DNA of 64,000 nt. Source: Candidatus Thorarchaeota archaeon (GTDB taxonomy: Archaea > Asgardarchaeota > Thorarchaeia > Thorarchaeales > Thorarchaeaceae). Below the pieces are notes generated by a model that was not told where the DNA came from, made no database searches, and worked only from the letters and a program-made list of their open reading frames with translations. The stretch lies in NCBI GenBank assembly GCA_048882325.1, contig JBHLRS010000011.1, positions 1-64,000 of the forward strand, in the 5' to 3' direction. Positions 1-64,000 of this stretch are shown piece after piece; within the stretch, counting starts at the first letter, position 1, and the number at the start of each line of letters is the position of its first letter. Both the position numbers and the translations under genes were made by a program.

Positions 1-24
1 AAGGTCTGTGTTGCTGTATTCACT

Positions 25-684
25 TTATGTCAGAGCGTAATTGCACCTGCCATTACTATATGGACACACACTACAGCTCCGAATGTCCTGAGATGGTCGA
101 GGTCTTCTCCCTTCATACCAAACCTGGTCAAGTTGTTTCAATTTTTCAAGTACACTTTTGTGATTGAATTTAGTCACGAACATCTTTCCATCTCTACAGC
201 GCCAACAGTCTTTGTTTGATTTTCGAGTCAGACATCTTTCTGCCTTGTCCTGAAGGCAGTAAATTGATACAAGCTTTGAAGAAGAGCAAGACACTCCGCT
301 CTCCATGAGGGCCAGTGCATAGAGCCCCGATTGAAAGACATCCTCCTTCCTTGCCCTTTCTGGGAGTTGTTTTACTGGAAATTTGAATTCAATTACAAAG
401 TCCAAAACTGGTTTAGTTTCCCAATGGAGGACTGCACCATCGAATCTTCCAATATAGCGATGCCCAAGAGACCTTACAGTCTCCTCCGAAAAGGAGTAGT
501 ACTGATTGGTTTTCAATTTGTTTGGCTTTAATTTGATAAACTCTGAGAACTCCCACTGCGCAGGAATTGCTTTTTTCATTTTCATTCGAATCGTAGCGAA
601 CCCAGTTTTTGGTTGAAGTACTAAGATGACCAGTATAGATAGTGTCAACGCAACCATCATAGCAAAATTGACTAACTCGCTCAT
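25..684 (-). CDS. Cas4-like PD-(D/E)XK nuclease, C-terminal part, with N-terminal transmembrane anchor
   Basis: N-terminal hydrophobic helix; GRFDG...IEFK...QxxxY RecB-like motifs; C-terminal CxxCPY-x4-C cysteine cluster typical of Cas4/AddB; no CRISPR array or cas1 in window. Confidence 0.75.
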   Translation of the reverse strand: MSELVNFAMMVALTLSILVILVLQPKTGFATIRMKMKKAIPAQWEFSEFIKLKPNKLKTNQYYSFSEETVRSLGHRYIGRFDGAVLHWETKPVLDFVIEFKFPVKQLPERARKEDVFQSGLYALALMESGVSCSSSKLVSIYCLQDKAERCLTRKSNKDCWRCRDGKMFVTKFNHKSVLEKLKQLDQVWYEGRRPRPSQDIRSCSVCPYSNGRCNYALT

Positions 685-688
685 ACTA

Positions 689-958
689 TCACCAGAGGAT
701 CCATATTAAACCAAAAACAAGGGTCACGATGATAATCAATAATGGAATCATTCGATTTTTTGAACTTTCAATCTGTTGATGACTTGGTTGCATGGCCATC
801 CGGTGATGCAATACAGTTCCTGCAACGCTCGCTGAAGAATACACATCCCCGAATCTTTGGTTCAGATGAAGTCTGTATTCACATTGAAACTGTATTCTAA
901 GCTCAGAAACCTCTCTCATCTTATGAAATGACCCTTTTTCTGCATCGGTCAATCTCAT
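689..958 (-). CDS. Small membrane protein carrying the N-terminal Cas4-type motif (S-x7-C...G-x3-H)
   Basis: SELRIQFQCEYRLHL...AGTVLHH followed by a C-terminal TM helix; ends 4 nt before the Cas4-like gene. Confidence 0.65.
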   Translation of the reverse strand: MRLTDAEKGSFHKMREVSELRIQFQCEYRLHLNQRFGDVYSSASVAGTVLHHRMAMQPSHQQIESSKNRMIPLLIIIVTLVFGLIWILW

Positions 959-1086
959 GTCTTCTCAGAGTATTGTTTCATGTGATACTACAAAAGCGCC
1001 ACACATCTGACCAAACAGTAGAGATTTACTTATTAACGAGTTTTGAGGAGGTACATCAGCAGGATTTCGCACGGAGACAAATAGTC

Positions 1087-1509
1087 ATGTCAGACGAAGC
1101 CTATGAAGGCGCAACCGCCGGAAAAGTACTAGTTTTTGATGCAAGTGAGACCGTAAAATTCCCAGCTGCCTTCAAGAACGCCATGGGAACTGGTCAAGGC
1201 CTGATGGTGCTTGTTCACAAAGACCGACTCATCAAGATATTTCCTCTTGAATCCGATGAAGTATTGTTCCTGAGTCTGGAGATTGGAAAGCTCACAAATG
1301 ATTTCTTGACCAAGCTATCACAGATTTTCAAGAAAGCAGGTCTCGTTGATCTCTTATTCTCAACAGGAGTGTGTCTCCGAGGAACAAGATGTTTCTACGA
1401 GTGCTACTTCAACCCAGGACAACTCAGTTCAGATATGTCTGAACTAGAGAGTTCCCTAAAGGTTTTAGATGGTGTTCAAAGAGTCGTAATTGAAAAGGTG
1501 TCTGTCTAA
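1087..1509 (+). CDS. Hypothetical protein, possible AbrB-like N-terminus plus ACT-like C-terminal domain
   Basis: ATG at 1087 avoids overlap with the divergent gene; C-terminus (LESSLKVLDGVQRVVIE) resembles ACT/ferredoxin-like domains. Confidence 0.5.
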   Translation: MSDEAYEGATAGKVLVFDASETVKFPAAFKNAMGTGQGLMVLVHKDRLIKIFPLESDEVLFLSLEIGKLTNDFLTKLSQIFKKAGLVDLLFSTGVCLRGTRCFYECYFNPGQLSSDMSELESSLKVLDGVQRVVIEKVSV

Positions 1510-1549
1510 ACCAGACGCGACTCTAAATGGTAGCATTGGTGTCTGAGAT

Positions 1550-2188
1550 ATGCAAAGCATTTTCCAATTCATAACAGATATGATAAGTCAAGGGTATGTC
1601 GGACTCTTCATCATTTGTTTTGCCATCAATATGATTCCATTTCTTAGTCCAAGCAACATGGTGTTGACAGGTGCGGCTGTTCTTACATTCTCAATTCTTG
1701 GACCTGTTGGAATTCCAGAGGCAATTATTATTGGTATTATCGTAGCGATAACTGCAACTCTAGCAAAATTGATACATTTCTATGTGGTACGTGGATCGCG
1801 TGTAGTACTCTCCGAAGAACGTCTGAGATCATTGGACTCAGAGAAGCAACGCGTTGAGAAATGGGGTGCAATTGCACTCTTCATTGCGGCCGCATCACCT
1901 GTTCCTGACGATCCTTTGATTGTATACGTGGGACTCACGAAGTATAACACAGTGAAATTCCTAATTAGCTACTTTACAGGAAAGGTAGCAGTGACTCTTG
2001 CTGGAGCAATCATCGCTCTCCTTGGTTTAACTCTTGGTGGTGGATTTTTCGAGTCTATGCCAATCGTAGTGGCTTCAATAGCATTGACAGCTATAATTAC
2101 CGGAATTCTATTCAAGCGAAAGACAGAGGGAGAGGAGTCTGATCTACTGCAAGACATTCTTGAGGAAGAATTGTTAGATGATGTTTGA
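1550..2188 (+). CDS. DedA/VTT (SNARE-associated) family membrane protein
   Basis: Hydrophobic; NMIPF.SP and AAASPVPDD...VGLTKY...GK motifs. Confidence 0.75.
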   Translation: MQSIFQFITDMISQGYVGLFIICFAINMIPFLSPSNMVLTGAAVLTFSILGPVGIPEAIIIGIIVAITATLAKLIHFYVVRGSRVVLSEERLRSLDSEKQRVEKWGAIALFIAAASPVPDDPLIVYVGLTKYNTVKFLISYFTGKVAVTLAGAIIALLGLTLGGGFFESMPIVVASIALTAIITGILFKRKTEGEESDLLQDILEEELLDDV

Positions 2189-2240
2189 GTGTGAGTACGG
2201 AATTCTTAAGAGGATACCCTAGAACATCTGAGTAGTTTGG

Positions 2241-2645
2241 GTGACGAAATTGGCCTCTACAAGCTCAACAGAAGTCAAATGCTCCAAGTGCAAGAGGATG
2301 TATGAAACCGACGTGATTGATCACATCGATCTATCTGAGGATCGAGATATGATTAAAGCGTTAAGGGCTGGCAAGGCGAATCGGACTCAGTGTCCGAAAT
2401 GTAAGAAAGTGATGTATCTTAAACGTAGTATAGTTGTTAACTTCGAACCAGAAAACAAGATTGTTGTGTTTGATCCCAAAGCTCGGACAAAAGCCGCCAA
2501 AGAAGAACTTCTACAGGATTTTCAAAGCGTCATATCATTCAATGAAACTCTAAGTGAAATTGGCGAAGAAACTGAATTTCTGGTCATCAGTAAGCTTGAC
2601 AAGTTTAAGTCGATGCTTGACGATTATCTCAAGGCTTACAAATAA
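2241..2645 (+). CDS. CpXC-like zinc-ribbon protein
   Basis: CSKC...CPKC pairs with CpXC-like spacing. Confidence 0.6.
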   Translation: MTKLASTSSTEVKCSKCKRMYETDVIDHIDLSEDRDMIKALRAGKANRTQCPKCKKVMYLKRSIVVNFEPENKIVVFDPKARTKAAKEELLQDFQSVISFNETLSEIGEETEFLVISKLDKFKSMLDDYLKAYK

Positions 2646-2746
2646 CGTTCCAAATTTTTGGGTCATCCTGTGAGAAACAAATAAAACCACAGACAAATTC
2701 GATTTTAGAGTACTAGTTGATTAGTCGAATCACGTAAAAAACAAGG

Positions 2747-4375
2747 TTGCACGTCAACATGAAGGCATCAACCAGCGACAATGGATTCACCGATCTTTTC
2801 CCAGTGATTGTCGCACTTTCCTGCCTTTGGTTGTCATTAGTCTTGGTTTCTGCTGCAATCTTGGTCATGAATTCTGGTTATATGGTCTATACACTGGACG
2901 ACACCTACATTCATCTAGCAATCTCTAAGAATTTGAACGAGTTCTCCATCTTTGGTGTGACTAAATACGAGTTCAGCTCTAGCTCCTCGTCACCATTTTG
3001 GAACCTGATTCTCTCAGCAACCTTTGCCCTAATTGGGATCTCTGATATCGTTCCACTGCTTCTCAATATGATTATTGCATCAGTAGCTGTAGTGATACTC
3101 TATTCAGTGCTAAAAGACACGGGTATGAGTTCTAGATACCTAACTGTTGTACTGGTATCTTTTGTCTTTTTCACCTCATTGCCAGGTCTCGTTTTCACAG
3201 GAATGGAGCACACGCTTCACGTACTTTTCTCTATCATCTTTATAGTTCTCTCTTCAAGAATCCTCTCATTTGATGAGAGCAATAATAGGCAATTTCTCTC
3301 TTTGCTGATTGTCACTCTCCTTGCTTCCGCGGTTCGCATTGAAACAGTTTTCCTAGTATTGCCAGTTGCCCTCCTGTTCTCAATGAGGAGAAAGTGGAGC
3401 TATGCTTTGTCTATCCTAGGGATTGCAGCACTACCCTGGCTTGCATATGGTATTGCATCTGTATACAATGGCTGGTTATTAATCCCGAATTCGCTACTGG
3501 TGAAAAGAGTCGATGTGATGAATGAAGGGTTCCGTTTCTTTTTCACCCGAGGTATAGGTGCAATGGTAATCTCTCCACACCTGATTGCACTAATGGCTGC
3601 TTCCATCAAATTGACTAATTCTCAAGAACTTGGATTTTGGCACTCCAACAACATGATGAGGATAATCTTTGTAATATCCTGTATGCTGCATTTTATGCTG
3701 GGGAGGGTTGGGTGGTTCTTCAGATATGAGGCCTACTTGGTAGCACTAGGAATTCTTACTGTTTCAATTCAGGGCCAACAATTCATCTCCGAATTGGATT
3801 TGAGCTCGATTAGGAATCTAAAACCAGGATTACCTTCAGAAAGGAACCGTCTATATGGATTGGTTCTGATCGTCCTATTTACAGCACCATTGGTGGGACG
3901 TGGGGTTCTATGCATCTGGCTGACTCCTACTGCCTCCAACAATATTTATGAGCAACAATATCAGATGGGGCTCTTTCTTGGTCGGTTCTACACAGGCGAG
4001 GTAGTCTTGATTAACGACATTGGTTGCGTAAACTATCTATCAGATATTGTGTGTGTGGACAAGTGGGGTATTGGTACCCTGGAAATAGGAGAAGCATTAC
4101 TCAATGGGTCGATGAGTGCGGACACGCTGCGGATAATAGCGGAGGAACGTGGTGTCAAGGTAGCAGTATTGTATGCTGATGACCTTATTCCTGAAGAGTG
4201 GGAAGAAGTTGGATATTGGACAATTCCCCACAATGTAGTAGCACGCAGTAGTACTGTGACTTTTTTTGCAGTGCTGCCATCTGAAAGAGATAGACTCATC
4301 GATAATTTGGTATTATTCTCATCGAATCTTGCTGAGGATGTCATAGAGGGTGGTCTATACACAACATTACTCTGA
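2747..4375 (+). CDS. GT-C fold multi-pass membrane glycosyltransferase-like protein
   Basis: DDTYIH after TM1; SSSSSP.W; GMEH; R.E; DIG motif; many TM helices. Confidence 0.65.
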   Translation: MHVNMKASTSDNGFTDLFPVIVALSCLWLSLVLVSAAILVMNSGYMVYTLDDTYIHLAISKNLNEFSIFGVTKYEFSSSSSSPFWNLILSATFALIGISDIVPLLLNMIIASVAVVILYSVLKDTGMSSRYLTVVLVSFVFFTSLPGLVFTGMEHTLHVLFSIIFIVLSSRILSFDESNNRQFLSLLIVTLLASAVRIETVFLVLPVALLFSMRRKWSYALSILGIAALPWLAYGIASVYNGWLLIPNSLLVKRVDVMNEGFRFFFTRGIGAMVISPHLIALMAASIKLTNSQELGFWHSNNMMRIIFVISCMLHFMLGRVGWFFRYEAYLVALGILTVSIQGQQFISELDLSSIRNLKPGLPSERNRLYGLVLIVLFTAPLVGRGVLCIWLTPTASNNIYEQQYQMGLFLGRFYTGEVVLINDIGCVNYLSDIVCVDKWGIGTLEIGEALLNGSMSADTLRIIAEERGVKVAVLYADDLIPEEWEEVGYWTIPHNVVARSSTVTFFAVLPSERDRLIDNLVLFSSNLAEDVIEGGLYTTLL

Positions 4376-4495
4376 AGAAACTCTGATTGGTCTGTTTAGG
4401 ACTACTGTCTACTCATTAATAACCAGACGGGATTGAAAACACCGGATAATCTTCCATCCGAGCAATAGAGCTTTGTCTTCTTGGACTATCAGAAG

Positions 4496-5593
4496 TTAGC
4501 TGCTTCTCTTTCCCAACAGAAACTCCTCAATCCATCTCTCAGCCCTATACATTGTGGTTGGTACAGGTGGCATCTTAAATCCATAAGCTGAGATTGACTC
4601 AAGTGAACCCGAGAGGCCTCTCCTCAAAGCAAGCTTTGTACCTCTGATGGCATCCATGAGAATTGGACCTGCATTGGGACCATCAGTGACCTCCATTCGT
4701 ATGTCAATCTTAATGGGTGCTCCACCAAACTGACGTCCATTGATATAGAAGTATGAATCCCTCGCGTTGTCCATAAAGTCCACGAAGTCTGAGGATCCTG
4801 CAACCAATGGAGCATCGTATGGTAAGTCCTGACTAATAGCTTCGCTCTTTACTCCACGTTTCCTCATTCTTCCTCTATAATGAGAGTCAAGTGACTCAGC
4901 ACCACCACCAACGTCTAGCTGATAGCTTTTATCCACTTTCACCCCTCTTGACACAAGAAGTTGGAGAATATTCCGGTGGAGTACTGTTGAGCCAAGTTGA
5001 TCCTGAATGTCATCACCGACTAGTGGTAATTCCTTCTCCTCGAACCTCTTGCTCCATTCCGGGTCTGAAGCTATTGGAATTGGTGTCCCATTGATGTATG
5101 CACAACCAGCCTCGAGTGCGGCGTTAGCATAGAACTTGGTTGCCTTCTCTGCTGAACCAGGAATCAGGTTAATGAGAATCTCCGCTCCAGAGTCATTTAG
5201 GACTTTAACAACATCAGCTTCCTTTTCTGATGAAACTTTTACGAGAGCTCTTAGCATGTCATCTACACCATCAAGTTCCTGTCCTTTCATCACCTTGATT
5301 CCGGTGCTAGGTACTTCGGAGAAACGCATTACATTGTTAGGTTTGGCAAAGATAGCCTCTGAAAGATCAAATCCAACTTTGGTGTCAGCCACATCAAAGG
5401 CTGCTACAAACTGGATGTCCTTGACGTGAAATCCTGCAAAATCAGGATGATTGAGACCAATCAACTCTTCGTCGGACTTTGCACTCTTGTAGAACTCCAC
5501 ACCCTGTACAAGAGCACTTGCACAGTTGCCAACTCCAACAATTGCGACCTTTATTCCGTTCAAATGTGCCACCTCAGGCTCTAGTCCTGCCAC
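4496..5593 (-). CDS. ino1: Myo-inositol-1-phosphate synthase family protein (divergent)
   Basis: KVAIVGVGNCASALVQG, VAAFDV, GDD..Q.G.T..HR, D.PN, FK.PP. Confidence 0.85.
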   Translation of the reverse strand: MAGLEPEVAHLNGIKVAIVGVGNCASALVQGVEFYKSAKSDEELIGLNHPDFAGFHVKDIQFVAAFDVADTKVGFDLSEAIFAKPNNVMRFSEVPSTGIKVMKGQELDGVDDMLRALVKVSSEKEADVVKVLNDSGAEILINLIPGSAEKATKFYANAALEAGCAYINGTPIPIASDPEWSKRFEEKELPLVGDDIQDQLGSTVLHRNILQLLVSRGVKVDKSYQLDVGGGAESLDSHYRGRMRKRGVKSEAISQDLPYDAPLVAGSSDFVDFMDNARDSYFYINGRQFGGAPIKIDIRMEVTDGPNAGPILMDAIRGTKLALRRGLSGSLESISAYGFKMPPVPTTMYRAERWIEEFLLGKRSS

Positions 5594-5692
5594 AACTGGA
5601 GAATTTCTTATAAGTTATTCTATGAGTATAGAATAGTTGGACATTTTAACCATGGGGGAAGCACTTATGTTGGTCTTTTACATACAATAATT

Positions 5693-5941
5693 TGGACGAT
5701 TGGTCGGACGCCCCATTGCTCTACGCATCGTCGAAAAGTCGTGGGAACGATGCGACCGCGTTGCAATGGCGTATACGAATTATCCATCTGCAGGGAAATT
5801 CGTGCTCTCACCCCCGAGGGTTCAGAGAAGTGCCTTAGCATCGTGAGGAACGGAGCGCCACTCATGTTCAAAATAACAAAAGAGGGTGGACCTCGAGCCC
5901 GCAAAATCGGGCACCAAGTCTTAGGTGTCCACAATCGTCCA
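5693..5941 (+). ncRNA. Candidate structured non-coding RNA (closing stem plus about six hairpins), family unknown
   Basis: Perfect 10-bp terminal stem 5693-5702/5932-5941; internal hairpins; G-U pairs favour + strand; lies in a 526-bp gap with no credible protein. Confidence 0.55.
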
Positions 5942-6119
5942 CCTAATTTTGCAAATTCACTGATGAGCTAAGAGTTTAAAGGGGATTGTTCCACCACGAA
6001 GAGTAGCAGTGCCCTCAATATTTAGTCGAATCACAAGCTCCAGAGTTCCAGGCACAGCTTTGCGATCCCTGAGGAAGATTCTACTTTTGAAGACCTGCAA
6101 TTTGAAGACGTGAGAGATC

Positions 6120-6620
6120 ATGGGATATCAAGAGAGAGAGCCGATTGAGGCTCAGATTTCAGAACTAAAGCCTAGAATGAAGAGTGTCAACATTTCATTC
6201 AAGGTGATTGAGAAAGGTGAAGTCAGGGAAGTAACTTCCAGAGCTGACGGAGAGCAACACCGTGTTTGTGATACGGTTGTTGGCGATAGCACTGGTCTTG
6301 TGACAGTCCCATTATGGGACACTTCAATTGATGAAATCGAGGCGGAGAAGACTTACCGTCTTGAGAACGGTTACACAACCCTGTTTCAGGGCCATCTTAG
6401 ACTCAACATTGGTCGATATGGTACTCTGAAGGAAGCTGAAGAGGCCATTGAAGAGGTCAACAATGAAGTTGACATGAGCGAGCAAGAACATGAGCGGAGA
6501 CCACGTTACGGTGGTGGCGGCCGAGGTTATGGAGGTCGAGACCGTCGTGGTGGCGGTGGTTACGGCAGCAGGGACCGTCGTGGTGGCGGTGGCTATCGCG
6601 ACAGAAGCCGAGGCTACTAA
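6120..6620 (+). CDS. ssb: Single OB-fold single-stranded nucleic acid binding protein with Gly/Arg/Tyr-rich tail
   Basis: ISELKP..V.I..KV...VGDSTG...LW...IE...ENGY...FQG.LRLNIGRYG matches crenarchaeal-type SSB; RGG/GY tail. Confidence 0.85.
   Translation: MGYQEREPIEAQISELKPRMKSVNISFKVIEKGEVREVTSRADGEQHRVCDTVVGDSTGLVTVPLWDTSIDEIEAEKTYRLENGYTTLFQGHLRLNIGRYGTLKEAEEAIEEVNNEVDMSEQEHERRPRYGGGGRGYGGRDRRGGGGYGSRDRRGGGGYRDRSRGY
6540..6592 (+). repeat. 33-bp-period coding repeat (RDRRGGGGY)
   Basis: GACCGTCGTGGTGGCGGTGG occurs at 6540 and 6573. Confidence 0.8.
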
Positions 6621-6643
6621 ATACAAACTAAACATACATTCAA

Positions 6644-6671
6644 GGCAGACGTTACACTGGTAACGTCCGCC
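6644..6671. terminator. Hairpin between convergent genes, candidate terminator
   Basis: GGCAGACGTTAC-ACTG-GTAACGTCCGCC, 12-bp stem (one G-U on minus strand); T-run downstream on +. Confidence 0.5.
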
Positions 6672-6683
6672 ATTAACTCTTTT

Positions 6684-7841
6684 TCATTTCAAACATTCAG
6701 CTAGCAAGTCGACAATATCAACCACACGAATTGAGCTGTTAATCTGTCTAACACCAGAACTTAAGTTGGTTTCACAAAACGGACAAGCAGTCACGATGAT
6801 TTGTGCGCCAACCTCCTCTGCGCTCTTCACCCTATCAGCTGCAATTCTCTTTGACAGCTCTGCATCGTAGGAACGGAGTCCTCCACCTGCACCACAGCAC
6901 ATTGCTGCTTCCCGATTTGTCTCCATCTCGACAAGCTTGGCATTTGAAATAGCTTGGATCATCTCCCGAGGTTCGTCATAAACTCCTGCTGCTCTAGAGA
7001 GATGACAAGGGTCGTGGTAGGTCACTATTATCTCGTCTTGAGATTTCAAATTGATTTTCTTCTCTTTGATAACTTCCTGAAGGATTTGTGTCACATGAAC
7101 TACCTCTGGCAGCCCAACACCCAGTTTTGGATAGTCATCCCTGAGAGTCTTTAAGCATCCTGCACAGGTAACAATAATCTTCTCTGAACCTGAATTCCTC
7201 ATGACCTCTCCAAGTTTCTCTGCATTCCTTTTCGCATCCTCAGTTTTGCCAGTACGAAGCATCACACTACCGCAGCATGGTTCTTCTTCGAGTACCATAA
7301 AATCGATACCTGCAGTCTTGAGGACTTTGGCGGCAGACACTGCAATATTGGGGAGGCGGATACCTGCTGTGCATCCGGTATAATAGAGTACCTTGCTGCT
7401 TGATGGAACCTCAAAACCAACCTCCTTGACCCAGTCTCGCTTTATGTGAGTAACCTCTTCATATGGATTATCATATTCTCTGATTTTCCTCGCAATCTCA
7501 TCACGAACCTCATTTGGAATGTCACTTAACACTGCTCTTACTTGTTCGAAGCAATCAGAGGGATTAAATTCTGCCGCACATATCTCGGTGCAGTTTCCAC
7601 ACAATGTACATGTGAAAAGTGCCTCAGCATTCTCAGAAGTCCTCTCGAGTGTACCATCAAGAAGTGCCAGAGCCACCTGAATTCGACCACGCATGAAGCT
7701 GGTTTCAAATCCGGAGGAGTTTTTCCAGACAGGGCACACGCCATCAAATCCTCTATCTTCATAGACTGCATTTCTACAGAGTCCACACCTGCGACACTGC
7801 ATCAGGTTCTCGACGAGCTCATCCAAGTCAATCTCTGTCAT
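6684..7841 (-). CDS. GlcF/HdrD-like Fe-S oxidoreductase (4Fe-4S dicluster plus two CCG domains)
   Basis: CRRCGLC, CTLCGNC...C, GC, CCG, YHDPCH, CCGAGGG, ACPFC. Confidence 0.9.
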   Translation of the reverse strand: MTEIDLDELVENLMQCRRCGLCRNAVYEDRGFDGVCPVWKNSSGFETSFMRGRIQVALALLDGTLERTSENAEALFTCTLCGNCTEICAAEFNPSDCFEQVRAVLSDIPNEVRDEIARKIREYDNPYEEVTHIKRDWVKEVGFEVPSSSKVLYYTGCTAGIRLPNIAVSAAKVLKTAGIDFMVLEEEPCCGSVMLRTGKTEDAKRNAEKLGEVMRNSGSEKIIVTCAGCLKTLRDDYPKLGVGLPEVVHVTQILQEVIKEKKINLKSQDEIIVTYHDPCHLSRAAGVYDEPREMIQAISNAKLVEMETNREAAMCCGAGGGLRSYDAELSKRIAADRVKSAEEVGAQIIVTACPFCETNLSSGVRQINSSIRVVDIVDLLAECLK

Positions 7842-7843
7842 TG

Positions 7844-9250
7844 TTAGATTCCTCCTAAGACTCCTGGGTTCATTATGTTGTTTGGGTCAATCGTGTTCTT
7901 GATAAGCTTCAAGAAGGTCATGTAGTTGTCCATGTCCTCGATGGCATCCTTCCAAAACTCTGCAAGTTTGAATGGGACCGCTCCCGATCTAAAGAGATTC
8001 TTCGCAATCTCCCCGTGCGCTTCCACTATCTTTTGCTCCTCTTCTTTGTCCTGTGAATCAAAGAATAGGTGTGGGTACATGTTCATTGAACTGTGACCTG
8101 TTTGAAACCCTGCAGTATGGCCTAAGAACTTGTACTTATCCATAATTTCCTCTATGATTTCTACAGACCTATGGGAATTCTTTGGGGTCTGATGATGATA
8201 GAGTGTCCGCCAATGCCATCCATGAGCGTATGATGCACGTGCAAAATTCCAAAGACGCCCCTGCCACTCCTGCTCTGGCATCTCTGGAACATTCAAAACT
8301 TTGCCCCCTAGTTTCTCGCAGATGCTTCGAGCGAGTTTCGCATCACTCTCAACTATATCTTCTCGAACACCTCCTATTGTCATCGATACTGTCCGAGGCG
8401 CGTGCTCAAAAGGTGGAAATCCAAGCTCCTCCGAAAGCATGTCCATGAACAGGTCAAGAACCTCTCCAGAATAAATTGAGGTGAAGAGACCGTTGATATC
8501 GTTCTGTTTTATCTCGACAAGAAACTGCTCTGCTTGTTCTACTTCTTCAAACCCGTACATGTTGTAATCAAAATACTTCACTCTCTTGTATGTCTTCACA
8601 GATACTTTTGTGATTATTCCGAAACTCCCACAAGATCCAATGAATAGACCAGTGAGGTCGGGTCCAAAAGCGTAACGAATGAATGGTCCTGGCGCATTTG
8701 GATTAGCTTCTGAACCAGTTTGAATTACCGTACCATCAGGCAAGACCACCTCAAGTCCAAGAACCATTTCCCCTGTGCTTCCATAAAGACTTGAGCCAGG
8801 TCCAGCTCCATTCACTGAAACATTGCCTGCTACGGTGCAGATGAGTGAAGACTCTGGATAGACAGGTAGGAAGAGGTCATGTTTTGACAGGAACTTATCC
8901 AATGCTCCATATGTGACTCCTGCGCCAACAGTCACAGAGCGAAGGTCTTCAAAAAGCTCAATCGTTTCTAGCCTCAGTACTTCAACAACAATGCCTCCCG
9001 GTTTCGGAATCGCCTCACCCTGGAGACTTGAGCCACCTGACCTTGGAGTCACTGGAATCTTGTGTTTGTTAGCTAGTGCTAGTATCTGGGAAACCTCAGA
9101 TGTGTTTGCTGGACGAACAACTGCAGCAGGTATCACCGGTTTTACTGCCATCGAAGCAGTCTGTGAATAGGCCAGCAACACATCTGGTCTTGTGGAAACA
9201 TATTCTTCACCAACTATCGCTTCTAGCCTCTTGATTACCTTCTTGTCCAT
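7844..9250 (-). CDS. FAD-binding oxidoreductase, GlcD/D-lactate dehydrogenase (VAO) family
   Basis: PRSGGSSL.G, GLEVVLPDG, DLTGLFIGS.G.FGIIT, IKNTIDPNNIMNPG. Confidence 0.9.
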   Translation of the reverse strand: MDKKVIKRLEAIVGEEYVSTRPDVLLAYSQTASMAVKPVIPAAVVRPANTSEVSQILALANKHKIPVTPRSGGSSLQGEAIPKPGGIVVEVLRLETIELFEDLRSVTVGAGVTYGALDKFLSKHDLFLPVYPESSLICTVAGNVSVNGAGPGSSLYGSTGEMVLGLEVVLPDGTVIQTGSEANPNAPGPFIRYAFGPDLTGLFIGSCGSFGIITKVSVKTYKRVKYFDYNMYGFEEVEQAEQFLVEIKQNDINGLFTSIYSGEVLDLFMDMLSEELGFPPFEHAPRTVSMTIGGVREDIVESDAKLARSICEKLGGKVLNVPEMPEQEWQGRLWNFARASYAHGWHWRTLYHHQTPKNSHRSVEIIEEIMDKYKFLGHTAGFQTGHSSMNMYPHLFFDSQDKEEEQKIVEAHGEIAKNLFRSGAVPFKLAEFWKDAIEDMDNYMTFLKLIKNTIDPNNIMNPGVLGGI

Positions 9251-9273
9251 TGCTACTCACTCTCTATAGAGTT

Positions 9274-9600
9274 TCAGAAAATATGCTTCAATTTCATTAG
9301 GTCCTTAGTGGACCCTTTCACCTTCAGCTTTCGTTTAAAGAGAGCCGCTGTAGCGCTCATTTCTTCAAGAAAGAGTTTGCGAATGGTTTCCTCATCACTC
9401 TGAATTTTCATGTCTGCATCTTTTAGTGGTCCTTCATGAAGAGTAATGGTGTTGCTCTTGACAATGAAGTGGAAAACTGATCCTTCCTTCAGGGTTAGTT
9501 GTGCTGTACGTTCCCATCCATCAATGGCTTCGATCGTCTTCTCTCGTTCAAGTCCAATAGCGAGTCTCTCTCGCATGAGTTCTAGTAAGTCTTGGGGCAT
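9274..9600 (-). CDS. SCP2 sterol/lipid-carrier domain protein
   Basis: EG...AD..I.......L....SAT.AL...KLKVKG pattern; ATG at 9600. Confidence 0.8.
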   Translation of the reverse strand: MPQDLLELMRERLAIGLEREKTIEAIDGWERTAQLTLKEGSVFHFIVKSNTITLHEGPLKDADMKIQSDEETIRKLFLEEMSATAALFKRKLKVKGSTKDLMKLKHIF

Positions 9601-9712
9601 CTCTAAGCACTCCAACGCTCACGTGCAGGCTCAGAGCTGGATTTAGTTGTTTCCTTTCTCAATTAATTATAGCCAATTCCTATTGACCATAGTATTTTAG
9701 TGCAACCTACTC

Positions 9713-10591
9713 TTGTTGCAACGGAATGGAGAGGAGTTACCAATCTTGACGAAATATGATTCAAACCTCATTGAAGGTCATTTCGACAAGGACCCTACAA
9801 AAGAATGGGAACGTTTGGATAATTCTCCAAAGGGAAAGGTCCAGTTTCACATTCACCAGCATTACCTTCAGAAATATATCAAGAGAGACTCTCGAGTACT
9901 TGAAGTTGGGTCTGGACCAGGTAGGTTCACTATCGAATTAGCAAAACTTGGAGCTAAAGTATCTGTAGCAGATATCTCTGGGGAGCAGCTTAGACTAAAT
10001 GAGGAAAAGGTCAAAGAAGCAGGGTTTGAAGACCAGATTGAGTGGAGAAAGAAATTAGACATCCTCAATCTAGAAGGAGTTCCTGACAACGAGTTTGATG
10101 CGACAGTTTGCTACGGTGGTCCACTCAGTTATGTCATGGATCTACTTGATACAGCTATCATAGAAACCATTAGAGTTACGAAACCTGGGGGAATTATTCT
10201 CTCAAGTGTGATGTCATGTCTGGGTTCTTTCCACCATTTTCTTAATGGTATTTTTGACGAATGGGAAGACGTTGGTCCGGACCTATATGATGAATGTTCG
10301 AAAACAGGTGATGTTATGGGCAAATTGGCTGGTAGCAGTGGTCATCATTGTCACATGTTCCGCTGGAGTGAATATAAGGAAACGCTCTCCAAGCATCCTG
10401 TTGAGATTCTAGAAGCTTCTGCGGCAAACTTCCTCTCAAATGGGTCGTTTAATGATGAATTCCTCACAAGTCTAATGGATGATGAAGAGAAGTGGAACAT
10501 GTTCTTGAAATGGGAACTTGACTTCTGCAGAGAGCCCGGTGCAATAGATGGCGGCACACACATGATTGCCATCCTGAGAAAACTTCCCTAA
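9713..10591 (+). CDS. Class I SAM-dependent methyltransferase
   Basis: VLEVGSGPGRF, DIS, FDATVCYGGPLSY, RVTKPGG; true start may be the TTG at 9746. Confidence 0.9.
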   Translation: MLQRNGEELPILTKYDSNLIEGHFDKDPTKEWERLDNSPKGKVQFHIHQHYLQKYIKRDSRVLEVGSGPGRFTIELAKLGAKVSVADISGEQLRLNEEKVKEAGFEDQIEWRKKLDILNLEGVPDNEFDATVCYGGPLSYVMDLLDTAIIETIRVTKPGGIILSSVMSCLGSFHHFLNGIFDEWEDVGPDLYDECSKTGDVMGKLAGSSGHHCHMFRWSEYKETLSKHPVEILEASAANFLSNGSFNDEFLTSLMDDEEKWNMFLKWELDFCREPGAIDGGTHMIAILRKLP

Positions 10592-11238
10592 TCTCTATGC
10601 TCTTTCACAATATCAAGAAACTTCTTTACATTTTCAGTGATTACTTCAAACCTACCCTCTTTGATTGCTTTCTTGTTAGTGATTGCCCCACCAACACCAA
10701 GAGCATAAGCTCCAGCTTCGAGCATTGGCCCTGCAGTTTCCAAGTTCACTCCTCCTGTTGGAACGAGTGGAATGTGTGGCAATGGGCCTCTGATTGCTTT
10801 AAGATATGACGCACCGCCGACAGTTCCACACGGGAATACCTTCACCGCATCCGCACCCATGGTGTATGCATCAAAAATCTCAGTGGGAGTAAGAGCGCCC
10901 GGAATGATTGGTTTTCCATGTTTGATTGCTGTTCCTATCAAATCTCTTGAGTAGTTCGGACTCACGATAAACTCGCTTCCCGCTTTAATTACTTCTTCAG
11001 CCATTTTTCCGTTAACAACAGTACCTGTTCCAATGAGTACCTTGTCCCCAATCTTGTCTACAAGCTGTTTGACTACTTCGACCGCTCCTGGTACGCTCAT
11101 CGTCACTTCGATGATACCAACCCCACCATCTAGAAAAGCATCTGCGACCTTGAATGCTATTTCTGCAGACTCGACGCGGATTATTGGAATAAGGCCCGTT
11201 TCATAGATGAGTTTCATTACTCTCTCCTTTGTCCACAT
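10588..11238 (-). CDS. eda: KDPG/KHG aldolase
   Basis: IEVT, IGTGTV, FIVSP, PGALTPTE, VKVFP, PTGGV. Confidence 0.92.
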   Translation of the reverse strand: MWTKERVMKLIYETGLIPIIRVESAEIAFKVADAFLDGGVGIIEVTMSVPGAVEVVKQLVDKIGDKVLIGTGTVVNGKMAEEVIKAGSEFIVSPNYSRDLIGTAIKHGKPIIPGALTPTEIFDAYTMGADAVKVFPCGTVGGASYLKAIRGPLPHIPLVPTGGVNLETAGPMLEAGAYALGVGGAITNKKAIKEGRFEVITENVKKFLDIVKEHRD

Positions 11239-11244
11239 CTCAAT

Positions 11245-12240
11245 TCACCTATCGATACGAAGCCCTCTTTCTCTACCTTTGATGAGTTTCTCAACCTCTG
11301 ACTTGTAGACGAATGCAAGATCTCCAGGTACAGAGTGCTTCAATGCAGAAAATGCTGACCCGAAATCAACAGCCTTCTGTAGATCTTTCAACTCTAAATA
11401 ACCATAGATGAAACCTGCGCTACAAGAGTCTCCTCCACCAAGCCTATCTACTACCTCAACATCATAAACAGGACTCCGGTAGACCTTACCATCTGAGTAA
11501 GCAAAGACTGACCACTTGTTCAACCAGACCGATAGGGTCTCTCTAAGTGTTATTACAACTACTTCGAATCCGAATTTGTCAATAAGTTTAGCAGCCACAT
11601 CTTCGTAGTCTTTCCCTTCAATTCCGTAGACAACCTTCGTGTCTTCTTCAGTTGTGATTAGGATATCAATGTACTCTGATGCAGTTTCTGTGAATTTCTG
11701 CGCTTCTTTTGGAGTCCACAGTTTACCTCGGTAGTTCACATCATAGGATACCTTAGCTCCTTGTTCTTTTGCCACCTTGAGGGCTTCATCAGTCACCTCT
11801 GCGCAGGTTCTACTCAGAGCAGGAGTGATCCCGCTCGTGTGAAATAACCTAGTTCCTGTCAAGATTTTCTTCCAGTCAACCTCACCAGATTTGATTTTAC
11901 TTATGGCTGACTCCTTCCGGTCATAGATGACCCGATTTGCTCTGGGAGCGGCGCCAAATTCGACAAAATACACTCCACAGCGACTGTCTGGATCCCAGAG
12001 AATATGAGATGTATCAACTCCGTGCTCTCGAGCCTTATTCCTGATGAAATGTCCGATAGAGTTGTTTCCCAGCTTGGTGACGTATGCAGAGTTCAACTCC
12101 AACCTTGCACAAGCAACTGCGACATTCATCTCAGCTCCACCAGCATGAGCATTGAAACTCTCTGTCTGTTCAAACCTCTTGAAGTTCGGAGGCGAGAGGC
12201 GAAGCATCACTTCTCCAAAGCTAACGACATCATAACCCAT
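11245..12240 (-). CDS. kdgK: 2-keto-3-deoxygluconate kinase (PfkB family)
   Basis: FGEVMLRLSPP, GGAE.NVA, VIYDR, SGITPALS, DVNYR.KLW, DRLGGGD, KHS..GD. Confidence 0.88.
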   Translation of the reverse strand: MGYDVVSFGEVMLRLSPPNFKRFEQTESFNAHAGGAEMNVAVACARLELNSAYVTKLGNNSIGHFIRNKAREHGVDTSHILWDPDSRCGVYFVEFGAAPRANRVIYDRKESAISKIKSGEVDWKKILTGTRLFHTSGITPALSRTCAEVTDEALKVAKEQGAKVSYDVNYRGKLWTPKEAQKFTETASEYIDILITTEEDTKVVYGIEGKDYEDVAAKLIDKFGFEVVVITLRETLSVWLNKWSVFAYSDGKVYRSPVYDVEVVDRLGGGDSCSAGFIYGYLELKDLQKAVDFGSAFSALKHSVPGDLAFVYKSEVEKLIKGRERGLRIDR

Positions 12241-12313
12241 TTCTCACAACTCAGTGTGGTTAACAAGTGCTACTCTCTTATGGAAATGTTAAATCTGTCG
12301 TTAAGAAGGAGCA

Positions 12314-14626
12314 TTACGAAAACTCAGTCCGTGCAATTACTTCATCTTGCACGAAGGGATCAAGTTCAATGAAGTATGCACTATACCCTGCTACTCTGAC
12401 TATGAGGTCGCGGTGTTTCATTGGGTTCGCTTTAGCGTCCTCAAGAATTTCCCTAGAAACCACATTATATTGCACATGGAATCCGCCCATTTCGAAATAT
12501 GCGTCCACCATGCCAATGAACTTCTTTCTTCTTGACTCAGTGTTAAAGAAGTCAGGGGTGAACTTCATGTTGTACAGTGTGCCATTGTAACACAGAGAAT
12601 GGTCTAATCTGGCAACCGACTTCATGGCCGCTGTGGGTCCATTGATGTCTCTATTCTGAGTGGGCGAAACTCCATCAGAGATCATGTATCCAGCTTTTCT
12701 CCCATCAGGAGTTGCCCCGAGTACTTCTCCCTGTGGGATGTACATTGATACAGAGAAGAGAGCTCCATGATATGGTCCATTCCTGGTTGTTATCCTGCTT
12801 TGAATTGATTCACAAAATGCTCTTCCGGTTTCTCTAGCGAGAAGATCCACACTCTCGATATCATTTCCAAACTTTCTTGGATCGTTCTCTAGTTTGATCC
12901 TTAATTCCTCATGTCCTTCAAAGTCAGCAGCGAGTACTCCAAGCATCTCATCCATTGTGATTTGCTTTTCCTCAAAGATATACTTGCGAAGTATCTCAAG
13001 TGAGTCAGCTACTATAGCTATTCCCACTCCCATTATTCCACCAGAGTTGTAGAATGCGCCTCCTTCTTGTAGTGTCTTTCCAGACTCATTGCAACCCTGG
13101 ATGAGCGATGATATCAAGGGTGTTGGAGTATTTTCTGCGAGGATGCCTGCTGCGACTCTGTCTGCATTCGTTAGCATTTCAACATTATAATCCAATTGTT
13201 CCTGAACTGCCAACCATAAGTCGTCAAATGATGTGAAATCGCGAGGGTCACCTGTTTCTCGACCTACCAGTTTGCCGGTCTTCGGATCTCTCCCATTGTT
13301 CAATGTGATCTCAAGTATTTTAGGTAGGTTGACGTATCCAATGTTCTGTCTCGGGTCTGACTTCCCACCAATAACCGGTTCAACGCAACCAAGAATCGAG
13401 TAGTCATGTGCTTCCGATGGGTCAGTGCCCTTCTCAATCATCATAGGGATTATTGCATCATCGTTGAAGAGACCTGGCATACCTAATCCCTTCGAGATGA
13501 CATCTACAACCTGCAGTTTAATTTCCTCAGGTGAGTTCCTGTGCCATCGAAACGAAACACTAGGTTGAGTGACTCGAATGTTACCTGTAGCTTCAAGGAC
13601 AAGTCTTGTGAGATCATTTGATGCATCAGTCCCATCAGCGTGTTGGCCACCAATTGTGAGGTTCTGAAACATTGGATGACCTGCAAATGCCACACTGTAG
13701 TATTCATTTCTTATTTTGATGATTGAGGTCAGTTTTACCCAGAGCAGCTCGATGAGTTCGATTAATACTTCCTTTGCTACACGTCCGCGCTTGATATCCA
13801 TTTCATAGTAGGGATACATGTATTGGTCAAACCGGCCTGTGGATATAGAGTGTCCATTGGATTCAGTCTGAATCAATAAGTGAACAAACCAGAATGCCTG
13901 AAGCGCTTCGTGGAATGACTCCGCAGGTTCAGCAGGTACTTTCTTACAGATTCTCGCAATCTCAATCAGCTCTTCTCTTCGCTGCTCACTGTCCTCATGC
14001 TTTGCTAGGTCAGTTGCTAGTTTCGAAAAGCGTTCTGCAAACCTGAGAACTGCAATCATCTCAGTCCTGACTGCATCGTAGTACTCTCCCTCACTATTCT
14101 CTATTTCATCTAGAATTCTTAAGATTCCCTTCTTCAGGACATTCTCATAATCAACGATAACGTGTCCAATCCCTGTTCCTGGAGCTCCTATTGTGAACAG
14201 CCCTGCCTTTGAGGCTTTGACTGACTCCTCTGGCATCATTTCTCCAGCAATTTCTGCTGTGCTCTTTCCTTCCCAGTACATGAAAACCTCCCTAAGGTTC
14301 TTCTTGTCTTGTTCACTGATTGAGAATCGTTCGGTTCTTCTCTTGTCAAACCTATCTAATTCCTCCTCAATCCATTTCCAGCTATACTCCGGGAACACCT
14401 GACAAGAACGAGGAGTGGGTCCCATGTTCCCAACAATCAGTTCCCCCGGTTCAATTCTGATTGTCATGTTGTCTAAGACATGTGCGAATGCACCTGCAAG
14501 TCGCGTCATTACTGGCTCTTGCTCATGTTCCTTAACATACTCAGTGAAGAGGACTGCTCTCTCTGATGATATCGTAGGCTCAGAATCAAGCATCAATTGC
14601 TTGAGCCGTTTACTCCGAGAAGTCAT
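12314..14626 (-). CDS. Glycyl radical enzyme, PFL2/diol-dehydratase-like
   Basis: Gly loop LIVRVAGYSAYF; single-Cys GCVEP; GHVIVDY; ESNGHSIS.GRFDQY. Confidence 0.92.
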   Translation of the reverse strand: MTSRSKRLKQLMLDSEPTISSERAVLFTEYVKEHEQEPVMTRLAGAFAHVLDNMTIRIEPGELIVGNMGPTPRSCQVFPEYSWKWIEEELDRFDKRRTERFSISEQDKKNLREVFMYWEGKSTAEIAGEMMPEESVKASKAGLFTIGAPGTGIGHVIVDYENVLKKGILRILDEIENSEGEYYDAVRTEMIAVLRFAERFSKLATDLAKHEDSEQRREELIEIARICKKVPAEPAESFHEALQAFWFVHLLIQTESNGHSISTGRFDQYMYPYYEMDIKRGRVAKEVLIELIELLWVKLTSIIKIRNEYYSVAFAGHPMFQNLTIGGQHADGTDASNDLTRLVLEATGNIRVTQPSVSFRWHRNSPEEIKLQVVDVISKGLGMPGLFNDDAIIPMMIEKGTDPSEAHDYSILGCVEPVIGGKSDPRQNIGYVNLPKILEITLNNGRDPKTGKLVGRETGDPRDFTSFDDLWLAVQEQLDYNVEMLTNADRVAAGILAENTPTPLISSLIQGCNESGKTLQEGGAFYNSGGIMGVGIAIVADSLEILRKYIFEEKQITMDEMLGVLAADFEGHEELRIKLENDPRKFGNDIESVDLLARETGRAFCESIQSRITTRNGPYHGALFSVSMYIPQGEVLGATPDGRKAGYMISDGVSPTQNRDINGPTAAMKSVARLDHSLCYNGTLYNMKFTPDFFNTESRRKKFIGMVDAYFEMGGFHVQYNVVSREILEDAKANPMKHRDLIVRVAGYSAYFIELDPFVQDEVIARTEFS

Positions 14627-14675
14627 CTCAAAACTTACTGTTTTTTCTGTACATTACTTTTCGCATCTGACACTC

Positions 14676-15845
14676 CTAGTTGAGCAATCTTGGCAGATAA
14701 TCATCAAGAATACCAAGTGCCTCATTGATCCTTTCTGTTGAAACAGCATAGCAGAGCCTGATAAAGCCCTCTCCAAACTGTCCAAAGGCTGTCCCGTGAG
14801 CCGTCACTACACCTGTTTCATTAATGAGTTTCTTTACAAGGTCGTAGGATTTCATCCCATAAGCTGATACATCTGGGAATGCATAGAATGCGCCCCCCGG
14901 CGGTTGTATGTCTACACCTTCAATTGCGCTTAGTCCCTTTGTTATTAGGTCACGCCTTTTCCGGAAGGTCTTGAGCATGTCGATAACACAACGTTGCGGA
15001 CCGATAGCTGCAGCACCTGCTGCTTTCTGTGCTATCGTTGTCGGCATAGCTATTACGTGTTCTTGGAGCTTCGTCATTGCTCCAATGATCTTACTGGATC
15101 CAGTAGAAGCGGCAATACGCCATCCTGTCATCGCATATGTTTTCGAGAGGGAAAAGATAGATACAGTCCTTTCCTTCATGCCTGGAATTGAACCAATGAA
15201 CTTCGGTTTTTCAGCCACATATCTGAACTTTTCGTAAGCCTCGTCAGCAATCACATAAATGTCCTTCTCGATACATAAATCTGCAATACGTTTCAATTCC
15301 TTGTTTGAAATGACGCCTCCGGTGGGATTGTTTGGTGAATTAAGAACTATCATCTTCGTTCTTGGTGTGATTTTCTCTTCAACGTCCTCAGCTGTGAGAC
15401 CAAAACCGTGTTCTTTCTTCAGTTGAATCGGAACAGGAACTCCCTGTGCAAGTTTGACGTGTGCATAATGACTCACGAATCCTGGATTCGGGTAGATTAC
15501 CTCATCACCTGGATTTACGATTACCAAGTTTGCTAGCATGAGCGCTCCCATCCCCCCAGCTGTAAGTATGATTTCGGTTTCAGGGTCTGCAACAATTCTG
15601 TTATCGCGTTTCAATTTCTGTGCCAGAGACTCTCTGACATCCATATACCCTGCGTTATGTGTGTAAGTTGTGAATCCCTCATCAATAGCTTCCTTTGCAG
15701 CATCTTTGATGTGTTTAGGTGTGTCAAAATCAGGGATACCAACAGTCATATCGAGAACGTCTGTTCTACCAATAATCTTGTTGTAAATTTCACGGACCTG
15801 GCTAGCGGGAACATCCAAATTTCTCTCTGCAAGCAAATTGATCAC
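14676..15845 (-). CDS. PLP-dependent class I/II (aspartate-type) aminotransferase
   Basis: G.PDFDTP, NSPNNPTG, DEAY, SLSKTYAMTGWR, GAFYAFP. Confidence 0.92.
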   Translation of the reverse strand: MINLLAERNLDVPASQVREIYNKIIGRTDVLDMTVGIPDFDTPKHIKDAAKEAIDEGFTTYTHNAGYMDVRESLAQKLKRDNRIVADPETEIILTAGGMGALMLANLVIVNPGDEVIYPNPGFVSHYAHVKLAQGVPVPIQLKKEHGFGLTAEDVEEKITPRTKMIVLNSPNNPTGGVISNKELKRIADLCIEKDIYVIADEAYEKFRYVAEKPKFIGSIPGMKERTVSIFSLSKTYAMTGWRIAASTGSSKIIGAMTKLQEHVIAMPTTIAQKAAGAAAIGPQRCVIDMLKTFRKRRDLITKGLSAIEGVDIQPPGGAFYAFPDVSAYGMKSYDLVKKLINETGVVTAHGTAFGQFGEGFIRLCYAVSTERINEALGILDDYLPRLLN

Positions 15846-16130
15846 CTATCTGAACGAACGAGGATATTCCCAGTTTATATAACCTATCGAATAGCCCTCT
15901 TTCATTTTAAAATCAAAAACCTTTCAATGCTCCATTAAAGGAATTTCATGGGAATGTTGAAGTAGTTCTTGAAGAAAGAACACTAACCGAGAGAGTCAAG
16001 CACTTTGGGAATTATAAGGCACAACCACAAACAAAAGGGCTGCTTGATAAGAGAGCAATATCCGCAATGAGAAACCTAATCAACATATACGCAAAGAAAG
16101 CAAAGTCTAGCTAGTTGGAGATACAGAAAA

Positions 16131-16601
16131 ATGGATGAACCGTCTGCTAAAGATGTTAGAAGTTTTGGAATGTCATCTGTAGCTGCTGCTCATACAGTCT
16201 ATGTGGAAGCAGTCAGGAAGAAATTCGGAAAACCAGGTCTTGAAGCTCTAGCAAAAGCTAACCGATTATATGGCCTAGAGCTCGGACAACAAGGTGTGAA
16301 AGATGGTAGGCTCATAAAAGGTGACCTGAAATCCATCTATGAATTCTTTGCTGCAGCTCGTCCCTACTCTGGTTTCGAATTGGAACTAGTCGACGTGACT
16401 GATAGGCTAATCGATGTAAAGGTGACTGGTTGCCCTTGGATAGACACATTCAGGTCAAAAGGTGCAAATGAAGATATTTGTCACTGGGTTACCAAGATTG
16501 ATGAAGGAATCGGTCAAGCAGTAGACGCCTCTTTATCTATGAAAATCCCAAAATGCATGATGCAGGGTGATGACCACTGTATCTATCGTTGGGAGAAGTA
16601 A
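16131..16601 (+). CDS. ATC-hydrolase/V4R-like Cys-containing small-ligand binding protein
   Basis: VTGCPW...IC...D......KCMMQGDDHC. Confidence 0.7.
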   Translation: MDEPSAKDVRSFGMSSVAAAHTVYVEAVRKKFGKPGLEALAKANRLYGLELGQQGVKDGRLIKGDLKSIYEFFAAARPYSGFELELVDVTDRLIDVKVTGCPWIDTFRSKGANEDICHWVTKIDEGIGQAVDASLSMKIPKCMMQGDDHCIYRWEK

Positions 16602-16669
16602 TGTGGTCTATGATACAATTACTAAACCAAGATGACGCTCACAGAGAAAAACCCATCCCACGATGAGGT

Positions 16670-17797
16670 CTATTTGAGGGGATACACACCTCTTATTGTA
16701 GCATAATCATATAACTCAAGGATCTTCTCTGGTGTGGATTCTGGTTGTATATTATGTGCAGGAGCGAGAATGTATCCACCACCTGGTGCCAGTGCAGAAA
16801 TCCGTGTGTCAACCTCTGTGCGTACATCTTCCACTGTGCCCTGTGCAGACATAGCATGCTGAAGGTCAATACCTCCATGAAACGACAGTCTGGTTCCGTA
16901 CTTTCTCTTAAGTTCAGCTGAATTCATGCCCTTTGCCAATGGTTGGATTGGATTCAGAATGTCTACATCCACTTCAATTAAGTCTTCTATTAATTGCTCA
17001 ACTGCTCCACACGAATGAAAGAGAATCTTAACATGTGGTGCCCTTTTATGTATATCACTGTAGATCTTCTTGTGTCGGTGTTTTACTAGGCTTCTATATA
17101 TTCTTGGATTGATGATGAGTCCATCTTGATGACCAAGATCGTCTCCGACCTGTACAATGTCCAAGAATTCTCCTACTTCATCAAGAAAAACCCGATTCAT
17201 CTCCAAAGCAAGTACCATACTTTTTTCCAACATTGCCTCAGTGAGGTCAGGCCGTCGCAGCAAGTCAACGAGGAACTTGTGGAAACCTCTCATATAATGA
17301 GCGACTACCTCGGTGACTCCCCAAGGTCCTCCCACCATACCCACAACTGCATAGTCAGTCTCTTCGTGGAGATACCTAGCCCATTTCCTAACTCCATCCA
17401 TTCTAGAAGGATCATCCGCATCTATCCATTGGAACTCTTCAACCTGTTCGACTTCAGTGAACTCTGCCCATGGATAATATGTAACCTCCTCATATCCGCC
17501 AATCATTTTCAACCCGCATTTGAACTCGGTTTCAATAGAACCATCCGGGAGTGGTTGAGGTTTAAAGGAGGCTGCGGTTTTCATGTAGACCCGTCTAAAA
17601 TCCACATTGAGTCGTTTCAGCAAGTCTTCTGATGTTTTCCATGAAGACATAATCCCCCATTCTTGCGTTTCTGGAGCGGTGATTCCCAGATAGTTTCTCA
17701 GATTCTCATATGCTTGAGGTGTAGTCCAATAATCCAACGGGACGCGGTCTGGTTCTTCATGATTCACAGCTGCATGGAATCTCTCTCTCGGTTTCAT
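16670..17797 (-). CDS. Uroporphyrinogen decarboxylase/MtaA-CmuA superfamily protein
   Basis: M.PRERF.AA..HEEPDRVP, GDDLG.Q, FHSCG, LNPIQP, FHGGID.Q, GGGYILAPAHNIQ. Confidence 0.85.
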   Translation of the reverse strand: MKPRERFHAAVNHEEPDRVPLDYWTTPQAYENLRNYLGITAPETQEWGIMSSWKTSEDLLKRLNVDFRRVYMKTAASFKPQPLPDGSIETEFKCGLKMIGGYEEVTYYPWAEFTEVEQVEEFQWIDADDPSRMDGVRKWARYLHEETDYAVVGMVGGPWGVTEVVAHYMRGFHKFLVDLLRRPDLTEAMLEKSMVLALEMNRVFLDEVGEFLDIVQVGDDLGHQDGLIINPRIYRSLVKHRHKKIYSDIHKRAPHVKILFHSCGAVEQLIEDLIEVDVDILNPIQPLAKGMNSAELKRKYGTRLSFHGGIDLQHAMSAQGTVEDVRTEVDTRISALAPGGGYILAPAHNIQPESTPEKILELYDYATIRGVYPLK

Positions 17798-17923
17798 GCG
17801 ACCATCATCCTTTTCCTCTGAATTATACAAATCTACTTAAATTGAGTTCGGCATGCGGTCTTTATTCAATTAGTGAGTAAGACTTTTTAAATCAACAGAC
17901 TTGCACCCTGCGGTGTTTAGTGC

Positions 17924-18964
17924 TTGAGAGGATTAATGAAAACTAAGAAGGGAGTTGGTAATGTTGAACTGCAGGAAGTCAAAGTGCCGCGACCCGCGAG
18001 TGATGAGGTGCTCCTAGAAGTCCTTGCCACAGGAATCTGCGGCACTGATTTACACATCAAACATGATAGTACATTCTACAAACCACCTGTCATATTGGGA
18101 CATGAATATATAGGCAAGGTAGTTGAAATCGGCGATGCAGTGACAGACATGCAAGTTGGAGACCGTGTTGTATCTCCTCCCAGAGCACATTGTGGACATT
18201 GCTATCAATGCATGACCGGACATGTGAATAGGTGTACAGCAACTGGTCAAAGAATACTAGGTTTTACTGTCAACGGATCTTTTGCAAAGTACCTCACTGT
18301 TCCAGGATATATCCTTCACCGTGTTCCTCCAAATGTGTCCTTAGATGAAGCGGCACTTGCCGAACCGACAGCCTGTGTGGTCCATGCTATAGTCGATAAT
18401 AATCTGGTTCGTCCGGGTGATGTTGTAGTTGTGCAAGGTCCCGGACCAATAGGTCTGCTTGCTGTTCAGATATCTAAAATCATGGGCGCAGGGAAAGTGA
18501 TTGTCACCGGCGTTACATCAGATAGGACTAGACTTGACATCGCGAAAGCGATTGGCGCCGACCTCACCATCAACGTTGAAGCTGAAGACAATCCTCTAGG
18601 ATTGATCCAAGAACACTCCAACGGTCTGGGTGCTGACACGGTGATTGAGGCTTCTGGCGCACTTGCTTCAAGTAGCCAAGCATTAGAATTTGTGAAAGTA
18701 GCTGGCAATATTTCGATAATAGGCATAATTGGACAACCAACAGAGATCAACCTAGATCTTATGGCAGAAAAGGAACTGAAGATGAGTGGGACATGGGGTT
18801 CAATTCCATCAGCTTGGGTAACTACTTTACGATTGATGGACCAAGGTATGATTAATGTCAAACCACTGATTACTCATAGAATTGCTCTGGATGACTGGGA
18901 GAGCGGTTTCAAACTACTAGAAACCCAGCAGGCTGTGAAAGTCGTTTTCACAGATCTTGACTAA
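17924..18964 (+). CDS. Zn-dependent alcohol/polyol dehydrogenase (MDR)
   Basis: GICGTDLH, GHE, C-x2-C-x2-C-x7-C, GPGPIG. Confidence 0.9.
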   Translation: MRGLMKTKKGVGNVELQEVKVPRPASDEVLLEVLATGICGTDLHIKHDSTFYKPPVILGHEYIGKVVEIGDAVTDMQVGDRVVSPPRAHCGHCYQCMTGHVNRCTATGQRILGFTVNGSFAKYLTVPGYILHRVPPNVSLDEAALAEPTACVVHAIVDNNLVRPGDVVVVQGPGPIGLLAVQISKIMGAGKVIVTGVTSDRTRLDIAKAIGADLTINVEAEDNPLGLIQEHSNGLGADTVIEASGALASSSQALEFVKVAGNISIIGIIGQPTEINLDLMAEKELKMSGTWGSIPSAWVTTLRLMDQGMINVKPLITHRIALDDWESGFKLLETQQAVKVVFTDLD

Positions 18965-19100
18965 TCCTCCATGTATTAAACTATGAGTTTGGTTTATGAT
19001 CACAAGATGGATGATGCATTAAGGACCTATTTGGTATCTCCGCAGACTGCCAACAGTGGGAGTCTAAAATTAAAAACTAGATAAAACTTAATAGCTTGGC

Positions 19101-20111
19101 ATGAGAAATTTCAGGAAACTGCTGAAGTTTGTGAAGTCCTTGAAGAAAACTAAACTAATTGAGATGTACACGAACATGGTAAGAATAAGAGAGTTCGAGG
19201 AAGCAGTTCATTCTTCTTACAGTGAGGGATTGATAGCAACTCCTGGACTGCTACATCTATATATTGGAGAGGAAGCTGTAGCTGTTGGAACTTGTGCAAA
19301 CCTCAGAGATGAAGACTACATTGTTAGCACTCATCGCGGCCATGGTCACTGTATAGCCAAGGGTGGAAACATGCGGAAGATGATGGCTGAGATCTGGGGG
19401 CGGCAAACTGGCTATTGTAAAGGCAAGGGAGGTTCTATGCACATTTCCGACCCTGAAATTGGAATTGTTGGTTGCAGTGGTATTGTTGGAGCAGGAAATC
19501 CAATTGCGGCTGGTGTTGGCTACTCCATTCAACGTAGGGGCACAGATCAGGTCTGCGTGTCATTCTTTGGTGATGGTGCCACAAATACAGGGGGATTTCA
19601 TGAAGGAATCAGTCTAGCTGCTGCTTGGAATCTTCCAGTAATATTTGTATGTGAGAACAACCTTTACGCCATTTCTGTGTCTGTTAGCAAAGCTTTCAAA
19701 GTGCAAAATATTGCAGACAGGGCATCTGGTTATGGCATTCCCGGCTCTATTGTTGATGGCATGGATGTGTTGGAAGTGTATAATGCTGTTGAAACAGCTG
19801 TGAAAAGAGCCCGTAATGGTAAGGGTCCCAGTCTGATAGAGTGTAAGACTTATAGATATCTTGGCCATATGCTCGGAGACCCCGATTTTGGCGTGGGTCA
19901 TTACAGATCGGATAGCGAGCTCAAGAGTTGGAAAGCACGAGATCCGATTGTCGCATTTAGAGAAAAGTTGTTGGAACAGAAGACTCTTTCACAGACCGAT
20001 ATAAAAAAGATTAATGAGAAGGTAAGGAATGAAGCTGAAGATGCAGTGAAGTTTGCAGAAGAAAGCCCGTTTCCCTCAACGGAAACTGCTCTTGATGATG
20101 TGTTCGTATGA
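19101..20111 (+). CDS. TPP-dependent dehydrogenase E1 alpha subunit (acetoin/pyruvate dehydrogenase type)
   Basis: HLYIGEEA, STHRGHGH, GKGGSMH, GDGA...ENN, TYRY.GH. Confidence 0.92.
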   Translation: MRNFRKLLKFVKSLKKTKLIEMYTNMVRIREFEEAVHSSYSEGLIATPGLLHLYIGEEAVAVGTCANLRDEDYIVSTHRGHGHCIAKGGNMRKMMAEIWGRQTGYCKGKGGSMHISDPEIGIVGCSGIVGAGNPIAAGVGYSIQRRGTDQVCVSFFGDGATNTGGFHEGISLAAAWNLPVIFVCENNLYAISVSVSKAFKVQNIADRASGYGIPGSIVDGMDVLEVYNAVETAVKRARNGKGPSLIECKTYRYLGHMLGDPDFGVGHYRSDSELKSWKARDPIVAFREKLLEQKTLSQTDIKKINEKVRNEAEDAVKFAEESPFPSTETALDDVFV

Positions 20112-20122
20112 GGTGATGATCA

Positions 20123-21154
20123 ATGAGCGATAGAGTAATGCAGCTTAACGAAGCCATAAACGAGGCTATTGCGCAGGAAATGGAGCGGGATTCTTCCGTA
20201 GTTGTTTTTGGGGAAGATGTTGAGTCTTTTGGAGGAGGAGGAGGAGTCTTCGGAGTTACAAAAGGATTGAAAGAGAAGTTCGGAGAGCGAGTCAAAGATA
20301 CACCCATGGTGGAGGCGGCTATTGTAGGAGCCGCTCTTGGGTCTGCTATAACTGGCTTGAGACCAATTGCGGAAATAATGTTTGTGGACTTCATTGGATG
20401 TGCCATGGATCAAATTCTTAACCAGTTAGCAAAAACGCGTTACATGTTTGGAGGGAGTATGAAGGTTCCAGCAGTAATTAGGTGTCCTAGCGGTTCGAGG
20501 TGGCCAGTTTCGTGCGGAGCCGCCCAGCATTCTCAGAGCCTAGAAGCGTTCTTCATGCACATACCCGGACTGAAGGTCGTTGCTCCATCCATGCCTTTCG
20601 ATGCCAAGGGATTGATGATTTCTGCAATTAGAGATGACAATCCAGTTATATTCATTGAACACAAGCTCACTTACTACGCCAAGCGATCACTAACATTGAG
20701 AGATAGCTACAAAACCCTTCTTCAACATGTTCCTCCGGAGGACTTCACAATACCAATTGGTGCTGCTGAAATAAAAAGAGAAGGCAACGATGTGACAATT
20801 GTCGCTACGATGATGATGGTTCACAAAGCTCTGAAGGCCGCAGAGGAGCTGAGTAAAGAAGGAATTGAAGCGGAAATAGTGGACCCCAGAACACTGGTTC
20901 CACTAGACACTGAAACGATAATTCAAAGTATCAAGAAAACAAGCAAAGCAGTAGTTGTCACGGAGGAAACGAAGACTGCAAGCACAGCCGCTGAAATTGG
21001 AATGGTAATAATGGAGCAAGGTTTCGACTTTCTTGATGCTCCGGTGATAAGAGTTTGTGCACCGGATGCGCCAATTCCACACAGTACAGTCTTGGAAGGT
21101 GCTATCATACCTCAAGAATCTGATATTGTAAGAGTGGTTAGATCAATCGTGTAG
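20123..21154 (+). CDS. TPP-dependent dehydrogenase E1 beta subunit
   Basis: GEDV, DTP..E.AIVG, EIMFVDF, AAQHSQ, FIEHK, DPRTL.PLD. Confidence 0.92.
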   Translation: MSDRVMQLNEAINEAIAQEMERDSSVVVFGEDVESFGGGGGVFGVTKGLKEKFGERVKDTPMVEAAIVGAALGSAITGLRPIAEIMFVDFIGCAMDQILNQLAKTRYMFGGSMKVPAVIRCPSGSRWPVSCGAAQHSQSLEAFFMHIPGLKVVAPSMPFDAKGLMISAIRDDNPVIFIEHKLTYYAKRSLTLRDSYKTLLQHVPPEDFTIPIGAAEIKREGNDVTIVATMMMVHKALKAAEELSKEGIEAEIVDPRTLVPLDTETIIQSIKKTSKAVVVTEETKTASTAAEIGMVIMEQGFDFLDAPVIRVCAPDAPIPHSTVLEGAIIPQESDIVRVVRSIV

Positions 21155-21372
21155 AGTATGGATTGTTAGATGTATGAGTGTAGCTGAATAAATTGTAATT
21201 GCTTAGCAAGATCGATTTAAATCATGTTCACGATTTAATCAGATTTTATATGCCGCCTTTCAACTTTATATAGGTCGCTTCTCTACCGCAGTTTTTAATT
21301 AGCTACTATTCCAACAAAATAAAACCGGACGGTCGTTTCAGCCAAACTCTATGCAGTGAGAGTGTTCCAAGA

Positions 21373-22755
21373 ATGATTGATGCAAATAAACTAACCAAAT
21401 TACTTATTGAAGCAATCGGGACGGATCGTGTGACAGACAGAGATTTTGACCTGATTGCTTACAGCAGGGACTTAAGCCCAGCAAAGCCAAAGCTTGCAAC
21501 GCATGTGGTTATGCCAGAAAACAGAGAGGAGATACAAAAGATTCTGAAAATTGCGAATAAGAACAACGTTCCAGTATACCTTCGAGGAGGAGGCGGATCA
21601 CATTGGGATGCTTACCTACCCCAGGAGCCTGGAATCTTGCTTGACATGGCGTGTATGAACAAAGTGGTTGAAATTGAAGAAAGAGATCTAACTGTGACAG
21701 TGCAACCGAACTGTACATGGGCAAAGATGGACAGCGAATTACGGGAGAGAGGGTTAACCTATCTATGCAGTGAAGCGGGGGGTCCCGCTATGACAGTTGG
21801 AGGTTCCGTCATGAAAGCGGGAGGTGGACCATACGGTACCGCCAAGTTTGGCTTTCATGGTGACCAAGATCTTATCTCCCTAGAAATGGTGCTACCCAAC
21901 GGAGATGTCGTTCACACTGGCTCGGCAGCCTGGCCCAGTGCAGGCAAATTTAAGAGGCAGTGCATTGGTCCCGATCTAGCAGGCTTGTTTATAGGAGCGG
22001 AGGGAACTCTTGCTATTTGCACAGAGCTAACCCTACGTGTACGTCCAGTCACTGATTTTAAGGAACGAATATTCGCTACCGTGGACAGTCTTGGTGATGT
22101 GATAAAGCTGGGACACTTCATGAATCGCCACGTTGGTGATGAATACCTTCAGGGATTCTATCTCTTTGTTGACCCTTCTAATCCTAATGTTTTCATGTTG
22201 ATGCTTGATGTGTTTGGATACGAAAAGGAGATAATTGACCACCGGACGAAAGGATTGAAAAAAGAGATCAAGAAACTGGGTGGCGTAATTGGAGACCCCG
22301 CTCCTGCCAACGATACCTACGATGGAATCCTCACAGGTCTATCGGATGTTTTTACTGCTGGGGTGTGGCACTTCTTTGGTTCAGGTACACTGAGGATTGA
22401 CGACATCGAGTTTCTCTACCGAGTTTGGCGCGAAGAGCTTTTGGAGAAAAGGGGCTATACAAAGGCTGCATTTGGAGGACAAATTCTGCCGCGGCATTGG
22501 CTGGCTTTCATGGTCACAAACTACAAAGAACCAGATGAGTGGGATGAAACAATTAAGCTGGCTGATGAGATCAATGAAATTGTACTCAACGGCCCAGTTG
22601 TACCCTATGGGATTGGAGGACGTGATGGATTTAGAACTTTCTTGGCTTCACGTAATACCGGCTATTATCGACTATTAAAGGAGATTAAGAAGACAGTTGA
22701 TCCGAACAACATCCTGCAGCGAGGCATACTTTTTCCAAAGGAGGAATTGCAATGA
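21373..22755 (+). CDS. FAD-binding oxidoreductase, GlcD family (second copy)
   Basis: RGGG, LEMVLPNG, GPDLAGLFIGAEGTL, IKKTVDPNNIL. Confidence 0.88.
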   Translation: MIDANKLTKLLIEAIGTDRVTDRDFDLIAYSRDLSPAKPKLATHVVMPENREEIQKILKIANKNNVPVYLRGGGGSHWDAYLPQEPGILLDMACMNKVVEIEERDLTVTVQPNCTWAKMDSELRERGLTYLCSEAGGPAMTVGGSVMKAGGGPYGTAKFGFHGDQDLISLEMVLPNGDVVHTGSAAWPSAGKFKRQCIGPDLAGLFIGAEGTLAICTELTLRVRPVTDFKERIFATVDSLGDVIKLGHFMNRHVGDEYLQGFYLFVDPSNPNVFMLMLDVFGYEKEIIDHRTKGLKKEIKKLGGVIGDPAPANDTYDGILTGLSDVFTAGVWHFFGSGTLRIDDIEFLYRVWREELLEKRGYTKAAFGGQILPRHWLAFMVTNYKEPDEWDETIKLADEINEIVLNGPVVPYGIGGRDGFRTFLASRNTGYYRLLKEIKKTVDPNNILQRGILFPKEELQ

Positions 22756-23948
22756 AAATCAACGATTTTGCTGAAATGATATATAGATGTGGCAGATGCA
22801 ATTTCTGTCGTGGATCTAACTTCAACGAGAGATGCCCCGAGGTCTTCACTCAAAAATGGGAATCATCTACAGCAAGAGGTAGGATGGCTATTGCACGTGC
22901 AATACACGAGGGCGAACTCGAATACTCACCGGAGATGGTTGAGAGAATTTTTGGTTGCTTCATGTGTGCACGATGCACAGAAGAATGTACGAAGGCTGCG
23001 CAGATTGACGTTGTCGCAATTACAAAGGCTATGCGAGAGGACATCGTATCCTTAGGTGTTGAAATCCCTGATGCTGGCGATAGGATGGTCAGAATGACAC
23101 TTGAAAAAGGAAACATATTCGCTGATACTCCTATCGTCCACACCAAATGGGCTGAGGATCTTAAATTTGTAGAAGGGTCAGGAACCTTATTTTATCCTGG
23201 ATGTCTGGCAAGCCACCGATTCAAAGAGAAGACAAGAATACTTGTTCAGTTACTTCAGGCATCAGGCTATGAGCTGGATTTCTTTGGGAATGATCAGACA
23301 TGCTGTGGGACTCCGCTTTGGGTAACTGGGAAGACAGATAACGCAGAGGCATTGGTCAAGGCACAGTTCAAAAAGATGCAGGACAGAGGAGTCACGGAGA
23401 TAATCACTCCTTGTCCTAGCTGCTTCAGAGCATTCGATGAAGACTATCCACGAATTCTAGGGATGAATGAATTTCCAATCAGAGTGCGTCATACAAGCGA
23501 TGTTCTGGAGGAAATCGTTCGAGAGAAAAGAATTAAGCTCAATAGACCAATTAGGAAACGAGTTACCTACCATGATCCATGTGAGATTGGTCGATATAGA
23601 ACAATTTACGAGCCCCCAAGGAAAGCGCTTGAGGCTATACCTGGGATTGAATTAAAAGAGATGGTGCGTAACAGAGAAACCTCATTCTGTTGCGGAGGAG
23701 GAGGAGGAGTCAAGCTAACATATCCAGAATACTCTGAACAGGTTTCACTAGAACGATTGAGAGACGTGATTGAAACGGATTCCGAGATTGTTGCGACCAT
23801 ATGCCCAGCTTGCGAGTTGAACTTGACACACGCAACATATGGGGCTGATGCAAATATTAGAGTTCTCGACATAGCTGAACTAATGGCTGTTTCTGCAGGA
23901 ATTGCTAATATGGATATTATCGAGTCGGACTACTTGCCTGAAGATTAA
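22752..23948 (+). CDS. GlcF/HdrD-like Fe-S oxidoreductase (second copy)
   Basis: CGRCNFC, CFMCARC, CCG, CPSC, YHDPC, CCGGGGG, CPAC; ATGA overlap with upstream gene. Confidence 0.9.
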   Translation: MKINDFAEMIYRCGRCNFCRGSNFNERCPEVFTQKWESSTARGRMAIARAIHEGELEYSPEMVERIFGCFMCARCTEECTKAAQIDVVAITKAMREDIVSLGVEIPDAGDRMVRMTLEKGNIFADTPIVHTKWAEDLKFVEGSGTLFYPGCLASHRFKEKTRILVQLLQASGYELDFFGNDQTCCGTPLWVTGKTDNAEALVKAQFKKMQDRGVTEIITPCPSCFRAFDEDYPRILGMNEFPIRVRHTSDVLEEIVREKRIKLNRPIRKRVTYHDPCEIGRYRTIYEPPRKALEAIPGIELKEMVRNRETSFCCGGGGGVKLTYPEYSEQVSLERLRDVIETDSEIVATICPACELNLTHATYGADANIRVLDIAELMAVSAGIANMDIIESDYLPED

Positions 23949-24260
23949 GCCATCCCTTTCAAAAATAGCAGGCATAGACGGATTTGTTGAAATCAGTGAA
24001 GAAAATACTGGTTCACTCTTGATGTCGAGGTTTTTAACAAACATAACCAAGATGAATCAAAATGAACTTAATCAAATCCAAACTGCTCCCGGTGTCAAGA
24101 ACCTCTCTTGAATTTTGAGAACATCGCTCTGTTCTGCCTTGCGAGAACTTCAATTCTAGATCTGAACACTTCGCAAAACACCGAAGGTGATATAAGTTGG
24201 CTAACTGGTCAACCACCTACATTATCAGTTATTCGCCGCGGTTGCCCTGAAGGTGAAATT

Positions 24261-24929
24261 ATGTCAAGCAAACGACAAGACATCGTTAAGCGATTCTCTA
24301 ACAGTTATGTGGCTGCAGTATCTGACGCTGCAGATGCCGTTGGTATTGGAGCTGTATGCATGGACAGTGGTATTGGACCGGTCAGCAAGAACAAACGGGT
24401 TGTTGGATTTGCACGTACTGCCAAGACTGCGCGCTCTCCTGCGAACCATCCATATGATGAAGAGCAGGTTGTCACTTTCATGACTTTAGCGTCACAGGCC
24501 AGTAAATATGATATCATTGTAGTTGACATGTCCGGAGCAACAGATTGTTCAGGATGGGGTCAGATAGTGACTCGTATTGCATTATCACACGGAGCTGTCG
24601 GAGCGGTTGTTGATGGAACAGTTAGGGACATAGCAGATGTTGATACTATGGACTTCCCTGTATTCGCACGAGGTCGCCATCCTGGTACTCTCAGAGGACG
24701 TCTGAATGTCGAATCGATAGGAGAATCAATAAAGTGTGGAGGGGTAACTGTGCATCACGGTGATCTTGTTCTTGGAGACGGAGATGGCGTTGTGGTGATA
24801 CCTCAGGACCGAATTGCAGATGTGGCAATAGCTGCCGATGAAATCATTTCGGCTGACTCATGGTGGGAAGAGAAGCTCAAGGAAGGCAAAGATCCACACG
24901 AGCTTCATAAGGAAAAGCCAATTCCCTGA
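24261..24929 (+). CDS. RraA/HMG-CHA aldolase family protein
   Basis: VSDA, WGQI, GAVVDGTVRD, V..GDLVLGDGDGVVVIP; AGGTGA RBS before ATG 24261. Confidence 0.85.
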   Translation: MSSKRQDIVKRFSNSYVAAVSDAADAVGIGAVCMDSGIGPVSKNKRVVGFARTAKTARSPANHPYDEEQVVTFMTLASQASKYDIIVVDMSGATDCSGWGQIVTRIALSHGAVGAVVDGTVRDIADVDTMDFPVFARGRHPGTLRGRLNVESIGESIKCGGVTVHHGDLVLGDGDGVVVIPQDRIADVAIAADEIISADSWWEEKLKEGKDPHELHKEKPIP

Positions 24930-25007
24930 AACTGCCTTCAATGTGATAATCCTATTTACACCTGTGGAGTGAAATAAACTTTCATCCAAATCGTGAAGTG
25001 GGAACCC

Positions 25008-25310
25008 TTAGCCTCCTACTGCTGCTATCATGAACACAATCAGATCGCCATCAGAGAGCTTAGATTGTTCTCCTTTGTGCGCAACCATGTTACTTCCATT
25101 AAGGATTACGATTGTGTCTCTTCTGAGTACTCTTTTCTCCTTATCTCCTAAGTAGATCTCAAACCTTTCTCCATATTCTTCATGCAAATCGTCAATTAGG
25201 TCTCTTATGGTGGATTCCGGTTCGATTTTGAACTCGAACTTGTCGTGTTCGCGTGACTCTAAGCCTTTACCCATCAGCTTCACGAAGACCTCAGTCATTC
25301 TCAATACCAC
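25008..25310 (-). CDS. MoaD/ThiS/SAMP ubiquitin-like sulfur carrier
   Basis: ILNG...L.DGD.I...AVGG C-terminal diglycine; divergent from AOR operon. Confidence 0.88.
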   Translation of the reverse strand: MVLRMTEVFVKLMGKGLESREHDKFEFKIEPESTIRDLIDDLHEEYGERFEIYLGDKEKRVLRRDTIVILNGSNMVAHKGEQSKLSDGDLIVFMIAAVGG

Positions 25311-25533
25311 CGTTTTTCTAATACATACTTTGGTCTAGCTTGAATTAAATATGTTGCTTGCGACTATTTAACTGGAATTCAAGGAGATTAAGGTTTTTAT
25401 GAGGAATGTGGTTCTAAATTGATTACATTCATTTAACCAAATTTTCCGGTACGTCTCTAACATACATTTAAATGGCAGGACCACATACTCTTGGATTTCG
25501 ATGCACTATTAACCAGCCACGGAGTTAAAACCA

Positions 25534-26022
25534 ATGAGTTACTTACTAGTTGATATGGATGAATGTACTAGTTGCAAACAATGCACTTTAGCTTGCAGTT
25601 TTACCAAAGAAGATCTTTTTGACCCGCATCGGTCTAGAATAAGGATTGTGAAAATAGAAGAAATCGCATTAGGCATTCCGCAGCTCTGCGAACAGTGTGA
25701 TCCTCATCCGTGTGTGGATTCTTGTCCAAATGGTGCACTATCAAGGAACGAGGAATCCGGCATCATCACTGTTGATCAAAATCTTTGTACTGGGACTGGA
25801 GCTTGTATTGAAGCCTGTACTTATTATGCAATTCAACTCCACCCGGAAACAAAGAAGGCTCTTATTTGCGATTTATGTGGTGGGGATCCGTATTGTGTTT
25901 CACATTGCACTTCCGGTGCTCTCCAATGGATAGAATCTACAGATGATGTTCTTAAAACTAAGAAGAGGTTACGTTCAAACAGAATGGCAAAGTACAGAGA
26001 AATGAAGAAGGTGGTTGCATAA
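25534..26022 (+). CDS. 4Fe-4S polyferredoxin subunit of aldehyde oxidoreductase
   Basis: CTSCKQC...C, CEQC...C...CP, CTGTGAC...C, CDLCGGDPYCV..C. Confidence 0.9.
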   Translation: MSYLLVDMDECTSCKQCTLACSFTKEDLFDPHRSRIRIVKIEEIALGIPQLCEQCDPHPCVDSCPNGALSRNEESGIITVDQNLCTGTGACIEACTYYAIQLHPETKKALICDLCGGDPYCVSHCTSGALQWIESTDDVLKTKKRLRSNRMAKYREMKKVVA

Positions 26023-26025
26023 GTT

Positions 26026-27948
26026 ATGTTCGGATATCAAGGAAAAATTCTACATGTAGACCTCACGAATGGTAAGATATGGAAGGAAGACATACCAGAG
26101 GAATGGAAGCGGTTATACATTGGCTCTAGAGGAATTAATGTAAAGATTCTCTGGGATTACTGCAAGGATCCAGACATCACTTGGGATGATCCCCGTAATA
26201 TCATTGTCTATGCTCCTGGGACTTTGACTGGTACAACGGCTCCATGTTCCGGCAGGACATCTGTCACCACTGTGGGCTGTACCACTGGACTCTATCTTAA
26301 GTCAAATACAGGCGGTCATTGGGGCGCAGAGTTGAAGTTTGCAGGGTACGACCATCTCGTTGTGCATGGAGTTGCTGACAAGCCCTCATATATTCGGATT
26401 GAAGACGATCACGTAGAAATACGAGATGCTGCAGATCTTTGGGGTAAGGACATTGTTGAAACTGATAGGCTGCTGAAGAAGTGGCATGGTGACAAGTCAA
26501 GAGCTCTCTACATAGGACCGGCGGGAGAAAACTTGGCCCGCTCCTCTTCAATACAGTGTTCGCTATATCATGCAGCTGGCCGCGGCGGAGGAGCCGCTGT
26601 CATGGGAAAGAAGAATCTGAAAGCAATCAGTGTTACAGGTACTAAACCTGTGAGAGTTAAGGATCCAAAGAAGTTCGAAGCGATTGCGAAAGAAATGAGA
26701 GATGCAATTATTGCTGACAGTGCAAGTAAAGCTATGCATGACTATGGCACTTCTGGCTCTATCGCAGGAGTGAATGAGATGCACGCCTTTCCTGGCAGAA
26801 ATTGGCAGACTGGCTATACAGAGAATGTTTATCCAATAACTGGGCAAGGATTGGCTGAGCAGGGTTACCTCAAACGAAAGGTTGCTTGTTTTTCCTGCAC
26901 TATCGGTTGTCATAGGTATTCTGAAATAGACGAAGGTCCGAATAGCGGCATTGCAAGTGGCGGGCCAGAGTACGAGACATTCGGTGCGCTGGGTAATGGT
27001 CCTGGGATTATAGATACTGAGGGCGTCTTGTTGGCCAACGAGCTCTGCAACCGTCTTGGTCTTGATACAATCACAGCTGGCACGGTCAGTCAGTGGGCAA
27101 TTGAGAGCTATGAGAGGGGTGTTCTGACCAAGGAAGATACAGATGGTCTTGAACTAGGCTGGGGCAAGATTGAAGAACTTCTCAAGACAATCGAAGCCAT
27201 TGCATATAGGCAAGGTAAGCTTGGAGAACTCTTGGCTGATGGCCTCAAGATTGCAACAAACAAAGTAGGGCAAAATTCCTACCAATGGGCTATAATGAAT
27301 TCCAAAGGTATGGAAATGTCTAATGTGGAAACTCGCTCGGCCAAAGCCTATGCACTGGCTTTTGCTGTAAACCCACGTGGGAATGATCACTTGATGACAG
27401 AAACATTCGCAGAGTTTGGTGCCAGTCCGGAAGCTGTGGCTGTCGTGGAAAAGGTGACTGGTGATAAGAAATGGGCATCGCCTCATTTAACAGACTATCG
27501 AGCTGAAATTGTCCGATGGCATGAGGACTGCTATGAGATCACTGAGGCATTAGGATTCTGTGTATTCACTTCTACAGCACTTTATGGAGTCAATCCTGAC
27601 AATATGGCCCGGATTTTTACAGCTGCAACTGGAATCCCCATGACTGAAGAGGAAATGATGTTAACGGGTCGAAGAGTGGTCACCCTGGAGAAAGCCTTCA
27701 ATATTACGCGCGGTGCAACTAGGGCACTTGACGACTTGCCTTGGCGAGTTATGAATGAAGGGGCGGCATCAGGACCACTAAAGGGAGAAATGAACTCTAG
27801 AAAAGAGATCGATAAGGGACTCGACCGCTACTACGAGTTGCATGGGTGGGACAAAGAATCAAGCTGGCCGCTTCGAAGCACCTATAGCAAATTGGGACTT
27901 AGCGATGTTGCAGAGTATCTCATAAAGATTGGGAAGCCGCCTAAGTAG
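26026..27948 (+). CDS. aor: Tungsten-dependent aldehyde:ferredoxin oxidoreductase family
   Basis: GY.GKILHVDLT, IGPAGENL, AAGRGG..AVMG.KNLKAI, CFSC.IGC, GPEYET, GLDTI. Confidence 0.92.
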   Translation: MFGYQGKILHVDLTNGKIWKEDIPEEWKRLYIGSRGINVKILWDYCKDPDITWDDPRNIIVYAPGTLTGTTAPCSGRTSVTTVGCTTGLYLKSNTGGHWGAELKFAGYDHLVVHGVADKPSYIRIEDDHVEIRDAADLWGKDIVETDRLLKKWHGDKSRALYIGPAGENLARSSSIQCSLYHAAGRGGGAAVMGKKNLKAISVTGTKPVRVKDPKKFEAIAKEMRDAIIADSASKAMHDYGTSGSIAGVNEMHAFPGRNWQTGYTENVYPITGQGLAEQGYLKRKVACFSCTIGCHRYSEIDEGPNSGIASGGPEYETFGALGNGPGIIDTEGVLLANELCNRLGLDTITAGTVSQWAIESYERGVLTKEDTDGLELGWGKIEELLKTIEAIAYRQGKLGELLADGLKIATNKVGQNSYQWAIMNSKGMEMSNVETRSAKAYALAFAVNPRGNDHLMTETFAEFGASPEAVAVVEKVTGDKKWASPHLTDYRAEIVRWHEDCYEITEALGFCVFTSTALYGVNPDNMARIFTAATGIPMTEEEMMLTGRRVVTLEKAFNITRGATRALDDLPWRVMNEGAASGPLKGEMNSRKEIDKGLDRYYELHGWDKESSWPLRSTYSKLGLSDVAEYLIKIGKPPK

Positions 27949-28077
27949 GAGGCCGCCATGTCCTCACTCCCGCCTTATACCTCCCATTCGACATCGGATT
28001 TGCACTGGACCATAACAGACATATGCGGGGCAGCCTAACATGCACGGTAATATTGGGATATAAGTTGATGATGTACA

Positions 28078-29085
28078 ATGAAAGGTTTCAAAGAATTCGG
28101 TATAGCAATGACAGGAGTCTTCCCAGTTCGTGAAGCGGTGGAACTAGCAAAATCTGCAGAGAAAGTCGGTCTGGGATCAGTTTGGTTTGCTGAGGACTAT
28201 TTCTTTCGTGGTGTAGTCCCCTTCATCACAGCTGCAGGGATGGCAACCGAACACATTAAGGTAGGACTCGGTGTGATTAACTGCTATTCAAGACATCCTG
28301 CACTCATTGCAATGGAGTTTGCGACTCTTGACGAGATGCTGAATGGACGTACTGTCTTTGGTCTTGGATCGGGAGTCCCCTATTGGATGACTCAGATGGG
28401 ATACGATATGGCAAAACCACTTTCAAGAATGCGAGAATGCGTGGATCTCATTCACAAAATAATGTCAGGCGAAAGCATAACCCATAGTGGGCAGTTCTTT
28501 AGTGCAAAAGACATCAAGCTGATCTTTGAGCCAGTGAGGAAGAGAGTCCCTATTTTTCTTGCTTATGAGGGGAAAATGGGACTGAAACTGTGTGGTGAGG
28601 TGGCAGACGGTGCGATTCTATCAGTTTTCAACACAGCAAGCTACGTCAAGTTTGCCATAGAACGTTTCAAGAAAGGCGCAAAGAAGACCGGACGGAATTT
28701 GGATGATTTTGAGGTTGTGTCCTATCTCCCCGTAGTTATCGATGATGACACTGATAAAGCAATATCAACCGCCCGAGAGTTCGTCAAGTTGTATTTTCCA
28801 GTCTCGAGTCCAGATAGCCCACTCATGAACCATGCAGGGATAACACCTAGGGATGTCATGGATTTTAAAGAAGCTGCTGAAAAGGGAGAAGATGTTGGTG
28901 CTCTGATAACTGACAAGATGGTTCAAACTACAGCTGTCGTTGGCAATGTTGAAACATGCATCAAACACATTCAGGGCATTATCGACGCAGGTGCAAATAC
29001 TCCTGTCCTCTTTCCTGTACCCGGAACCAATCCGGTGCAGACTTCTGAGATTCTGACAAAGGAAATTGCTCCCCATCTTCATTGA
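28078..29085 (+). CDS. LLM-class (F420/flavin-dependent, Mer-like) oxidoreductase
   Basis: AE.VG..SVWFAE, TEHIKVG.GV.N.YSRHPA..AM..ATLDE..NGR...GLG.G. Confidence 0.88.
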   Translation: MKGFKEFGIAMTGVFPVREAVELAKSAEKVGLGSVWFAEDYFFRGVVPFITAAGMATEHIKVGLGVINCYSRHPALIAMEFATLDEMLNGRTVFGLGSGVPYWMTQMGYDMAKPLSRMRECVDLIHKIMSGESITHSGQFFSAKDIKLIFEPVRKRVPIFLAYEGKMGLKLCGEVADGAILSVFNTASYVKFAIERFKKGAKKTGRNLDDFEVVSYLPVVIDDDTDKAISTAREFVKLYFPVSSPDSPLMNHAGITPRDVMDFKEAAEKGEDVGALITDKMVQTTAVVGNVETCIKHIQGIIDAGANTPVLFPVPGTNPVQTSEILTKEIAPHLH

Positions 29086-29251
29086 GTCTGGGAAGTATAT
29101 GACGACATAAGGAGTCTGAATCACATCGCACGCGCGGATGATTTGTGGCAACCTTGTATCATGATTTCAAATATAAAGATAAACTTGTCATACCACCAAT
29201 GTCTTAAATCGCCTTTAACATTGAAATGCAATACAAAAAACGTGATTTACA

Positions 29252-30208
29252 ATGACCGAGAAACTAAGGATATTTCACGCCTGTGATCCGCACGGATCTC
29301 AGCAGACATGGGAGAAGATGTGCCGAGCTCCGCAAGTATTCAAAGCCAATGTAGCCATGATGTGTGGTGATCTGACCGGGAAAGCTATAGTTCCTGTGGT
29401 CCAAGAGAAAGAGAACAGTTGGTATGCGCAGCCCTACGGAGAGAAGAAGAAGTTCAAGAAACAGAAGGATGTCGATCGCTTCATGAAGTTCTACAATGAT
29501 ACAGGAGCGTATGCCAAGATCTTCACACCTGAGGAGATTCAGAAACTCAAAGAAACGCCCGGTGCTGTCAAGGCGTTATTCGAGCAGCTGATGGAGGAGA
29601 GAGTCCTCGAATGGCTTGAAATGGCCAGAGAGAAGATTCCTGAGACTGTTGATATTATTGTCAATCCAGGCAACGATGACGATTGGGTCATTGACAAGCT
29701 CATTGAAAACGATCCCCGAGTAATCTATCCATTGAATAGAGTCATCGATGTACGTGGATATCCAATGATTAGTCTAGAGTGGGTGAACTCAACTCCATGG
29801 GAAACTCATAGAGAGTGCCCCGACGAAGAGTTGATGGACAAGCTAGAGGCTGAGTTTGCCAGAGTAGATGATTATACGAACTTGCTCTGCAACTTCCATG
29901 ATCCACCTTATGACTCTTCACTTGATACTGCGCCCATTCTCAAAGAGGTTGAAGGTGGTCATGTAGTTGTCAAATCTGGAGGGATGGATGTTAGGGGTCC
30001 TGTGGGTAGCAAATCGGTTAGAGCAACTATAGAGAAGTACCAGCCTTTGCTTTCGATGCATGGCCACATTCATGAATCGGTTGGATACATCAAAATTGGC
30101 CGCACTCTCTGTGTCAACCCAGGTTCTGAGTATAGAGAAGGGATACTCAAAGGGTTCCTCATTACAATCGAAGACGGAAAGGTTGTGGCTGGGCGAGTGG
30201 AACTCTAA
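29252..30208 (+). CDS. Icc-related metallophosphoesterase
   Basis: DPHG, GDLTGK, PGNDD, HDPP, HGHIHE, NPGSEY. Confidence 0.85.
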   Translation: MTEKLRIFHACDPHGSQQTWEKMCRAPQVFKANVAMMCGDLTGKAIVPVVQEKENSWYAQPYGEKKKFKKQKDVDRFMKFYNDTGAYAKIFTPEEIQKLKETPGAVKALFEQLMEERVLEWLEMAREKIPETVDIIVNPGNDDDWVIDKLIENDPRVIYPLNRVIDVRGYPMISLEWVNSTPWETHRECPDEELMDKLEAEFARVDDYTNLLCNFHDPPYDSSLDTAPILKEVEGGHVVVKSGGMDVRGPVGSKSVRATIEKYQPLLSMHGHIHESVGYIKIGRTLCVNPGSEYREGILKGFLITIEDGKVVAGRVEL

Positions 30209-30446
30209 CAAGAGTTTCTAGTCCGATTGTCTTGAAACAATCTAATGTCACATGCTGCATCGTTGGTGTGAAAACCAACTTCCCATGTAGAGCAGCATCA
30301 AATTCAATTGGGCAACTCGATGTATTTCAGAACTGAAACCTATTTAGAGTGCCCAGCTGAGTTCAAGATGCAGTAATTCTCGCGACCCCTCACTTTAAGT
30401 AGAAGTTCTTCTTTACTTACAGATTACTTTAGGAGTGTTACATAAC

Positions 30447-31565
30447 ATGGCTTTAATACTTAAGACTCGAACCGATGTTGAAGATTTAGCTTTAGGTTGC
30501 ACGTTCTTTGGTACTGGTGGTGGTGGAACGATGCAAGTGGGTCTAGAGATGCTATATCCACATATAGATGCTGGAAAGAAACTGACAATCATTGATGTAG
30601 ACACACTCAAGGATGATGATTGGATCGCCTGTCCAGCCTACTCTGGAACTATAGCTCCAGCGACGCCAGAAATAGAAGTGCTGAGAACACGTTTTCCATG
30701 GGATTTCAACGAACTGGAGTTGAAGGTAGGTTTGGAGATACTGGAGGAAAACTTAGGAGTGAAGTTCGCCGCTACAGTTCCTTTTGAGCTTGGTGGAATC
30801 AATACTCCTGCACCAATTGATGCTGGTGTGAAGCATGGAATACCATGTGTAGATGGAGACTACGCAGGAAGAGCCGTTCCAGAGCTTCTACAAAGTACTA
30901 CTTGCATTAAGGGAATTCCTATGGCACCGATGGCTCTTGTTGACTGGTATGGTAACAGAACGTTTGTCCAACATGTTATCAACTACGAGATGGGAGAAAG
31001 AATCTCTAAGGCATTGAGCGAGGTCGCCTGGGGTCGTTTGGGTAATGTACTCTTCCCTATCCAGGGCTCGACGTTCAAAGATGTTGTGATACCGGGAACA
31101 CTAAGTAAGGCATTTGATGTGGGAAAAGCGATTCGAGAAAGTCGTGAGTCCGGTGATGATCCTGCTGACAAAATCGTAGAGAAGAGCGGTGGCTGGATTC
31201 TGTTCAGAGGGGAAGTAATCGAGAAAAAGTGGGAAAACCGCGAAGGCTATATGTGGGGTGACACTCTTATCAAAGGGAGCGGATTGAAACCAGGAAATCG
31301 TCTTAAAGTGTTTTTCAAGAACGAGAACCATATACTCTGGATTGACGATGAACCTTGGGTTATGAGTCCTGATATCATAGAGATCATCGAGGCGAAATCT
31401 GGCGAACCAATAACAAACACAGACCTCAAAAAAGGTGACAAGGTCAGTGTGATTGGGATGAAGACTGTGCCAATCTTCAGGACCCCTGGAGGTCTTAATG
31501 TCTTGGGACCCAAGCATTTTGGCTACGATCTCAAATATACACCCATAGAGGAAGTTGTATCCTAG
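30447..31565 (+). CDS. DUF917 (S-methyl-thiohydantoin desulfurase-like) family protein
   Basis: G.GTGGGG, ELGG.N, VDGD.AGRA.PE, KNE, PDII, GP..FG; AGGAG RBS. Confidence 0.85.
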   Translation: MALILKTRTDVEDLALGCTFFGTGGGGTMQVGLEMLYPHIDAGKKLTIIDVDTLKDDDWIACPAYSGTIAPATPEIEVLRTRFPWDFNELELKVGLEILEENLGVKFAATVPFELGGINTPAPIDAGVKHGIPCVDGDYAGRAVPELLQSTTCIKGIPMAPMALVDWYGNRTFVQHVINYEMGERISKALSEVAWGRLGNVLFPIQGSTFKDVVIPGTLSKAFDVGKAIRESRESGDDPADKIVEKSGGWILFRGEVIEKKWENREGYMWGDTLIKGSGLKPGNRLKVFFKNENHILWIDDEPWVMSPDIIEIIEAKSGEPITNTDLKKGDKVSVIGMKTVPIFRTPGGLNVLGPKHFGYDLKYTPIEEVVS

Positions 31566-31690
31566 TCTGGCTCACCTATCTTGACAAATCTGGCATCATT
31601 AGGCCTTCGCTACCAGATGCACCTCTAAACCCTGCTACGACACGCACTACACCATGAAAACGATTCATCAATCAAACACAAATATGAAGT

Positions 31691-32392
31691 TCATAGTTTC
31701 AAAAGTACAACATAGTGCTTCCGGAGGAACCGGGGATCCTTCAGTACATTAATTCCTCTGTAGTCAACATTGAAAAACTTCACCGGATGGTCGTCGGTGT
31801 CCTCTCCCTGTTTTCTCATGAGTCTACTGCAATAGTCAATCAGTATCTGGACCCACTCTCGTAGGGCTATTTTCTCATCCCTTAGACGACTTGGATCTAG
31901 CTCAAGATAGTCATGAATTGCCCATGCTATTTTTCGATTGTACCATGCAGATGTCAGCACTTGGCTAAATACGAAAAAAAGAGCTATGATTGTCATCGGG
32001 AATACAATCCAAACAATCGATGTCCAATTTAAGGCATAAGTGAGAACCGCTAGTGGTATCATTATTGTCATTAGGATCAACGTGATGTATTGTATGGCCA
32101 TACGTCTTGACAAGGCTGACAACACTCCAGGAACCTCAGGGCCAATTGCTGCGAACTTGTGTAAAACAGATCTAATAGTCTTCCATTGATTGATGAATCT
32201 CTCAGGGAAGGCTCCTTGTCCAATAGCTTTCTCGATGAAAGTTAGATCATAGGTCCTTTGAATGCGGTACCCGTCAAAAATTGTAATCAGGTCTTTACTC
32301 CATTTCAAGTCCAGTCCGGATGGATCAAATTTAAAATCACTGACACTCCCTTTGCGTAAAGATTCCTTTTTCTTCTTTTGTCGGTGACTCAT
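31691..32392 (-). CDS. Hypothetical membrane protein (2 TM)
   Basis: Long ORF with two hydrophobic helices; ATG 32392 preceded by GAGGA. Confidence 0.6.
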   Translation of the reverse strand: MSHRQKKKKESLRKGSVSDFKFDPSGLDLKWSKDLITIFDGYRIQRTYDLTFIEKAIGQGAFPERFINQWKTIRSVLHKFAAIGPEVPGVLSALSRRMAIQYITLILMTIMIPLAVLTYALNWTSIVWIVFPMTIIALFFVFSQVLTSAWYNRKIAWAIHDYLELDPSRLRDEKIALREWVQILIDYCSRLMRKQGEDTDDHPVKFFNVDYRGINVLKDPRFLRKHYVVLLKL

Positions 32393-32549
32393 AGTACAAT
32401 GTCCTCTTAGCGACACCTCCATCATTTCCGAATAATTAAAGCTTCTCATTGATTGGAGGTCCACTGCCAGCTTCCTTATAAGACCCTTAGAGCAACAGCG
32501 GCAGGAGCAAGCAATTGAATTAGCTATATCCCTCCTGAAACTTTAGAGG

Positions 32550-33494
32550 TTGTGTCCTTATACATTGACTCAAGATAGGAATTTTACCGAATTTGATTAT
32601 GAAGGAATTAGCCCTCACAAAGAGCAACCAGGCGAACTAAAGCTGGGTCCTAATGGAGCAAGATTCATCTTTTCACATAAAAAACGCCGCCGGTCCTACG
32701 ATGTAGCTTTCGATGTGAAATGGTCTGAAGTAATTTCTTTTGATGCTCCTGAGGTGATTGTCTGTAAGGATGTCAAGTCGTGGCCACTAAACGAGGACCT
32801 TCCCGATAATTATAAGCCATTGGGACAGGCCGGGATGGTGTTCCTATTCATGAGGCGTCCTGATGGTATGTTTTTTCAGTATTGGGCTTTCATTCCTCTT
32901 GAAGATACGAGCAGAGTCAGAACCCTCATACAGGATTATCTAGAACGACCTTCATTGCCTGGGCTTGCTCATCATGGTACAACAGCCGCTGTAAGGTATG
33001 TCCTTGATCACTGTACTATCATTGAGCGGCATGCCGCTATTTGGCATGAGTGGCTTCGTAGAGGTCCTGTCTACCAGCCAAACAAGAAAAGAAGAGAGAA
33101 GGGACCAGACTATGTCTTTTGTAAGGAAGGGATGGCAATTGATTTCTTCGGTGCGAATTCAGAATTGGAACAAATGTCCACCTTTTGGCCGTGGCGAGTC
33201 ATGGAGGGCATATCAAAAGAGGATCGTGAAATTCTCTACAGGTGGAGTGATGGTGACTACATATACCGCCAATTAGTGTGGGATGAGGAGCGAAGAAACA
33301 GGATTCTTACCGGAGCTAAAGAGGTGTTTGAGCTCTACGGTACTTTAGAACACGTAGGCATATACCCTGTTATTAGACCTTGGTCCTTCCCGTCTAGTTT
33401 CCCAGATACGTGGGAGAAACTTGAGGCCTTCTCAAGCAAGCCAAGTAGAATCGGATTCCCACCCACTCATGGTCTAGATGAAAGCACCAGCTGA
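32550..33494 (+). CDS. Hypothetical protein, possibly tandem PH-like domains
   Basis: 314-aa ORF; two segments with G.L...G..F...W..V/M pattern. Confidence 0.5.
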   Translation: MCPYTLTQDRNFTEFDYEGISPHKEQPGELKLGPNGARFIFSHKKRRRSYDVAFDVKWSEVISFDAPEVIVCKDVKSWPLNEDLPDNYKPLGQAGMVFLFMRRPDGMFFQYWAFIPLEDTSRVRTLIQDYLERPSLPGLAHHGTTAAVRYVLDHCTIIERHAAIWHEWLRRGPVYQPNKKRREKGPDYVFCKEGMAIDFFGANSELEQMSTFWPWRVMEGISKEDREILYRWSDGDYIYRQLVWDEERRNRILTGAKEVFELYGTLEHVGIYPVIRPWSFPSSFPDTWEKLEAFSSKPSRIGFPPTHGLDESTS

Positions 33495-33579
33495 TTCTCA
33501 AAGCACTCAGGAGGACATACTCCCTCACGTTAGCATTGTATAATGCTCACTGTAATGAGATACCTCACTAAATCGCAAT

Positions 33580-33611
33580 AAAAAAGGAGTAGAGAGCTTG
33601 TTAGGCTCTCT
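33580..33611 (-). terminator. Hairpin plus T-tract downstream of APC permease
   Basis: Minus strand AGAGAGCCTAACAAGCTCTCT followed by ACTCCTTTTTT. Confidence 0.55.
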
Positions 33612-33624
33612 TAATGATTTTAAT

Positions 33625-35202
33625 CTACTCCGGTGGAAGCTGACCAAATATAGCCGCCATCTCTATACCTTTCTTGCTGTTCTTCATACCATAGTACGTG
33701 TAGAACAACTGGCCCACACCAAAGATGAATACCGTGAAGAATGTTTCAAACGGTACTGTGGCGCTAGGTACGAAGCTCACAACACCCCATAGGAAGAAGG
33801 CGCCTGTTACCAATCCCATTATGGAAACAACCGGTATGCCAAGGAATTTCCAGGCACCACTCCGCTCCCACAACGTTGGTCTGTAGTACGGCAAAGCCAC
33901 CTCTGCCCACGAGAACTGCAACCTAACGAAGGTGTACGTGAATGCAATTCCAATGGCCAATGACACATCATACCATAGAGCCAGTATGACAATCGCCCCC
34001 TGAATTATGGTTGAGAAGTAGAGTGCGTAGTCTGGTACATGGTATTTCGGATTTATGTGCGCCATGACCTCAGGACCCATTCGGTCCATCGCCATTGCGT
34101 GGAACGGTCGTGTCACCCACGTCGCGTTCGCCGGGCCATCAAGTGTTATGGTGATTAATGGCATACTGATAACAAGCCAAGAAAGTGGATTGGCACCAAG
34201 AATGACTGCAGCATAGTTGCCGACGCCTGGGTATATTATCGTAGCGTTAGCGTCCTGTCCCAGGTATCCAGCGAGTATGCTCTCGTTTAGGAAGCCTCCC
34301 ATGCTAGATTCAAGGGCAAATGCTGTGAGTAGGAAGAAACCACCAATACCGAGGGCACCACCAATGTTGCTGATTGGTATGTTCTTACTCGGCTGCGAAA
34401 CTTCTCCTGCTACTGTCATTACGAGATAGGGCCACATTATGCCCACAGCCGTTGACAATGCTGCGGATATACCTGCAATCGTCATCGTCGTGTAGTCGGA
34501 TAATGTTGTTCCTAAAACTGTCGTTATTGTTGCTGCATCGGACTGGGTAAGCGCATACTGTCCAGCCCCAAACACACCATCCCAAATTGTTGAAGTCATA
34601 GGCGTCGCTATCAAGACAACATCTGCGATTAATAAGGCAATAAGACTTACAAGACCAAAGATTATCGTAAATTGACCCCAGTGCTTCACCCTGATGTACG
34701 CAGGAATGAAACCAATGATTACGATAATCATAGCTACTGCTACGAGCCAATAGATATTGTTTTGAAGAGCTGTACCTGCTGCTATGAGACCCGCATTATT
34801 GACAGCGTTGCCAATAACAACGATTCCTCCAGCGGTTATTTTCGTTGCGAAGAAAATTCCAGATCCACGAAATATCGGATTCGAGATTACGCTTCTCCAT
34901 CCTTCCATTGAGCCGAATATCGGGTTCAGTCCTCTCCCTGTGAAGTGGTAGGCTGCACCTGATCTGGGCATTGCGAGCATCAGACAGGTTAGCCCGACTC
35001 CTTCGAACAGGATGACGAACGCACCAATACCGAAAGTTGGGACGAGTAGAGCGCCAGGAAACCAAGTTGAAAGTTGTGGCATAATAAAGTGGAAGTAAGC
35101 ACCACATGTCAATGCGATTGGAAGGATCAGTGCAAAAGCAGTTCCAACCTCCTTGACAAGTCCGGAGCTTTCTCGGACGAAAAGTAGTTGTTCATCGCTC
35201 AT
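33625..35202 (-). CDS. APC-family amino acid/polyamine permease
   Basis: FVRESSGLVKE, AMPRSG..Y, AGEV..P.KNIP, R...AMAMDR..P; about 12 TM. Confidence 0.88.
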   Translation of the reverse strand: MSDEQLLFVRESSGLVKEVGTAFALILPIALTCGAYFHFIMPQLSTWFPGALLVPTFGIGAFVILFEGVGLTCLMLAMPRSGAAYHFTGRGLNPIFGSMEGWRSVISNPIFRGSGIFFATKITAGGIVVIGNAVNNAGLIAAGTALQNNIYWLVAVAMIIVIIGFIPAYIRVKHWGQFTIIFGLVSLIALLIADVVLIATPMTSTIWDGVFGAGQYALTQSDAATITTVLGTTLSDYTTMTIAGISAALSTAVGIMWPYLVMTVAGEVSQPSKNIPISNIGGALGIGGFFLLTAFALESSMGGFLNESILAGYLGQDANATIIYPGVGNYAAVILGANPLSWLVISMPLITITLDGPANATWVTRPFHAMAMDRMGPEVMAHINPKYHVPDYALYFSTIIQGAIVILALWYDVSLAIGIAFTYTFVRLQFSWAEVALPYYRPTLWERSGAWKFLGIPVVSIMGLVTGAFFLWGVVSFVPSATVPFETFFTVFIFGVGQLFYTYYGMKNSKKGIEMAAIFGQLPPE

Positions 35203-35460
35203 TTTTTTTTCTCCTCTCTAACTTAACGTCACGACCATAATATGTTCTCTAATTACAACGTCGTGATGTTATTTTACCTGAGCAATCTCCTACTTAAAGT
35301 CTTGTCCCCCTAAATTTTCTGTTTGTTAAACACTGACTCTTTCTTTTTACTAAAGGTGGGACTATGCAATACCATACATAGTATTACTCTATTTTCAAAG
35401 ACGTAATTTCAAAAGAATATAGCTAATTGTCGATGTTTTTCAAACTACAGTTACGTTTAT

Positions 35461-36216
35461 TCACATCATTCCTCTGTACAAACCACCATCGATAAGCATC
35501 AGCGTGCCATGAATATAGCTAGCTAAAGGACATAGAAGGAAAGCACATGTCGCTCCAAACTCATTTGGTTTACCAAGTCGACCTAGGGGAATGTCTGCCT
35601 CAAGACTCTCCAAGACTGATTTGTCGCTACCAAGAATCTGTTCGACTCTTGCAGTGTAGAAATATCCTGGACATACAGCATTTACCCGGACGCCATCGGG
35701 ACCAATCTCGCTCGCAAGAGTACGCATCATCCCAATTACCGCTGGTCTGATAGAGTTTGAAAGAAGTAGATTGTTAATTGGCTGTTTTACAGAGATTGAG
35801 GTGCTGTACAGTATTGATGGCGACTCCGACTCCTTCAGGAGGGGTAGTGCTTCTCTTGTGAGCCAAATTGCGCTCATCAGGGTGAGGTTGAAGCTTTTTC
35901 TCCAGTCCTCGTCTGACACACTAGAGAAAGTCCCGCTAGGAGGGCCGCCTGCATTAATAAAGAGTCCATCGAGCTTTGAATTTTTTTTTTCAATTGCTTC
36001 AACTAGTTTCTTGATATCGTCTTGTTTTGAAACATCAGCCACTACGTACTCTGCCCTTTCACCGAGCTTAGAAACTGCCTGTGTTAGGGAATCTTCGGTC
36101 CGGCCGCAGATTACTACACGGGCTTTCTCTTGAACAAGTGTCTGTGCCACAGCATACCCAAGGCCACGAGATGCGGCTGTGACCAATATTGTCTTATCTT
36201 TCAATTTTAGATCCAT
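35461..36216 (-). CDS. Short-chain dehydrogenase/reductase
   Basis: VTAASRGLG, NAGGPP.G, SN..R, GVRVNAVCPG, IDGG. Confidence 0.9.
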   Translation of the reverse strand: MDLKLKDKTILVTAASRGLGYAVAQTLVQEKARVVICGRTEDSLTQAVSKLGERAEYVVADVSKQDDIKKLVEAIEKKNSKLDGLFINAGGPPSGTFSSVSDEDWRKSFNLTLMSAIWLTREALPLLKESESPSILYSTSISVKQPINNLLLSNSIRPAVIGMMRTLASEIGPDGVRVNAVCPGYFYTARVEQILGSDKSVLESLEADIPLGRLGKPNEFGATCAFLLCPLASYIHGTLMLIDGGLYRGMM

Positions 36217-36423
36217 CGGTTTCTAGACTCCGATGGAAACAACTCTGATGGGCTATTTCAACTCATCGGAAACACTTCGCATTAGGGATGATTTCGATTT
36301 CAGTATAGGTTGGGGCAAACATCATAAGGGGGATTTCATCCAACATAGTATTGCTTTCGTCTGCATTTGCACAAGTCTGCTTGATGATAATGACGGGCAT
36401 AGATAGAAAGACTAACGATAGCA

Positions 36424-37218
36424 ATGGTTGCGATTGTATTGGCCGAAAAGGCGTCAAGACTAACACTCAGAGAATGGTTAGCACAACACGCACGTGCTGA
36501 ACCAGTCCACTATAAGAAGATTGCAGAAGCACTAGAACGTGATCCTGCGTCAGTTTCTGCATCTCTGTCTATTGAAGGTAAGCAAGCTCAGGAGGATAAT
36601 AGACCTGCTTACTTCTTACGCGTTGGTCCCGGTCTCTACCAATACAATGACCTTTGTGAAGGGGCTGTGGACGAAGAGCTGATCTCTGAGGTGGGCGCCA
36701 GAGCCGCTGATTTTAATCATGCAACTCGACGTGAGATGCGACACGAGATAGCTAAGCTAGATCTGCATGGGTTCGATGACCTAGCAAGAATCATTTTACT
36801 CAACACACGAGCTCGAATTGAAGAGGCTGTTGAAGTTCACAGATATAATGGGACTGTCGTGCTTCTCACTTCATGGCGAGATGATGGTGGTAGATCTCCG
36901 GTTGTCGTATATGCGAAGAAGTGTGAGTATGACGAGAAGATAGGGGTTGATATTATTCGTGAGATTCGAGGGTCTCTCCCCACGTATCAAGCAAATCAAG
37001 GTGTGATTATCACAAATGGTATAGTTACTCCAGAGGGAAAACAAGAGGCACTCGGGAATACAGGAGGCATGAAGGTTTCTGTTCCCCCAGTCCACATAAT
37101 GGACATTGAGATCATGCTGAATATTCTTCTAGAAAGTCGAACTGGTGTCCGATCGAAGAGTGTTGAGGTGCTCCTTTTGGACCACGAATTCTTTAAACGT
37201 CTCCGACGTACGATGTGA
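36424..37218 (+). CDS. HARE-HTH plus Mrr-like restriction-endonuclease-fold protein
   Basis: HYKKIAE...P.SVSA.L...F.RVGPGLY (HARE-HTH); VYAKK...IG...IRE.RGS...QGVIIT......G..EA (Mrr_cat-like). Confidence 0.7.
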   Translation: MVAIVLAEKASRLTLREWLAQHARAEPVHYKKIAEALERDPASVSASLSIEGKQAQEDNRPAYFLRVGPGLYQYNDLCEGAVDEELISEVGARAADFNHATRREMRHEIAKLDLHGFDDLARIILLNTRARIEEAVEVHRYNGTVVLLTSWRDDGGRSPVVVYAKKCEYDEKIGVDIIREIRGSLPTYQANQGVIITNGIVTPEGKQEALGNTGGMKVSVPPVHIMDIEIMLNILLESRTGVRSKSVEVLLLDHEFFKRLRRTM

Positions 37219-37320
37219 TCCTTAAGCGTTTCAACTGTATCATAGTACTTTAATATGACTTTGAGAAAGTTAAGCAGAATCATTGTTGTAGATATTCTGA
37301 CCACTGAGGTGTAACAATAG

Positions 37321-38121
37321 GTGACAGAAAAATATGGTCCAATTCTTGACGATTTCATGAATGAAGCACTGAGAATCGAGAAGGCTGCAACAGACCTAGG
37401 AATACCTCTTAGAGTCATTGGCTGTTTAGCCTTTAGAATAAAGAGCCCTGAGTTCACAGACTTACATAAAAGAATGGGCCGCGAAGTGACCGACATTGAT
37501 TATGTGTCATACTACAAACATCGACAAAAACTTATCAACCTCTTCAGAGATGATCTTGGCTACTACTGGGTTCCACCCGGCTTTGCAAGAGCATCAACTC
37601 TCAGAGACCTCTTCGTAGACAATGAACGAGAAAGAAAGATCGATGTCTTCTATGATCACCTTGAATTCTGTCACAAGATTGACTTCAAGAAGTACAATCG
37701 CCTTGAGGTCGACAAACCAACAATACCCTTAGCTGAATTGCTCTTGGAAAAGACACAGATTGTTGAGATAAATGCAAAGGACTTGAAAGATTTGATCATT
37801 ACCTTTCTTGCTCACGATGTGAGTGATAATGGTTCTGATGACATGATAAATGGTCAGCACATCGCAAAGATACTTTCAGAAGATTGGGGTTTTTACTACA
37901 CAGTTACCGAGAATATAAAGAAGTTCATAAATTTCGTATCCAGTGTGAACGAAATCAACCAAGAGCAAAAGGATCTGATTATCAACAGAGCAACCAAGCT
38001 CCACCAAATGATTGAAGATGCTCCAAAGTCTAGGGGTTGGAATCGACGTGCAAAGATTGGTACAAAACAACGTTGGTACAAATTTGTACATTCAATGGAT
38101 AAAACCGAAGATGACGTTTAA
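37321..38121 (+). CDS. Pol-beta-like nucleotidyltransferase-fold hypothetical protein
   Basis: LRVIGCLAF...TDIDY...KIDVF; LLLEKTQIVEIN.KD.KD. Confidence 0.6.
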   Translation: MTEKYGPILDDFMNEALRIEKAATDLGIPLRVIGCLAFRIKSPEFTDLHKRMGREVTDIDYVSYYKHRQKLINLFRDDLGYYWVPPGFARASTLRDLFVDNERERKIDVFYDHLEFCHKIDFKKYNRLEVDKPTIPLAELLLEKTQIVEINAKDLKDLIITFLAHDVSDNGSDDMINGQHIAKILSEDWGFYYTVTENIKKFINFVSSVNEINQEQKDLIINRATKLHQMIEDAPKSRGWNRRAKIGTKQRWYKFVHSMDKTEDDV

Positions 38122-38150
38122 TGTAAGCATGCTTTTGGGGATTTGAAACA

Positions 38151-39269
38151 ATGAAGCTTTCAAAAGGGAACGCGTATGATATGCTTACAGGAGTTGGGAT
38201 TCTCGGAACTGGTGGTGGAGGTGACCCCGTTTCGTTTGGCAAACCCATGGTAGACTGGGATTATGACAGGGATCGCGTCTATGAGATTACACCACCTGAT
38301 GAAGTTAGGGATGATGCTTTCATTGTATGTGGAGGATATATGGGATCAGTCAAGGCATTTACGTCCATTGGTGACATGCTTGAGGCTTGGGAAACCAGGT
38401 ACGAGCTTTACGAGGCTATGAAGATATCTGAAAGGATCACAGGCAAGAAAGTTGATCATCTTGTCCCCTTCGAGCTAGGGGGAACAAACACAACCGTTAT
38501 GCTTTCACTTGCAGCAAGAGCTGGCATAACAAGTGTTGACGGTGATGGTCTCGGTAGGTCCGCGCCTGAAACACAGATGATAACATTCGTTGGATATGGT
38601 ATAGAGCTCTGTCCAATGCCTGTGGTTACTAAAAATGGAAGCATTGTAATTGTCGATAAGACAACCTCTCCAGCACTGGCTGACGAGATAGGTCGATTTG
38701 CAGTTGTCCAAGATGGTGGTGCAGGAGCAAACAATCATTACTACCAATCAGGCGCTCAATTGAAGAAGGCTGTCATCCCCAATAGTATCTCAAAGTCCAT
38801 CAAGCTGGGTGAGGCAGTTCGTGATGCTAATGAGAACAAGAATGACCCAATTGATGCTTTTCTTGAAGTCGTGGGTGGACAAATGTTAATCCGAGGCAAA
38901 GTGGAGGAAGTCAAGGGTGAGGATCGAGCTGGACATTGGCATGTCTTAGTAAGCATCAAACCAGATAATCTCAACGGTCGGTTCGAGGTTGTCGTGAAGA
39001 ATGAGTATATGATGGCCATGAGCGATGGTGTTCCTGTTGTCATGTTCCCTGATCTCATATGTATGCACAATCCCAACACCGGATATGGCATCATGAGTGC
39101 TGATCTTAAGGAAGGTCTAGAGGTGGTTGTGACAGCCGTACCTGCGCATGAACGTCTGCGCTATGCGGGAAGTACTGAGATTGGGAAGAAAGCATTCTCC
39201 CCTGAGAGATATGGACATCCTGAGTTAGAGTACAAGCCAATGGAAGAGATAATAGGGCGTCTACATTAA
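38151..39269 (+). CDS. DUF917 family protein (second paralog)
   Basis: LGTGGGG, ELGG.N, VDGDGLGRSAPE, KNE, FPDLI. Confidence 0.85.
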   Translation: MKLSKGNAYDMLTGVGILGTGGGGDPVSFGKPMVDWDYDRDRVYEITPPDEVRDDAFIVCGGYMGSVKAFTSIGDMLEAWETRYELYEAMKISERITGKKVDHLVPFELGGTNTTVMLSLAARAGITSVDGDGLGRSAPETQMITFVGYGIELCPMPVVTKNGSIVIVDKTTSPALADEIGRFAVVQDGGAGANNHYYQSGAQLKKAVIPNSISKSIKLGEAVRDANENKNDPIDAFLEVVGGQMLIRGKVEEVKGEDRAGHWHVLVSIKPDNLNGRFEVVVKNEYMMAMSDGVPVVMFPDLICMHNPNTGYGIMSADLKEGLEVVVTAVPAHERLRYAGSTEIGKKAFSPERYGHPELEYKPMEEIIGRLH

Positions 39270-39316
39270 TTCACAGAGTCAGCTATTCTATCATCTCATG
39301 GAGGAGTAGGTATCAT

Positions 39317-40081
39317 ATGACGAAATTAGCCCTCATTGGTGCAACAGGTATTGATTGGTGGACAGACCCAAACAAGAAAGCCTTTGTAGAGCAACACACT
39401 CCACCGGGATGTGAGATTGGGAACTTCACACCCAGACATGGTACATATAGCGTCGAGTCACTCACTGACGAGGCTTACAATGCCCCTTTCATCCTTGAAC
39501 AGATTGTACGAGCGAACAAAGAGGGCTTTGATGTGATTGTCATAGACTGTGCATGCGATCCTGTTCTTGAAGCTGCCCGGGAAGTTTCGAATATTCCAGT
39601 TGTTGGACCGCGAAACACGGCTCTGCATCTTGCTCTGACACTTGGTAGAAAGTTTGGAGTCGTGACTGTTCAGGGAGAATCTCTGAAGAAATGTCTTGAA
39701 CATGGGATTAGAAAGGAAGGGCTGGAGTCTTTCTCAGCTGGAGTACGTTATCTCAAGTTACCGGTGTTGGACATTGCAAAGAAACCGGAGCAAGCCCAGA
39801 AAGCAATACTTCAAGAGAGCAGAGAACTTATTCAAGCAGGAGCTGATGTGATTGTTCTTGGTTGTACTGCTCTCTCACATGAGGTGGACCTCACGCCAAT
39901 AATGGATGAACTCAAGGTTCCAATCATAGACCCGTGGGTTGTAGCTGTGAAGAGTGCATTCATGCTTGTCGAATCTGGTTTAACACATAGTAAAGTTGCA
40001 TACCCTACTCCTCCAAAGAAGAAGATCAACGAATCTCCATCCTTAGAAGGCGCATTTGATCATGTCTTGAAGCAGGACTAA
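39317..40081 (+). CDS. Asp/Glu/hydantoin racemase family protein
   Basis: IDCACDP...AARE, LGCT two-cysteine active site. Confidence 0.88.
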   Translation: MTKLALIGATGIDWWTDPNKKAFVEQHTPPGCEIGNFTPRHGTYSVESLTDEAYNAPFILEQIVRANKEGFDVIVIDCACDPVLEAAREVSNIPVVGPRNTALHLALTLGRKFGVVTVQGESLKKCLEHGIRKEGLESFSAGVRYLKLPVLDIAKKPEQAQKAILQESRELIQAGADVIVLGCTALSHEVDLTPIMDELKVPIIDPWVVAVKSAFMLVESGLTHSKVAYPTPPKKKINESPSLEGAFDHVLKQD

Positions 40082-41319
40082 TCTTTTCTCAATAACAAAA
40101 GGATTAGAATGAGAACCACCAGTGCTAGTAACGCGTACATCATATAGGGGAGAGTCAATTCAATTCCCATCATCCAACCACCGACTATGGGTCCTAGGAA
40201 CAAGCCTACTCCACCCATACTTTCAACCAGACCAGCATGTGCTCCCTTCTCAATATCAGTCGCGGAGACTACTAGATAGAGGGCACCTAAGTAGTTTAAA
40301 CCCACTGCAATTCCAGAAAGAATCATCGCGATAGCAAATATCCAAATATCAATTAAGATGAACAGCATGAAACCTGAGAGAGCTGATAAAATCGCACCCA
40401 AGACTATTGCCCTCTTCATAAAATCTCCAGATAGTTTCGCAAGGATGATAAAAGTCATAGTCCTAGCTAGGTTCCAAATGAGTAACAAATTTCCAAAGTC
40501 CTCGATGACGAAGGGATATCCATGATCTCCCAAAATTTCGATATAGGACGGAAACAAACCAAGAATGACTGTAGAAACAACACCCCAAAGCATGACCGAG
40601 AGATATGATGCGATAAACAAAGGTGAACTCTTACTTACCTTTTTGGCATCTGTGGTAATTGATGTGGATATTGTTCCAGCATTCGATGATGATGGGAGGG
40701 ACTTTCGTTTATATCCTTGGAGAAATCCAGCAACGATCATCAGTGCAAGAATTTCAACTCCAAGAACCACAAAGATTCCTGACGTATCCCCATAGATGCC
40801 AGATAGATATGCTATCACCATTGGTGGTAGAATCATAGACGCACTCCATGAGGTTGAGAAATTTCCCAGTGTTGCTACTTGCGACTCTGGTTCAAGCTCA
40901 CTCACCATCCCCTCAATAGTGGGTGCAATAAATCCAAACGCAAATCCCTCTATCGCTCGTATTGCTACAAGTTGCCAAGGGCTTACAAATGGTAGGAGAT
41001 AGAGGAGAATTACAACAATATATCCTCCTGTGGAAAGAAGGAGTGTCCTCCTACGACCAATATTGTCGGATAGGCGACCACCAATCGCAGGAGAGAACAT
41101 ATAGACAAGTCCGAATATTCCAAATGCTAATCCAGATTCAAGCGGGGTGCCACCCATTCGCGTCGAATACCACGATGCAAAGATCTCAGTTGTACCAAGT
41201 GTGAAGACGGTGAAAAATGTAGTGATGTATCCAACCATTCTATTTCTTTTCTTGATGTCCCTTGTGAGGTCTGGTTCTCCAACTACATCTAGACAGAATG
41301 ATTCTTCGGTTTCGTGCAT
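40078..41319 (-). CDS. MFS transporter
   Basis: GRLSDNIGRR motif A; about 12 TM. Confidence 0.88.
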   Translation of the reverse strand: MHETEESFCLDVVGEPDLTRDIKKRNRMVGYITTFFTVFTLGTTEIFASWYSTRMGGTPLESGLAFGIFGLVYMFSPAIGGRLSDNIGRRRTLLLSTGGYIVVILLYLLPFVSPWQLVAIRAIEGFAFGFIAPTIEGMVSELEPESQVATLGNFSTSWSASMILPPMVIAYLSGIYGDTSGIFVVLGVEILALMIVAGFLQGYKRKSLPSSSNAGTISTSITTDAKKVSKSSPLFIASYLSVMLWGVVSTVILGLFPSYIEILGDHGYPFVIEDFGNLLLIWNLARTMTFIILAKLSGDFMKRAIVLGAILSALSGFMLFILIDIWIFAIAMILSGIAVGLNYLGALYLVVSATDIEKGAHAGLVESMGGVGLFLGPIVGGWMMGIELTLPYMMYALLALVVLILILLLLRKD

Positions 41320-41708
41320 CTACTCAAATCCTTTCACTAAAGTTGATTTGTTATTCTTGAATTCGACAATTTCGTCACTTACTTGCTCTGGTCCACAAAC
41401 AGTAAATGCAATAGTGCTGTTGACACATGCATCAAACTGAAATGGAAACCGACTACAGACCCGGTACCACGTTTTCGCGCTAAAGTTCAACTGGCTTCAA
41501 CTTCTTTGGTTAACCACCTGGAAAATGGCTCCTACTGAAATATGTTAGGATTACTCTGATTGTAAAAAAAGAAGTTAGTCAATACAATCATTATCAGACT
41601 TTATCCACATAATAAATTCAAGGCTATTACTAAATCCGCTCTTATCAAGACTATAGTTTCTTTTTTTTAACGCGAAGTTTTATTTGGTCTTCAAAGAACA
41701 TCGAGTTC

Positions 41709-43028
41709 ATGAATAATAGCTCAGAGCATGAGGAGATTAAAAAGTTTGTAAATAGAATCCGAATCATAGACACTCATGAACATCTTCCTCAAGAGCTAGA
41801 AAGAATTCAACAGAGTGTCGATGTGTTGGTTACTTTTTTCTCACATTACGCATCCTCTGATTTATGTTCAGCTGGAATGTCAGAGGAAGACCTTATAACA
41901 ATCAGAAACCCGGACATCCCGCTGGATCATAGATGGGTGATTTTTGAATCTTGGTGGGAGAAGATTAGAAACACCGGATATGCGCGATGCTTGGAGATCG
42001 TAGCCCGAGATTTGTATGATGTTGACGGAATCAACGCTGAAACATATCAAGAGCTATCAGAGAAAATTAAACGTAGAAACACGAAGGGATTATACAATTG
42101 GGTTCTCAAGAAATCCTCTGGAATTGATATATCAATAAACAACGCCCTCGATTACAGCGTTGACAACATGGACAGAGCATTTTTCAGACCAGTTAGACAA
42201 TTTGGCGACTTTCTTTATGTAAGAGATAGGCATACGCTGGAACAGCTAGGAAAGCAGGTCGGAGGTTCAATTCATACTTTCGGTGAGTTAGTTTCAGCGT
42301 TGGAGTCAGAGTTCGACAGACTTCAAGAAAAGATTGTTGGTGTGAAAATCAGTCTAGCTTATACACGTCCTATCTATTTCGAGAGAGTGTCCTTCGCGGA
42401 AGCTGATAACGCATTCAACGAGATATTCAAGAGAAATAAGTTCAGTGTTTTTGAAACCACTGAAATTCAAAAAGTAGTCCCCGAAGTTATTGATTCAAAC
42501 TCGCATCAAATAATCCAAGACTACTTGATACACAAAATCATTAGAGAAGCCATGAAGAGGAAGCTACCAATCCAGATTCACACAGGACTACAGGAGGGTA
42601 ATGAGAACATTCTCTCCAACTCCAACCCTGAATTGCTGACAAACCTATTCATGGAGTATAAGGAAGCTCGATTCGACATATTCCATGGCGCTTGGCCGTA
42701 TAGTGATGAACTTGGAGCAATAGCGAAAAACTTCCACAACGTATACATTGACATGTGCTGGATGCACATTATTTCACCAAACCGTTCTCAAACTGCGTTG
42801 GCACAGTGGCTAGATGAAGTACCTGCAAATAAAATACTTGGATTCGGTGGGGACTATCTATTCGTTGAAGGGGTTTACGGTCATTCAGTTCTGGCTAGAA
42901 AGAACGTCGTTGACGTATTAACCTTAAAAGTGAATGACAAAGTTTACTCGTTGGATCAAGCGAAGAGATACGCTCAGTGGCTTTTGAGAGAAAACGCTTT
43001 GCAACTTTACTTTCCTCAAGGTCTTTAG
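41709..43028 (+). CDS. Amidohydrolase superfamily protein (uronate-isomerase-like N-terminus)
   Basis: IIDTHEHL, QIHTG, FH..WP, DMCW, GFGGD, ENA..LY. Confidence 0.8.
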   Translation: MNNSSEHEEIKKFVNRIRIIDTHEHLPQELERIQQSVDVLVTFFSHYASSDLCSAGMSEEDLITIRNPDIPLDHRWVIFESWWEKIRNTGYARCLEIVARDLYDVDGINAETYQELSEKIKRRNTKGLYNWVLKKSSGIDISINNALDYSVDNMDRAFFRPVRQFGDFLYVRDRHTLEQLGKQVGGSIHTFGELVSALESEFDRLQEKIVGVKISLAYTRPIYFERVSFAEADNAFNEIFKRNKFSVFETTEIQKVVPEVIDSNSHQIIQDYLIHKIIREAMKRKLPIQIHTGLQEGNENILSNSNPELLTNLFMEYKEARFDIFHGAWPYSDELGAIAKNFHNVYIDMCWMHIISPNRSQTALAQWLDEVPANKILGFGGDYLFVEGVYGHSVLARKNVVDVLTLKVNDKVYSLDQAKRYAQWLLRENALQLYFPQGL

Positions 43029-43211
43029 GATAGGTCTGATCAATAGAGCAATGCATTTGTAAAATCGGATTCAAGAGAAGAATTGTAACCGAGTCTATAC
43101 ACTGATCAAGAATTAAGAATCTATTTTAAGAAATTCATCCGAACTGAATTAGGGTTATTCAGTGAACATCCCAAAAAGCTAAAGGCAATAGATTTTAAGA
43201 GTCATGGACTG

Positions 43212-43790
43212 GTGAGTCATTGTGTGATACCTGTGCGTAGTGATGAAGAATCCCCAAGATTTCCGGATGAGCTCCTGGTAGATCACATGGATGAATTCGA
43301 TCGGTCCGGTGATTTCCGTGAGGGTGCCTATATACTTCTCTCTCATCACCCCCCTTCGATGTATGCTCATTGCCTTCGTGTATCCTTCAAAGGTCGTTCT
43401 CTTTATCTTTGTGGACGATGCAGTGGAATCTACAGTGGGCTTGGTGGAGGTCTACTTTTCCTCTTCATTTTTGGGATTCAACTCACACCTGAGTGGTTCT
43501 GGTTCTTTGTTGCAGTGGTTCTTGGCTTTACAACAGTTATTGATTGGATGAGCCAACGACTCACTCCTAGAAAGACTACTAACTTTGTGAGAGCGTCAAC
43601 GGGATTCATGAGTGGGTTGGCACTTGCTATCATCTTCTACCTGGCAAATCTACTTTACATGTTGGTTGCTTTAGCTGTGATGAGTGCATCTATCGGGATT
43701 GTCGGTCTCATTGAAAACAGGCGTCGAACTGCTTACTATAAGACGATTCAGGTCGAAATGGACGCAACACCTGAAGCTACCACTCAGTAG
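43212..43790 (+). CDS. DUF2085 membrane protein
   Basis: HH...C....LCGRCSGIY.G...IDW..Q...TN.VR..TG; true start probably further downstream. Confidence 0.75.
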   Translation: MSHCVIPVRSDEESPRFPDELLVDHMDEFDRSGDFREGAYILLSHHPPSMYAHCLRVSFKGRSLYLCGRCSGIYSGLGGGLLFLFIFGIQLTPEWFWFFVAVVLGFTTVIDWMSQRLTPRKTTNFVRASTGFMSGLALAIIFYLANLLYMLVALAVMSASIGIVGLIENRRRTAYYKTIQVEMDATPEATTQ

Positions 43791-43857
43791 CAGTACATTT
43801 GTAACACATGCCAAAGGGTTTTATTCCAACTAGAATTCCAGCCATATGTGAACTGGC

Positions 43858-44994
43858 ATGATCCCATTTGCGAAACCTGTAATTGGCGAAGAAGAAATCG
43901 AAGCAGTTAGACGAGTTCTTGAATCTGGGATGCTCGCTGAAGGCAAGGTTTCCCGCGAGCTTGAAAAACAATACGCAGAGTATACAGGGACCAAGTATGC
44001 CACTGTTACAAGTAATGGTACAACTGCGTTAAGTACCGCTTTGGAAGCAATGGGTCTGGAACCGGGAGATGAAGTCATTACATCTCCTTTCACGTTCATT
44101 GCCTCTGCCAATTCGATTGCTATGGTGGGAGCAATACCAGTCTTTGTTGATGTCAAACCCGACACATACAACATCGATCCTGATCTGATAGAGGATGCAA
44201 TAACGGACAAGGCACGAGCAATCATGCCTGTCCATATCTTTGGAATGCCCGCTGATATGAAGCACATTTTGGACATTGCAGATTCCCATGACCTCCTGGT
44301 CATAGAGGATGCCTGTCAGGCTCATGGAGCTGAGGTCGATGGGAAAAGGGTTGGATCACTTGGTCATGTTGCCTGTTTCTCTTTTTATGCAACTAAGAAT
44401 ATGATGACCGGGGAGGGTGGAATGATTACCACCGATAATGAGGAACTCTATGATGAGATCCTAATGGTCAAGAATCATGGTCGTGGAAAACAGGGCGGAT
44501 ATAGTCACTTCAGAATTGGATACAACAACCGAATGATGGACATTGTTTCTGCCCTAGGAATCGAGCAAATGAAGCGGCTTCCAGAAGCAGTACAACAGCG
44601 AAGAAAAAACGCTCATGAACTGGATAACTTCTTTGCAGAATATGATTCAATCAACCCTCAGGTTGAAGAGGAGGGATTGAAGTCTTCTTACCATATCTAT
44701 GCACCACTTCTATATTCTGATAAAATGAATAGAGATGAGATTGTGACTGCTCTCCGTGATCAGGGTGTTGGGGCGAGAGCTGTATATGCCTTACCCTGTC
44801 ACAAACAAGAAACATATCTCAACATCCAAGAATGGCGTTGGGCAAAATTCGTCGATTATCCAGACTACTCAGCTGTGACTCTCCCAGTGTCTGAAGAGAT
44901 TGGTCTTAGACACTTCGATATCCCTGTACATCCTAGTCTTACTAGTGGGGAGAAGGAACAAATCAAGAACGCGTTCACTAAGATTCTGAGCTAG
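43858..44994 (+). CDS. DegT/DnrJ/EryC1/StrS sugar aminotransferase
   Basis: NGT.AL, FTFIASAN, EDACQAHG, FSFYATKNM.TGEGG. Confidence 0.92.
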   Translation: MIPFAKPVIGEEEIEAVRRVLESGMLAEGKVSRELEKQYAEYTGTKYATVTSNGTTALSTALEAMGLEPGDEVITSPFTFIASANSIAMVGAIPVFVDVKPDTYNIDPDLIEDAITDKARAIMPVHIFGMPADMKHILDIADSHDLLVIEDACQAHGAEVDGKRVGSLGHVACFSFYATKNMMTGEGGMITTDNEELYDEILMVKNHGRGKQGGYSHFRIGYNNRMMDIVSALGIEQMKRLPEAVQQRRKNAHELDNFFAEYDSINPQVEEEGLKSSYHIYAPLLYSDKMNRDEIVTALRDQGVGARAVYALPCHKQETYLNIQEWRWAKFVDYPDYSAVTLPVSEEIGLRHFDIPVHPSLTSGEKEQIKNAFTKILS

Positions 44995-45640
44995 GTCTCT
45001 CGAAATGCGGAAGAATCGAACGAAGGTCTTTCGACTTGATGGTCACAGAAGCCACATCACTCACCTGTTCGTCCACAGGATTGAAAGCTATACTAAAAGC
45101 AGAAATCTTGAACAGATCGATATCGTTAACTCCATTTCCAACACTTGCAATGGATTCAATAGGATGCCCCTTGATTTGAGCATACTGCCATATTGTGGTA
45201 ACCTTCTCAGGAGCTCCCATAATGAACTGTACGGTTCCATCATGGACCTCATTCTCAGATCCTAAAATATGAGAATATGCAAAATCCAACTGCAACCTTC
45301 TTGTCAATGGTTCCATGAAGAACTGGCTGACACCGCTTGAGATACAACCAACCTCATACCCCCATTCGCGAAGTGTGGCAACTGTTTCCTCTGCACCTTT
45401 CATCAATGGCAGACTCCTAACAAGATAGTGATAGGCAGCATCGATGGGAACTCCTTTCCATATCTTGGCACCTTCAATGACTGATTTTCGAAGGTCCATG
45501 TTCTCTCGCTCAATTTTTTCAAGAAGTTGCAGATACTTCTCTTTCAAGCCTACCTGTTGACCTATTGCAAAGGATGCATTAGCCCCATCATAGAGAACCC
45601 CATCCAAATCCAGTGAGATTACTCTGATATCTGAGGTCAT
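44978..45640 (-). CDS. HAD-superfamily phosphatase, phosphoserine phosphatase-like
   Basis: DLDGVL, ISSG, K, VGNGVNDI; ATG 45640. Confidence 0.82.
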   Translation of the reverse strand: MTSDIRVISLDLDGVLYDGANASFAIGQQVGLKEKYLQLLEKIERENMDLRKSVIEGAKIWKGVPIDAAYHYLVRSLPLMKGAEETVATLREWGYEVGCISSGVSQFFMEPLTRRLQLDFAYSHILGSENEVHDGTVQFIMGAPEKVTTIWQYAQIKGHPIESIASVGNGVNDIDLFKISAFSIAFNPVDEQVSDVASVTIKSKDLRSILPHFERPSSES

Positions 45641-45723
45641 CTGACGTTCCTTATCCTTCTCAATTTGGTGAGGATGCCACACCAGTAACAGTAATTATCA
45701 CTTTTGCTGGTGTCCCTACTGCC

Positions 45724-46875
45724 ATGAACATCATTAGCAAGAGTGGGTTGGGAACAATCAACGAGATTAAGAAGCGGTTTCGTCGAAAAAGATCCGACGA
45801 AGAACTTACTTTTGATGTTGGTCGAATGAATCGAGACCTCCTCGAGCGTCTTCTAGTGGTTTGTGGGAGGGTGGGAAACGAAAATGCTCTCCAATATGAG
45901 AACAAGGCTAAAGAGTTGGATTCCGACTTCATCTTGGAAAAAGGTAGGTCGTGGGTCCTGACACATAAAACAATTCGTGAGAACTATGATCCCACTTATC
46001 ACAAAGGCATACTCCTGATTGGAACGAACAAGGAGTTGCCAGCGACGCAGATTTCATACGAGGGGACCTATGGTTTTACTGATTGGTTTATGTCTGATCT
46101 AGACCAAGATGGAATTCCCGATTTCCCCTTGGGACGAATTTTTGGCCCCCCCGAAACAGTGCTCTATCATATGGATCCATCAATTATTGATAGCGATATA
46201 GCTATTGTCTTTGATAGTCAGCCTGGCAGATCTGACCGTCATGTCAAGGCGCTTGCTGAACTTGGATTTGATGTTGAGGTCTTACATAAGTATACTAAAG
46301 ATGAGGCGAAGCTGCTTTCAGTTAGTGAGTTTATCCTTCAATTCTCCGATGGTGTGTTCACAGCACGGATTCATGGAACTCCTGATCGCTGGGCTACTCA
46401 TAATTCAGTAATCTTGACGTATGAACAGGCATCTGCAATTCAATTTCAAGGATATCCCGTAGTCTATTCAGAAGCTTGTAGTACTGCGCAAGAAGGGCCT
46501 CTCCTGAAGGCATTCCTTAACTCAGGAGCTGCATATATTGGTGCAACACTTGACACGATGAACAATGTTGAACCCTTTGATGACTGGAAGCTATGTGCAT
46601 ACTGTGATGGATGGAAATTCGGATTTCTTGACTTGTTAGATTCTCATGAACTCATTGGTGAAGTAAAACTAGGAGTCGACAGAACACTAACCGAAAATCT
46701 AGATGCAAAGGTCTTTGCGGAGCTTGAAAGTGTACGGAATGGTGATACAACAACATTCACTAACGATATGGCGGTGTCAACGGCTGAATGGATTCTTTAT
46801 GGAAATCCATTGAGACGCGCCCCAATTGGTCCGAATGCAGATTTCACACCTGGCCGGATTGTAGTCGATACGTAA
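45724..46875 (+). CDS. Peptidase C25 (gingipain/caspase-hemoglobinase fold)-like protein without signal peptide
   Basis: TDWFMSDLDQDGIPDFPLGRI, IHG, SEACST, YIGAT, LYGNP. Confidence 0.65.
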   Translation: MNIISKSGLGTINEIKKRFRRKRSDEELTFDVGRMNRDLLERLLVVCGRVGNENALQYENKAKELDSDFILEKGRSWVLTHKTIRENYDPTYHKGILLIGTNKELPATQISYEGTYGFTDWFMSDLDQDGIPDFPLGRIFGPPETVLYHMDPSIIDSDIAIVFDSQPGRSDRHVKALAELGFDVEVLHKYTKDEAKLLSVSEFILQFSDGVFTARIHGTPDRWATHNSVILTYEQASAIQFQGYPVVYSEACSTAQEGPLLKAFLNSGAAYIGATLDTMNNVEPFDDWKLCAYCDGWKFGFLDLLDSHELIGEVKLGVDRTLTENLDAKVFAELESVRNGDTTTFTNDMAVSTAEWILYGNPLRRAPIGPNADFTPGRIVVDT

Positions 46876-46876
46876 A

Positions 46877-47224
46877 CTATTTTCGAGCCTTGGTTGCGAT
46901 TAGCGCTCCCATCAATCCGCCGACTGCACCAATTAAACCCATGATGAGAATCGCAATCATCACGGAAACAGGATCATTTACGAAACCTAACAACCACTCA
47001 GAGATAACGAAGACAATGCAATAGCTCAGAAGAGACCCAATAAATGAGATTGCCAACGCATGTTTGTATTTAACGACCAAGAAACCTACGATCACTCCAG
47101 TAAATAACGGTGCTAAAAAATTCAGAATGAAGAACAGCCCGAAATTGAATAGGATTGCTACTAATACCATCAACAATGACCTAACCAATTGATTATCTAA
47201 CCACGAACTCGAAGTGCTCTCCAT
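46877..47224 (-). CDS. Small hypothetical membrane protein (about 4 TM)
   Basis: Highly hydrophobic 115-aa ORF with GxxxG motifs. Confidence 0.7.
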   Translation of the reverse strand: MESTSSSWLDNQLVRSLLMVLVAILFNFGLFFILNFLAPLFTGVIVGFLVVKYKHALAISFIGSLLSYCIVFVISEWLLGFVNDPVSVMIAILIMGLIGAVGGLMGALIATKARK

Positions 47225-47349
47225 AGTATCTCATCTTCTCATCCAGTGGTCATGTTATAACCGTGGCGTTGTGTAGCTGAAATATGATAGATTCAAAAAG
47301 CCTCACGTTTCAACAATCTAAGCCACATTGTGGTTGCGAGGAGAAACAA

Positions 47350-47463
47350 TTGAGTGTAGAAGATGAGTCAGCAGGTGACAAAGTAAAGGGCACCTTCAAG
47401 ATCAAATTGCACGCTCCAAGAAATCCCTTCAAACGAAACCCTTTCAAAAAGGATAAGGAGTAG
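47350..47463 (+). CDS. Unannotated 37-aa microprotein MSVEDESAGDKVKGTFKIKLHAPRNPFKRNPFKKDKE
   Basis: GAGGAG RBS 6 nt before a TTG start; lies in an otherwise empty 300-bp gap. Confidence 0.5.
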   Translation: MSVEDESAGDKVKGTFKIKLHAPRNPFKRNPFKKDKE

Positions 47464-47525
47464 TTTCAGGCAGATACAATTGTGCAATATACACAAAAAA
47501 CAAGCGTCTGCTTGAAATCAATCTA

Positions 47526-48455
47526 GTGGACGCTTTTGTCTTTCTAAGAGTGATTCAATTGTCATTCCGCGTAAATGTTCCTCAAGGTTATGACTTACTT
47601 TCATCTGTCCATTCATGGATATATCCAGACATCCAACCGGTACCCGAGAAGACCGGAGAAGGATACTTTGGTCGAGTATACAACGTTGAAGGTCAACAGG
47701 TTGCCTTAATCTTCAGACAAAGGAGACCTGGTGGAAATCTGAGAATCACTTACTCAGACTATGACCACCCGAAACAGACTCTACGAAAGCTGGTTGAACG
47801 AACTTTGAATCTAAGATTCAAAATCGATGATGCACTGAAACAGATTCGAGCTGATGAAAAAATATCATTTATTGCTCCATTGGTTTCTGGCGTTAGACCT
47901 TACATGTCTCCAACTCCTTACGAAGCGTTGATGAAGACCATTATACAGCAGCAAGTGTCTTACAAGGCTGCAAATGTCTTTACAAAGAGAATGGTACTCG
48001 GTCTTGCAAAGCCACTTTCGTTCGAGAATCAGGACTGGTACAGTTTTCCAGATGCTAGAAGAATCGCGATAACAGGTGTGGATGGCTTGAAGCAGTTTGG
48101 TTTTGGTTACAAGGCTGACTATATTCAGCATTCTGCAACACTCATTGCTAACGGACATTTGGAACTAGATTCTCTCCTCGGGAAATCTTACGAGGAGGTA
48201 GTCAAACAACTAAAACCAATCCGCGGTATAGGAGAATGGACAATACGAGTTCTGTCCTTGGCTGGATTGGGGAACTTCTCAGTCTTTGCCTATGATGATC
48301 TTGTGATACAGAAGATATTAGGAAACTTATACAACAAGGGTCAGAGAATGACCTCAAAACAGGTCCATCAGCATGCTGAGTCATGGGGTGCTTCCAGCAC
48401 AATGGTGCTTTACCTTTTAATGAGTGCTGAAGTACTCGGATATCTTAGTATCTGA
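47526..48455 (+). CDS. alkA: DNA-3-methyladenine glycosylase II (AlkA, HhH-GPD)
   Basis: EAL..TII.QQVS, FP, GFGYKA.YI, L..IRGIGEWT, DL. Confidence 0.82.
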   Translation: MDAFVFLRVIQLSFRVNVPQGYDLLSSVHSWIYPDIQPVPEKTGEGYFGRVYNVEGQQVALIFRQRRPGGNLRITYSDYDHPKQTLRKLVERTLNLRFKIDDALKQIRADEKISFIAPLVSGVRPYMSPTPYEALMKTIIQQQVSYKAANVFTKRMVLGLAKPLSFENQDWYSFPDARRIAITGVDGLKQFGFGYKADYIQHSATLIANGHLELDSLLGKSYEEVVKQLKPIRGIGEWTIRVLSLAGLGNFSVFAYDDLVIQKILGNLYNKGQRMTSKQVHQHAESWGASSTMVLYLLMSAEVLGYLSI

Positions 48456-48521
48456 AACCTGCAGAAAACCCATAAAAGGCCTCTAGCTGAAAAACCAGAC
48501 TGACAAGTCAGGTGAATACCT

Positions 48522-49679
48522 TTGGCAAAGGTAGGAAAGAAGAAGAACACAAAGTTATGGCGCATTTGGTCTATGTTCCTAAAGGAACTTAAACTGGTTC
48601 AGAATGACAAGTTTGCGCTTCTCTTGGTCTTTATTCTTCCGACAATGATAATGGTGACAATGTTTGCAGCTACAAACCAGGAATCTATTGGTATTTCTCC
48701 AGAAACTGGTAAGAATGCAGATGCAATCCGGATCGGTGTGGTTGACATCGATTCGACAGACACATTCCCCGGAGAAGATCTCTCAGTAAATTTCACTTGG
48801 TACCTTACAAACAGTCCTGACTTCATAGTCCAAGTATTTGATACCGAAGCAGATGCGTTAGATGCTCTGTATTTCGATAGGGTCCAAGCCTATGCAGTGA
48901 TTCCTTATGGATTCGAAGGAAACATCACTAATGATATTCCTGCCTTCGTGGACATTCACATTAGTAGTACTGACTTCGAGAGTCAGTCGTCGGTTTTCTC
49001 AATATTTTCTAGCGTAGTTCAAAATTTCCGGTACGATCACGGTTGGGTCAAGGGAGAGATAGCATCAGAAATGGTGGCTGAGTTTCAGCCTCCTGGTTCA
49101 GACGGCTTCGAGGCAACATTTGGAGTCTTCATGATTGTATTTGCAGTATTCATTGCTGTAGCCGCGACCGCGGCTCAAGCAATTGTTGGCGATGTACCTC
49201 TCAACAGGATGCTTCTAACACCAGCAAGCAAGATGGAAGCAATTCTAGCTAAGGTCTGTGCGTACTTCATAGTTGGGATGGTTCAGGGTCAGTTTTTACT
49301 TATTCTCTGGCAATTACTCTTCAACATAAATGTCTGGAACCAGTATCTAACGATGAACATTGTCCTTGCGTTAATGTCGCTCTCTGGTTCATGTCTTGGT
49401 GTTCTAATATCAACAATTGTCACGACAAGATTACAGGCAAATCAATCGTTTCTATTTCTCATGTTTGGTAGCACTATTGTAGGAACTGGTTTCATGGATG
49501 TGGGCCCGGTAGATGATTACTTTCCATTAAACTTGGGTAGAGTCATGATGTCAGACACTGCTTTCAAAGGAGTTGCGCTAACCGAGTTCATGGGAGATAT
49601 CATTGTCATTTTGGAATTCTCATTGATTCTTCTACTTATAGCATGGGTAATTTTCGCTAGAAGAACAACTTTAGCATAG
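48522..49679 (+). CDS. ABC-2 type exporter permease
   Basis: KELK...NDK..L..VF.LP, IGVVD.D, L.RMLLTP.S..E.IL.K. Confidence 0.85.
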   Translation: MAKVGKKKNTKLWRIWSMFLKELKLVQNDKFALLLVFILPTMIMVTMFAATNQESIGISPETGKNADAIRIGVVDIDSTDTFPGEDLSVNFTWYLTNSPDFIVQVFDTEADALDALYFDRVQAYAVIPYGFEGNITNDIPAFVDIHISSTDFESQSSVFSIFSSVVQNFRYDHGWVKGEIASEMVAEFQPPGSDGFEATFGVFMIVFAVFIAVAATAAQAIVGDVPLNRMLLTPASKMEAILAKVCAYFIVGMVQGQFLLILWQLLFNINVWNQYLTMNIVLALMSLSGSCLGVLISTIVTTRLQANQSFLFLMFGSTIVGTGFMDVGPVDDYFPLNLGRVMMSDTAFKGVALTEFMGDIIVILEFSLILLLIAWVIFARRTTLA

Positions 49680-49738
49680 TTGGTGACAAGACCCTTAAGG
49701 TTCAGGTCCTCATAAAATTCAGGGAGGTCTGATAATCT

Positions 49739-49942
49739 ATGAGTGTTGTCAAAGTAATAGAACTAATTGGAGAGTCACCAAAAAGCTGGGAAGACGCCTG
49801 CAAGAATGCACTTGAAGTTGCGGCGAAAACTCTCAGGGGTATTGTAGGGATCGATGTTGATCACTTCACTTGTAAGGTTGAAGATAACAAGATCGTAGCT
49901 TTCCGGGCTAACATAAAAGTGGCTTTCAAGTATCAAGATTGA
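49739..49942 (+). CDS. Dodecin (flavin-binding)
   Basis: SVVKVIELIGESPKSWEDA..NA...A.KTLRGI...FR...KVAF. Confidence 0.92.
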   Translation: MSVVKVIELIGESPKSWEDACKNALEVAAKTLRGIVGIDVDHFTCKVEDNKIVAFRANIKVAFKYQD

Positions 49943-50016
49943 GCGTCGCCTATTCATTAGCTCAAACTATACGAGATGAATAGAGGGATCTGACTTTACA
50001 GATCCCTTACACTTTA

Positions 50017-50892
50017 TTAGAATAAACCGGGTAGCAGATTTGGCAAACTGATGAGAAAAACCACTATTCCATTGTTAATACCATGAGCAATGGATGGTCC
50101 AATGATATTGTAATTTCTTTGTTGAGCCAAAAAACCAAGAAATACACCAAGTACGAATCTTGTGGGGAGTCCAATAATGTCGAGATGTATTGCCGCAAAA
50201 ATAAAACTGCTAATCACTAGTGCCACTATCTTGTAGTTCGTTGTCCCGCGAACACGAAAGTACATCTCCATGCGACGTTGCATAAATCCTCGAAATATCA
50301 GTTCTTCAGTGAATCCCACTAAGACAAACATTGCGAAAAACCATGCTGCCATCTCAGTCCAGTTTCTCGCCACTAATAGCTCTTCCGCACCTGGCGGAGT
50401 GGGTCCAGTTCCTATTGATATGATCCATGAAATGAAGAAATTGGCTCCTAACAGTGCCGCGCCAAAAGCAACTCCAAGTCCAATATCGATTGAAGACAAG
50501 ATGTTTTTGATTCCGATAGCAGATCTGGGGAGTCCATGTTTTCGGATATAGTACAGTGGCGGAACAGCAAATGAGAGTTCTGCAAATGTCAGAATCAACA
50601 TAGCTAACGGATCTATTCGGATAATGACTCCTGAATAGAAATCAATGATTATAAGATCTGATAACATCAATGGAATCATCATGACAATGGTTACGCCAAC
50701 CATTAGAATCATTCCAAGAGCTGTGTAACCTAGAACTCCAAACATCTGATTCTTATTGACTTGGTCTTCTAGAAGCATCCCAGGTTCAAAGATTCCAATT
50801 CCCTCAGCTTCTTCAAGTTCAAATTTATCTGGGTCATCCATGACCAAAGGGTACAACCTCGAGTTCATTGAATTTGAAACTGAATTAAGCAT
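50017..50892 (-). CDS. CPBP/Abi (CAAX protease type II) intramembrane metalloprotease
   Basis: EELIFRG, FAAIH, HGINN. Confidence 0.9.
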   Translation of the reverse strand: MLNSVSNSMNSRLYPLVMDDPDKFELEEAEGIGIFEPGMLLEDQVNKNQMFGVLGYTALGMILMVGVTIVMMIPLMLSDLIIIDFYSGVIIRIDPLAMLILTFAELSFAVPPLYYIRKHGLPRSAIGIKNILSSIDIGLGVAFGAALLGANFFISWIISIGTGPTPPGAEELLVARNWTEMAAWFFAMFVLVGFTEELIFRGFMQRRMEMYFRVRGTTNYKIVALVISSFIFAAIHLDIIGLPTRFVLGVFLGFLAQQRNYNIIGPSIAHGINNGIVVFLISLPNLLPGLF

Positions 50893-50998
50893 TTGGTTTG
50901 CAACATCATAAGGATTGCTTGTTCCGCACAGACTTTATGAGGAACTTCATAGGTGAAATCAGCTAAAATCAATGAGTTACTGACTCGGGAAGAAGTGA

Positions 50999-53008
50999 TT
51001 GAAAGTGGATGAGCACATTGAACCCAAACGCAGAAGGGGTAATGTTCTACTTCTATCCACAATAATCATTATTGCTAGCATTGTAGGACTATATGCAGCT
51101 CCCCCTACATTTTCTGAACCTGATCTAACAGTTAGAGTTGCAATCATTGACTCTGGAATCACGATTACACAAGAGCTGGAAACCCGAGTAGTAGCTGCCA
51201 AGAGTTTCGTAAACATCTCTTATGGATATCCAGATACAGATAATTCGACGGACGATAGTATCCCTGGTGGTGTAGTGCATGGATCATACATAGCCACTAT
51301 CATAGCATCAGAGGCCCCTGATGCTGCGCTTGTCAATGCAAAAGTCGTGTCTGAACATGACATCGCAACACCCACAGCAATAATCGCGGCTATAAGATGG
51401 GCGGTCCTCGAAGAGAATTGCAGTGTCATTAATCTGAGTCTTGGAATATCACCAATTCACAATGATTCCATAGGCGCAGCAGTTCAGTGGGCATTCAGAC
51501 AAGGTGTGTCTATTGTCGCAGCAGCTGGAAACAATGGGCAGGGTGGCATCTCAGGTAGTTCAGTAGAATCACCTGCAATGTATCCTGAGGTCATTGCAGT
51601 AGCAGCAGTCGACGAAGACAGTGTTCCTTATTCATTCTCCGCTATCGGCCCACTTCGTGACAGAACAATGAAGCCTGATATTTCAGCAATTGGTTACTAT
51701 CAGGTCAATGGTAAGAAGGTACTTGGAACGAGTTTTGCAGCACCAATTGTAGCTGCTGGAGCTGCGAAGATAATCTCTCATTGCATCAATAATGGATGGA
51801 CTTGGACTCCAGGGATGATAAAAGCTGCAATTATGCTCGGTGCATTTCATCTTCCATTTGAAGAGTGGGTGGTTGGAGCTGGTCTTCTTGATATTGTCAC
51901 CTCTCTTCAGTATATCGATATTTCGCAGAAACAGAACGGACTTCCGCTGCTAGCCATAGTTACTCCGGCAACAAGTCCCTTCTCTTTCGAGCGATATTTC
52001 GTTAATCACACATCACGAATACAAGTTTCCATCTTTTCATCTACAAATGATAGTTTTTCTTTAGCATACACAGGATTAGGTGCAAAGTGGCTGACTGGTC
52101 CCTCTTCTGTTTTTGTGAATCAGACTGCATCATTCTTTCTTGAACTTCGAGTTGAATCATCGCAAGCAGAGGAAGATCAAGAAGCGTCAATCTCTGTGGC
52201 ATCTCCAGGGTATTTTCATCTGAATCTGGAGTTTTCCTTTGACGCTATTGTCGCCTTGTATGAGGTGGCTTTTGACATAAGTCACACTCCTTGGGCAATA
52301 GATTCCATTTATGGACAGTTTAGAAGGCTCTATAGAACTCTGACCAAGGCAGGTATCGCCATAGATGAACTTAGGTTTCCAGAAAACCTCACATTAGATA
52401 CCTTATCAAATTTTGATCTAGTCTTTGTACTTGACCCCTGTGCATGGGCATACTCAGTTGATGGATTCGTCTATGAGAAGGTCGACCTATTTTCATATAC
52501 GCCTCAACAGTTAGCAGCATATGCCGCCTATTTTCAAAATGGAGGTAACCTTTTCCTGGTTGGACTAACGAATTCGAGTATTAATCAGGAATGCGCCAAT
52601 GCTCTCTTCTCTAAATTCAACATAACCCTAAATGATGATCATATCCCCGGCATCACAATCATTGTGAATGGAGTGTCTTCCACTGAGCTGATTAATGGAA
52701 TGATTGAACATCAAATCACAGACCGTGTGGATGCTTTTGATTATAATGGCTGCTCACTCAATTTCACAGGTGATCCCTTTGAAATAGCATGGAAAGATGT
52801 CATTTGGCAGGATGAAAATGGGACATACCATTCTGAGAGGCGGTCGGTGTTAGTTGGTCTTGAATATGGTAACTCCAGTCGCTTGATTGCCACAGGTAGC
52901 AATTTCTTCCTTGATAACTGGGCCTTATCCAATTCATATCGGTCAGATCAAGATTTGCGATTTGTGCTACAGACAGTATATTGGTTACTTCACGCTCTTG
53001 AACATTAG
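50999..53008 (+). CDS. Membrane-anchored S8 subtilase with Site-1-protease-like C-terminal domain
   Basis: IIDSG, HGS, AAGNNG, GTSFAAP; KPDI; C-terminal FD..H...F..LY..L...G and GG.L...N.LF..FNI. Confidence 0.85.
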   Translation: MKVDEHIEPKRRRGNVLLLSTIIIIASIVGLYAAPPTFSEPDLTVRVAIIDSGITITQELETRVVAAKSFVNISYGYPDTDNSTDDSIPGGVVHGSYIATIIASEAPDAALVNAKVVSEHDIATPTAIIAAIRWAVLEENCSVINLSLGISPIHNDSIGAAVQWAFRQGVSIVAAAGNNGQGGISGSSVESPAMYPEVIAVAAVDEDSVPYSFSAIGPLRDRTMKPDISAIGYYQVNGKKVLGTSFAAPIVAAGAAKIISHCINNGWTWTPGMIKAAIMLGAFHLPFEEWVVGAGLLDIVTSLQYIDISQKQNGLPLLAIVTPATSPFSFERYFVNHTSRIQVSIFSSTNDSFSLAYTGLGAKWLTGPSSVFVNQTASFFLELRVESSQAEEDQEASISVASPGYFHLNLEFSFDAIVALYEVAFDISHTPWAIDSIYGQFRRLYRTLTKAGIAIDELRFPENLTLDTLSNFDLVFVLDPCAWAYSVDGFVYEKVDLFSYTPQQLAAYAAYFQNGGNLFLVGLTNSSINQECANALFSKFNITLNDDHIPGITIIVNGVSSTELINGMIEHQITDRVDAFDYNGCSLNFTGDPFEIAWKDVIWQDENGTYHSERRSVLVGLEYGNSSRLIATGSNFFLDNWALSNSYRSDQDLRFVLQTVYWLLHALEH

Positions 53009-53388
53009 AGCAGTGGGGCAATCTTTTCTGCTGCGGTATTAGCTGCATAAACTAGGAGCCCGGTCTTCATTCCTTTGGCCGCTGCAAGGACGAGAATGGC
53101 TTTCTCACCTGCACTCTTCATTATCATGAGTCCTTTTTCATTGGTCATCAGTATTTCTTCGAGGGTCCCTTGATCCATGCGTTCAGCAGCTAGGTCTGCT
53201 ACACCTAAGATTGATGCTGCCATTGCTGCAATCTCTGCTTCCTCAAGACCTTGTGGAACTGCTGAAGAAATAGGGAGCCCTTCCTTAGATAGAAGCATCC
53301 ATGCTCGTATACCAGCGGCAAGTGCAGTTGCTTCTTCCATTATCTGCCTTAGCTTCACCTGCAGCTCCTCAAAGCTCGGATCAAACAT
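53005..53388 (-). CDS. Roadblock/LC7 domain protein
   Basis: LLSKEGLPISS...IAAMAASIL...L.EI....EKG.......AGEKAIL. Confidence 0.9.
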   Translation of the reverse strand: MFDPSFEELQVKLRQIMEEATALAAGIRAWMLLSKEGLPISSAVPQGLEEAEIAAMAASILGVADLAAERMDQGTLEEILMTNEKGLMIMKSAGEKAILVLAAAKGMKTGLLVYAANTAAEKIAPLL

Positions 53389-53531
53389 GGCTGCCACTCT
53401 TTTCTCTCTCACTAGTAGGATAGTTGTCACTTGGAAATGCGCATTAATAAAGTTTGCATGACTAACGTATCCCAGACGTTCAGAATAATACTTCAGAGAG
53501 CGTACTCAAGGATGGTATGCCGCTATAATGG

Positions 53532-54167
53532 GTGTCTGAAATGAATTCAATGCATCGACTCGACGTAGCAAAACCAACCGATGCAACAATAGGTTGGAAA
53601 AAGGGGGTTCGTGTCCTAGGAGTGGCTGAGAGTTTCGAGAAGAGCGAATCTCGCAGCATACTTGCTGGAGTAGTTATGAGAGCGGATTTCAGGATTGATG
53701 GCTTTAGTGTCTGCACACCTACGATTGGCGGAACTGATTCAACAACTGAATTGGTTACAATGTTTCATCGTCTCAATCGAAAAGACATTAGAGCTTGGCT
53801 GTTAGGTGGTTCGGTAATTTCGTGGTTCAATATAGTCGATATCTCGGTCCTCCATGAAGAAACCGACACACCTGTCATTTGTATCTCATACCATCCTTCA
53901 GAGGGAATCGAGAAGTATCTCGAGGAGTACTTCCCTGCTGATTGGAAGGAGCGAATAGAAATTCTTGATAGGGTTGGGGACCGAACATCAGTGCAATTGA
54001 GAACCGGGCATTCTGTGTTCCTCTCTGTTGCAGGTATTGGTACGACTCGTGCAAGAAATCTGTTGGACAAACTGACATTAGATGGTAGAATTCCGGAACC
54101 TGTAAGAGTGGCCAGAACGATTGCCGCAGGGCTCCATCGTGATTTCATGAAAGTCATGCAAATCTAG
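53532..54167 (+). CDS. DUF99 / endonuclease V-like protein
   Basis: RVLGVAESF, GVVMR.D..IDG, G....FN.VD, IPEP.RVA. Confidence 0.85.
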   Translation: MSEMNSMHRLDVAKPTDATIGWKKGVRVLGVAESFEKSESRSILAGVVMRADFRIDGFSVCTPTIGGTDSTTELVTMFHRLNRKDIRAWLLGGSVISWFNIVDISVLHEETDTPVICISYHPSEGIEKYLEEYFPADWKERIEILDRVGDRTSVQLRTGHSVFLSVAGIGTTRARNLLDKLTLDGRIPEPVRVARTIAAGLHRDFMKVMQI

Positions 54168-54176
54168 ACAACATTG

Positions 54177-54815
54177 TTAGCGAGTGATGCGGTTTAACTC
54201 CAATCCTTGGTGTTGAGCATTGGAAATGTGCTCCTCGTAAAGATCCCAGAACAATTCCTCCATGATTTCTAGATCTATGCCTTCGAGAATACTCCGACTA
54301 TTAACAAAGAACTGATCCAAGATTTTTGGTGACACACCCGATGCTTCTAGGGAAAGCGCATGAACTATCATGTCGATTATGTCCGCTCCACGGACAATTC
54401 GTGACTCCATACTTTCCATTCGTAAACTTTCATTCCATAGGTCAATAAGCCACTTCCCAAAGTGTATACTCTTCTCGCTAATTTGCTGAATAGCCTTTTT
54501 CTCAGCTTCATCCTTCCCTTCTTGAAATCTCTCCGCTCCGAGCTCAATTGCAGTTCTAGGAATATCTGATAACCTTGACTCAACAAGATCATGAATTATC
54601 GCCATCATAGATACTTTCCCCAAATCAACATGAATTCCATTATCGATACATCTCTTGGCAATCAATGATGAAATTAACGCTGTGCCAAACGTATGTTCTC
54701 CAACGGATTCCGGCCTCACGCAATCAACTCCTGCAAGGGCCCAACCTGTTCGGGTTAATCTCTTCAGAGTTTCACCTTTTCTTGCTAAATCCACGATCTC
54801 TCTAGATGCGCTCAC
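54177..54815 (-). CDS. HD-domain 5'-deoxynucleotidase (YfbR/HDDC2-like)
   Basis: LKRL.RTGW...ESV.EH, HDL.E...DIP, AD; GAGGTG RBS before GTG 54815. Confidence 0.85.
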   Translation of the reverse strand: MSASREIVDLARKGETLKRLTRTGWALAGVDCVRPESVGEHTFGTALISSLIAKRCIDNGIHVDLGKVSMMAIIHDLVESRLSDIPRTAIELGAERFQEGKDEAEKKAIQQISEKSIHFGKWLIDLWNESLRMESMESRIVRGADIIDMIVHALSLEASGVSPKILDQFFVNSRSILEGIDLEIMEELFWDLYEEHISNAQHQGLELNRITR

Positions 54816-54842
54816 ATAGACCACCTCATTCGCTGAACTGTG

Positions 54843-54875
54843 AAAAAGAGAAGTAGTGGGGGCACTTTGCCCCCA
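54843..54875 (-). terminator. GC hairpin plus T-tract after BMP gene
   Basis: Perfect 8-bp stem TGGGGGCA-CTT-TGCCCCCA (54857-54875), followed on minus strand by CTTCTCTTTTT. Confidence 0.6.
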
Positions 54876-54891
54876 AGAAACGTCCATTGGC

Positions 54892-56007
54892 TTATGACAG
54901 TGTGATTGTACCATTTATGATGGCCAAGCGGTAGTCAACTGTCATGTTTATCATTCTGTCCGTAACCCATTCATTATCTGATTGCTGGAATTCTTCCAAG
55001 TCAGCTAAACCGATACCATTGTTGTCAAGGTTGCCAATCCCATCAGCACTACCATAATTGAGGTTTCCTGTAAAATCACCCCAAAGAGTAGCATTGATAA
55101 TGCGGTAAACCGATAGATCCGAACGAGGTACGATACTGGTCACCATCCATGATGGACCGGTTGCTATCTCGATGTTTGGATTGCCCAAAAACCTTTGATC
55201 GCCCTCTGCACCAATTACAAAAGGCTCATGGTTCACTGTTCCGTTGAACCAAGTCAGATTTGCGTAAACCATCGCTGCTCGAATTCCCATATAGCTAGCT
55301 CGAACTGGGGCAAAGATGACAGAAGCATTTCCATTTTGTGGATCCCACATATTTGTTGCAAGATCCTCTGCAGTTTGTGTGTCATTATAAGAGCCGACGT
55401 ATTCAACATCGAGGAGTGTGACATTTCCAAGAGTTTGATTTGCATAATCAACACCTTGGAGGAAGCCATCTATCAAATCCGCAATCACTGGGTCAGTTTC
55501 TAGAGCTCCAATCACACCTACTACTCCAGTTCTGTTCACGTTACCTACGGCTAGATAAGCTGCAAGTGTACCAGCAAGAAATGCAGCTTCGTCGTATGCA
55601 AATGTAGCAGATGCAACATTCTCCTGACTAACATACCCACCAATGTATCCGAATTTCTGATTGGGGTGAGCAGCTGCTACTGTGTCTAAAGCACCCGATA
55701 TTCCAATCTCCGTTCCTATGACTAATATTAGGTCATGGTTCCCTCGAGTAGCGAGTTCATCTATGAGTGTTTCCAGAGCTGAAACACTCTCTACCACTCT
55801 GAAATCATAACTGACAACTACTTCCACCTCGAACAGTCCCTCATATGCTTGATCGGCCATACTCAAGTCCCCAAATCCAGGGTCGATAACTACGACTGCA
55901 ACGTGTGATGGAACATACTGATTTGTCAAAAATACGAAACCGCCAACTGCGGCGAATACAAGAATAACTATTACTGCGGATGAAATGACACCAGCCCTTG
56001 AGCTCAA
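54892..56007 (-). CDS. BMP family (nucleoside-type) ABC substrate-binding protein
   Basis: N-terminal TM; GFGD.S..D.AY.G, E.AFLAG..AA, F.QG..YAN, YVGSY.D; GGAGG RBS before TTG 56007. Confidence 0.82.
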   Translation of the reverse strand: MSSRAGVISSAVIVILVFAAVGGFVFLTNQYVPSHVAVVVIDPGFGDLSMADQAYEGLFEVEVVVSYDFRVVESVSALETLIDELATRGNHDLILVIGTEIGISGALDTVAAAHPNQKFGYIGGYVSQENVASATFAYDEAAFLAGTLAAYLAVGNVNRTGVVGVIGALETDPVIADLIDGFLQGVDYANQTLGNVTLLDVEYVGSYNDTQTAEDLATNMWDPQNGNASVIFAPVRASYMGIRAAMVYANLTWFNGTVNHEPFVIGAEGDQRFLGNPNIEIATGPSWMVTSIVPRSDLSVYRIINATLWGDFTGNLNYGSADGIGNLDNNGIGLADLEEFQQSDNEWVTDRMINMTVDYRLAIINGTITLS

Positions 56008-56119
56008 GGTTATGCCTCCATGGTCGTTAGCCTCGATGCTTTGGACCATCGATTTAAACTTGTTGCTCTGAGACGCATTGCACTTCTAATGCCCTTTCTG
56101 TGAAGAGTATCAGTTATAA

Positions 56120-56884
56120 ATGCGGAATCCTGACAGAACTCCTAAGAACATCGTGCTGGTTAATGCTATGGCGGAAGAAACTCTTGGAGAAGTGGCGACT
56201 CTTCTCGAGGAAACACTGAAGGTCCACCGCTCTGTAAAGAACGCAGTTCTCTGCACAAAAGAGGGTGTGGTGGTAGCCGCAGTGGCCCGAGGAGGAGAAA
56301 CAGATCCTAGAGTGATTGCTACTGTTTCATCTGCTTTGGTATGGGGTGGAACTTCTGCCCTTCATCATCTGAAGAGTTCGGGACCGATACACCTCGTTCA
56401 TACAACCAGCATCGAGCGGATTGTTACGATTGTCCAACCTCATTATCATCTTATTGTTATTATTTCCCGAGCTGATGATGCAGGATTGAATCTCGAACCG
56501 ATGATACCGACTTTCCAGTCTCTAGCCACTCGAATGGAGTTGGTGATGGGTTCAACTAGTGCATTTGGCAAGCAAACCATTCTCGGGACAATTGTTGAAG
56601 AAATTCCTGAGGTTACACAAGGCGTCTTGCTTACAATCGAAGGACTTCCACTTGGGTCAGTTGGGTTCAAAGATGAGGTTGAAGTGGCAGCAATGATGGG
56701 ATCCCTCTTTGCCAATGGAATGACCTATTCTGAAGTCACTGACACAATCACCCTGGACACCGCTAAACTCCGTCTCTTGATTACAAGGGTTGATGCGACA
56801 AGACTCCTAGCAGTAGTCTGTCCGGGTCCTAATCAAGAAGAAGTTGCTCAAAAAATACGTCTGATTTTAGATGGTGCTACCTAG
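56120..56884 (+). CDS. Tandem (double) Roadblock/LC7 domain protein
   Basis: Two repeats: VKNAVLCTKEGVVVA...IATVSSAL and VTQGVLLTIEGLPLGS...VAAMMGSL; likely start 56168. Confidence 0.72.
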   Translation: MRNPDRTPKNIVLVNAMAEETLGEVATLLEETLKVHRSVKNAVLCTKEGVVVAAVARGGETDPRVIATVSSALVWGGTSALHHLKSSGPIHLVHTTSIERIVTIVQPHYHLIVIISRADDAGLNLEPMIPTFQSLATRMELVMGSTSAFGKQTILGTIVEEIPEVTQGVLLTIEGLPLGSVGFKDEVEVAAMMGSLFANGMTYSEVTDTITLDTAKLRLLITRVDATRLLAVVCPGPNQEEVAQKIRLILDGAT

Positions 56885-57618
56885 CTCCCACCAGCTTCTG
56901 CTCTTTCTTGATCAATAAGAGTTTCCGACCCGTCCTCATCAATGAACTGAAACTCCCAGTCTGTCAGATTGATGGTGATAAAACAGTCCTTCCCACGTTC
57001 CGGACAATCGATACGGATGGTTACGTGATCAGGAGTTGACTCGCGAATTTCTGGGTTGAGACAACCGTCTTCGAGCTTTTCCATGAGAAATATCACATAT
57101 GCTTCAGTAATCGTATTCAGGCTCCCTCGCATAAGCAGATTTCCAAGCTCGTCTAGATAATGTCTTTTCTTTCTACCTTCTCGAACTACCTTGATGAGAC
57201 CTACCTCTTCCATTCGTGAAATGTGCCAGCGCACTGTGTCATGATGGACTCCTAGAGATTCAGCCATTTGTTCCTGATAGCATCCTGCATTGTTAACGAC
57301 AAAGGCGAAAATCTTCTGTGCTGTGTCGCTTCGCATCGTCAAGTACGCCATCTCAGCTTCCTGAGATCTCAGCATTCTTGGATAGTACAATCGTTTTCCT
57401 GCAAATTTGATGGACTTAACAAGACCTTCGCGCTCAAGGATTCGAAGATGCCAAGTCAGGGTGCCAAGAGGGGAAGAGAGAATATCTACTAACTCAAGGA
57501 GGTAAGTTCCAGGGTTCTCACACAGAACCTGATAGAGCTCTCTCCGGAACGGATGCAAAAGCAAAGCCATTCGTTTCTGACGACCCATAGCGTCTCCTCT
57601 CTTCTCTCTCTCCATCAT
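56881..57618 (-). CDS. Double winged-HTH transcriptional regulator
   Basis: RRELY...ENPG...EL...GTLTWHL.ILE.EGLV and a second HTH TVRWH..RME..GLI. Confidence 0.85.
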   Translation of the reverse strand: MMEREKRGDAMGRQKRMALLLHPFRRELYQVLCENPGTYLLELVDILSSPLGTLTWHLRILEREGLVKSIKFAGKRLYYPRMLRSQEAEMAYLTMRSDTAQKIFAFVVNNAGCYQEQMAESLGVHHDTVRWHISRMEEVGLIKVVREGRKKRHYLDELGNLLMRGSLNTITEAYVIFLMEKLEDGCLNPEIRESTPDHVTIRIDCPERGKDCFITINLTDWEFQFIDEDGSETLIDQERAEAGGS

Positions 57619-57726
57619 TTGTAATCGGTGATATAATTGCTTCGCCTCTCACCATATGAGGCGAATATTCGTGCAGTTCTTTGTCGTACGTAACTCTTAA
57701 TTACACGACTATGACGTCCAACCTCG

Positions 57727-59559
57727 ATGTGCGGTATCACTGGGATAGTAACAGAGGATTGTGACAACATAGGCGAGCTTTTAGTGAGATGTAGTAGCAA
57801 GTTGACATATCGGGGTTATGATAGTGTTGGTGTGGCTGCAGTTCGCAATGGTGTTGTCGATCTCAGAAAAGAAGTTGGTACAATTGAGGAGGTAAATGAA
57901 CTTCTTGGACTCTCCAAGATGAAGGGTGATCGTGGTATTGCACAGTTAAGATGGGCTACCTATGGTGCTCCTACAAAGGCGAATGCACAACCTCATTTTG
58001 GCTGCGAGAAAGTTTTCTATGGTGCACACAATGGCAATCTCCACAATTATGTGGAGTACAAGAAAGAGCTAATTGAAGCAGGTCATATTGTAAGGTCAGA
58101 GAATGATGGGGAACTCTGTGTTCATGCTGTGGATAAATATTTCAAAGAAACAGGAGATATGTTTGAGGCAGTGCGTCTTTCTGTCCAAGATCTCAAGGGT
58201 GCTTATGCGTATGCCGTAGGTCGTTCAGATGAACAAGAAATCTATGCTGTAAAGATGGGATCTTCACTGGTCGCAGGTATAGCTGGAGATGCTACTATTG
58301 TTTCAAGTGACCTACCTTCAGTCCTTCCTCTCACAAACAATGTCATTTATCTTGCAGATGGTGAAATGCTAGTCCTAACCCCTGACGATGTTAAGGTTTA
58401 TCGAATTCGAGATGGAAAGCAGCTTGAGAGAAACCCTCAGATTTCAAATGTAGATGCACACGCAGCAGAGAAGGGCGGTTATCCTCACTTTATGCTCAAA
58501 GAAATCAATGAACAACCGAAAGTAGCTCTGGATGTCATTGGTCTTCTTGAGGGACATCGTAGTGAAGAGTGGCTGAAACTTGTTGAGAATGCGTCAAAGC
58601 ATTATCTAGTTGCATGTGGTTCTTCCTATAACGCCAGCATCGTTGGTACATACTACCTGAATCGACTTGCAGGTATACCGACGATTCATGCAATTGGTGG
58701 ACAGTTTAAACCCATGTATGGAAACACGATGGATGAGGATAGCCTCAGCATCCTCGTTTCGCAGAGTGGTGAAACTAAGGACATCCTTAATGTCTTGAAT
58801 ATGATTAAAACGAACAAGTGTGGCAAAACGCTTGGGATACTCAATGTAATTGGGAGCACTTTGATGTTTGAAGCAGACTCTTACATCCCAATGGCTTGTG
58901 GATATGAGGTTTCAGTTCCTGCAACTAAGACTTACTATTCTCAAACCGTAATTTTCGCGTATTTAGCTGCGAAACTTGGGGAAAGAAATGGGCATATCGA
59001 TTCTTCGGAAGCAAAATCATTCATTAGTCAGCTCCGAAATGATCTGCCTTCCTTAACACAGGCAACAATTGATAGAACTGGTATTCTCGCGAATAGCTTA
59101 GCTCGCACAATGATGGATGTCAAGGATCTCTATTGCCTTGGGTATGGGTTCACAGATGGTGTTGCGAGAGAAGGGGCCCTCAAAATCAAAGAAATCTCGT
59201 ACCACCATTGTGAAGGTATGTATTCATCCGAGTTCAAGCACGGTCCGCTAAGCATTGTGACTAAGAACTATCCGGTCATTTTTGTTACAACGACTGAAGA
59301 CAGCTGGATGGTCATCAATCATATTAACGAAGTTAAGGCACGACATGGGAGAACGATTGTGGTTGGAGAGTTCGAAGAGTCACTCATTCCATATGTTGCC
59401 AAAAATCACGATTATTTAATCGTACCCAAATCCAATGTGCTGATTAATCCCATACTCGACGTCATACCACTTCAGCTGTTGAGCTATTATCTCTCCATTG
59501 ATCTTGGTATAAATCCTGATTTACCTAGGAATCTGTCAAAAACACTCACAGTTGACTAA
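57727..59559 (+). CDS. glmS: Glutamine-fructose-6-phosphate transaminase (isomerizing)
   Basis: MCGI, YRGYDS.G, RWAT.G, HFMLKEI.EQP, SQSGET.D, EGALK.KE, E.KHGP, PRNL.K..TV. Confidence 0.92.
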   Translation: MCGITGIVTEDCDNIGELLVRCSSKLTYRGYDSVGVAAVRNGVVDLRKEVGTIEEVNELLGLSKMKGDRGIAQLRWATYGAPTKANAQPHFGCEKVFYGAHNGNLHNYVEYKKELIEAGHIVRSENDGELCVHAVDKYFKETGDMFEAVRLSVQDLKGAYAYAVGRSDEQEIYAVKMGSSLVAGIAGDATIVSSDLPSVLPLTNNVIYLADGEMLVLTPDDVKVYRIRDGKQLERNPQISNVDAHAAEKGGYPHFMLKEINEQPKVALDVIGLLEGHRSEEWLKLVENASKHYLVACGSSYNASIVGTYYLNRLAGIPTIHAIGGQFKPMYGNTMDEDSLSILVSQSGETKDILNVLNMIKTNKCGKTLGILNVIGSTLMFEADSYIPMACGYEVSVPATKTYYSQTVIFAYLAAKLGERNGHIDSSEAKSFISQLRNDLPSLTQATIDRTGILANSLARTMMDVKDLYCLGYGFTDGVAREGALKIKEISYHHCEGMYSSEFKHGPLSIVTKNYPVIFVTTTEDSWMVINHINEVKARHGRTIVVGEFEESLIPYVAKNHDYLIVPKSNVLINPILDVIPLQLLSYYLSIDLGINPDLPRNLSKTLTVD

Positions 59560-59565
59560 ATGAAA

Positions 59566-59964
59566 CTACTCCTTATCTCCACCAGATTCTCCAATTCTGT
59601 ATGCTCTCATTGCAGAAGAAGTGACTGTTCCTGCATCGAACCCATCTCGGATGTTTCCGACTTCATCCTCATCGAGTTCCATGACATTGAGGAGTTCCTG
59701 TTTCTCATCAAGCGCCCACTGTCCGAAAACCAACAGTCCATTCTCCGTTTCACACTCCAAGAGCCCAATCCTTCCTGCGCCTGACCACCAACTTAGACAT
59801 TTTACTTGATGGCCCAACGCCTCAAGCATCTCTGTCCAGAGCTTCTTGAGCAGAGTAGGTCCATGTCTGTTACGAAAAGCGACAAGGAAATATCCACTCT
59901 TTCCCAGAAGTTTGTTATTTATGACTTCAAGCTCTTCATCGGAGAATAATTTCATAGAACTCAT
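59566..59964 (-). CDS. Hypothetical protein
   Basis: Fills the gap between glmS and the RimK-like gene; ATG 59964 or 59955 avoids overlap. Confidence 0.55.
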   Translation of the reverse strand: MSSMKLFSDEELEVINNKLLGKSGYFLVAFRNRHGPTLLKKLWTEMLEALGHQVKCLSWWSGAGRIGLLECETENGLLVFGQWALDEKQELLNVMELDEDEVGNIRDGFDAGTVTSSAMRAYRIGESGGDKE

Positions 59965-60035
59965 CGAAATGGTCGAAATTGAGAGAACATAAAAGCTACT
60001 CGTTATGGGTATAGAATAGCAGGTTTTCAGATGGA

Positions 60036-60944
60036 GTGACCGCATTGAGCCCGAATTATGTATCCAAAGTTGGACTCTTCTCATCAGATCCATGGTCTCG
60101 ACGCGCGCAGAGTTTAGAAGAGTCTCTGCTTAAGTTGGGTGTTGATGCTAAGCAGGTCATCCCATGGAAAGTAGCCAGAACTGGATCAACCACCAAGCAC
60201 GAAATCAGTATGAATGGCGAAGACCTGTCTGAACTCGAGCTGCTTATTGTACTCGACCTAGGAGCAAATGACATTGGGACATTCTTCAATCGAGTCGGTT
60301 TGTTGTCTGCTTTGACAGAGATGGGTGTTCGAGTTGTCAATTCTGTTTCGTCCATCCTTCTCATGAGGAACAAAGCCGAAACAATGCGTCGATTGATTTC
60401 TGCAGGTCTTCCAGTCCCAAGGACACTCATCACAGAATCTATTGATGATGCTGCATCATTCGTCAAGGAGCATTTTCCCTGTGTTCTCAAACCCATTACT
60501 GGGTTTGGAGGTCTGGGTGTACAGCTGATAGAGCGAGAGTTTGACCTAGATAACATATACGACTATCTCAAATTCCACAGTCAGATGTTCGGTAAGGGTG
60601 CATACCTACTCCAAGATTATGTGGAGAGTCCAGGGTTTGACATTCGAGCACTAGTTCTTGATAATGAGGTCATAGCTACCATGCAACGTGTTGGTGGTGA
60701 AGGAATTACGACAAACATTCACACAGGTGGTGTCCCACGTGAGAATTCACTAGATGTCACGGACATCGCTCTTAAGGCGGCCAGATCAGTTCGGGGAAGG
60801 ATTGTTGGAGTAGATATCATTCCCGACAGGGAGGGAAATCTCTGGGTTCTTGAGGCCAATGCTACGCCTGGTTGGACAGGTCTCCAACAAGTTACTGATT
60901 TTGACATCTCTGAAAGGATTGCCCACTGTTTGGCCAGAGTTTAA
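60036..60944 (+). CDS. RimK/LysX-family ATP-grasp ligase
   Basis: NK..T...L...GLPVP.T, VLKP..G.GG.GV, Q.Y, DIR, TN.H.GG, GVD, LEAN..PG. Confidence 0.9.
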   Translation: MTALSPNYVSKVGLFSSDPWSRRAQSLEESLLKLGVDAKQVIPWKVARTGSTTKHEISMNGEDLSELELLIVLDLGANDIGTFFNRVGLLSALTEMGVRVVNSVSSILLMRNKAETMRRLISAGLPVPRTLITESIDDAASFVKEHFPCVLKPITGFGGLGVQLIEREFDLDNIYDYLKFHSQMFGKGAYLLQDYVESPGFDIRALVLDNEVIATMQRVGGEGITTNIHTGGVPRENSLDVTDIALKAARSVRGRIVGVDIIPDREGNLWVLEANATPGWTGLQQVTDFDISERIAHCLARV

Positions 60945-61065
60945 TTGTTCCATGCGAAACCTTTTAAGAAGGCTTCGAGCGAAAGACGCCTATCGAAGCA
61001 CCCAAAGGGTGAACGAAATCCGTCTTGCTGAAGCAGGACTCGCAAAACGAAATTCTAAGGACAGA

Positions 61066-62190
61066 ATGCCTTTGACTGAAGCTGCAGAAGCCAAACCTGA
61101 AGATGTTGAGTTCTTACGAGCAAAGCTCAGAGAACTCAAAATGCAAGCTCGGGACGAACTTGAGGTTCTCAGACGTGACCGAGATCAAATGAGGGAATAC
61201 AAGAATATTCGCGATGAACACAACAAGGAAGTTCGTGGTCTTATCGAATCCGTTAAAGCTGAACGTGAAGAACGTGATAGGATTAACAAGGAAATCTCAG
61301 AGGCCAAAGATCGGAGGACTGCAATCCATGCTCAATTGAAGAGTGTGTATGATGAAATCCGAGAGCTACGTAGCAACCTTGTAGGAAGTCCTTCAACAGA
61401 CCAACGTAGAATGATGCGTCGTGTTGAAGAGCTTGAGTGGCGGCAACAGACAGACCAGCTAACGAGAGACGAGGAGATGTCTATTGTCGAAGAAATCGCA
61501 AAGATTGAAGCCAAGCTCGTTAAGATAGGTCAGGAGAAAGAGAAGCAGGATCGTATCAGTGAGCTTCGAAGATTGGCACGAAAACTGAAGGAAGAGGCAT
61601 CAGAGGCGCATGAGAAAGTGATTGAGCTCTCCGAGCAGTCCCAGATACACCACCAAGAAGTCGTTCGCATTCGCCCTCAACTTGAGGAATACAAAAAGTC
61701 CGCAGACACAGCACACAAAAATTTCGTTGAATGGTTGAAGAAAGTCAAGGACGGGGAAGCTAAGCTCAAAGAATTCCGTATGCAGATTGAAGAGATACAA
61801 GGTAAGCTCAGGAAGTTCACTGTAGAGAAAAGAGATGTTGAACGTCAAGAGATGCGCGACCAACAGAGAGCCCAGGAACGAGAGAGGACTGATGCTGCAG
61901 TTGAGAAACTCCAATCAGGTAAACGACTCACTTTTGACGAGTTCATCCTTGCCCAGCGTCAAGTGACTGATGACAAAAAGAAGTCACAGAAGTCCAGGAA
62001 GAGGTCAAAGAAGACTGATGAAGATGAGTCTCATGTGGTTCCTGAGGTTGATGAAGAACCAGAGGTCAAAGTTGAACAAGAGCCAGAACCTGAGCCTGAT
62101 GCTGTTGAAGAAGTAGAACAATCTACGACTGAGATTGAAGAACGAGATGTGGGCTCAGAAGAACCCGTGGAAGATGTTACCGAGGAGTAG
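61066..62190 (+). CDS. Archaeal coiled-coil protein with acidic tail
   Basis: Long heptad repeats; LEW.QQT..L....E, A...H, GK.LT.DE motifs; start uncertain. Confidence 0.75.
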   Translation: MPLTEAAEAKPEDVEFLRAKLRELKMQARDELEVLRRDRDQMREYKNIRDEHNKEVRGLIESVKAEREERDRINKEISEAKDRRTAIHAQLKSVYDEIRELRSNLVGSPSTDQRRMMRRVEELEWRQQTDQLTRDEEMSIVEEIAKIEAKLVKIGQEKEKQDRISELRRLARKLKEEASEAHEKVIELSEQSQIHHQEVVRIRPQLEEYKKSADTAHKNFVEWLKKVKDGEAKLKEFRMQIEEIQGKLRKFTVEKRDVERQEMRDQQRAQERERTDAAVEKLQSGKRLTFDEFILAQRQVTDDKKKSQKSRKRSKKTDEDESHVVPEVDEEPEVKVEQEPEPEPDAVEEVEQSTTEIEERDVGSEEPVEDVTEE

Positions 62191-62247
62191 GACTCCAGAT
62201 AGCATAGACCATCGCAGAGTAAAGGATAGCATAAGGGGAGAGTATGA

Positions 62248-63507
62248 TTGAGCAGTCGAAGCCAGAGACCTGTAAGTCATCGGTCTGCAAATACTGTCTT
62301 CTATTCCTTGGCATTAGGCTCAGGTGTTATGCGTACTCTTTCTGTTGTTTTTGATGTAGTAGCACTCAATACCGTGAGCATTGTACCACTTGCCTATGGA
62401 TTCCTTGCGCAGTGGACGAGTTTTGTCGTCACCTTCCTTGTGGTTATGATACTAAGCTTAAGGCGAACGAGGAATGGAACAAGACGCTCTTTGGGATACA
62501 GTCTTGATCCTGATTTTGACAGACTTCGGATACTGCCCAAGACTCCAATGATCTATCTCACGCTAGCTGGAGTGTTTGCAGGTATTTCTACACTGTTCTA
62601 TTACATCTTGGCTGGTTCGACGGATGTCACGACCGTCTTGCCTTATGGTCAACTTGTGATTATCTATCTCCTGATAGGTGATCTCTTAGCTGAGAAAGAC
62701 ACACCCACAATAATTGAGGTGCAGTGCATCATCTCTATCCTCTTTGGTGTGCTCCTGGTTGGGGCGACTCCTGGCGGATTTGATGTATTAACACTTCTAG
62801 TTGTCTTAGGGCCACTGAATGTCTCATCAGCACTCGTTACATACTACCAGCGAAAGACAAAGCGATATGAGCTAAGACCTGGACTCCGAGTGGATTCCCT
62901 GAACATGAGACTATGGAGTTTGCTTGTTCTGAATCTTGTCATGAGTGTCATGGCACTACCATTCCTTGGTCCAAGTGATTGGCAATCATTAGTTGTCAGT
63001 TTTGCGCCGATACTTGGGCTAATGATTGGAACATCACTTGCCACATTCCTGGCCATCGTGATGTACATTCGAGCACTTGGTCGGGGATCTATGGCTGTAG
63101 TGAACTCATTATCCTCAATCTCAGTTGTTCTAGGCATCCCTGTGACATTAATTGGAAACATCCTGATTCCAGGCGCTTTTGGTACGCTTGATGCTAACTC
63201 GTTCATGTGGTCTCTGAAGTTCTTTGGAGTCATTCTAGTAATGATTGGTGTCATTGCACTACAAGCGTCGGATGTTCGTTCCATTGTGATGATTAAGGTG
63301 AAACCCATGACTGGGGATCTATTGCCCCAGCTCTTCAACATTAAGGGTGTCGAGAAAGCCGCAGCCATTGCAGGGTTTCACGACTACATTCTCAGTATTA
63401 AGAGCAGAAATCTAGCAAAGACGCGCTCCCTAATCCTGAAACAGATTCAGAAGATAGAGGGTATTGATGATGTGGAAACCCTCGTGGTTATCAAAGATTA
63501 CAGATAA
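62248..63507 (+). CDS. DMT/EamA-like multi-pass membrane protein fused to a C-terminal Lrp/AsnC ligand-binding domain
   Basis: About 10 TM in two repeats; C-terminus IKGVE.A.AIAG.HDYI..I...IQKI.GI..VETLVV. Confidence 0.7.
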   Translation: MSSRSQRPVSHRSANTVFYSLALGSGVMRTLSVVFDVVALNTVSIVPLAYGFLAQWTSFVVTFLVVMILSLRRTRNGTRRSLGYSLDPDFDRLRILPKTPMIYLTLAGVFAGISTLFYYILAGSTDVTTVLPYGQLVIIYLLIGDLLAEKDTPTIIEVQCIISILFGVLLVGATPGGFDVLTLLVVLGPLNVSSALVTYYQRKTKRYELRPGLRVDSLNMRLWSLLVLNLVMSVMALPFLGPSDWQSLVVSFAPILGLMIGTSLATFLAIVMYIRALGRGSMAVVNSLSSISVVLGIPVTLIGNILIPGAFGTLDANSFMWSLKFFGVILVMIGVIALQASDVRSIVMIKVKPMTGDLLPQLFNIKGVEKAAAIAGFHDYILSIKSRNLAKTRSLILKQIQKIEGIDDVETLVVIKDYR

Positions 63508-63526
63508 TGAAAAGGAGTTGAAAGAC

Positions 63527-63778
63527 ATGACTGACAAAGTGCTAGCATATATCCTAATGGAAGTGGAGATTGGGAAGACAGACGATGTTGTTACTGAGCT
63601 TCGTAAGATTGTTGAAGCCACAGCTATTGCAGTTACCACTGGCAGCTACGACATTGTTGTTCTCCTTGAAGCCAAGAACCTAGAGGATCTCTATGAGATC
63701 ACAGTTCGAGGTATTCACAAAATACCAGGCATCAAAGAAACTCAAACCGCTGTTGTCGAGAAGATGATGACAGTCTAA
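63527..63778 (+). CDS. Stand-alone Lrp/AsnC ligand-binding domain protein
   Basis: AYIL.EVE.GK...V...L.......TG.YDIV......I..I.GI.ET.T; no HTH; GGAG RBS. Confidence 0.88.
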   Translation: MTDKVLAYILMEVEIGKTDDVVTELRKIVEATAIAVTTGSYDIVVLLEAKNLEDLYEITVRGIHKIPGIKETQTAVVEKMMTV

Positions 63779-63854
63779 CCTCTTAGAATCCTCTATTTAG
63801 GTAATCACGTTTTTATCCCGGGATGACATAGAACACTTTGGGAAAGTGGTTCAA

Positions 63855-64000
63855 TTGGATGAAGTAAAAATCACTGGACTTACGAAGAACTTTGGAGACT
63901 TGGTCGCTGTTGATCATATGGAACTAAACATCCCTGCTGGTACCATCTTTGGACTATTGGGGCCAAACGGCGCTGGAAAGTCAACGACAACCAGACTGCT
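63855..64000 (+). CDS. ABC transporter ATP-binding protein (partial, runs off window)
   Basis: Translated by hand: MDEVKITGLTKNFGDLVAVDHMELNIPAGTIFGLLGPNGAGKSTT (Walker A). Confidence 0.9.
   Translation, partial: MDEVKITGLTKNFGDLVAVDHMELNIPAGTIFGLLGPNGAGKSTTTRL

Follow-up and report, generated by a model that had tools for sequence, protein, structure and literature searches.

A structured noncoding RNA gene absent from Rfam and divergent from ino1 across most of one Thorarchaeota family

The forward strand of the 64,000-nucleotide stretch of Thorarchaeota DNA analysed here (the window) carries, at positions 5693 to 5943, a free-standing gene for a structured noncoding RNA (ncRNA) whose family is absent from Rfam, and we are highly confident that it represents a genuine new family of structured ncRNAs. 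Across most of one Thorarchaeota family (f1) this gene is a vertically inherited single copy that occupies a fixed spot, divergent from ino1. The novelty claimed is at the level of the RNA family and does not cover function, for which the most likely mechanism, offered here tentatively, would be that of an RNA scaffold in a lineage-specific ribonucleoprotein (RNP). The original prediction of a novel structured ncRNA at this position was borne out by the lack of any Rfam match, by conservation and covariation among relatives, and by the single-copy nature of the gene. The gene and its candidate transcription signals are as follows.

5664–5671, + strand: candidate TATA-type promoter element CTTATGTT, about 23–30 nt upstream of the first G of the 5' helix
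5681–5689, + strand: a further conserved block rich in A and T, CATACAATA, between about −14 and −5 relative to GGACG
5693–5943, + strand: RNA gene, about 251 nt (216–257 nt in relatives)
5944–5950, + strand: T-rich run TAATTTT, a likely archaeal terminator

In the alignment of relatives, the limits of conservation coincide with positions 5693 and 5943. Upstream, the motif RCTTAT(G/A/C)T or TTTAATTG is found at a constant distance from GGACG (about 26–33 nt) in 24 loci belonging to 15 genera, and on the other side a pyrimidine- or T-rich run comes immediately 3' of CGUCCACC / CGUCCNCC in all loci examined. Such an arrangement is typical of an archaeal TATA promoter and oligo-T terminator, and transcription of this RNA would be driven by its own TATA promoter, from a start placed by the position of that element, and would end at the T-run. 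The hammerhead-core word CUGAUGAG occurs just past the T-run, at window positions 5960–5967; this is probably a chance occurrence, since the flank is not conserved among relatives.

RNAfold assigns the + strand −98.1 kcal/mol; dinucleotide shuffles reach −75.8 ± 5.1, which corresponds to z = −4.40, and none of 200 shuffles was as stable. The opposite strand folds with nearly equal stability (z = −4.09) into a poorly defined ensemble. What fixes the + strand as that of the RNA is the composition of the consensus pairs, because cells with G-U exceed those with A-C by 197 to 78. Folding of the family alignment gives −90.2 on the + strand versus −79.4 on the − strand, and the promoter-like and terminator-like blocks also lie on the +, all in agreement with the strand originally proposed.

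Comparative folding supplied the consensus structure. From 21 sequences of the window's genus RNAalifold derived 61 pairs, and compensatory changes occur in 14 of these; ribosum-RNAalifold applied to 38 sequences, from 38 species across the whole family, gave 12 helices comprising 62 pairs. Double changes, with both sides of the pair altered, are present in 51 of these 62 consensus pairs. Pairing is possible in 86.1% of the cells, versus 75.2% in shuffles and 38–46% when the partners were slid by 1–3 columns, and shuffles reached none of five measures in 500 attempts. The elements of the consensus are listed below in window coordinates.

5694–5712, + strand: 5' strand of the terminal helix, with P1 GGACGAUUG and P2 GGACGCC; partner 5924–5940
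5718–5722, + strand: long-range helix PA, GCUCU paired with GGAGC at 5852–5856 (ribosum-RNAalifold)
5724–5754, + strand: hairpin H1, CGCAUCG/CGAUGCG (5724–5730 with 5748–5754); double changes in 7 of 7 pairs
5757–5771, + strand: irregular arm X, paired with 5831–5845 and bearing hairpins C and D; double changes in 8 of 8 pairs
5775–5803, + strand: hairpin C, GAAU-R-UCC/GGR-R-AUUC (5775–5785 with 5794–5803); 96.5% of cells pair
5805–5829, + strand: hairpin D, CUCUC-ACC...GGU-UCA-GAGAG (5805–5813 with 5818–5829), with an invariant 3-nt UCA bulge
5863–5881, + strand: conserved single-stranded AYGUUCA, then an A-rich linker
5882–5894, + strand: mini-hairpin, or hub, GAGG-GUGGA-CCUC (5882–5885 with 5891–5894; RNAalifold); 85.5% of cells pair
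5897–5912, + strand: variable hairpin GCCC/GGGC (consensus pairs 5898–5900 with 5909–5911), a stem with double changes
5913–5922, + strand: joining strand ACCAAGUCUU, conserved
5924–5943, + strand: 3' strand of the terminal helix and conserved unpaired tail ACC, from comparative pairing

In the consensus fold, the terminal helix P1–P3 brings both ends of the RNA together and closes a central junction. The GGACG/CGUCC pairing of P1 is near-invariant, yet both of its sides have changed together on three independent occasions (to GGAUG/CAUCC, GGGCG/CGCCC, and GGACA/UGUCC), and almost every one of the 38 sequences has NCC or NCU as its 3' tail. A 5' domain is closed by PA (GCUCY/RGAGC) and contains H1 plus the irregular arm, which is tipped by hairpins C and D. 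PA had been missed in the original prediction; 91% of its cells pair, its changes include GCUCG/CGAGC and GCUUC/GGGGC, and it supplants the local stems CCAUUGC/GCAAUGG and UCGU/ACGG. The H1 loop GUCGUGGGAA is invariant within the genus only, and in arm X the pairings are 5757–5760 with 5842–5845 and 5768–5771 with 5831–5834. The purine-purine mismatch of hairpin C is G.G in 27 of the 38 sequences, A.A in 5, and G.A in 3, while the letters of the UCA bulge in hairpin D are kept in 36–38 of the 38. One genus, g27, has lost hairpin D altogether (loci L197 and L200). The 3' domain would be made up of the AYGUUCA strand, the A-rich linker, the GAGG-GUGGA-CCUC mini-hairpin, the variable hairpin, and the strand ACCAAGUC.

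All nine stems of the original prediction were confirmed in the sequence, and most of them reappear in the RNAfold structure. They comprise a terminal stem TGGACGATTG/CAATCGTCCA (5693–5702/5932–5941) continued by GGACGCC/GGTGTCC, then CCATTGC/GCAATGG, CGCATCGT/ACGATGCG, TACGAATT/AATTCGTG, TCTC-ACCC/GGGT-GAGA, and TCGT-GAGGA-ACGG, and finally two hairpins with the same CAAAAU loop, TGTT-CAAAAT-AACA (5865–5878) and GCCCG-CAAAAT-CGGGC (5897–5912). Among relatives, the terminal helix, CGCAUCG, GAAU..AUUC, CUCUC-ACC/GGU-GAGAG, and GCCC/GGGC proved to be conserved, but three others did not. CCATTGC/GCAATGG pairs in just 8–19 of the 38 sequences, and TCGT/ACGG was rejected as a local stem, belonging instead to the long-range helix. 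Of the 21 genus sequences, no more than 10 have the first CAAAAU hairpin; the second differs in loop sequence or length in most species, and its GCCC/GGGC stem is absent from three genomes of the window's genus (G024, G007, and G015; loci L018, L019, and L020). The two identical loops are thus real in the window's species but are not conserved, and the twinning is a coincidence of that species because the first hairpin is confined to those 10 sequences and the loop of the second is variable. The proposal of repeated protein-binding loops acting as a sponge had been built on these two non-conserved loops and is not supported.

The 3' third of the molecule offers several competing pairings that center on the hub GGGUGGACCUC (5884–5894), which is near-invariant in most genera and could, by complementarity, pair with CCACUC, GUUCA, its own GAGG, GUCU, or the 3'-terminal GUCCACC. 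Counted on the alignment, hub pairings with CCACUC, GUCU, and the 3' tail show no covariation; the pairing with GUUCA was seen in single-sequence folds only and was left out of the counts. Several candidate pairings were rejected. The CCACUC/GAGGGUGG helix returned by RNAalifold at genus level was not retained family-wide, and a duplex between GGUGGAC and the terminal GUCCACC is contradicted by the failure of the hub to track the three compensatory changes in P1. A pseudoknot of GGUG/CACC plus GAC/GUC has no informative variation, and GUUCA/UGGAC together with GAGG/CCUC would, by our reasoning, be mutually exclusive, leaving a connecting loop of zero length. In genera g15, g18, g21, and g26 the place of the hub is taken by an ordinary 5–8-bp helix that bears the variable hairpin. 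A hub with multiple possible partners would be as much in keeping with a conformational switch as with a static scaffold.

The distribution of the RNA is that of a single-copy gene of one lineage. A 301-nt query has a single match in the 3.6-Mb genome from which it comes (G000), where no paralogues with GGACG...CGUCCNCC ends are found elsewhere, and BLAST gave matches in 21 of 24 same-genus species at 70–95% identity. Two covariance models, R1 and R2, span the central domain only (the central 122 nt for R1). Of the order's 87 genomes, 66 had a single R1 match each; these represent 15 of the 17 genera of family f1, and the sole genome of family f2 had no match. R2, built from 34 sequences covering the whole family, matched 23 of 26 f1 genomes, and in 125 genomes from 26 other Asgard families its only matches were at E > 0.01. 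Four weak R2 matches outside f1 were inspected and dismissed as chance, as they lie inside protein-coding genes, whose translations we read as glycoside hydrolase, pyrB, and others. A pattern scan of metagenomes added 13 further members, confirmed by the model at 64–118 bits; three pattern matches on viral contigs received no confirmation from the model, and a scan of genome contigs with a loose pattern returned chance matches except for one partial archaeal match (L068). On the question of dispersed copies of the kind left by a miniature transposable element (MITE), the single copy in G000 and the one model match per genome speak for a unique gene.

Second partial copies were seen in two metagenome-assembled genomes (MAGs), at or near contig ends (G020:C292:22–138 and G093:C101:4–91), and strain mixture or bin contamination is the more likely source of these than true duplication. 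Most of the genomes are incomplete MAGs, and statements of absence apply to the assemblies searched. In genus g23 the RNA was found neither by a filter-free scan of the loci nor by a more sensitive scan of whole genomes; ino1 there directly adjoins ccg, and the ssb genes are elsewhere. A 20.6-bit match in this genus that resembles hairpin C falls in an apparent TnpB-like ORF and was discarded. The RNA is dispensable for the class, because both g23 and f2 manage without it.

In the window the RNA gene is flanked on one side by an ino1-type gene (4496–5593, − strand) and on the other by a gene (6120–6620, + strand) for an OB-fold protein of 166 aa that ends in an RGG tail, a layout that we take, by comparison with the Sulfolobus SSB, to be that of a crenarchaeal-type SSB. 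The divergent ino1 is the constant neighbor, 95–330 nt away in most loci, and no other gene is a constant partner, those inserted beside the RNA varying by genus. The ssb gene, which in the window starts 177 nt downstream of the RNA on the same strand, has this place in about 9 of 29 examined loci, and some species lack it there even within the same genus; in the remaining loci the RNA converges on ccg-glcD. The presence or absence of ssb between the RNA and ccg can be followed through the window (6120–6620) and loci L016, L019, and L185–L193, and ssb looks like a gene that either entered a stable ino1-ccg-glcD region or was lost from it. A TTTAAAG box near 5976 (in the interval 5975–6119), about 140 nt upstream of the ssb start codon, points to a long leader for ssb or else to a wrongly placed start.

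The arrangement in the window could be that of a cis-acting leader, a riboswitch or attenuator governing the ssb gene that follows on the same strand. This is extremely unlikely given the T-run that follows the RNA and a next gene that in about two thirds of the loci is the convergent ccg; synteny contradicts a leader because a convergent ccg leaves nothing downstream to regulate, and the RNA cannot be one since the downstream gene differs between loci. The RNA presumably acts in trans. The same adjacency to ssb underlies the original model in which the CAAAAU loops form a sponge or scaffold for the RGG-tailed SSB. Beyond the two loops and the neighboring gene in the window's species, this model can draw on the mismatch and 3-nt bulge, which resemble sites for arginine-rich peptides such as those in HIV RRE and TAR and which serve as a lead only. 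We nevertheless consider it highly improbable, with one CAAAAU hairpin confined to 10 close relatives and the other variable in its loop and missing in three species, and the postulated partnership with the OB-fold protein finds no support in synteny, given the scarcity of ssb at these loci and the several ssb paralogues that g23 keeps elsewhere in the genome without having the RNA. A weak version, in which the SSB tail might dock on the RNA, is retained as a lead only.

Between ino1 and the RNA promoter, at window positions 5618–5633, lies a 16-bp palindrome, TTCTATGAGTATAGAA (TTYTAT-N4-ATAGAA), which is kept before ino1 in many genera, including the RNA-less g23 and f2, and which looks like an ino1 operator. 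The adjacency of RNA and ino1 may merely reflect a stable region and is no proof of a functional tie, because the ino1-palindrome-ccg-glcD region is equally stable in g23, and the palindrome is present in f2, without the RNA. These observations bear on a further possibility, that the RNA is a trans-acting conformational switch or sensor, co-regulated with ino1 and responding to a ligand such as inositol phosphate. The RNA is always divergent from ino1 and shares with it the intergenic region holding this conserved palindrome, and the hub has several mutually exclusive complements, all of them conserved. Such a switch seems improbable to us, however, as the alternative pairings that were counted show no covariation, no ligand is indicated, and both the palindrome and the ino1-ccg-glcD order persist where the RNA does not.

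Searches against known RNA classes were negative. Across the whole window, Rfam 15 gave 0 matches at gathering score, and a local search of Rfam at E ≤ 10 returned only a chance match to isrK at 13.7 bits (the isrK gathering score is 50). ARAGORN found no tRNA or tmRNA gene in the window, and the archaeal RNase P and SRP models gave no match to the candidate, in keeping with the original statement that it bears no signature of RNase P, SRP, or tRNA. The RNase P RNA of this genome (RF00373; G000:C3:141896–142234, 164.6 bits), the S domain of its SRP RNA (RF01857; G000:C25:45216–45362, locus L035, 50.5 bits), and its 5S rRNA (RF00001; G000:C46:8286–8404, 66.5 bits) were all located, and because all three lie on other contigs the candidate is none of them. 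Contig C25 ends within the SRP RNA gene, so that the S domain alone is assembled. One further match to the archaeal RNase P model (G000:C5:8936–9065, locus L032; 25 bits, E = 4e-5) falls in apparently coding sequence and was set aside as chance.

Other RNA roles and a coding function were addressed in turn. A search for Ro60/TROVE (PF05731) gave matches in control genomes and none in G000, whose completeness is 93%; a Y-RNA-like role is disfavored because this gene was not found. By eye, the conserved columns of alignments A1 and A4 hold no box C/D (RUGAUGA/CUGA) or H/ACA boxes, and the ACA at 5930–5932 of the window's species is not conserved. On inspection the terminal helix does not form a bulge-helix-bulge (BHB) motif, having a 3x1 or 2x1 internal loop and unpaired flanks. 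There is no conserved reading frame, with stops in every frame and a longest ORF that shifts strand and frame between species; in the genus alignment, 251 of 264 gap runs have a length that is no multiple of 3, and diversity by codon position is flat (0.17/0.22/0.22). The size and long terminal helix of the molecule do recall SRP RNA, but with the true housekeeping RNAs elsewhere, an empty ARAGORN result, no frame, and a single copy, it is scarcely credible that the gene encodes a divergent housekeeping RNA (SRP, RNase P, 5S, or tRNA-like) or a small protein, or that it is a mobile repeat.

The pattern of conservation gives the best indication of how the RNA might work. Invariant letters are found in the mismatch, the bulge, the loops, and the junction strands, and the helices between them covary freely. 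The variable helices (H1, arm X, and the GCCC hairpin) would hold the shape of the molecule, and the near-invariant features that do not covary would be contact sites for one or more proteins or for another RNA, the putative contacts being the end helix GGACG/CGUCC together with the NCC tail, the hairpin C mismatch, the UCA bulge, and the GUGGA loop. We favor a scaffold because the invariant letters sit in features that proteins read. Arginine-rich peptides classically dock on homopurine pairs and on bulges of 3 nt, as in HIV RRE and TAR. The homopurine mismatch of hairpin C switches between G.G and A.A, much as the G.G of HIV-1 RRE IIB can be replaced by A.A, and hairpin D keeps a 3-nt pyrimidine-rich bulge like that of HIV TAR; both are analogies rather than homology, with no relation in sequence.

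A more ambitious reading, which we think unlikely, would place the RNA at the core of an Asgard-specific machine, either as a new ribozyme or in an RNP that docks arginine-rich proteins while its hub switches partners. In the RNP version the mismatch, the UCA bulge, and the GUGGA loop would dock proteins, possibly including the RGG tail of the SSB. Taken as a ribozyme in its own right, with the junction strands and the GGGUGGACCUC hub as an active site, the RNA would cleave, ligate, or modify itself or another RNA. A molecule of about 250 nt with 12 helices, two multi-helix junctions, and a large number of invariant unpaired nucleotides would be in keeping with catalysis, and bacterial RNAs this large and complex have often turned out to be catalytic or to belong to large RNPs, but no Rfam ribozyme family was matched, and hairpin D can be deleted (g27) and the hub replaced (g15, g18, g21, and g26), which is unusual for an active site and makes this an improbable function. 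The two conserved unpaired strands of 7–10 nt could instead be seeds, ACCAAGUCUU or AYGUUCA, of an antisense base-pairing sRNA. That function is very unlikely for an RNA that is far bigger and more structured than known base-pairing sRNAs: the genome shows no enrichment of reverse complements of the conserved motifs, and duplex energies with the ino1 start region are mostly no better than those of shuffles, at sites that differ between loci.

As a candidate scaffold, the Thorarchaeota RNA can be set beside two groups of known RNAs, its closest counterparts. Like the orphan ncRNAs that comparative genomics has revealed in bacteria (OLE, the raiA motif, and two larger ones, ROOL and GOLLD), it is stand-alone, usually single-copy, and lineage-restricted, with many covarying helices and invariant unpaired nucleotides; these RNAs too had no known role at discovery. 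All four are in Rfam and none of them matches it, and unlike them it is archaeal, about 250 nt long, provided with a TATA-type promoter and a T-run, and restricted to one Thorarchaeota family. The archaeal SRP (RF01857) and RNase P (RF00373) RNAs are likewise 200–350 nt long, end in a long helix, contain multi-helix junctions, are present in one copy per genome, and serve as scaffolds for proteins, the role that we infer for the Thorarchaeota RNA. Read against the consensus motifs of these RNAs, its alignment lacks both the GNAR-loop helix 6 and helix 8 motifs of SRP RNA and the P4/CR-I to CR-V motifs of RNase P RNA, and unlike these two RNAs it is not universal even within its class.

A full-text search of the literature found nothing on structured ncRNAs of Thorarchaeota. 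In archaea, few conserved RNAs of comparable size and complexity lack an assigned family, and RNAs of comparable kind have often turned out to be ribozymes or RNP cores. The present work provides a defined sequence of about 250 nt with a tested secondary structure and candidate contact sites, which can be used for structural work, probing, and pull-downs, initially without a cultured host, and the loss of hairpin D in g27 and the losses of GCCC/GGGC are natural deletion variants that amount to ready-made structure-function mutants. The host lineage belongs to the Asgard archaea, the closest known relatives of eukaryotes, and to our knowledge their RNA biology is almost unexplored.

What the first reader, a model, noticed from the sequence alone, without database searches (positions are those of the whole stretch)
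10588..15845. Possible glycyl-radical Entner-Doudoroff route: aminotransferase-GRE-KDG kinase-KDPG aldolase operon
Seen: four co-oriented genes with gaps of about 50, 73 and 6 bp. No conventional aldonate dehydratase (IlvD/Edd, UxuA/UxaA or enolase superfamily) occurs in the window. Known: KdgK and Eda convert 2-keto-3-deoxy sugar acids to pyruvate plus a triose phosphate. GRE eliminases abstract H from a carbinol carbon, expel the vicinal group and leave a carbonyl next to a CH2. Inference: applied to C2/C3 of an aldonate, that chemistry gives exactly a 2-keto-3-deoxy acid, so the GRE may be a new radical sugar-acid dehydratase. With the aminotransferase it could instead act on an amino-sugar acid or hydroxylated amino acid. 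I know of no characterised GRE with this role.
Basis: partly seen in the sequence, partly recalled or inferred. Interest (0 to 1): 0.85.

Follow-up and report, generated by a model that had tools for sequence, protein, structure and literature searches.

The report
Thorarchaeal radical enzyme feeding KdgK-Eda
An Asgard (Thorarchaeia-type) archaeon keeps a lineage-specific, uncharacterised glycyl radical enzyme in one operon with a sugar-acid kinase and aldolase, in a genome with no ordinary enzyme to make their substrate, so the radical enzyme probably makes that substrate by chemistry not yet described, though this is untested.

Summary
The four genes are real, at the stated coordinates, with gaps of 49, 73 and 6 bp. 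They encode an aminotransferase, a 770-aa glycyl radical enzyme (GRE), a KDG kinase and a KDPG aldolase.

- **GRE catalytic set.** It keeps the 1,2-eliminase residues (glycyl motif, Cys-x-Glu, the His164 equivalent). It fails every curated equivalog cut-off.
- **Pocket.** At glycerol/propanediol dehydratase pocket positions it reads Ala, Phe, Arg-x-Asn, Tyr and Phe. These residues are invariant in 119 relatives.
- **Isolation.** It is one 50% cluster among 1.84 billion representatives, and orthologues occur only in the window's own archaeal family.
- **Co-occurrence.** Of 86 family genomes, 56 carry GRE, KdgK and Eda, 23 carry none, and 7 fragmented assemblies carry part. In one genome the GRE and the kinase are both broken.
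- **No conventional feeder.** The genome has no IlvD/Edd, UxuA, UxaA, UxaC or enolase-superfamily dehydratase.

Points against the simple "gluconate" reading:
- The aminotransferase is separable from the other three genes.
- No lactonase or gluconate carrier was found.
- The nearest GRE clusters sit in amino-acid-type contexts.

Verdict: a new GRE eliminase clade functionally tied to KdgK-Eda, substrate unproven. This scan found the same operon before in other Thorarchaeal genomes and reached the same conclusion.

The parts
14676..15845 (-). Class I/II aminotransferase, first gene of the operon
   Evidence: PF00155 at 3e-72. The best solved relatives are the Pyrococcus horikoshii aspartate/aromatic aminotransferases 1gd9 and 1dju, 293 bits. 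It passes no NCBIfam equivalog cut-off. An orthologue is present in 58 of 59 GRE-bearing genomes, but also in 4 genomes that lack the module, in unrelated contexts.
12314..14626 (-). Glycyl radical enzyme, 770 aa, eliminase type, uncharacterised clade
   Evidence: PFL-like plus Gly_radical domains. TIGR01774 scores 753.5 bits; every equivalog score is below its cut-off. Glycerol dehydratase 1r8w scores 688 bits. The protein keeps RVAGYS, GCVEP and the equivalents of His164, His281 and Ser282. It changes N156A, Y339F, W445R, D447N and Y640F. Pocket positions are invariant in 119 clade members.
11245..12240 (-). 2-keto-3-deoxygluconate kinase (PfkB family)
   Evidence: PF00294. T. maritima KDG kinase 2afb scores 290 bits. 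In the alignment to the T. thermophilus KDG kinase, the GG motif, the Tyr, Tyr/Arg and NYR positions and the GxGD Asp are conserved. It is below the NCBIfam haloarchaeal equivalog cut-off, 306 against 440.
10588..11238 (-). KDPG/KHG aldolase (Eda)
   Evidence: PF01081. TIGR01182 scores 183.6, above its cut-off of 156. The alignment to T. maritima Eda keeps the IEVT Glu, the Lys in VKVFP and the PTGGV phosphate loop.
16131..16601 (+). ATC_hydrolase/MetOD1-like small protein, divergent from the operon; role unknown, possibly regulatory
   Evidence: PF14196 at 1e-11. It occupies the same divergent position in relatives.
15846..16130 (.). 285-bp divergent intergenic region, presumed promoter region of the operon
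   Evidence: Position only; not analysed.
24108..24929 (+). RraA-like (HMG/CHA aldolase or oxaloacetate decarboxylase family) protein, displaced copy with an N-terminal extension
   Evidence: PF03737 at 2e-31. In most relatives this gene lies directly beside the ATC_hydrolase-like gene. It is present in 53 of 59 GRE-bearing genomes and in 1 of 23 genomes lacking the module.

Best explanation
The GRE is a new type of 1,2-eliminase. After activation in trans by the genome's only GRE activase, its thiyl radical abstracts H from a carbinol (or amino-bearing) carbon next to a carboxylate. The Glu of Cys-x-Glu deprotonates the substrate, and the His164 equivalent protonates the neighbouring leaving group. 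The product is a 2-keto-3-deoxy sugar acid (KDG or a close analogue). KdgK phosphorylates it and Eda cleaves it to pyruvate and glyceraldehyde-3-phosphate. The likeliest substrate class is a C6 aldonic or 2-amino-aldonic acid. Shown: gene identities, the catalytic residues, the clade's isolation, and co-inheritance with KdgK/Eda. Inferred: the substrate, the product, and the role of Arg426/Tyr431 as carboxylate binders.
For: (1) Operon with 49, 73 and 6 bp gaps. The order is conserved in relatives at 64-85% GRE identity.
(2) Of 86 family genomes, 56 have GRE, KdgK and Eda, and 23 have none; ten of those 23 are at least 93% complete. Seven have part, all fragmented assemblies. Presence varies within at least 7 genera.
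(3) In G315 the GRE has 3 in-frame stops and KdgK has 2.
(4) No KdgK or Eda homologue survives in any genome that lacks the GRE module, so the two genes have no other job there.
(5) The genome has no IlvD/Edd, UxuA, UxaA, UxaC or enolase-superfamily dehydratase. IlvD/Edd is absent from 80 of 86 family genomes.
(6) The GRE keeps the Gly motif, Cys414-x-Glu416 and His155. The roles of Glu435 and His164 are taken from PMC13450708.
(7) Invariant clade-specific changes: Asp447 to Asn, Trp445 to Arg two residues earlier on the same strand, and Phe450 to Tyr431. Tyr431 aligns with HypD Tyr450, a carboxylate binder.
(8) KdgK and Eda keep their catalytic and substrate motifs and are closest to the T. 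maritima KdgK/Eda pair.
Against: - There is no biochemical evidence.
- No lactonase, GntP, TRAP or KdgT carrier was found, so the source of any aldonate is unknown.
- The aminotransferase has no role in a plain aldonate route, and it persists alone in 4 genomes that lack the module.
- In the tree the clade groups (support 0.96) with uncharacterised clusters whose contexts suggest proline-like or other amino-acid substrates.
- Ordinary dehydratases do this reaction without radicals.
- Joint loss of adjacent genes can result from single deletions, and all the genomes belong to one family, so the counts are not independent.
- The genome is a MAG (93% complete, 4% contamination).
- The pocket was mapped by sequence alignment only, not on a structure.
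Confidence: 0.45

Rival explanations
1. The GRE works with the aminotransferase on a hydroxylated amino acid or another carboxylate that is not a sugar acid. KdgK-Eda then either serve a parallel pyruvate-yielding branch of the same island or act on a later product.
For: The aminotransferase heads the operon and is adjacent in 58 of 59 GRE-bearing genomes. The nearest tree neighbours have amino-acid-type contexts. P0144 sits beside two P5C reductase genes and a GntR. P0122 sits beside an SSF transporter and DAO-type oxidases. P0121 sits beside an M20 peptidase and a saccharopine dehydrogenase-like gene. The same genome carries a HypD-like GRE. Eda-family enzymes also cleave 4-hydroxy-2-oxoglutarate (established knowledge), and an RraA-like aldolase/decarboxylase co-varies with the module.
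Against: KdgK is the best-conserved gene of the set (74-94% identity) and is never found without the module. It has no role in known amino-acid routes. The aminotransferase is the one gene that can exist without the others. No candidate substrate links all four genes.
Confidence: 0.2
2. The GRE is an ordinary small-diol dehydratase (glycerol, 1,2-propanediol or similar), and its position beside kdgK-eda is inherited synteny without shared function.
For: Glycerol dehydratase is the best-scoring solved relative at 688 bits, followed by propanediol dehydratase at 645 bits. Cys-x-Glu and the equivalents of His164, His281 and Ser282 are kept. All synteny evidence comes from one archaeal family.
Against: Asp447, Asn156, Tyr339 and Tyr640 are all replaced, and the Trp-His-Asp motif of glycerol and propanediol dehydratase reads Arg-Gln-Asn. 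These changes are invariant in the clade. The clade does not join the sequences carrying Trp-His-Asp in the tree. No aldehyde dehydrogenase, propanediol oxidoreductase or microcompartment genes lie nearby. GRE, KdgK and Eda are gained, lost and broken together.
Confidence: 0.12
3. The GRE is an alkyl- or benzylsuccinate synthase, as a close homologue is named in a public record and as Asgard GREs were read in PMC8163825.
For: P0012, 84% identical, is named 'Benzylsuccinate synthase alpha subunit' in NCBI. PMC8163825 labels Hermod- and Thorarchaeotal GREs as Ass/Bss in its tree.
Against: TutD scores 281 bits and MasD 292 bits, against 688 for glycerol dehydratase. The eliminase Cys-x-Glu and His164 equivalents are present. 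No small-subunit genes or fumarate-pathway genes lie in the locus.
Confidence: 0.02

Closest known systems
B12-independent glycerol dehydratase (Clostridium butyricum, PDB 1R8W/1R9D) and GRE 1,2-propanediol dehydratase (Roseburia inulinivorans, 5I2A)
   Same: They share the fold, the glycyl motif, Cys-x-Glu, and the equivalents of His164, His281 and Ser282. These are the best-scoring solved relatives, at 688 and 645 bits. The same direct-elimination mechanism is expected.
   Different: N156A, Y339F, W445R, D447N, F450Y and Y640F. There is no adjacent activase. The host is archaeal. The enzyme is linked to KdgK-Eda rather than to aldehyde-processing genes. It does not group with the sequences carrying Trp-His-Asp in the tree.
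trans-4-hydroxy-L-proline dehydratase HypD (PDB 6VXC) and the proline-derivative GREs
   Same: It is an eliminase acting on a carboxylate-bearing substrate. Tyr431 aligns with HypD Tyr450, which binds the Hyp carboxylate. The nearest uncharacterised clusters show HypD-like contexts.
   Different: It scores 584 bits against the cut-off of 1100. It has His-Ser where HypD has Trp277-Asp278, and Phe where HypD has Ser334.
Conventional aldonate dehydratases of Entner-Doudoroff-type routes (Edd/IlvD family, enolase-superfamily gluconate dehydratase, UxuA, UxaA)
   Same: It sits in the same pathway slot, upstream of KdgK and Eda.
   Different: The fold and chemistry are unrelated: a protein radical instead of enolate or Fe-S chemistry. 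None of these families is present in this genome.
Thermotoga maritima KdgK (TM0067, 2AFB) and Eda (TM0066, 1VLW/1WA3)
   Same: They are the closest solved relatives of the operon's kinase and aldolase, and the catalytic motifs are kept.
   Different: In T. maritima they are fed by UxuA/UxaA-type dehydratases (established knowledge). Here those are absent.
YbiW/PflD (1,5-anhydro-hexitol-6-phosphate GRE isomerases)
   Same: They are GREs that act on sugars and feed an aldolase (PMC13450708).
   Different: They score about 510 bits, and PRK09983 scores 585 against a cut-off of 1109. Their substrate is a phosphorylated anhydro-sugar. In the present operon the kinase resembles one that acts on a keto-deoxy acid.

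Membership tests
Glycyl radical enzyme superfamily (PFL-like) | PFL-like barrel plus C-terminal glycyl radical domain with an RVxG motif | tested here: met
   PF02901 at 8e-205 and PF01228 at 6e-33. RVAGYS is present, with the Gly at residue 747.
Glycyl radical enzyme superfamily (PFL-like) | A radical-SAM activating enzyme is available | tested here: met
   One TIGR02494 hit lies above the cut-off in the genome, at G000:C1:15728-16594 (317.6 bits), beside a different GRE. There is none in the window. Activation in trans is inferred.
GRE 1,2-eliminase class | A single catalytic Cys in a Cys-x-Glu motif | tested here: met
   GCVEP, with Cys414 and Glu416, is invariant in 119 clade members. The motif definition is from PMC13450708.
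GRE 1,2-eliminase class | General acid equivalent to glycerol dehydratase His164 | tested here: met
   His155 aligns with His164 and is invariant.
B12-independent glycerol / 1,2-propanediol dehydratase | Substrate-contact set Asn156, Tyr339, Asp447 and Tyr640 (list recalled from O'Brien et al. 2004, not read here) and the Trp-His-Asp motif | tested here: not met
   The aligned residues are Ala148, Phe320, Asn428 and Phe624, and the motif reads Arg-Gln-Asn.
HypD, CutC, HpfG, HpsG, PflD | NCBIfam equivalog cut-off | tested here: not met
   Scores against cut-offs: 584/1100, 561/1050, 591/1000, 527/1000 and 585/1109.
C-S cleaving GREs (IslA/IseG/HpsG) | Arg/Gln/Arg triad that holds the sulfonate (PMC13450708) | tested here: inconclusive
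   By offset from the Cys, the triad positions read Thr151, His155 and Phe624, with no Arg on beta1 or beta8. No direct alignment to these enzymes was inspected.
X-succinate synthases (Bss/Ass/Mas) | Closest similarity to the alpha subunits, and presence of small subunits | tested here: not met
   TutD scores 281 bits and MasD 292 bits, against 688 for glycerol dehydratase. No small-subunit genes lie in the locus.
2-keto-3-deoxygluconate kinase | PfkB fold with the KDG-binding Tyr/Arg residues and the catalytic GxGD Asp (residue list from memory) | tested here: met
   2afb scores 290 bits. The aligned GG, Tyr, Tyr/Arg, NYR and GGGD positions are conserved against 1v19. The NCBIfam haloarchaeal equivalog cut-off is not reached, 306 against 440.
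KDPG/KHG aldolase (Eda) | Family cut-off, Schiff-base Lys, general-base Glu and phosphate loop | tested here: met
   TIGR01182 scores 183.6 against a cut-off of 156. The Glu of IEVT, the Lys of VKVFP and the PTGGV loop are present.
Classical or semi-phosphorylative Entner-Doudoroff pathway | An IlvD/Edd-type or enolase-superfamily aldonate dehydratase, plus aldose dehydrogenase/lactonase | tested here: not met
   There are no PF00920, PF03786 or PF04295 hits. The only MR_MLE hit is enolase. The only SGL hit is weak, 21.5 bits.

The most novel reading that the evidence does not exclude
This is a radical Entner-Doudoroff entry step. A glycyl radical enzyme dehydrates (or deaminates) a hexonic acid at C2/C3 to give KDG. 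It would be the first GRE known to act on a sugar acid and the first PFL-like GRE of archaea with an assigned function.
Probability: 0.4. Interest if true: 0.8.

Novelty: new variant of a known kind. Interest (0 to 1): 0.66.

Why it matters
A 2026 review of the family (PMC13450708) lists no GRE that acts on a sugar acid. It also states that every PFL-like GRE of known function is bacterial and that archaeal ones are an open gap.

This clade gives that gap a concrete, testable case. It offers an enzyme, a candidate activase, two coupling enzymes for an assay, and a short list of substrates.

If confirmed, it would add a reaction class to GRE chemistry and an oxygen-sensitive way into ED-type sugar-acid catabolism in Asgard archaea of anoxic sediments. 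It would also correct the 'benzylsuccinate synthase' labels that underlie claims of hydrocarbon use by these archaea.

Tried and rejected
- **Zn-dehydrogenase at 17924-18964 as an aldose dehydrogenase.** Rejected. It is closest to threonine dehydrogenase. It is a recent paralogue found in only four genomes, while a 62%-identical copy is present in most family genomes whether or not they carry the module.
- **Enolase-superfamily hit on contig 78 as a hidden gluconate dehydratase.** Rejected. It is glycolytic enolase.
- **Aminotransferase as an obligatory module member.** Weakened. Orthologues stand alone in G317, G326, G329 and G330, beside thioredoxin, EamA, pirin and other genes.
- **Extra gene between the GRE and KdgK in one genus as a pathway clue.** Rejected. 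It is a PAS histidine kinase.
- **Bacterial donor carrying the same cassette.** None found. The nearest clusters are 38-44% identical and sit in other contexts.
- **Literature search for a GRE linked to KDPG aldolase or 2-keto-3-deoxy acids.** Nothing relevant.
- **Side-chain geometry of Arg426 and Tyr431.** This could not be examined, because no model coordinates are available to scripts. No structure job was run.
Full report
**Observation**

Four co-oriented minus-strand ORFs lie at 14676-15845, 12314-14626, 11245-12240 and 10588-11238, separated by 49, 73 and 6 bp. They encode:
- a class I/II aminotransferase;
- a 770-aa protein with PFL-like and glycyl radical domains;
- a PfkB kinase;
- a KDPG/KHG aldolase.

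The kinase is closest to the T. maritima KDG kinase 2AFB (290 bits). It keeps the residues aligned with the KDG-binding and catalytic positions of the T. thermophilus enzyme (the residue list is from memory).

The aldolase passes the TIGR01182 cut-off. It keeps the Glu, the Schiff-base Lys and the phosphate loop.

The aminotransferase is a generic archaeal AspAT/ArAT-like enzyme.

**Organism**

All close homologues come from Asgard MAGs named Thorarchaeota, Promethearchaeota and the like. The window is contig 11 of a 3.6-Mb assembly that is 93% complete.

**What the GRE is**

It passes only the broad PFL2/glycerol dehydratase subfamily model (753 bits). It falls far below every equivalog cut-off: HypD, CutC, HpfG, HpsG and PflD.

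The best solved relative is C. butyricum glycerol dehydratase (688 bits), followed by propanediol dehydratase. In the residue-by-residue alignment:
- It keeps RVAGYS, GCVEP (Cys414, Glu416), His155 (the His164 equivalent) and His259-Ser260.
- The 2026 review PMC13450708 assigns Glu435 as the base and His164 as the acid of direct elimination.
- So the catalytic machinery of a 1,2-eliminase is intact.

The positions I recall as contacting glycerol are replaced: N156A, Y339F, D447N and Y640F. The Trp-His-Asp motif of the diol dehydratases reads Arg-Gln-Asn, and Phe450 becomes Tyr431. All of these except the Gln are invariant in 119 clade members.

Tyr431 aligns with HypD Tyr450 through the genome's own HypD-like paralogue. 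In HypD that Tyr hydrogen-bonds the substrate carboxylate (PMC7077986).

Arg426 lies two residues before Asn428 on the same strand. It should therefore face the same way as the Asp447 position. This is an inference, not seen in a structure.

Loss of an Asp and gain of an Arg and a Tyr fit an anionic, carboxylate-bearing substrate.

**Isolation of the clade**

Among 1.84 billion 50%-identity representatives, the query's own cluster is represented by a single protein (72% identity, 1296 bits). The next representative is 42% identical (656 bits).

Across 400 Asgard genomes, orthologues (64-85% identity) occur only in the window's own family. The next hits are 41% identical.

A FastTree of 20 clade members and 137 representatives gave these results:
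- The clade is monophyletic (support 1.0, stem 0.46).
- It groups at 0.96 with five uncharacterised clusters.
- It does not group with the sequences carrying Trp-His-Asp.
- Deeper nodes are weak.

**Linkage**

The order aminotransferase-GRE-KdgK-Eda recurs in every related contig examined. It is usually divergent from an ATC_hydrolase-like gene and an RraA-like gene, and it is flanked by two FAD/CCG oxidoreductase pairs.

Across the 86 genomes of the family:
- The GRE is in 59, KdgK in 60 and Eda in 61.
- 56 have all three.
- 23 have none, ten of them at least 93% complete.
- 7 are partial, all fragmented assemblies.
- Presence varies within at least seven genera.

In G315 the GRE has three in-frame stops and has moved away, and KdgK has two stops. 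No KdgK or Eda homologue exists in any genome that lacks the module.

Caveats: adjacent genes can be lost in a single deletion, and kin are not independent samples.

**No conventional feeder**

The genome has no IlvD/Edd, UxuA, UxaA or UxaC. Its one enolase-superfamily hit is enolase itself. IlvD/Edd is missing from 80 of the 86 family genomes, including the whole genus.

**Points against the simple gluconate reading**

- No gluconate permease, TRAP carrier, KdgT or convincing lactonase was found.
- The neighbouring Zn-dehydrogenase is a threonine-dehydrogenase-like recent paralogue, not a module member.
- The aminotransferase is adjacent in 58 of 59 GRE-bearing genomes. It also survives in four genomes that lack the module, in unrelated neighbourhoods.
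- The clusters nearest in the tree sit beside P5C reductases, a proline-type transporter, amino-acid oxidase-like genes or an M20 peptidase. A carboxylate substrate of amino-acid type therefore cannot be excluded.
- A 2-amino-aldonate such as glucosaminate, treated HypD-style (H abstraction at the N-bearing carbon, loss of the 3-OH, hydrolysis of the imine), would also give KDG. It would reconcile both lines of evidence. This is speculation.

**Comparison with what is known**

The 2026 review lists glycerol and propanediol dehydratases, HpfG, HypD, HpyG, HpzG, CutC, IslA/IseG, HpsG, HplG, YbiW and PflD. It names no sugar-acid dehydratase. It states that all characterised PFL-like GREs are bacterial. 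Full-text searches found no GRE tied to KDPG aldolase.

A homologue 84% identical is named benzylsuccinate synthase in a public record, and PMC8163825 read Asgard GREs as Ass/Bss. The scores (281-292 bits against 688) and the Cys-x-Glu motif argue against that reading.

**Earlier notes of this scan**

The scan describes the same operon in other Thorarchaeal genomes. Its follow-up agents reached the same verdict. I re-derived the main points here.

- the separability of the aminotransferase;
- the family-wide tallies;
- the family-wide absence of IlvD;
- the Tyr431/HypD Tyr450 correspondence;
- the amino-acid-type contexts of the nearest clusters.

**Verdict**

This is a real, conserved operon holding a new GRE eliminase clade that is functionally tied to KdgK-Eda. 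The most likely role is radical formation of their 2-keto-3-deoxy-acid substrate (about 0.45). The substrate is unproven.

Noticed in passing
L010:1498-3864 (G000:C30:11902-14253): A second GRE of this genome scores 1264 bits against the HypD equivalog model (cut-off 1100). Its Cys loop reads GCVT where C. difficile HypD has GCVE, so the Glu of the Cys-x-Glu motif, said to be retained in all eliminases, is a Thr. It has no adjacent activase. Similar 37-41% hits are widespread in Asgard genomes.
   Followed up: partly
L011:997-4370 (G000:C1): A third GRE (799 aa, Cys loop GCLEN, Gly motif RVTGYN) falls below all cut-offs. It sits beside the genome's only GRE activase, which would have to serve three GREs.
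   Followed up: partly
window 17924-24929: This block holds a Tdh-like Zn-dehydrogenase paralogue, PDH-type E1 alpha and beta without E2/E3 nearby, an FAD_binding_4 plus CCG pair, and an N-terminally extended RraA-like gene. The dehydrogenase paralogue and the RraA-like variant are shared only with three relatives (G360, G371, G381). It looks like a lineage-specific insertion or rearrangement next to the operon.
   Followed up: partly
window 6684-9250 and 21373-23948: Two GlcD-like FAD plus HdrD/GlcF-like CCG oxidoreductase pairs flank the operon here and in relatives. They could oxidise or reduce D-lactate or glycolate, that is, products of the aldolase. This was not tested.
   Followed up: no
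L063:7219-10650 and L064:8772-12215: In one genus a 1143-1147 aa PAS-rich histidine kinase is inserted between the GRE and KdgK.
   Followed up: partly
L067:6649-8001: An IS605 OrfB/TnpB-type gene is inserted between Eda and the SCP2 gene in G334. Several genes of that long-contig assembly appear frameshifted.
   Followed up: no
L069:4362-16102: A bacterial metagenome cluster carries two GRE-activase pairs (one GRE has a Pro-Arg-Cys-Asn strand like the Thor Pro-Arg-Gln-Asn). It also has a sugar ABC transporter, an FGGY kinase, an aldehyde:ferredoxin oxidoreductase, a ThiS-like gene, a 2-hydroxyacid dehydrogenase and a cupin-type PGI. It is an uncharacterised sugar-linked GRE system.
   Followed up: no
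whole family: The IlvD/Edd family is absent from 80 of 86 genomes of this archaeal family. This suggests they cannot make branched-chain amino acids or pantothenate by the usual route.
   Followed up: no
P0012 (public record of Thorarchaeota AB_25): A protein 84% identical to this GRE is named 'Benzylsuccinate synthase alpha subunit'. The residues and scores found here do not support that name.
   Followed up: partly
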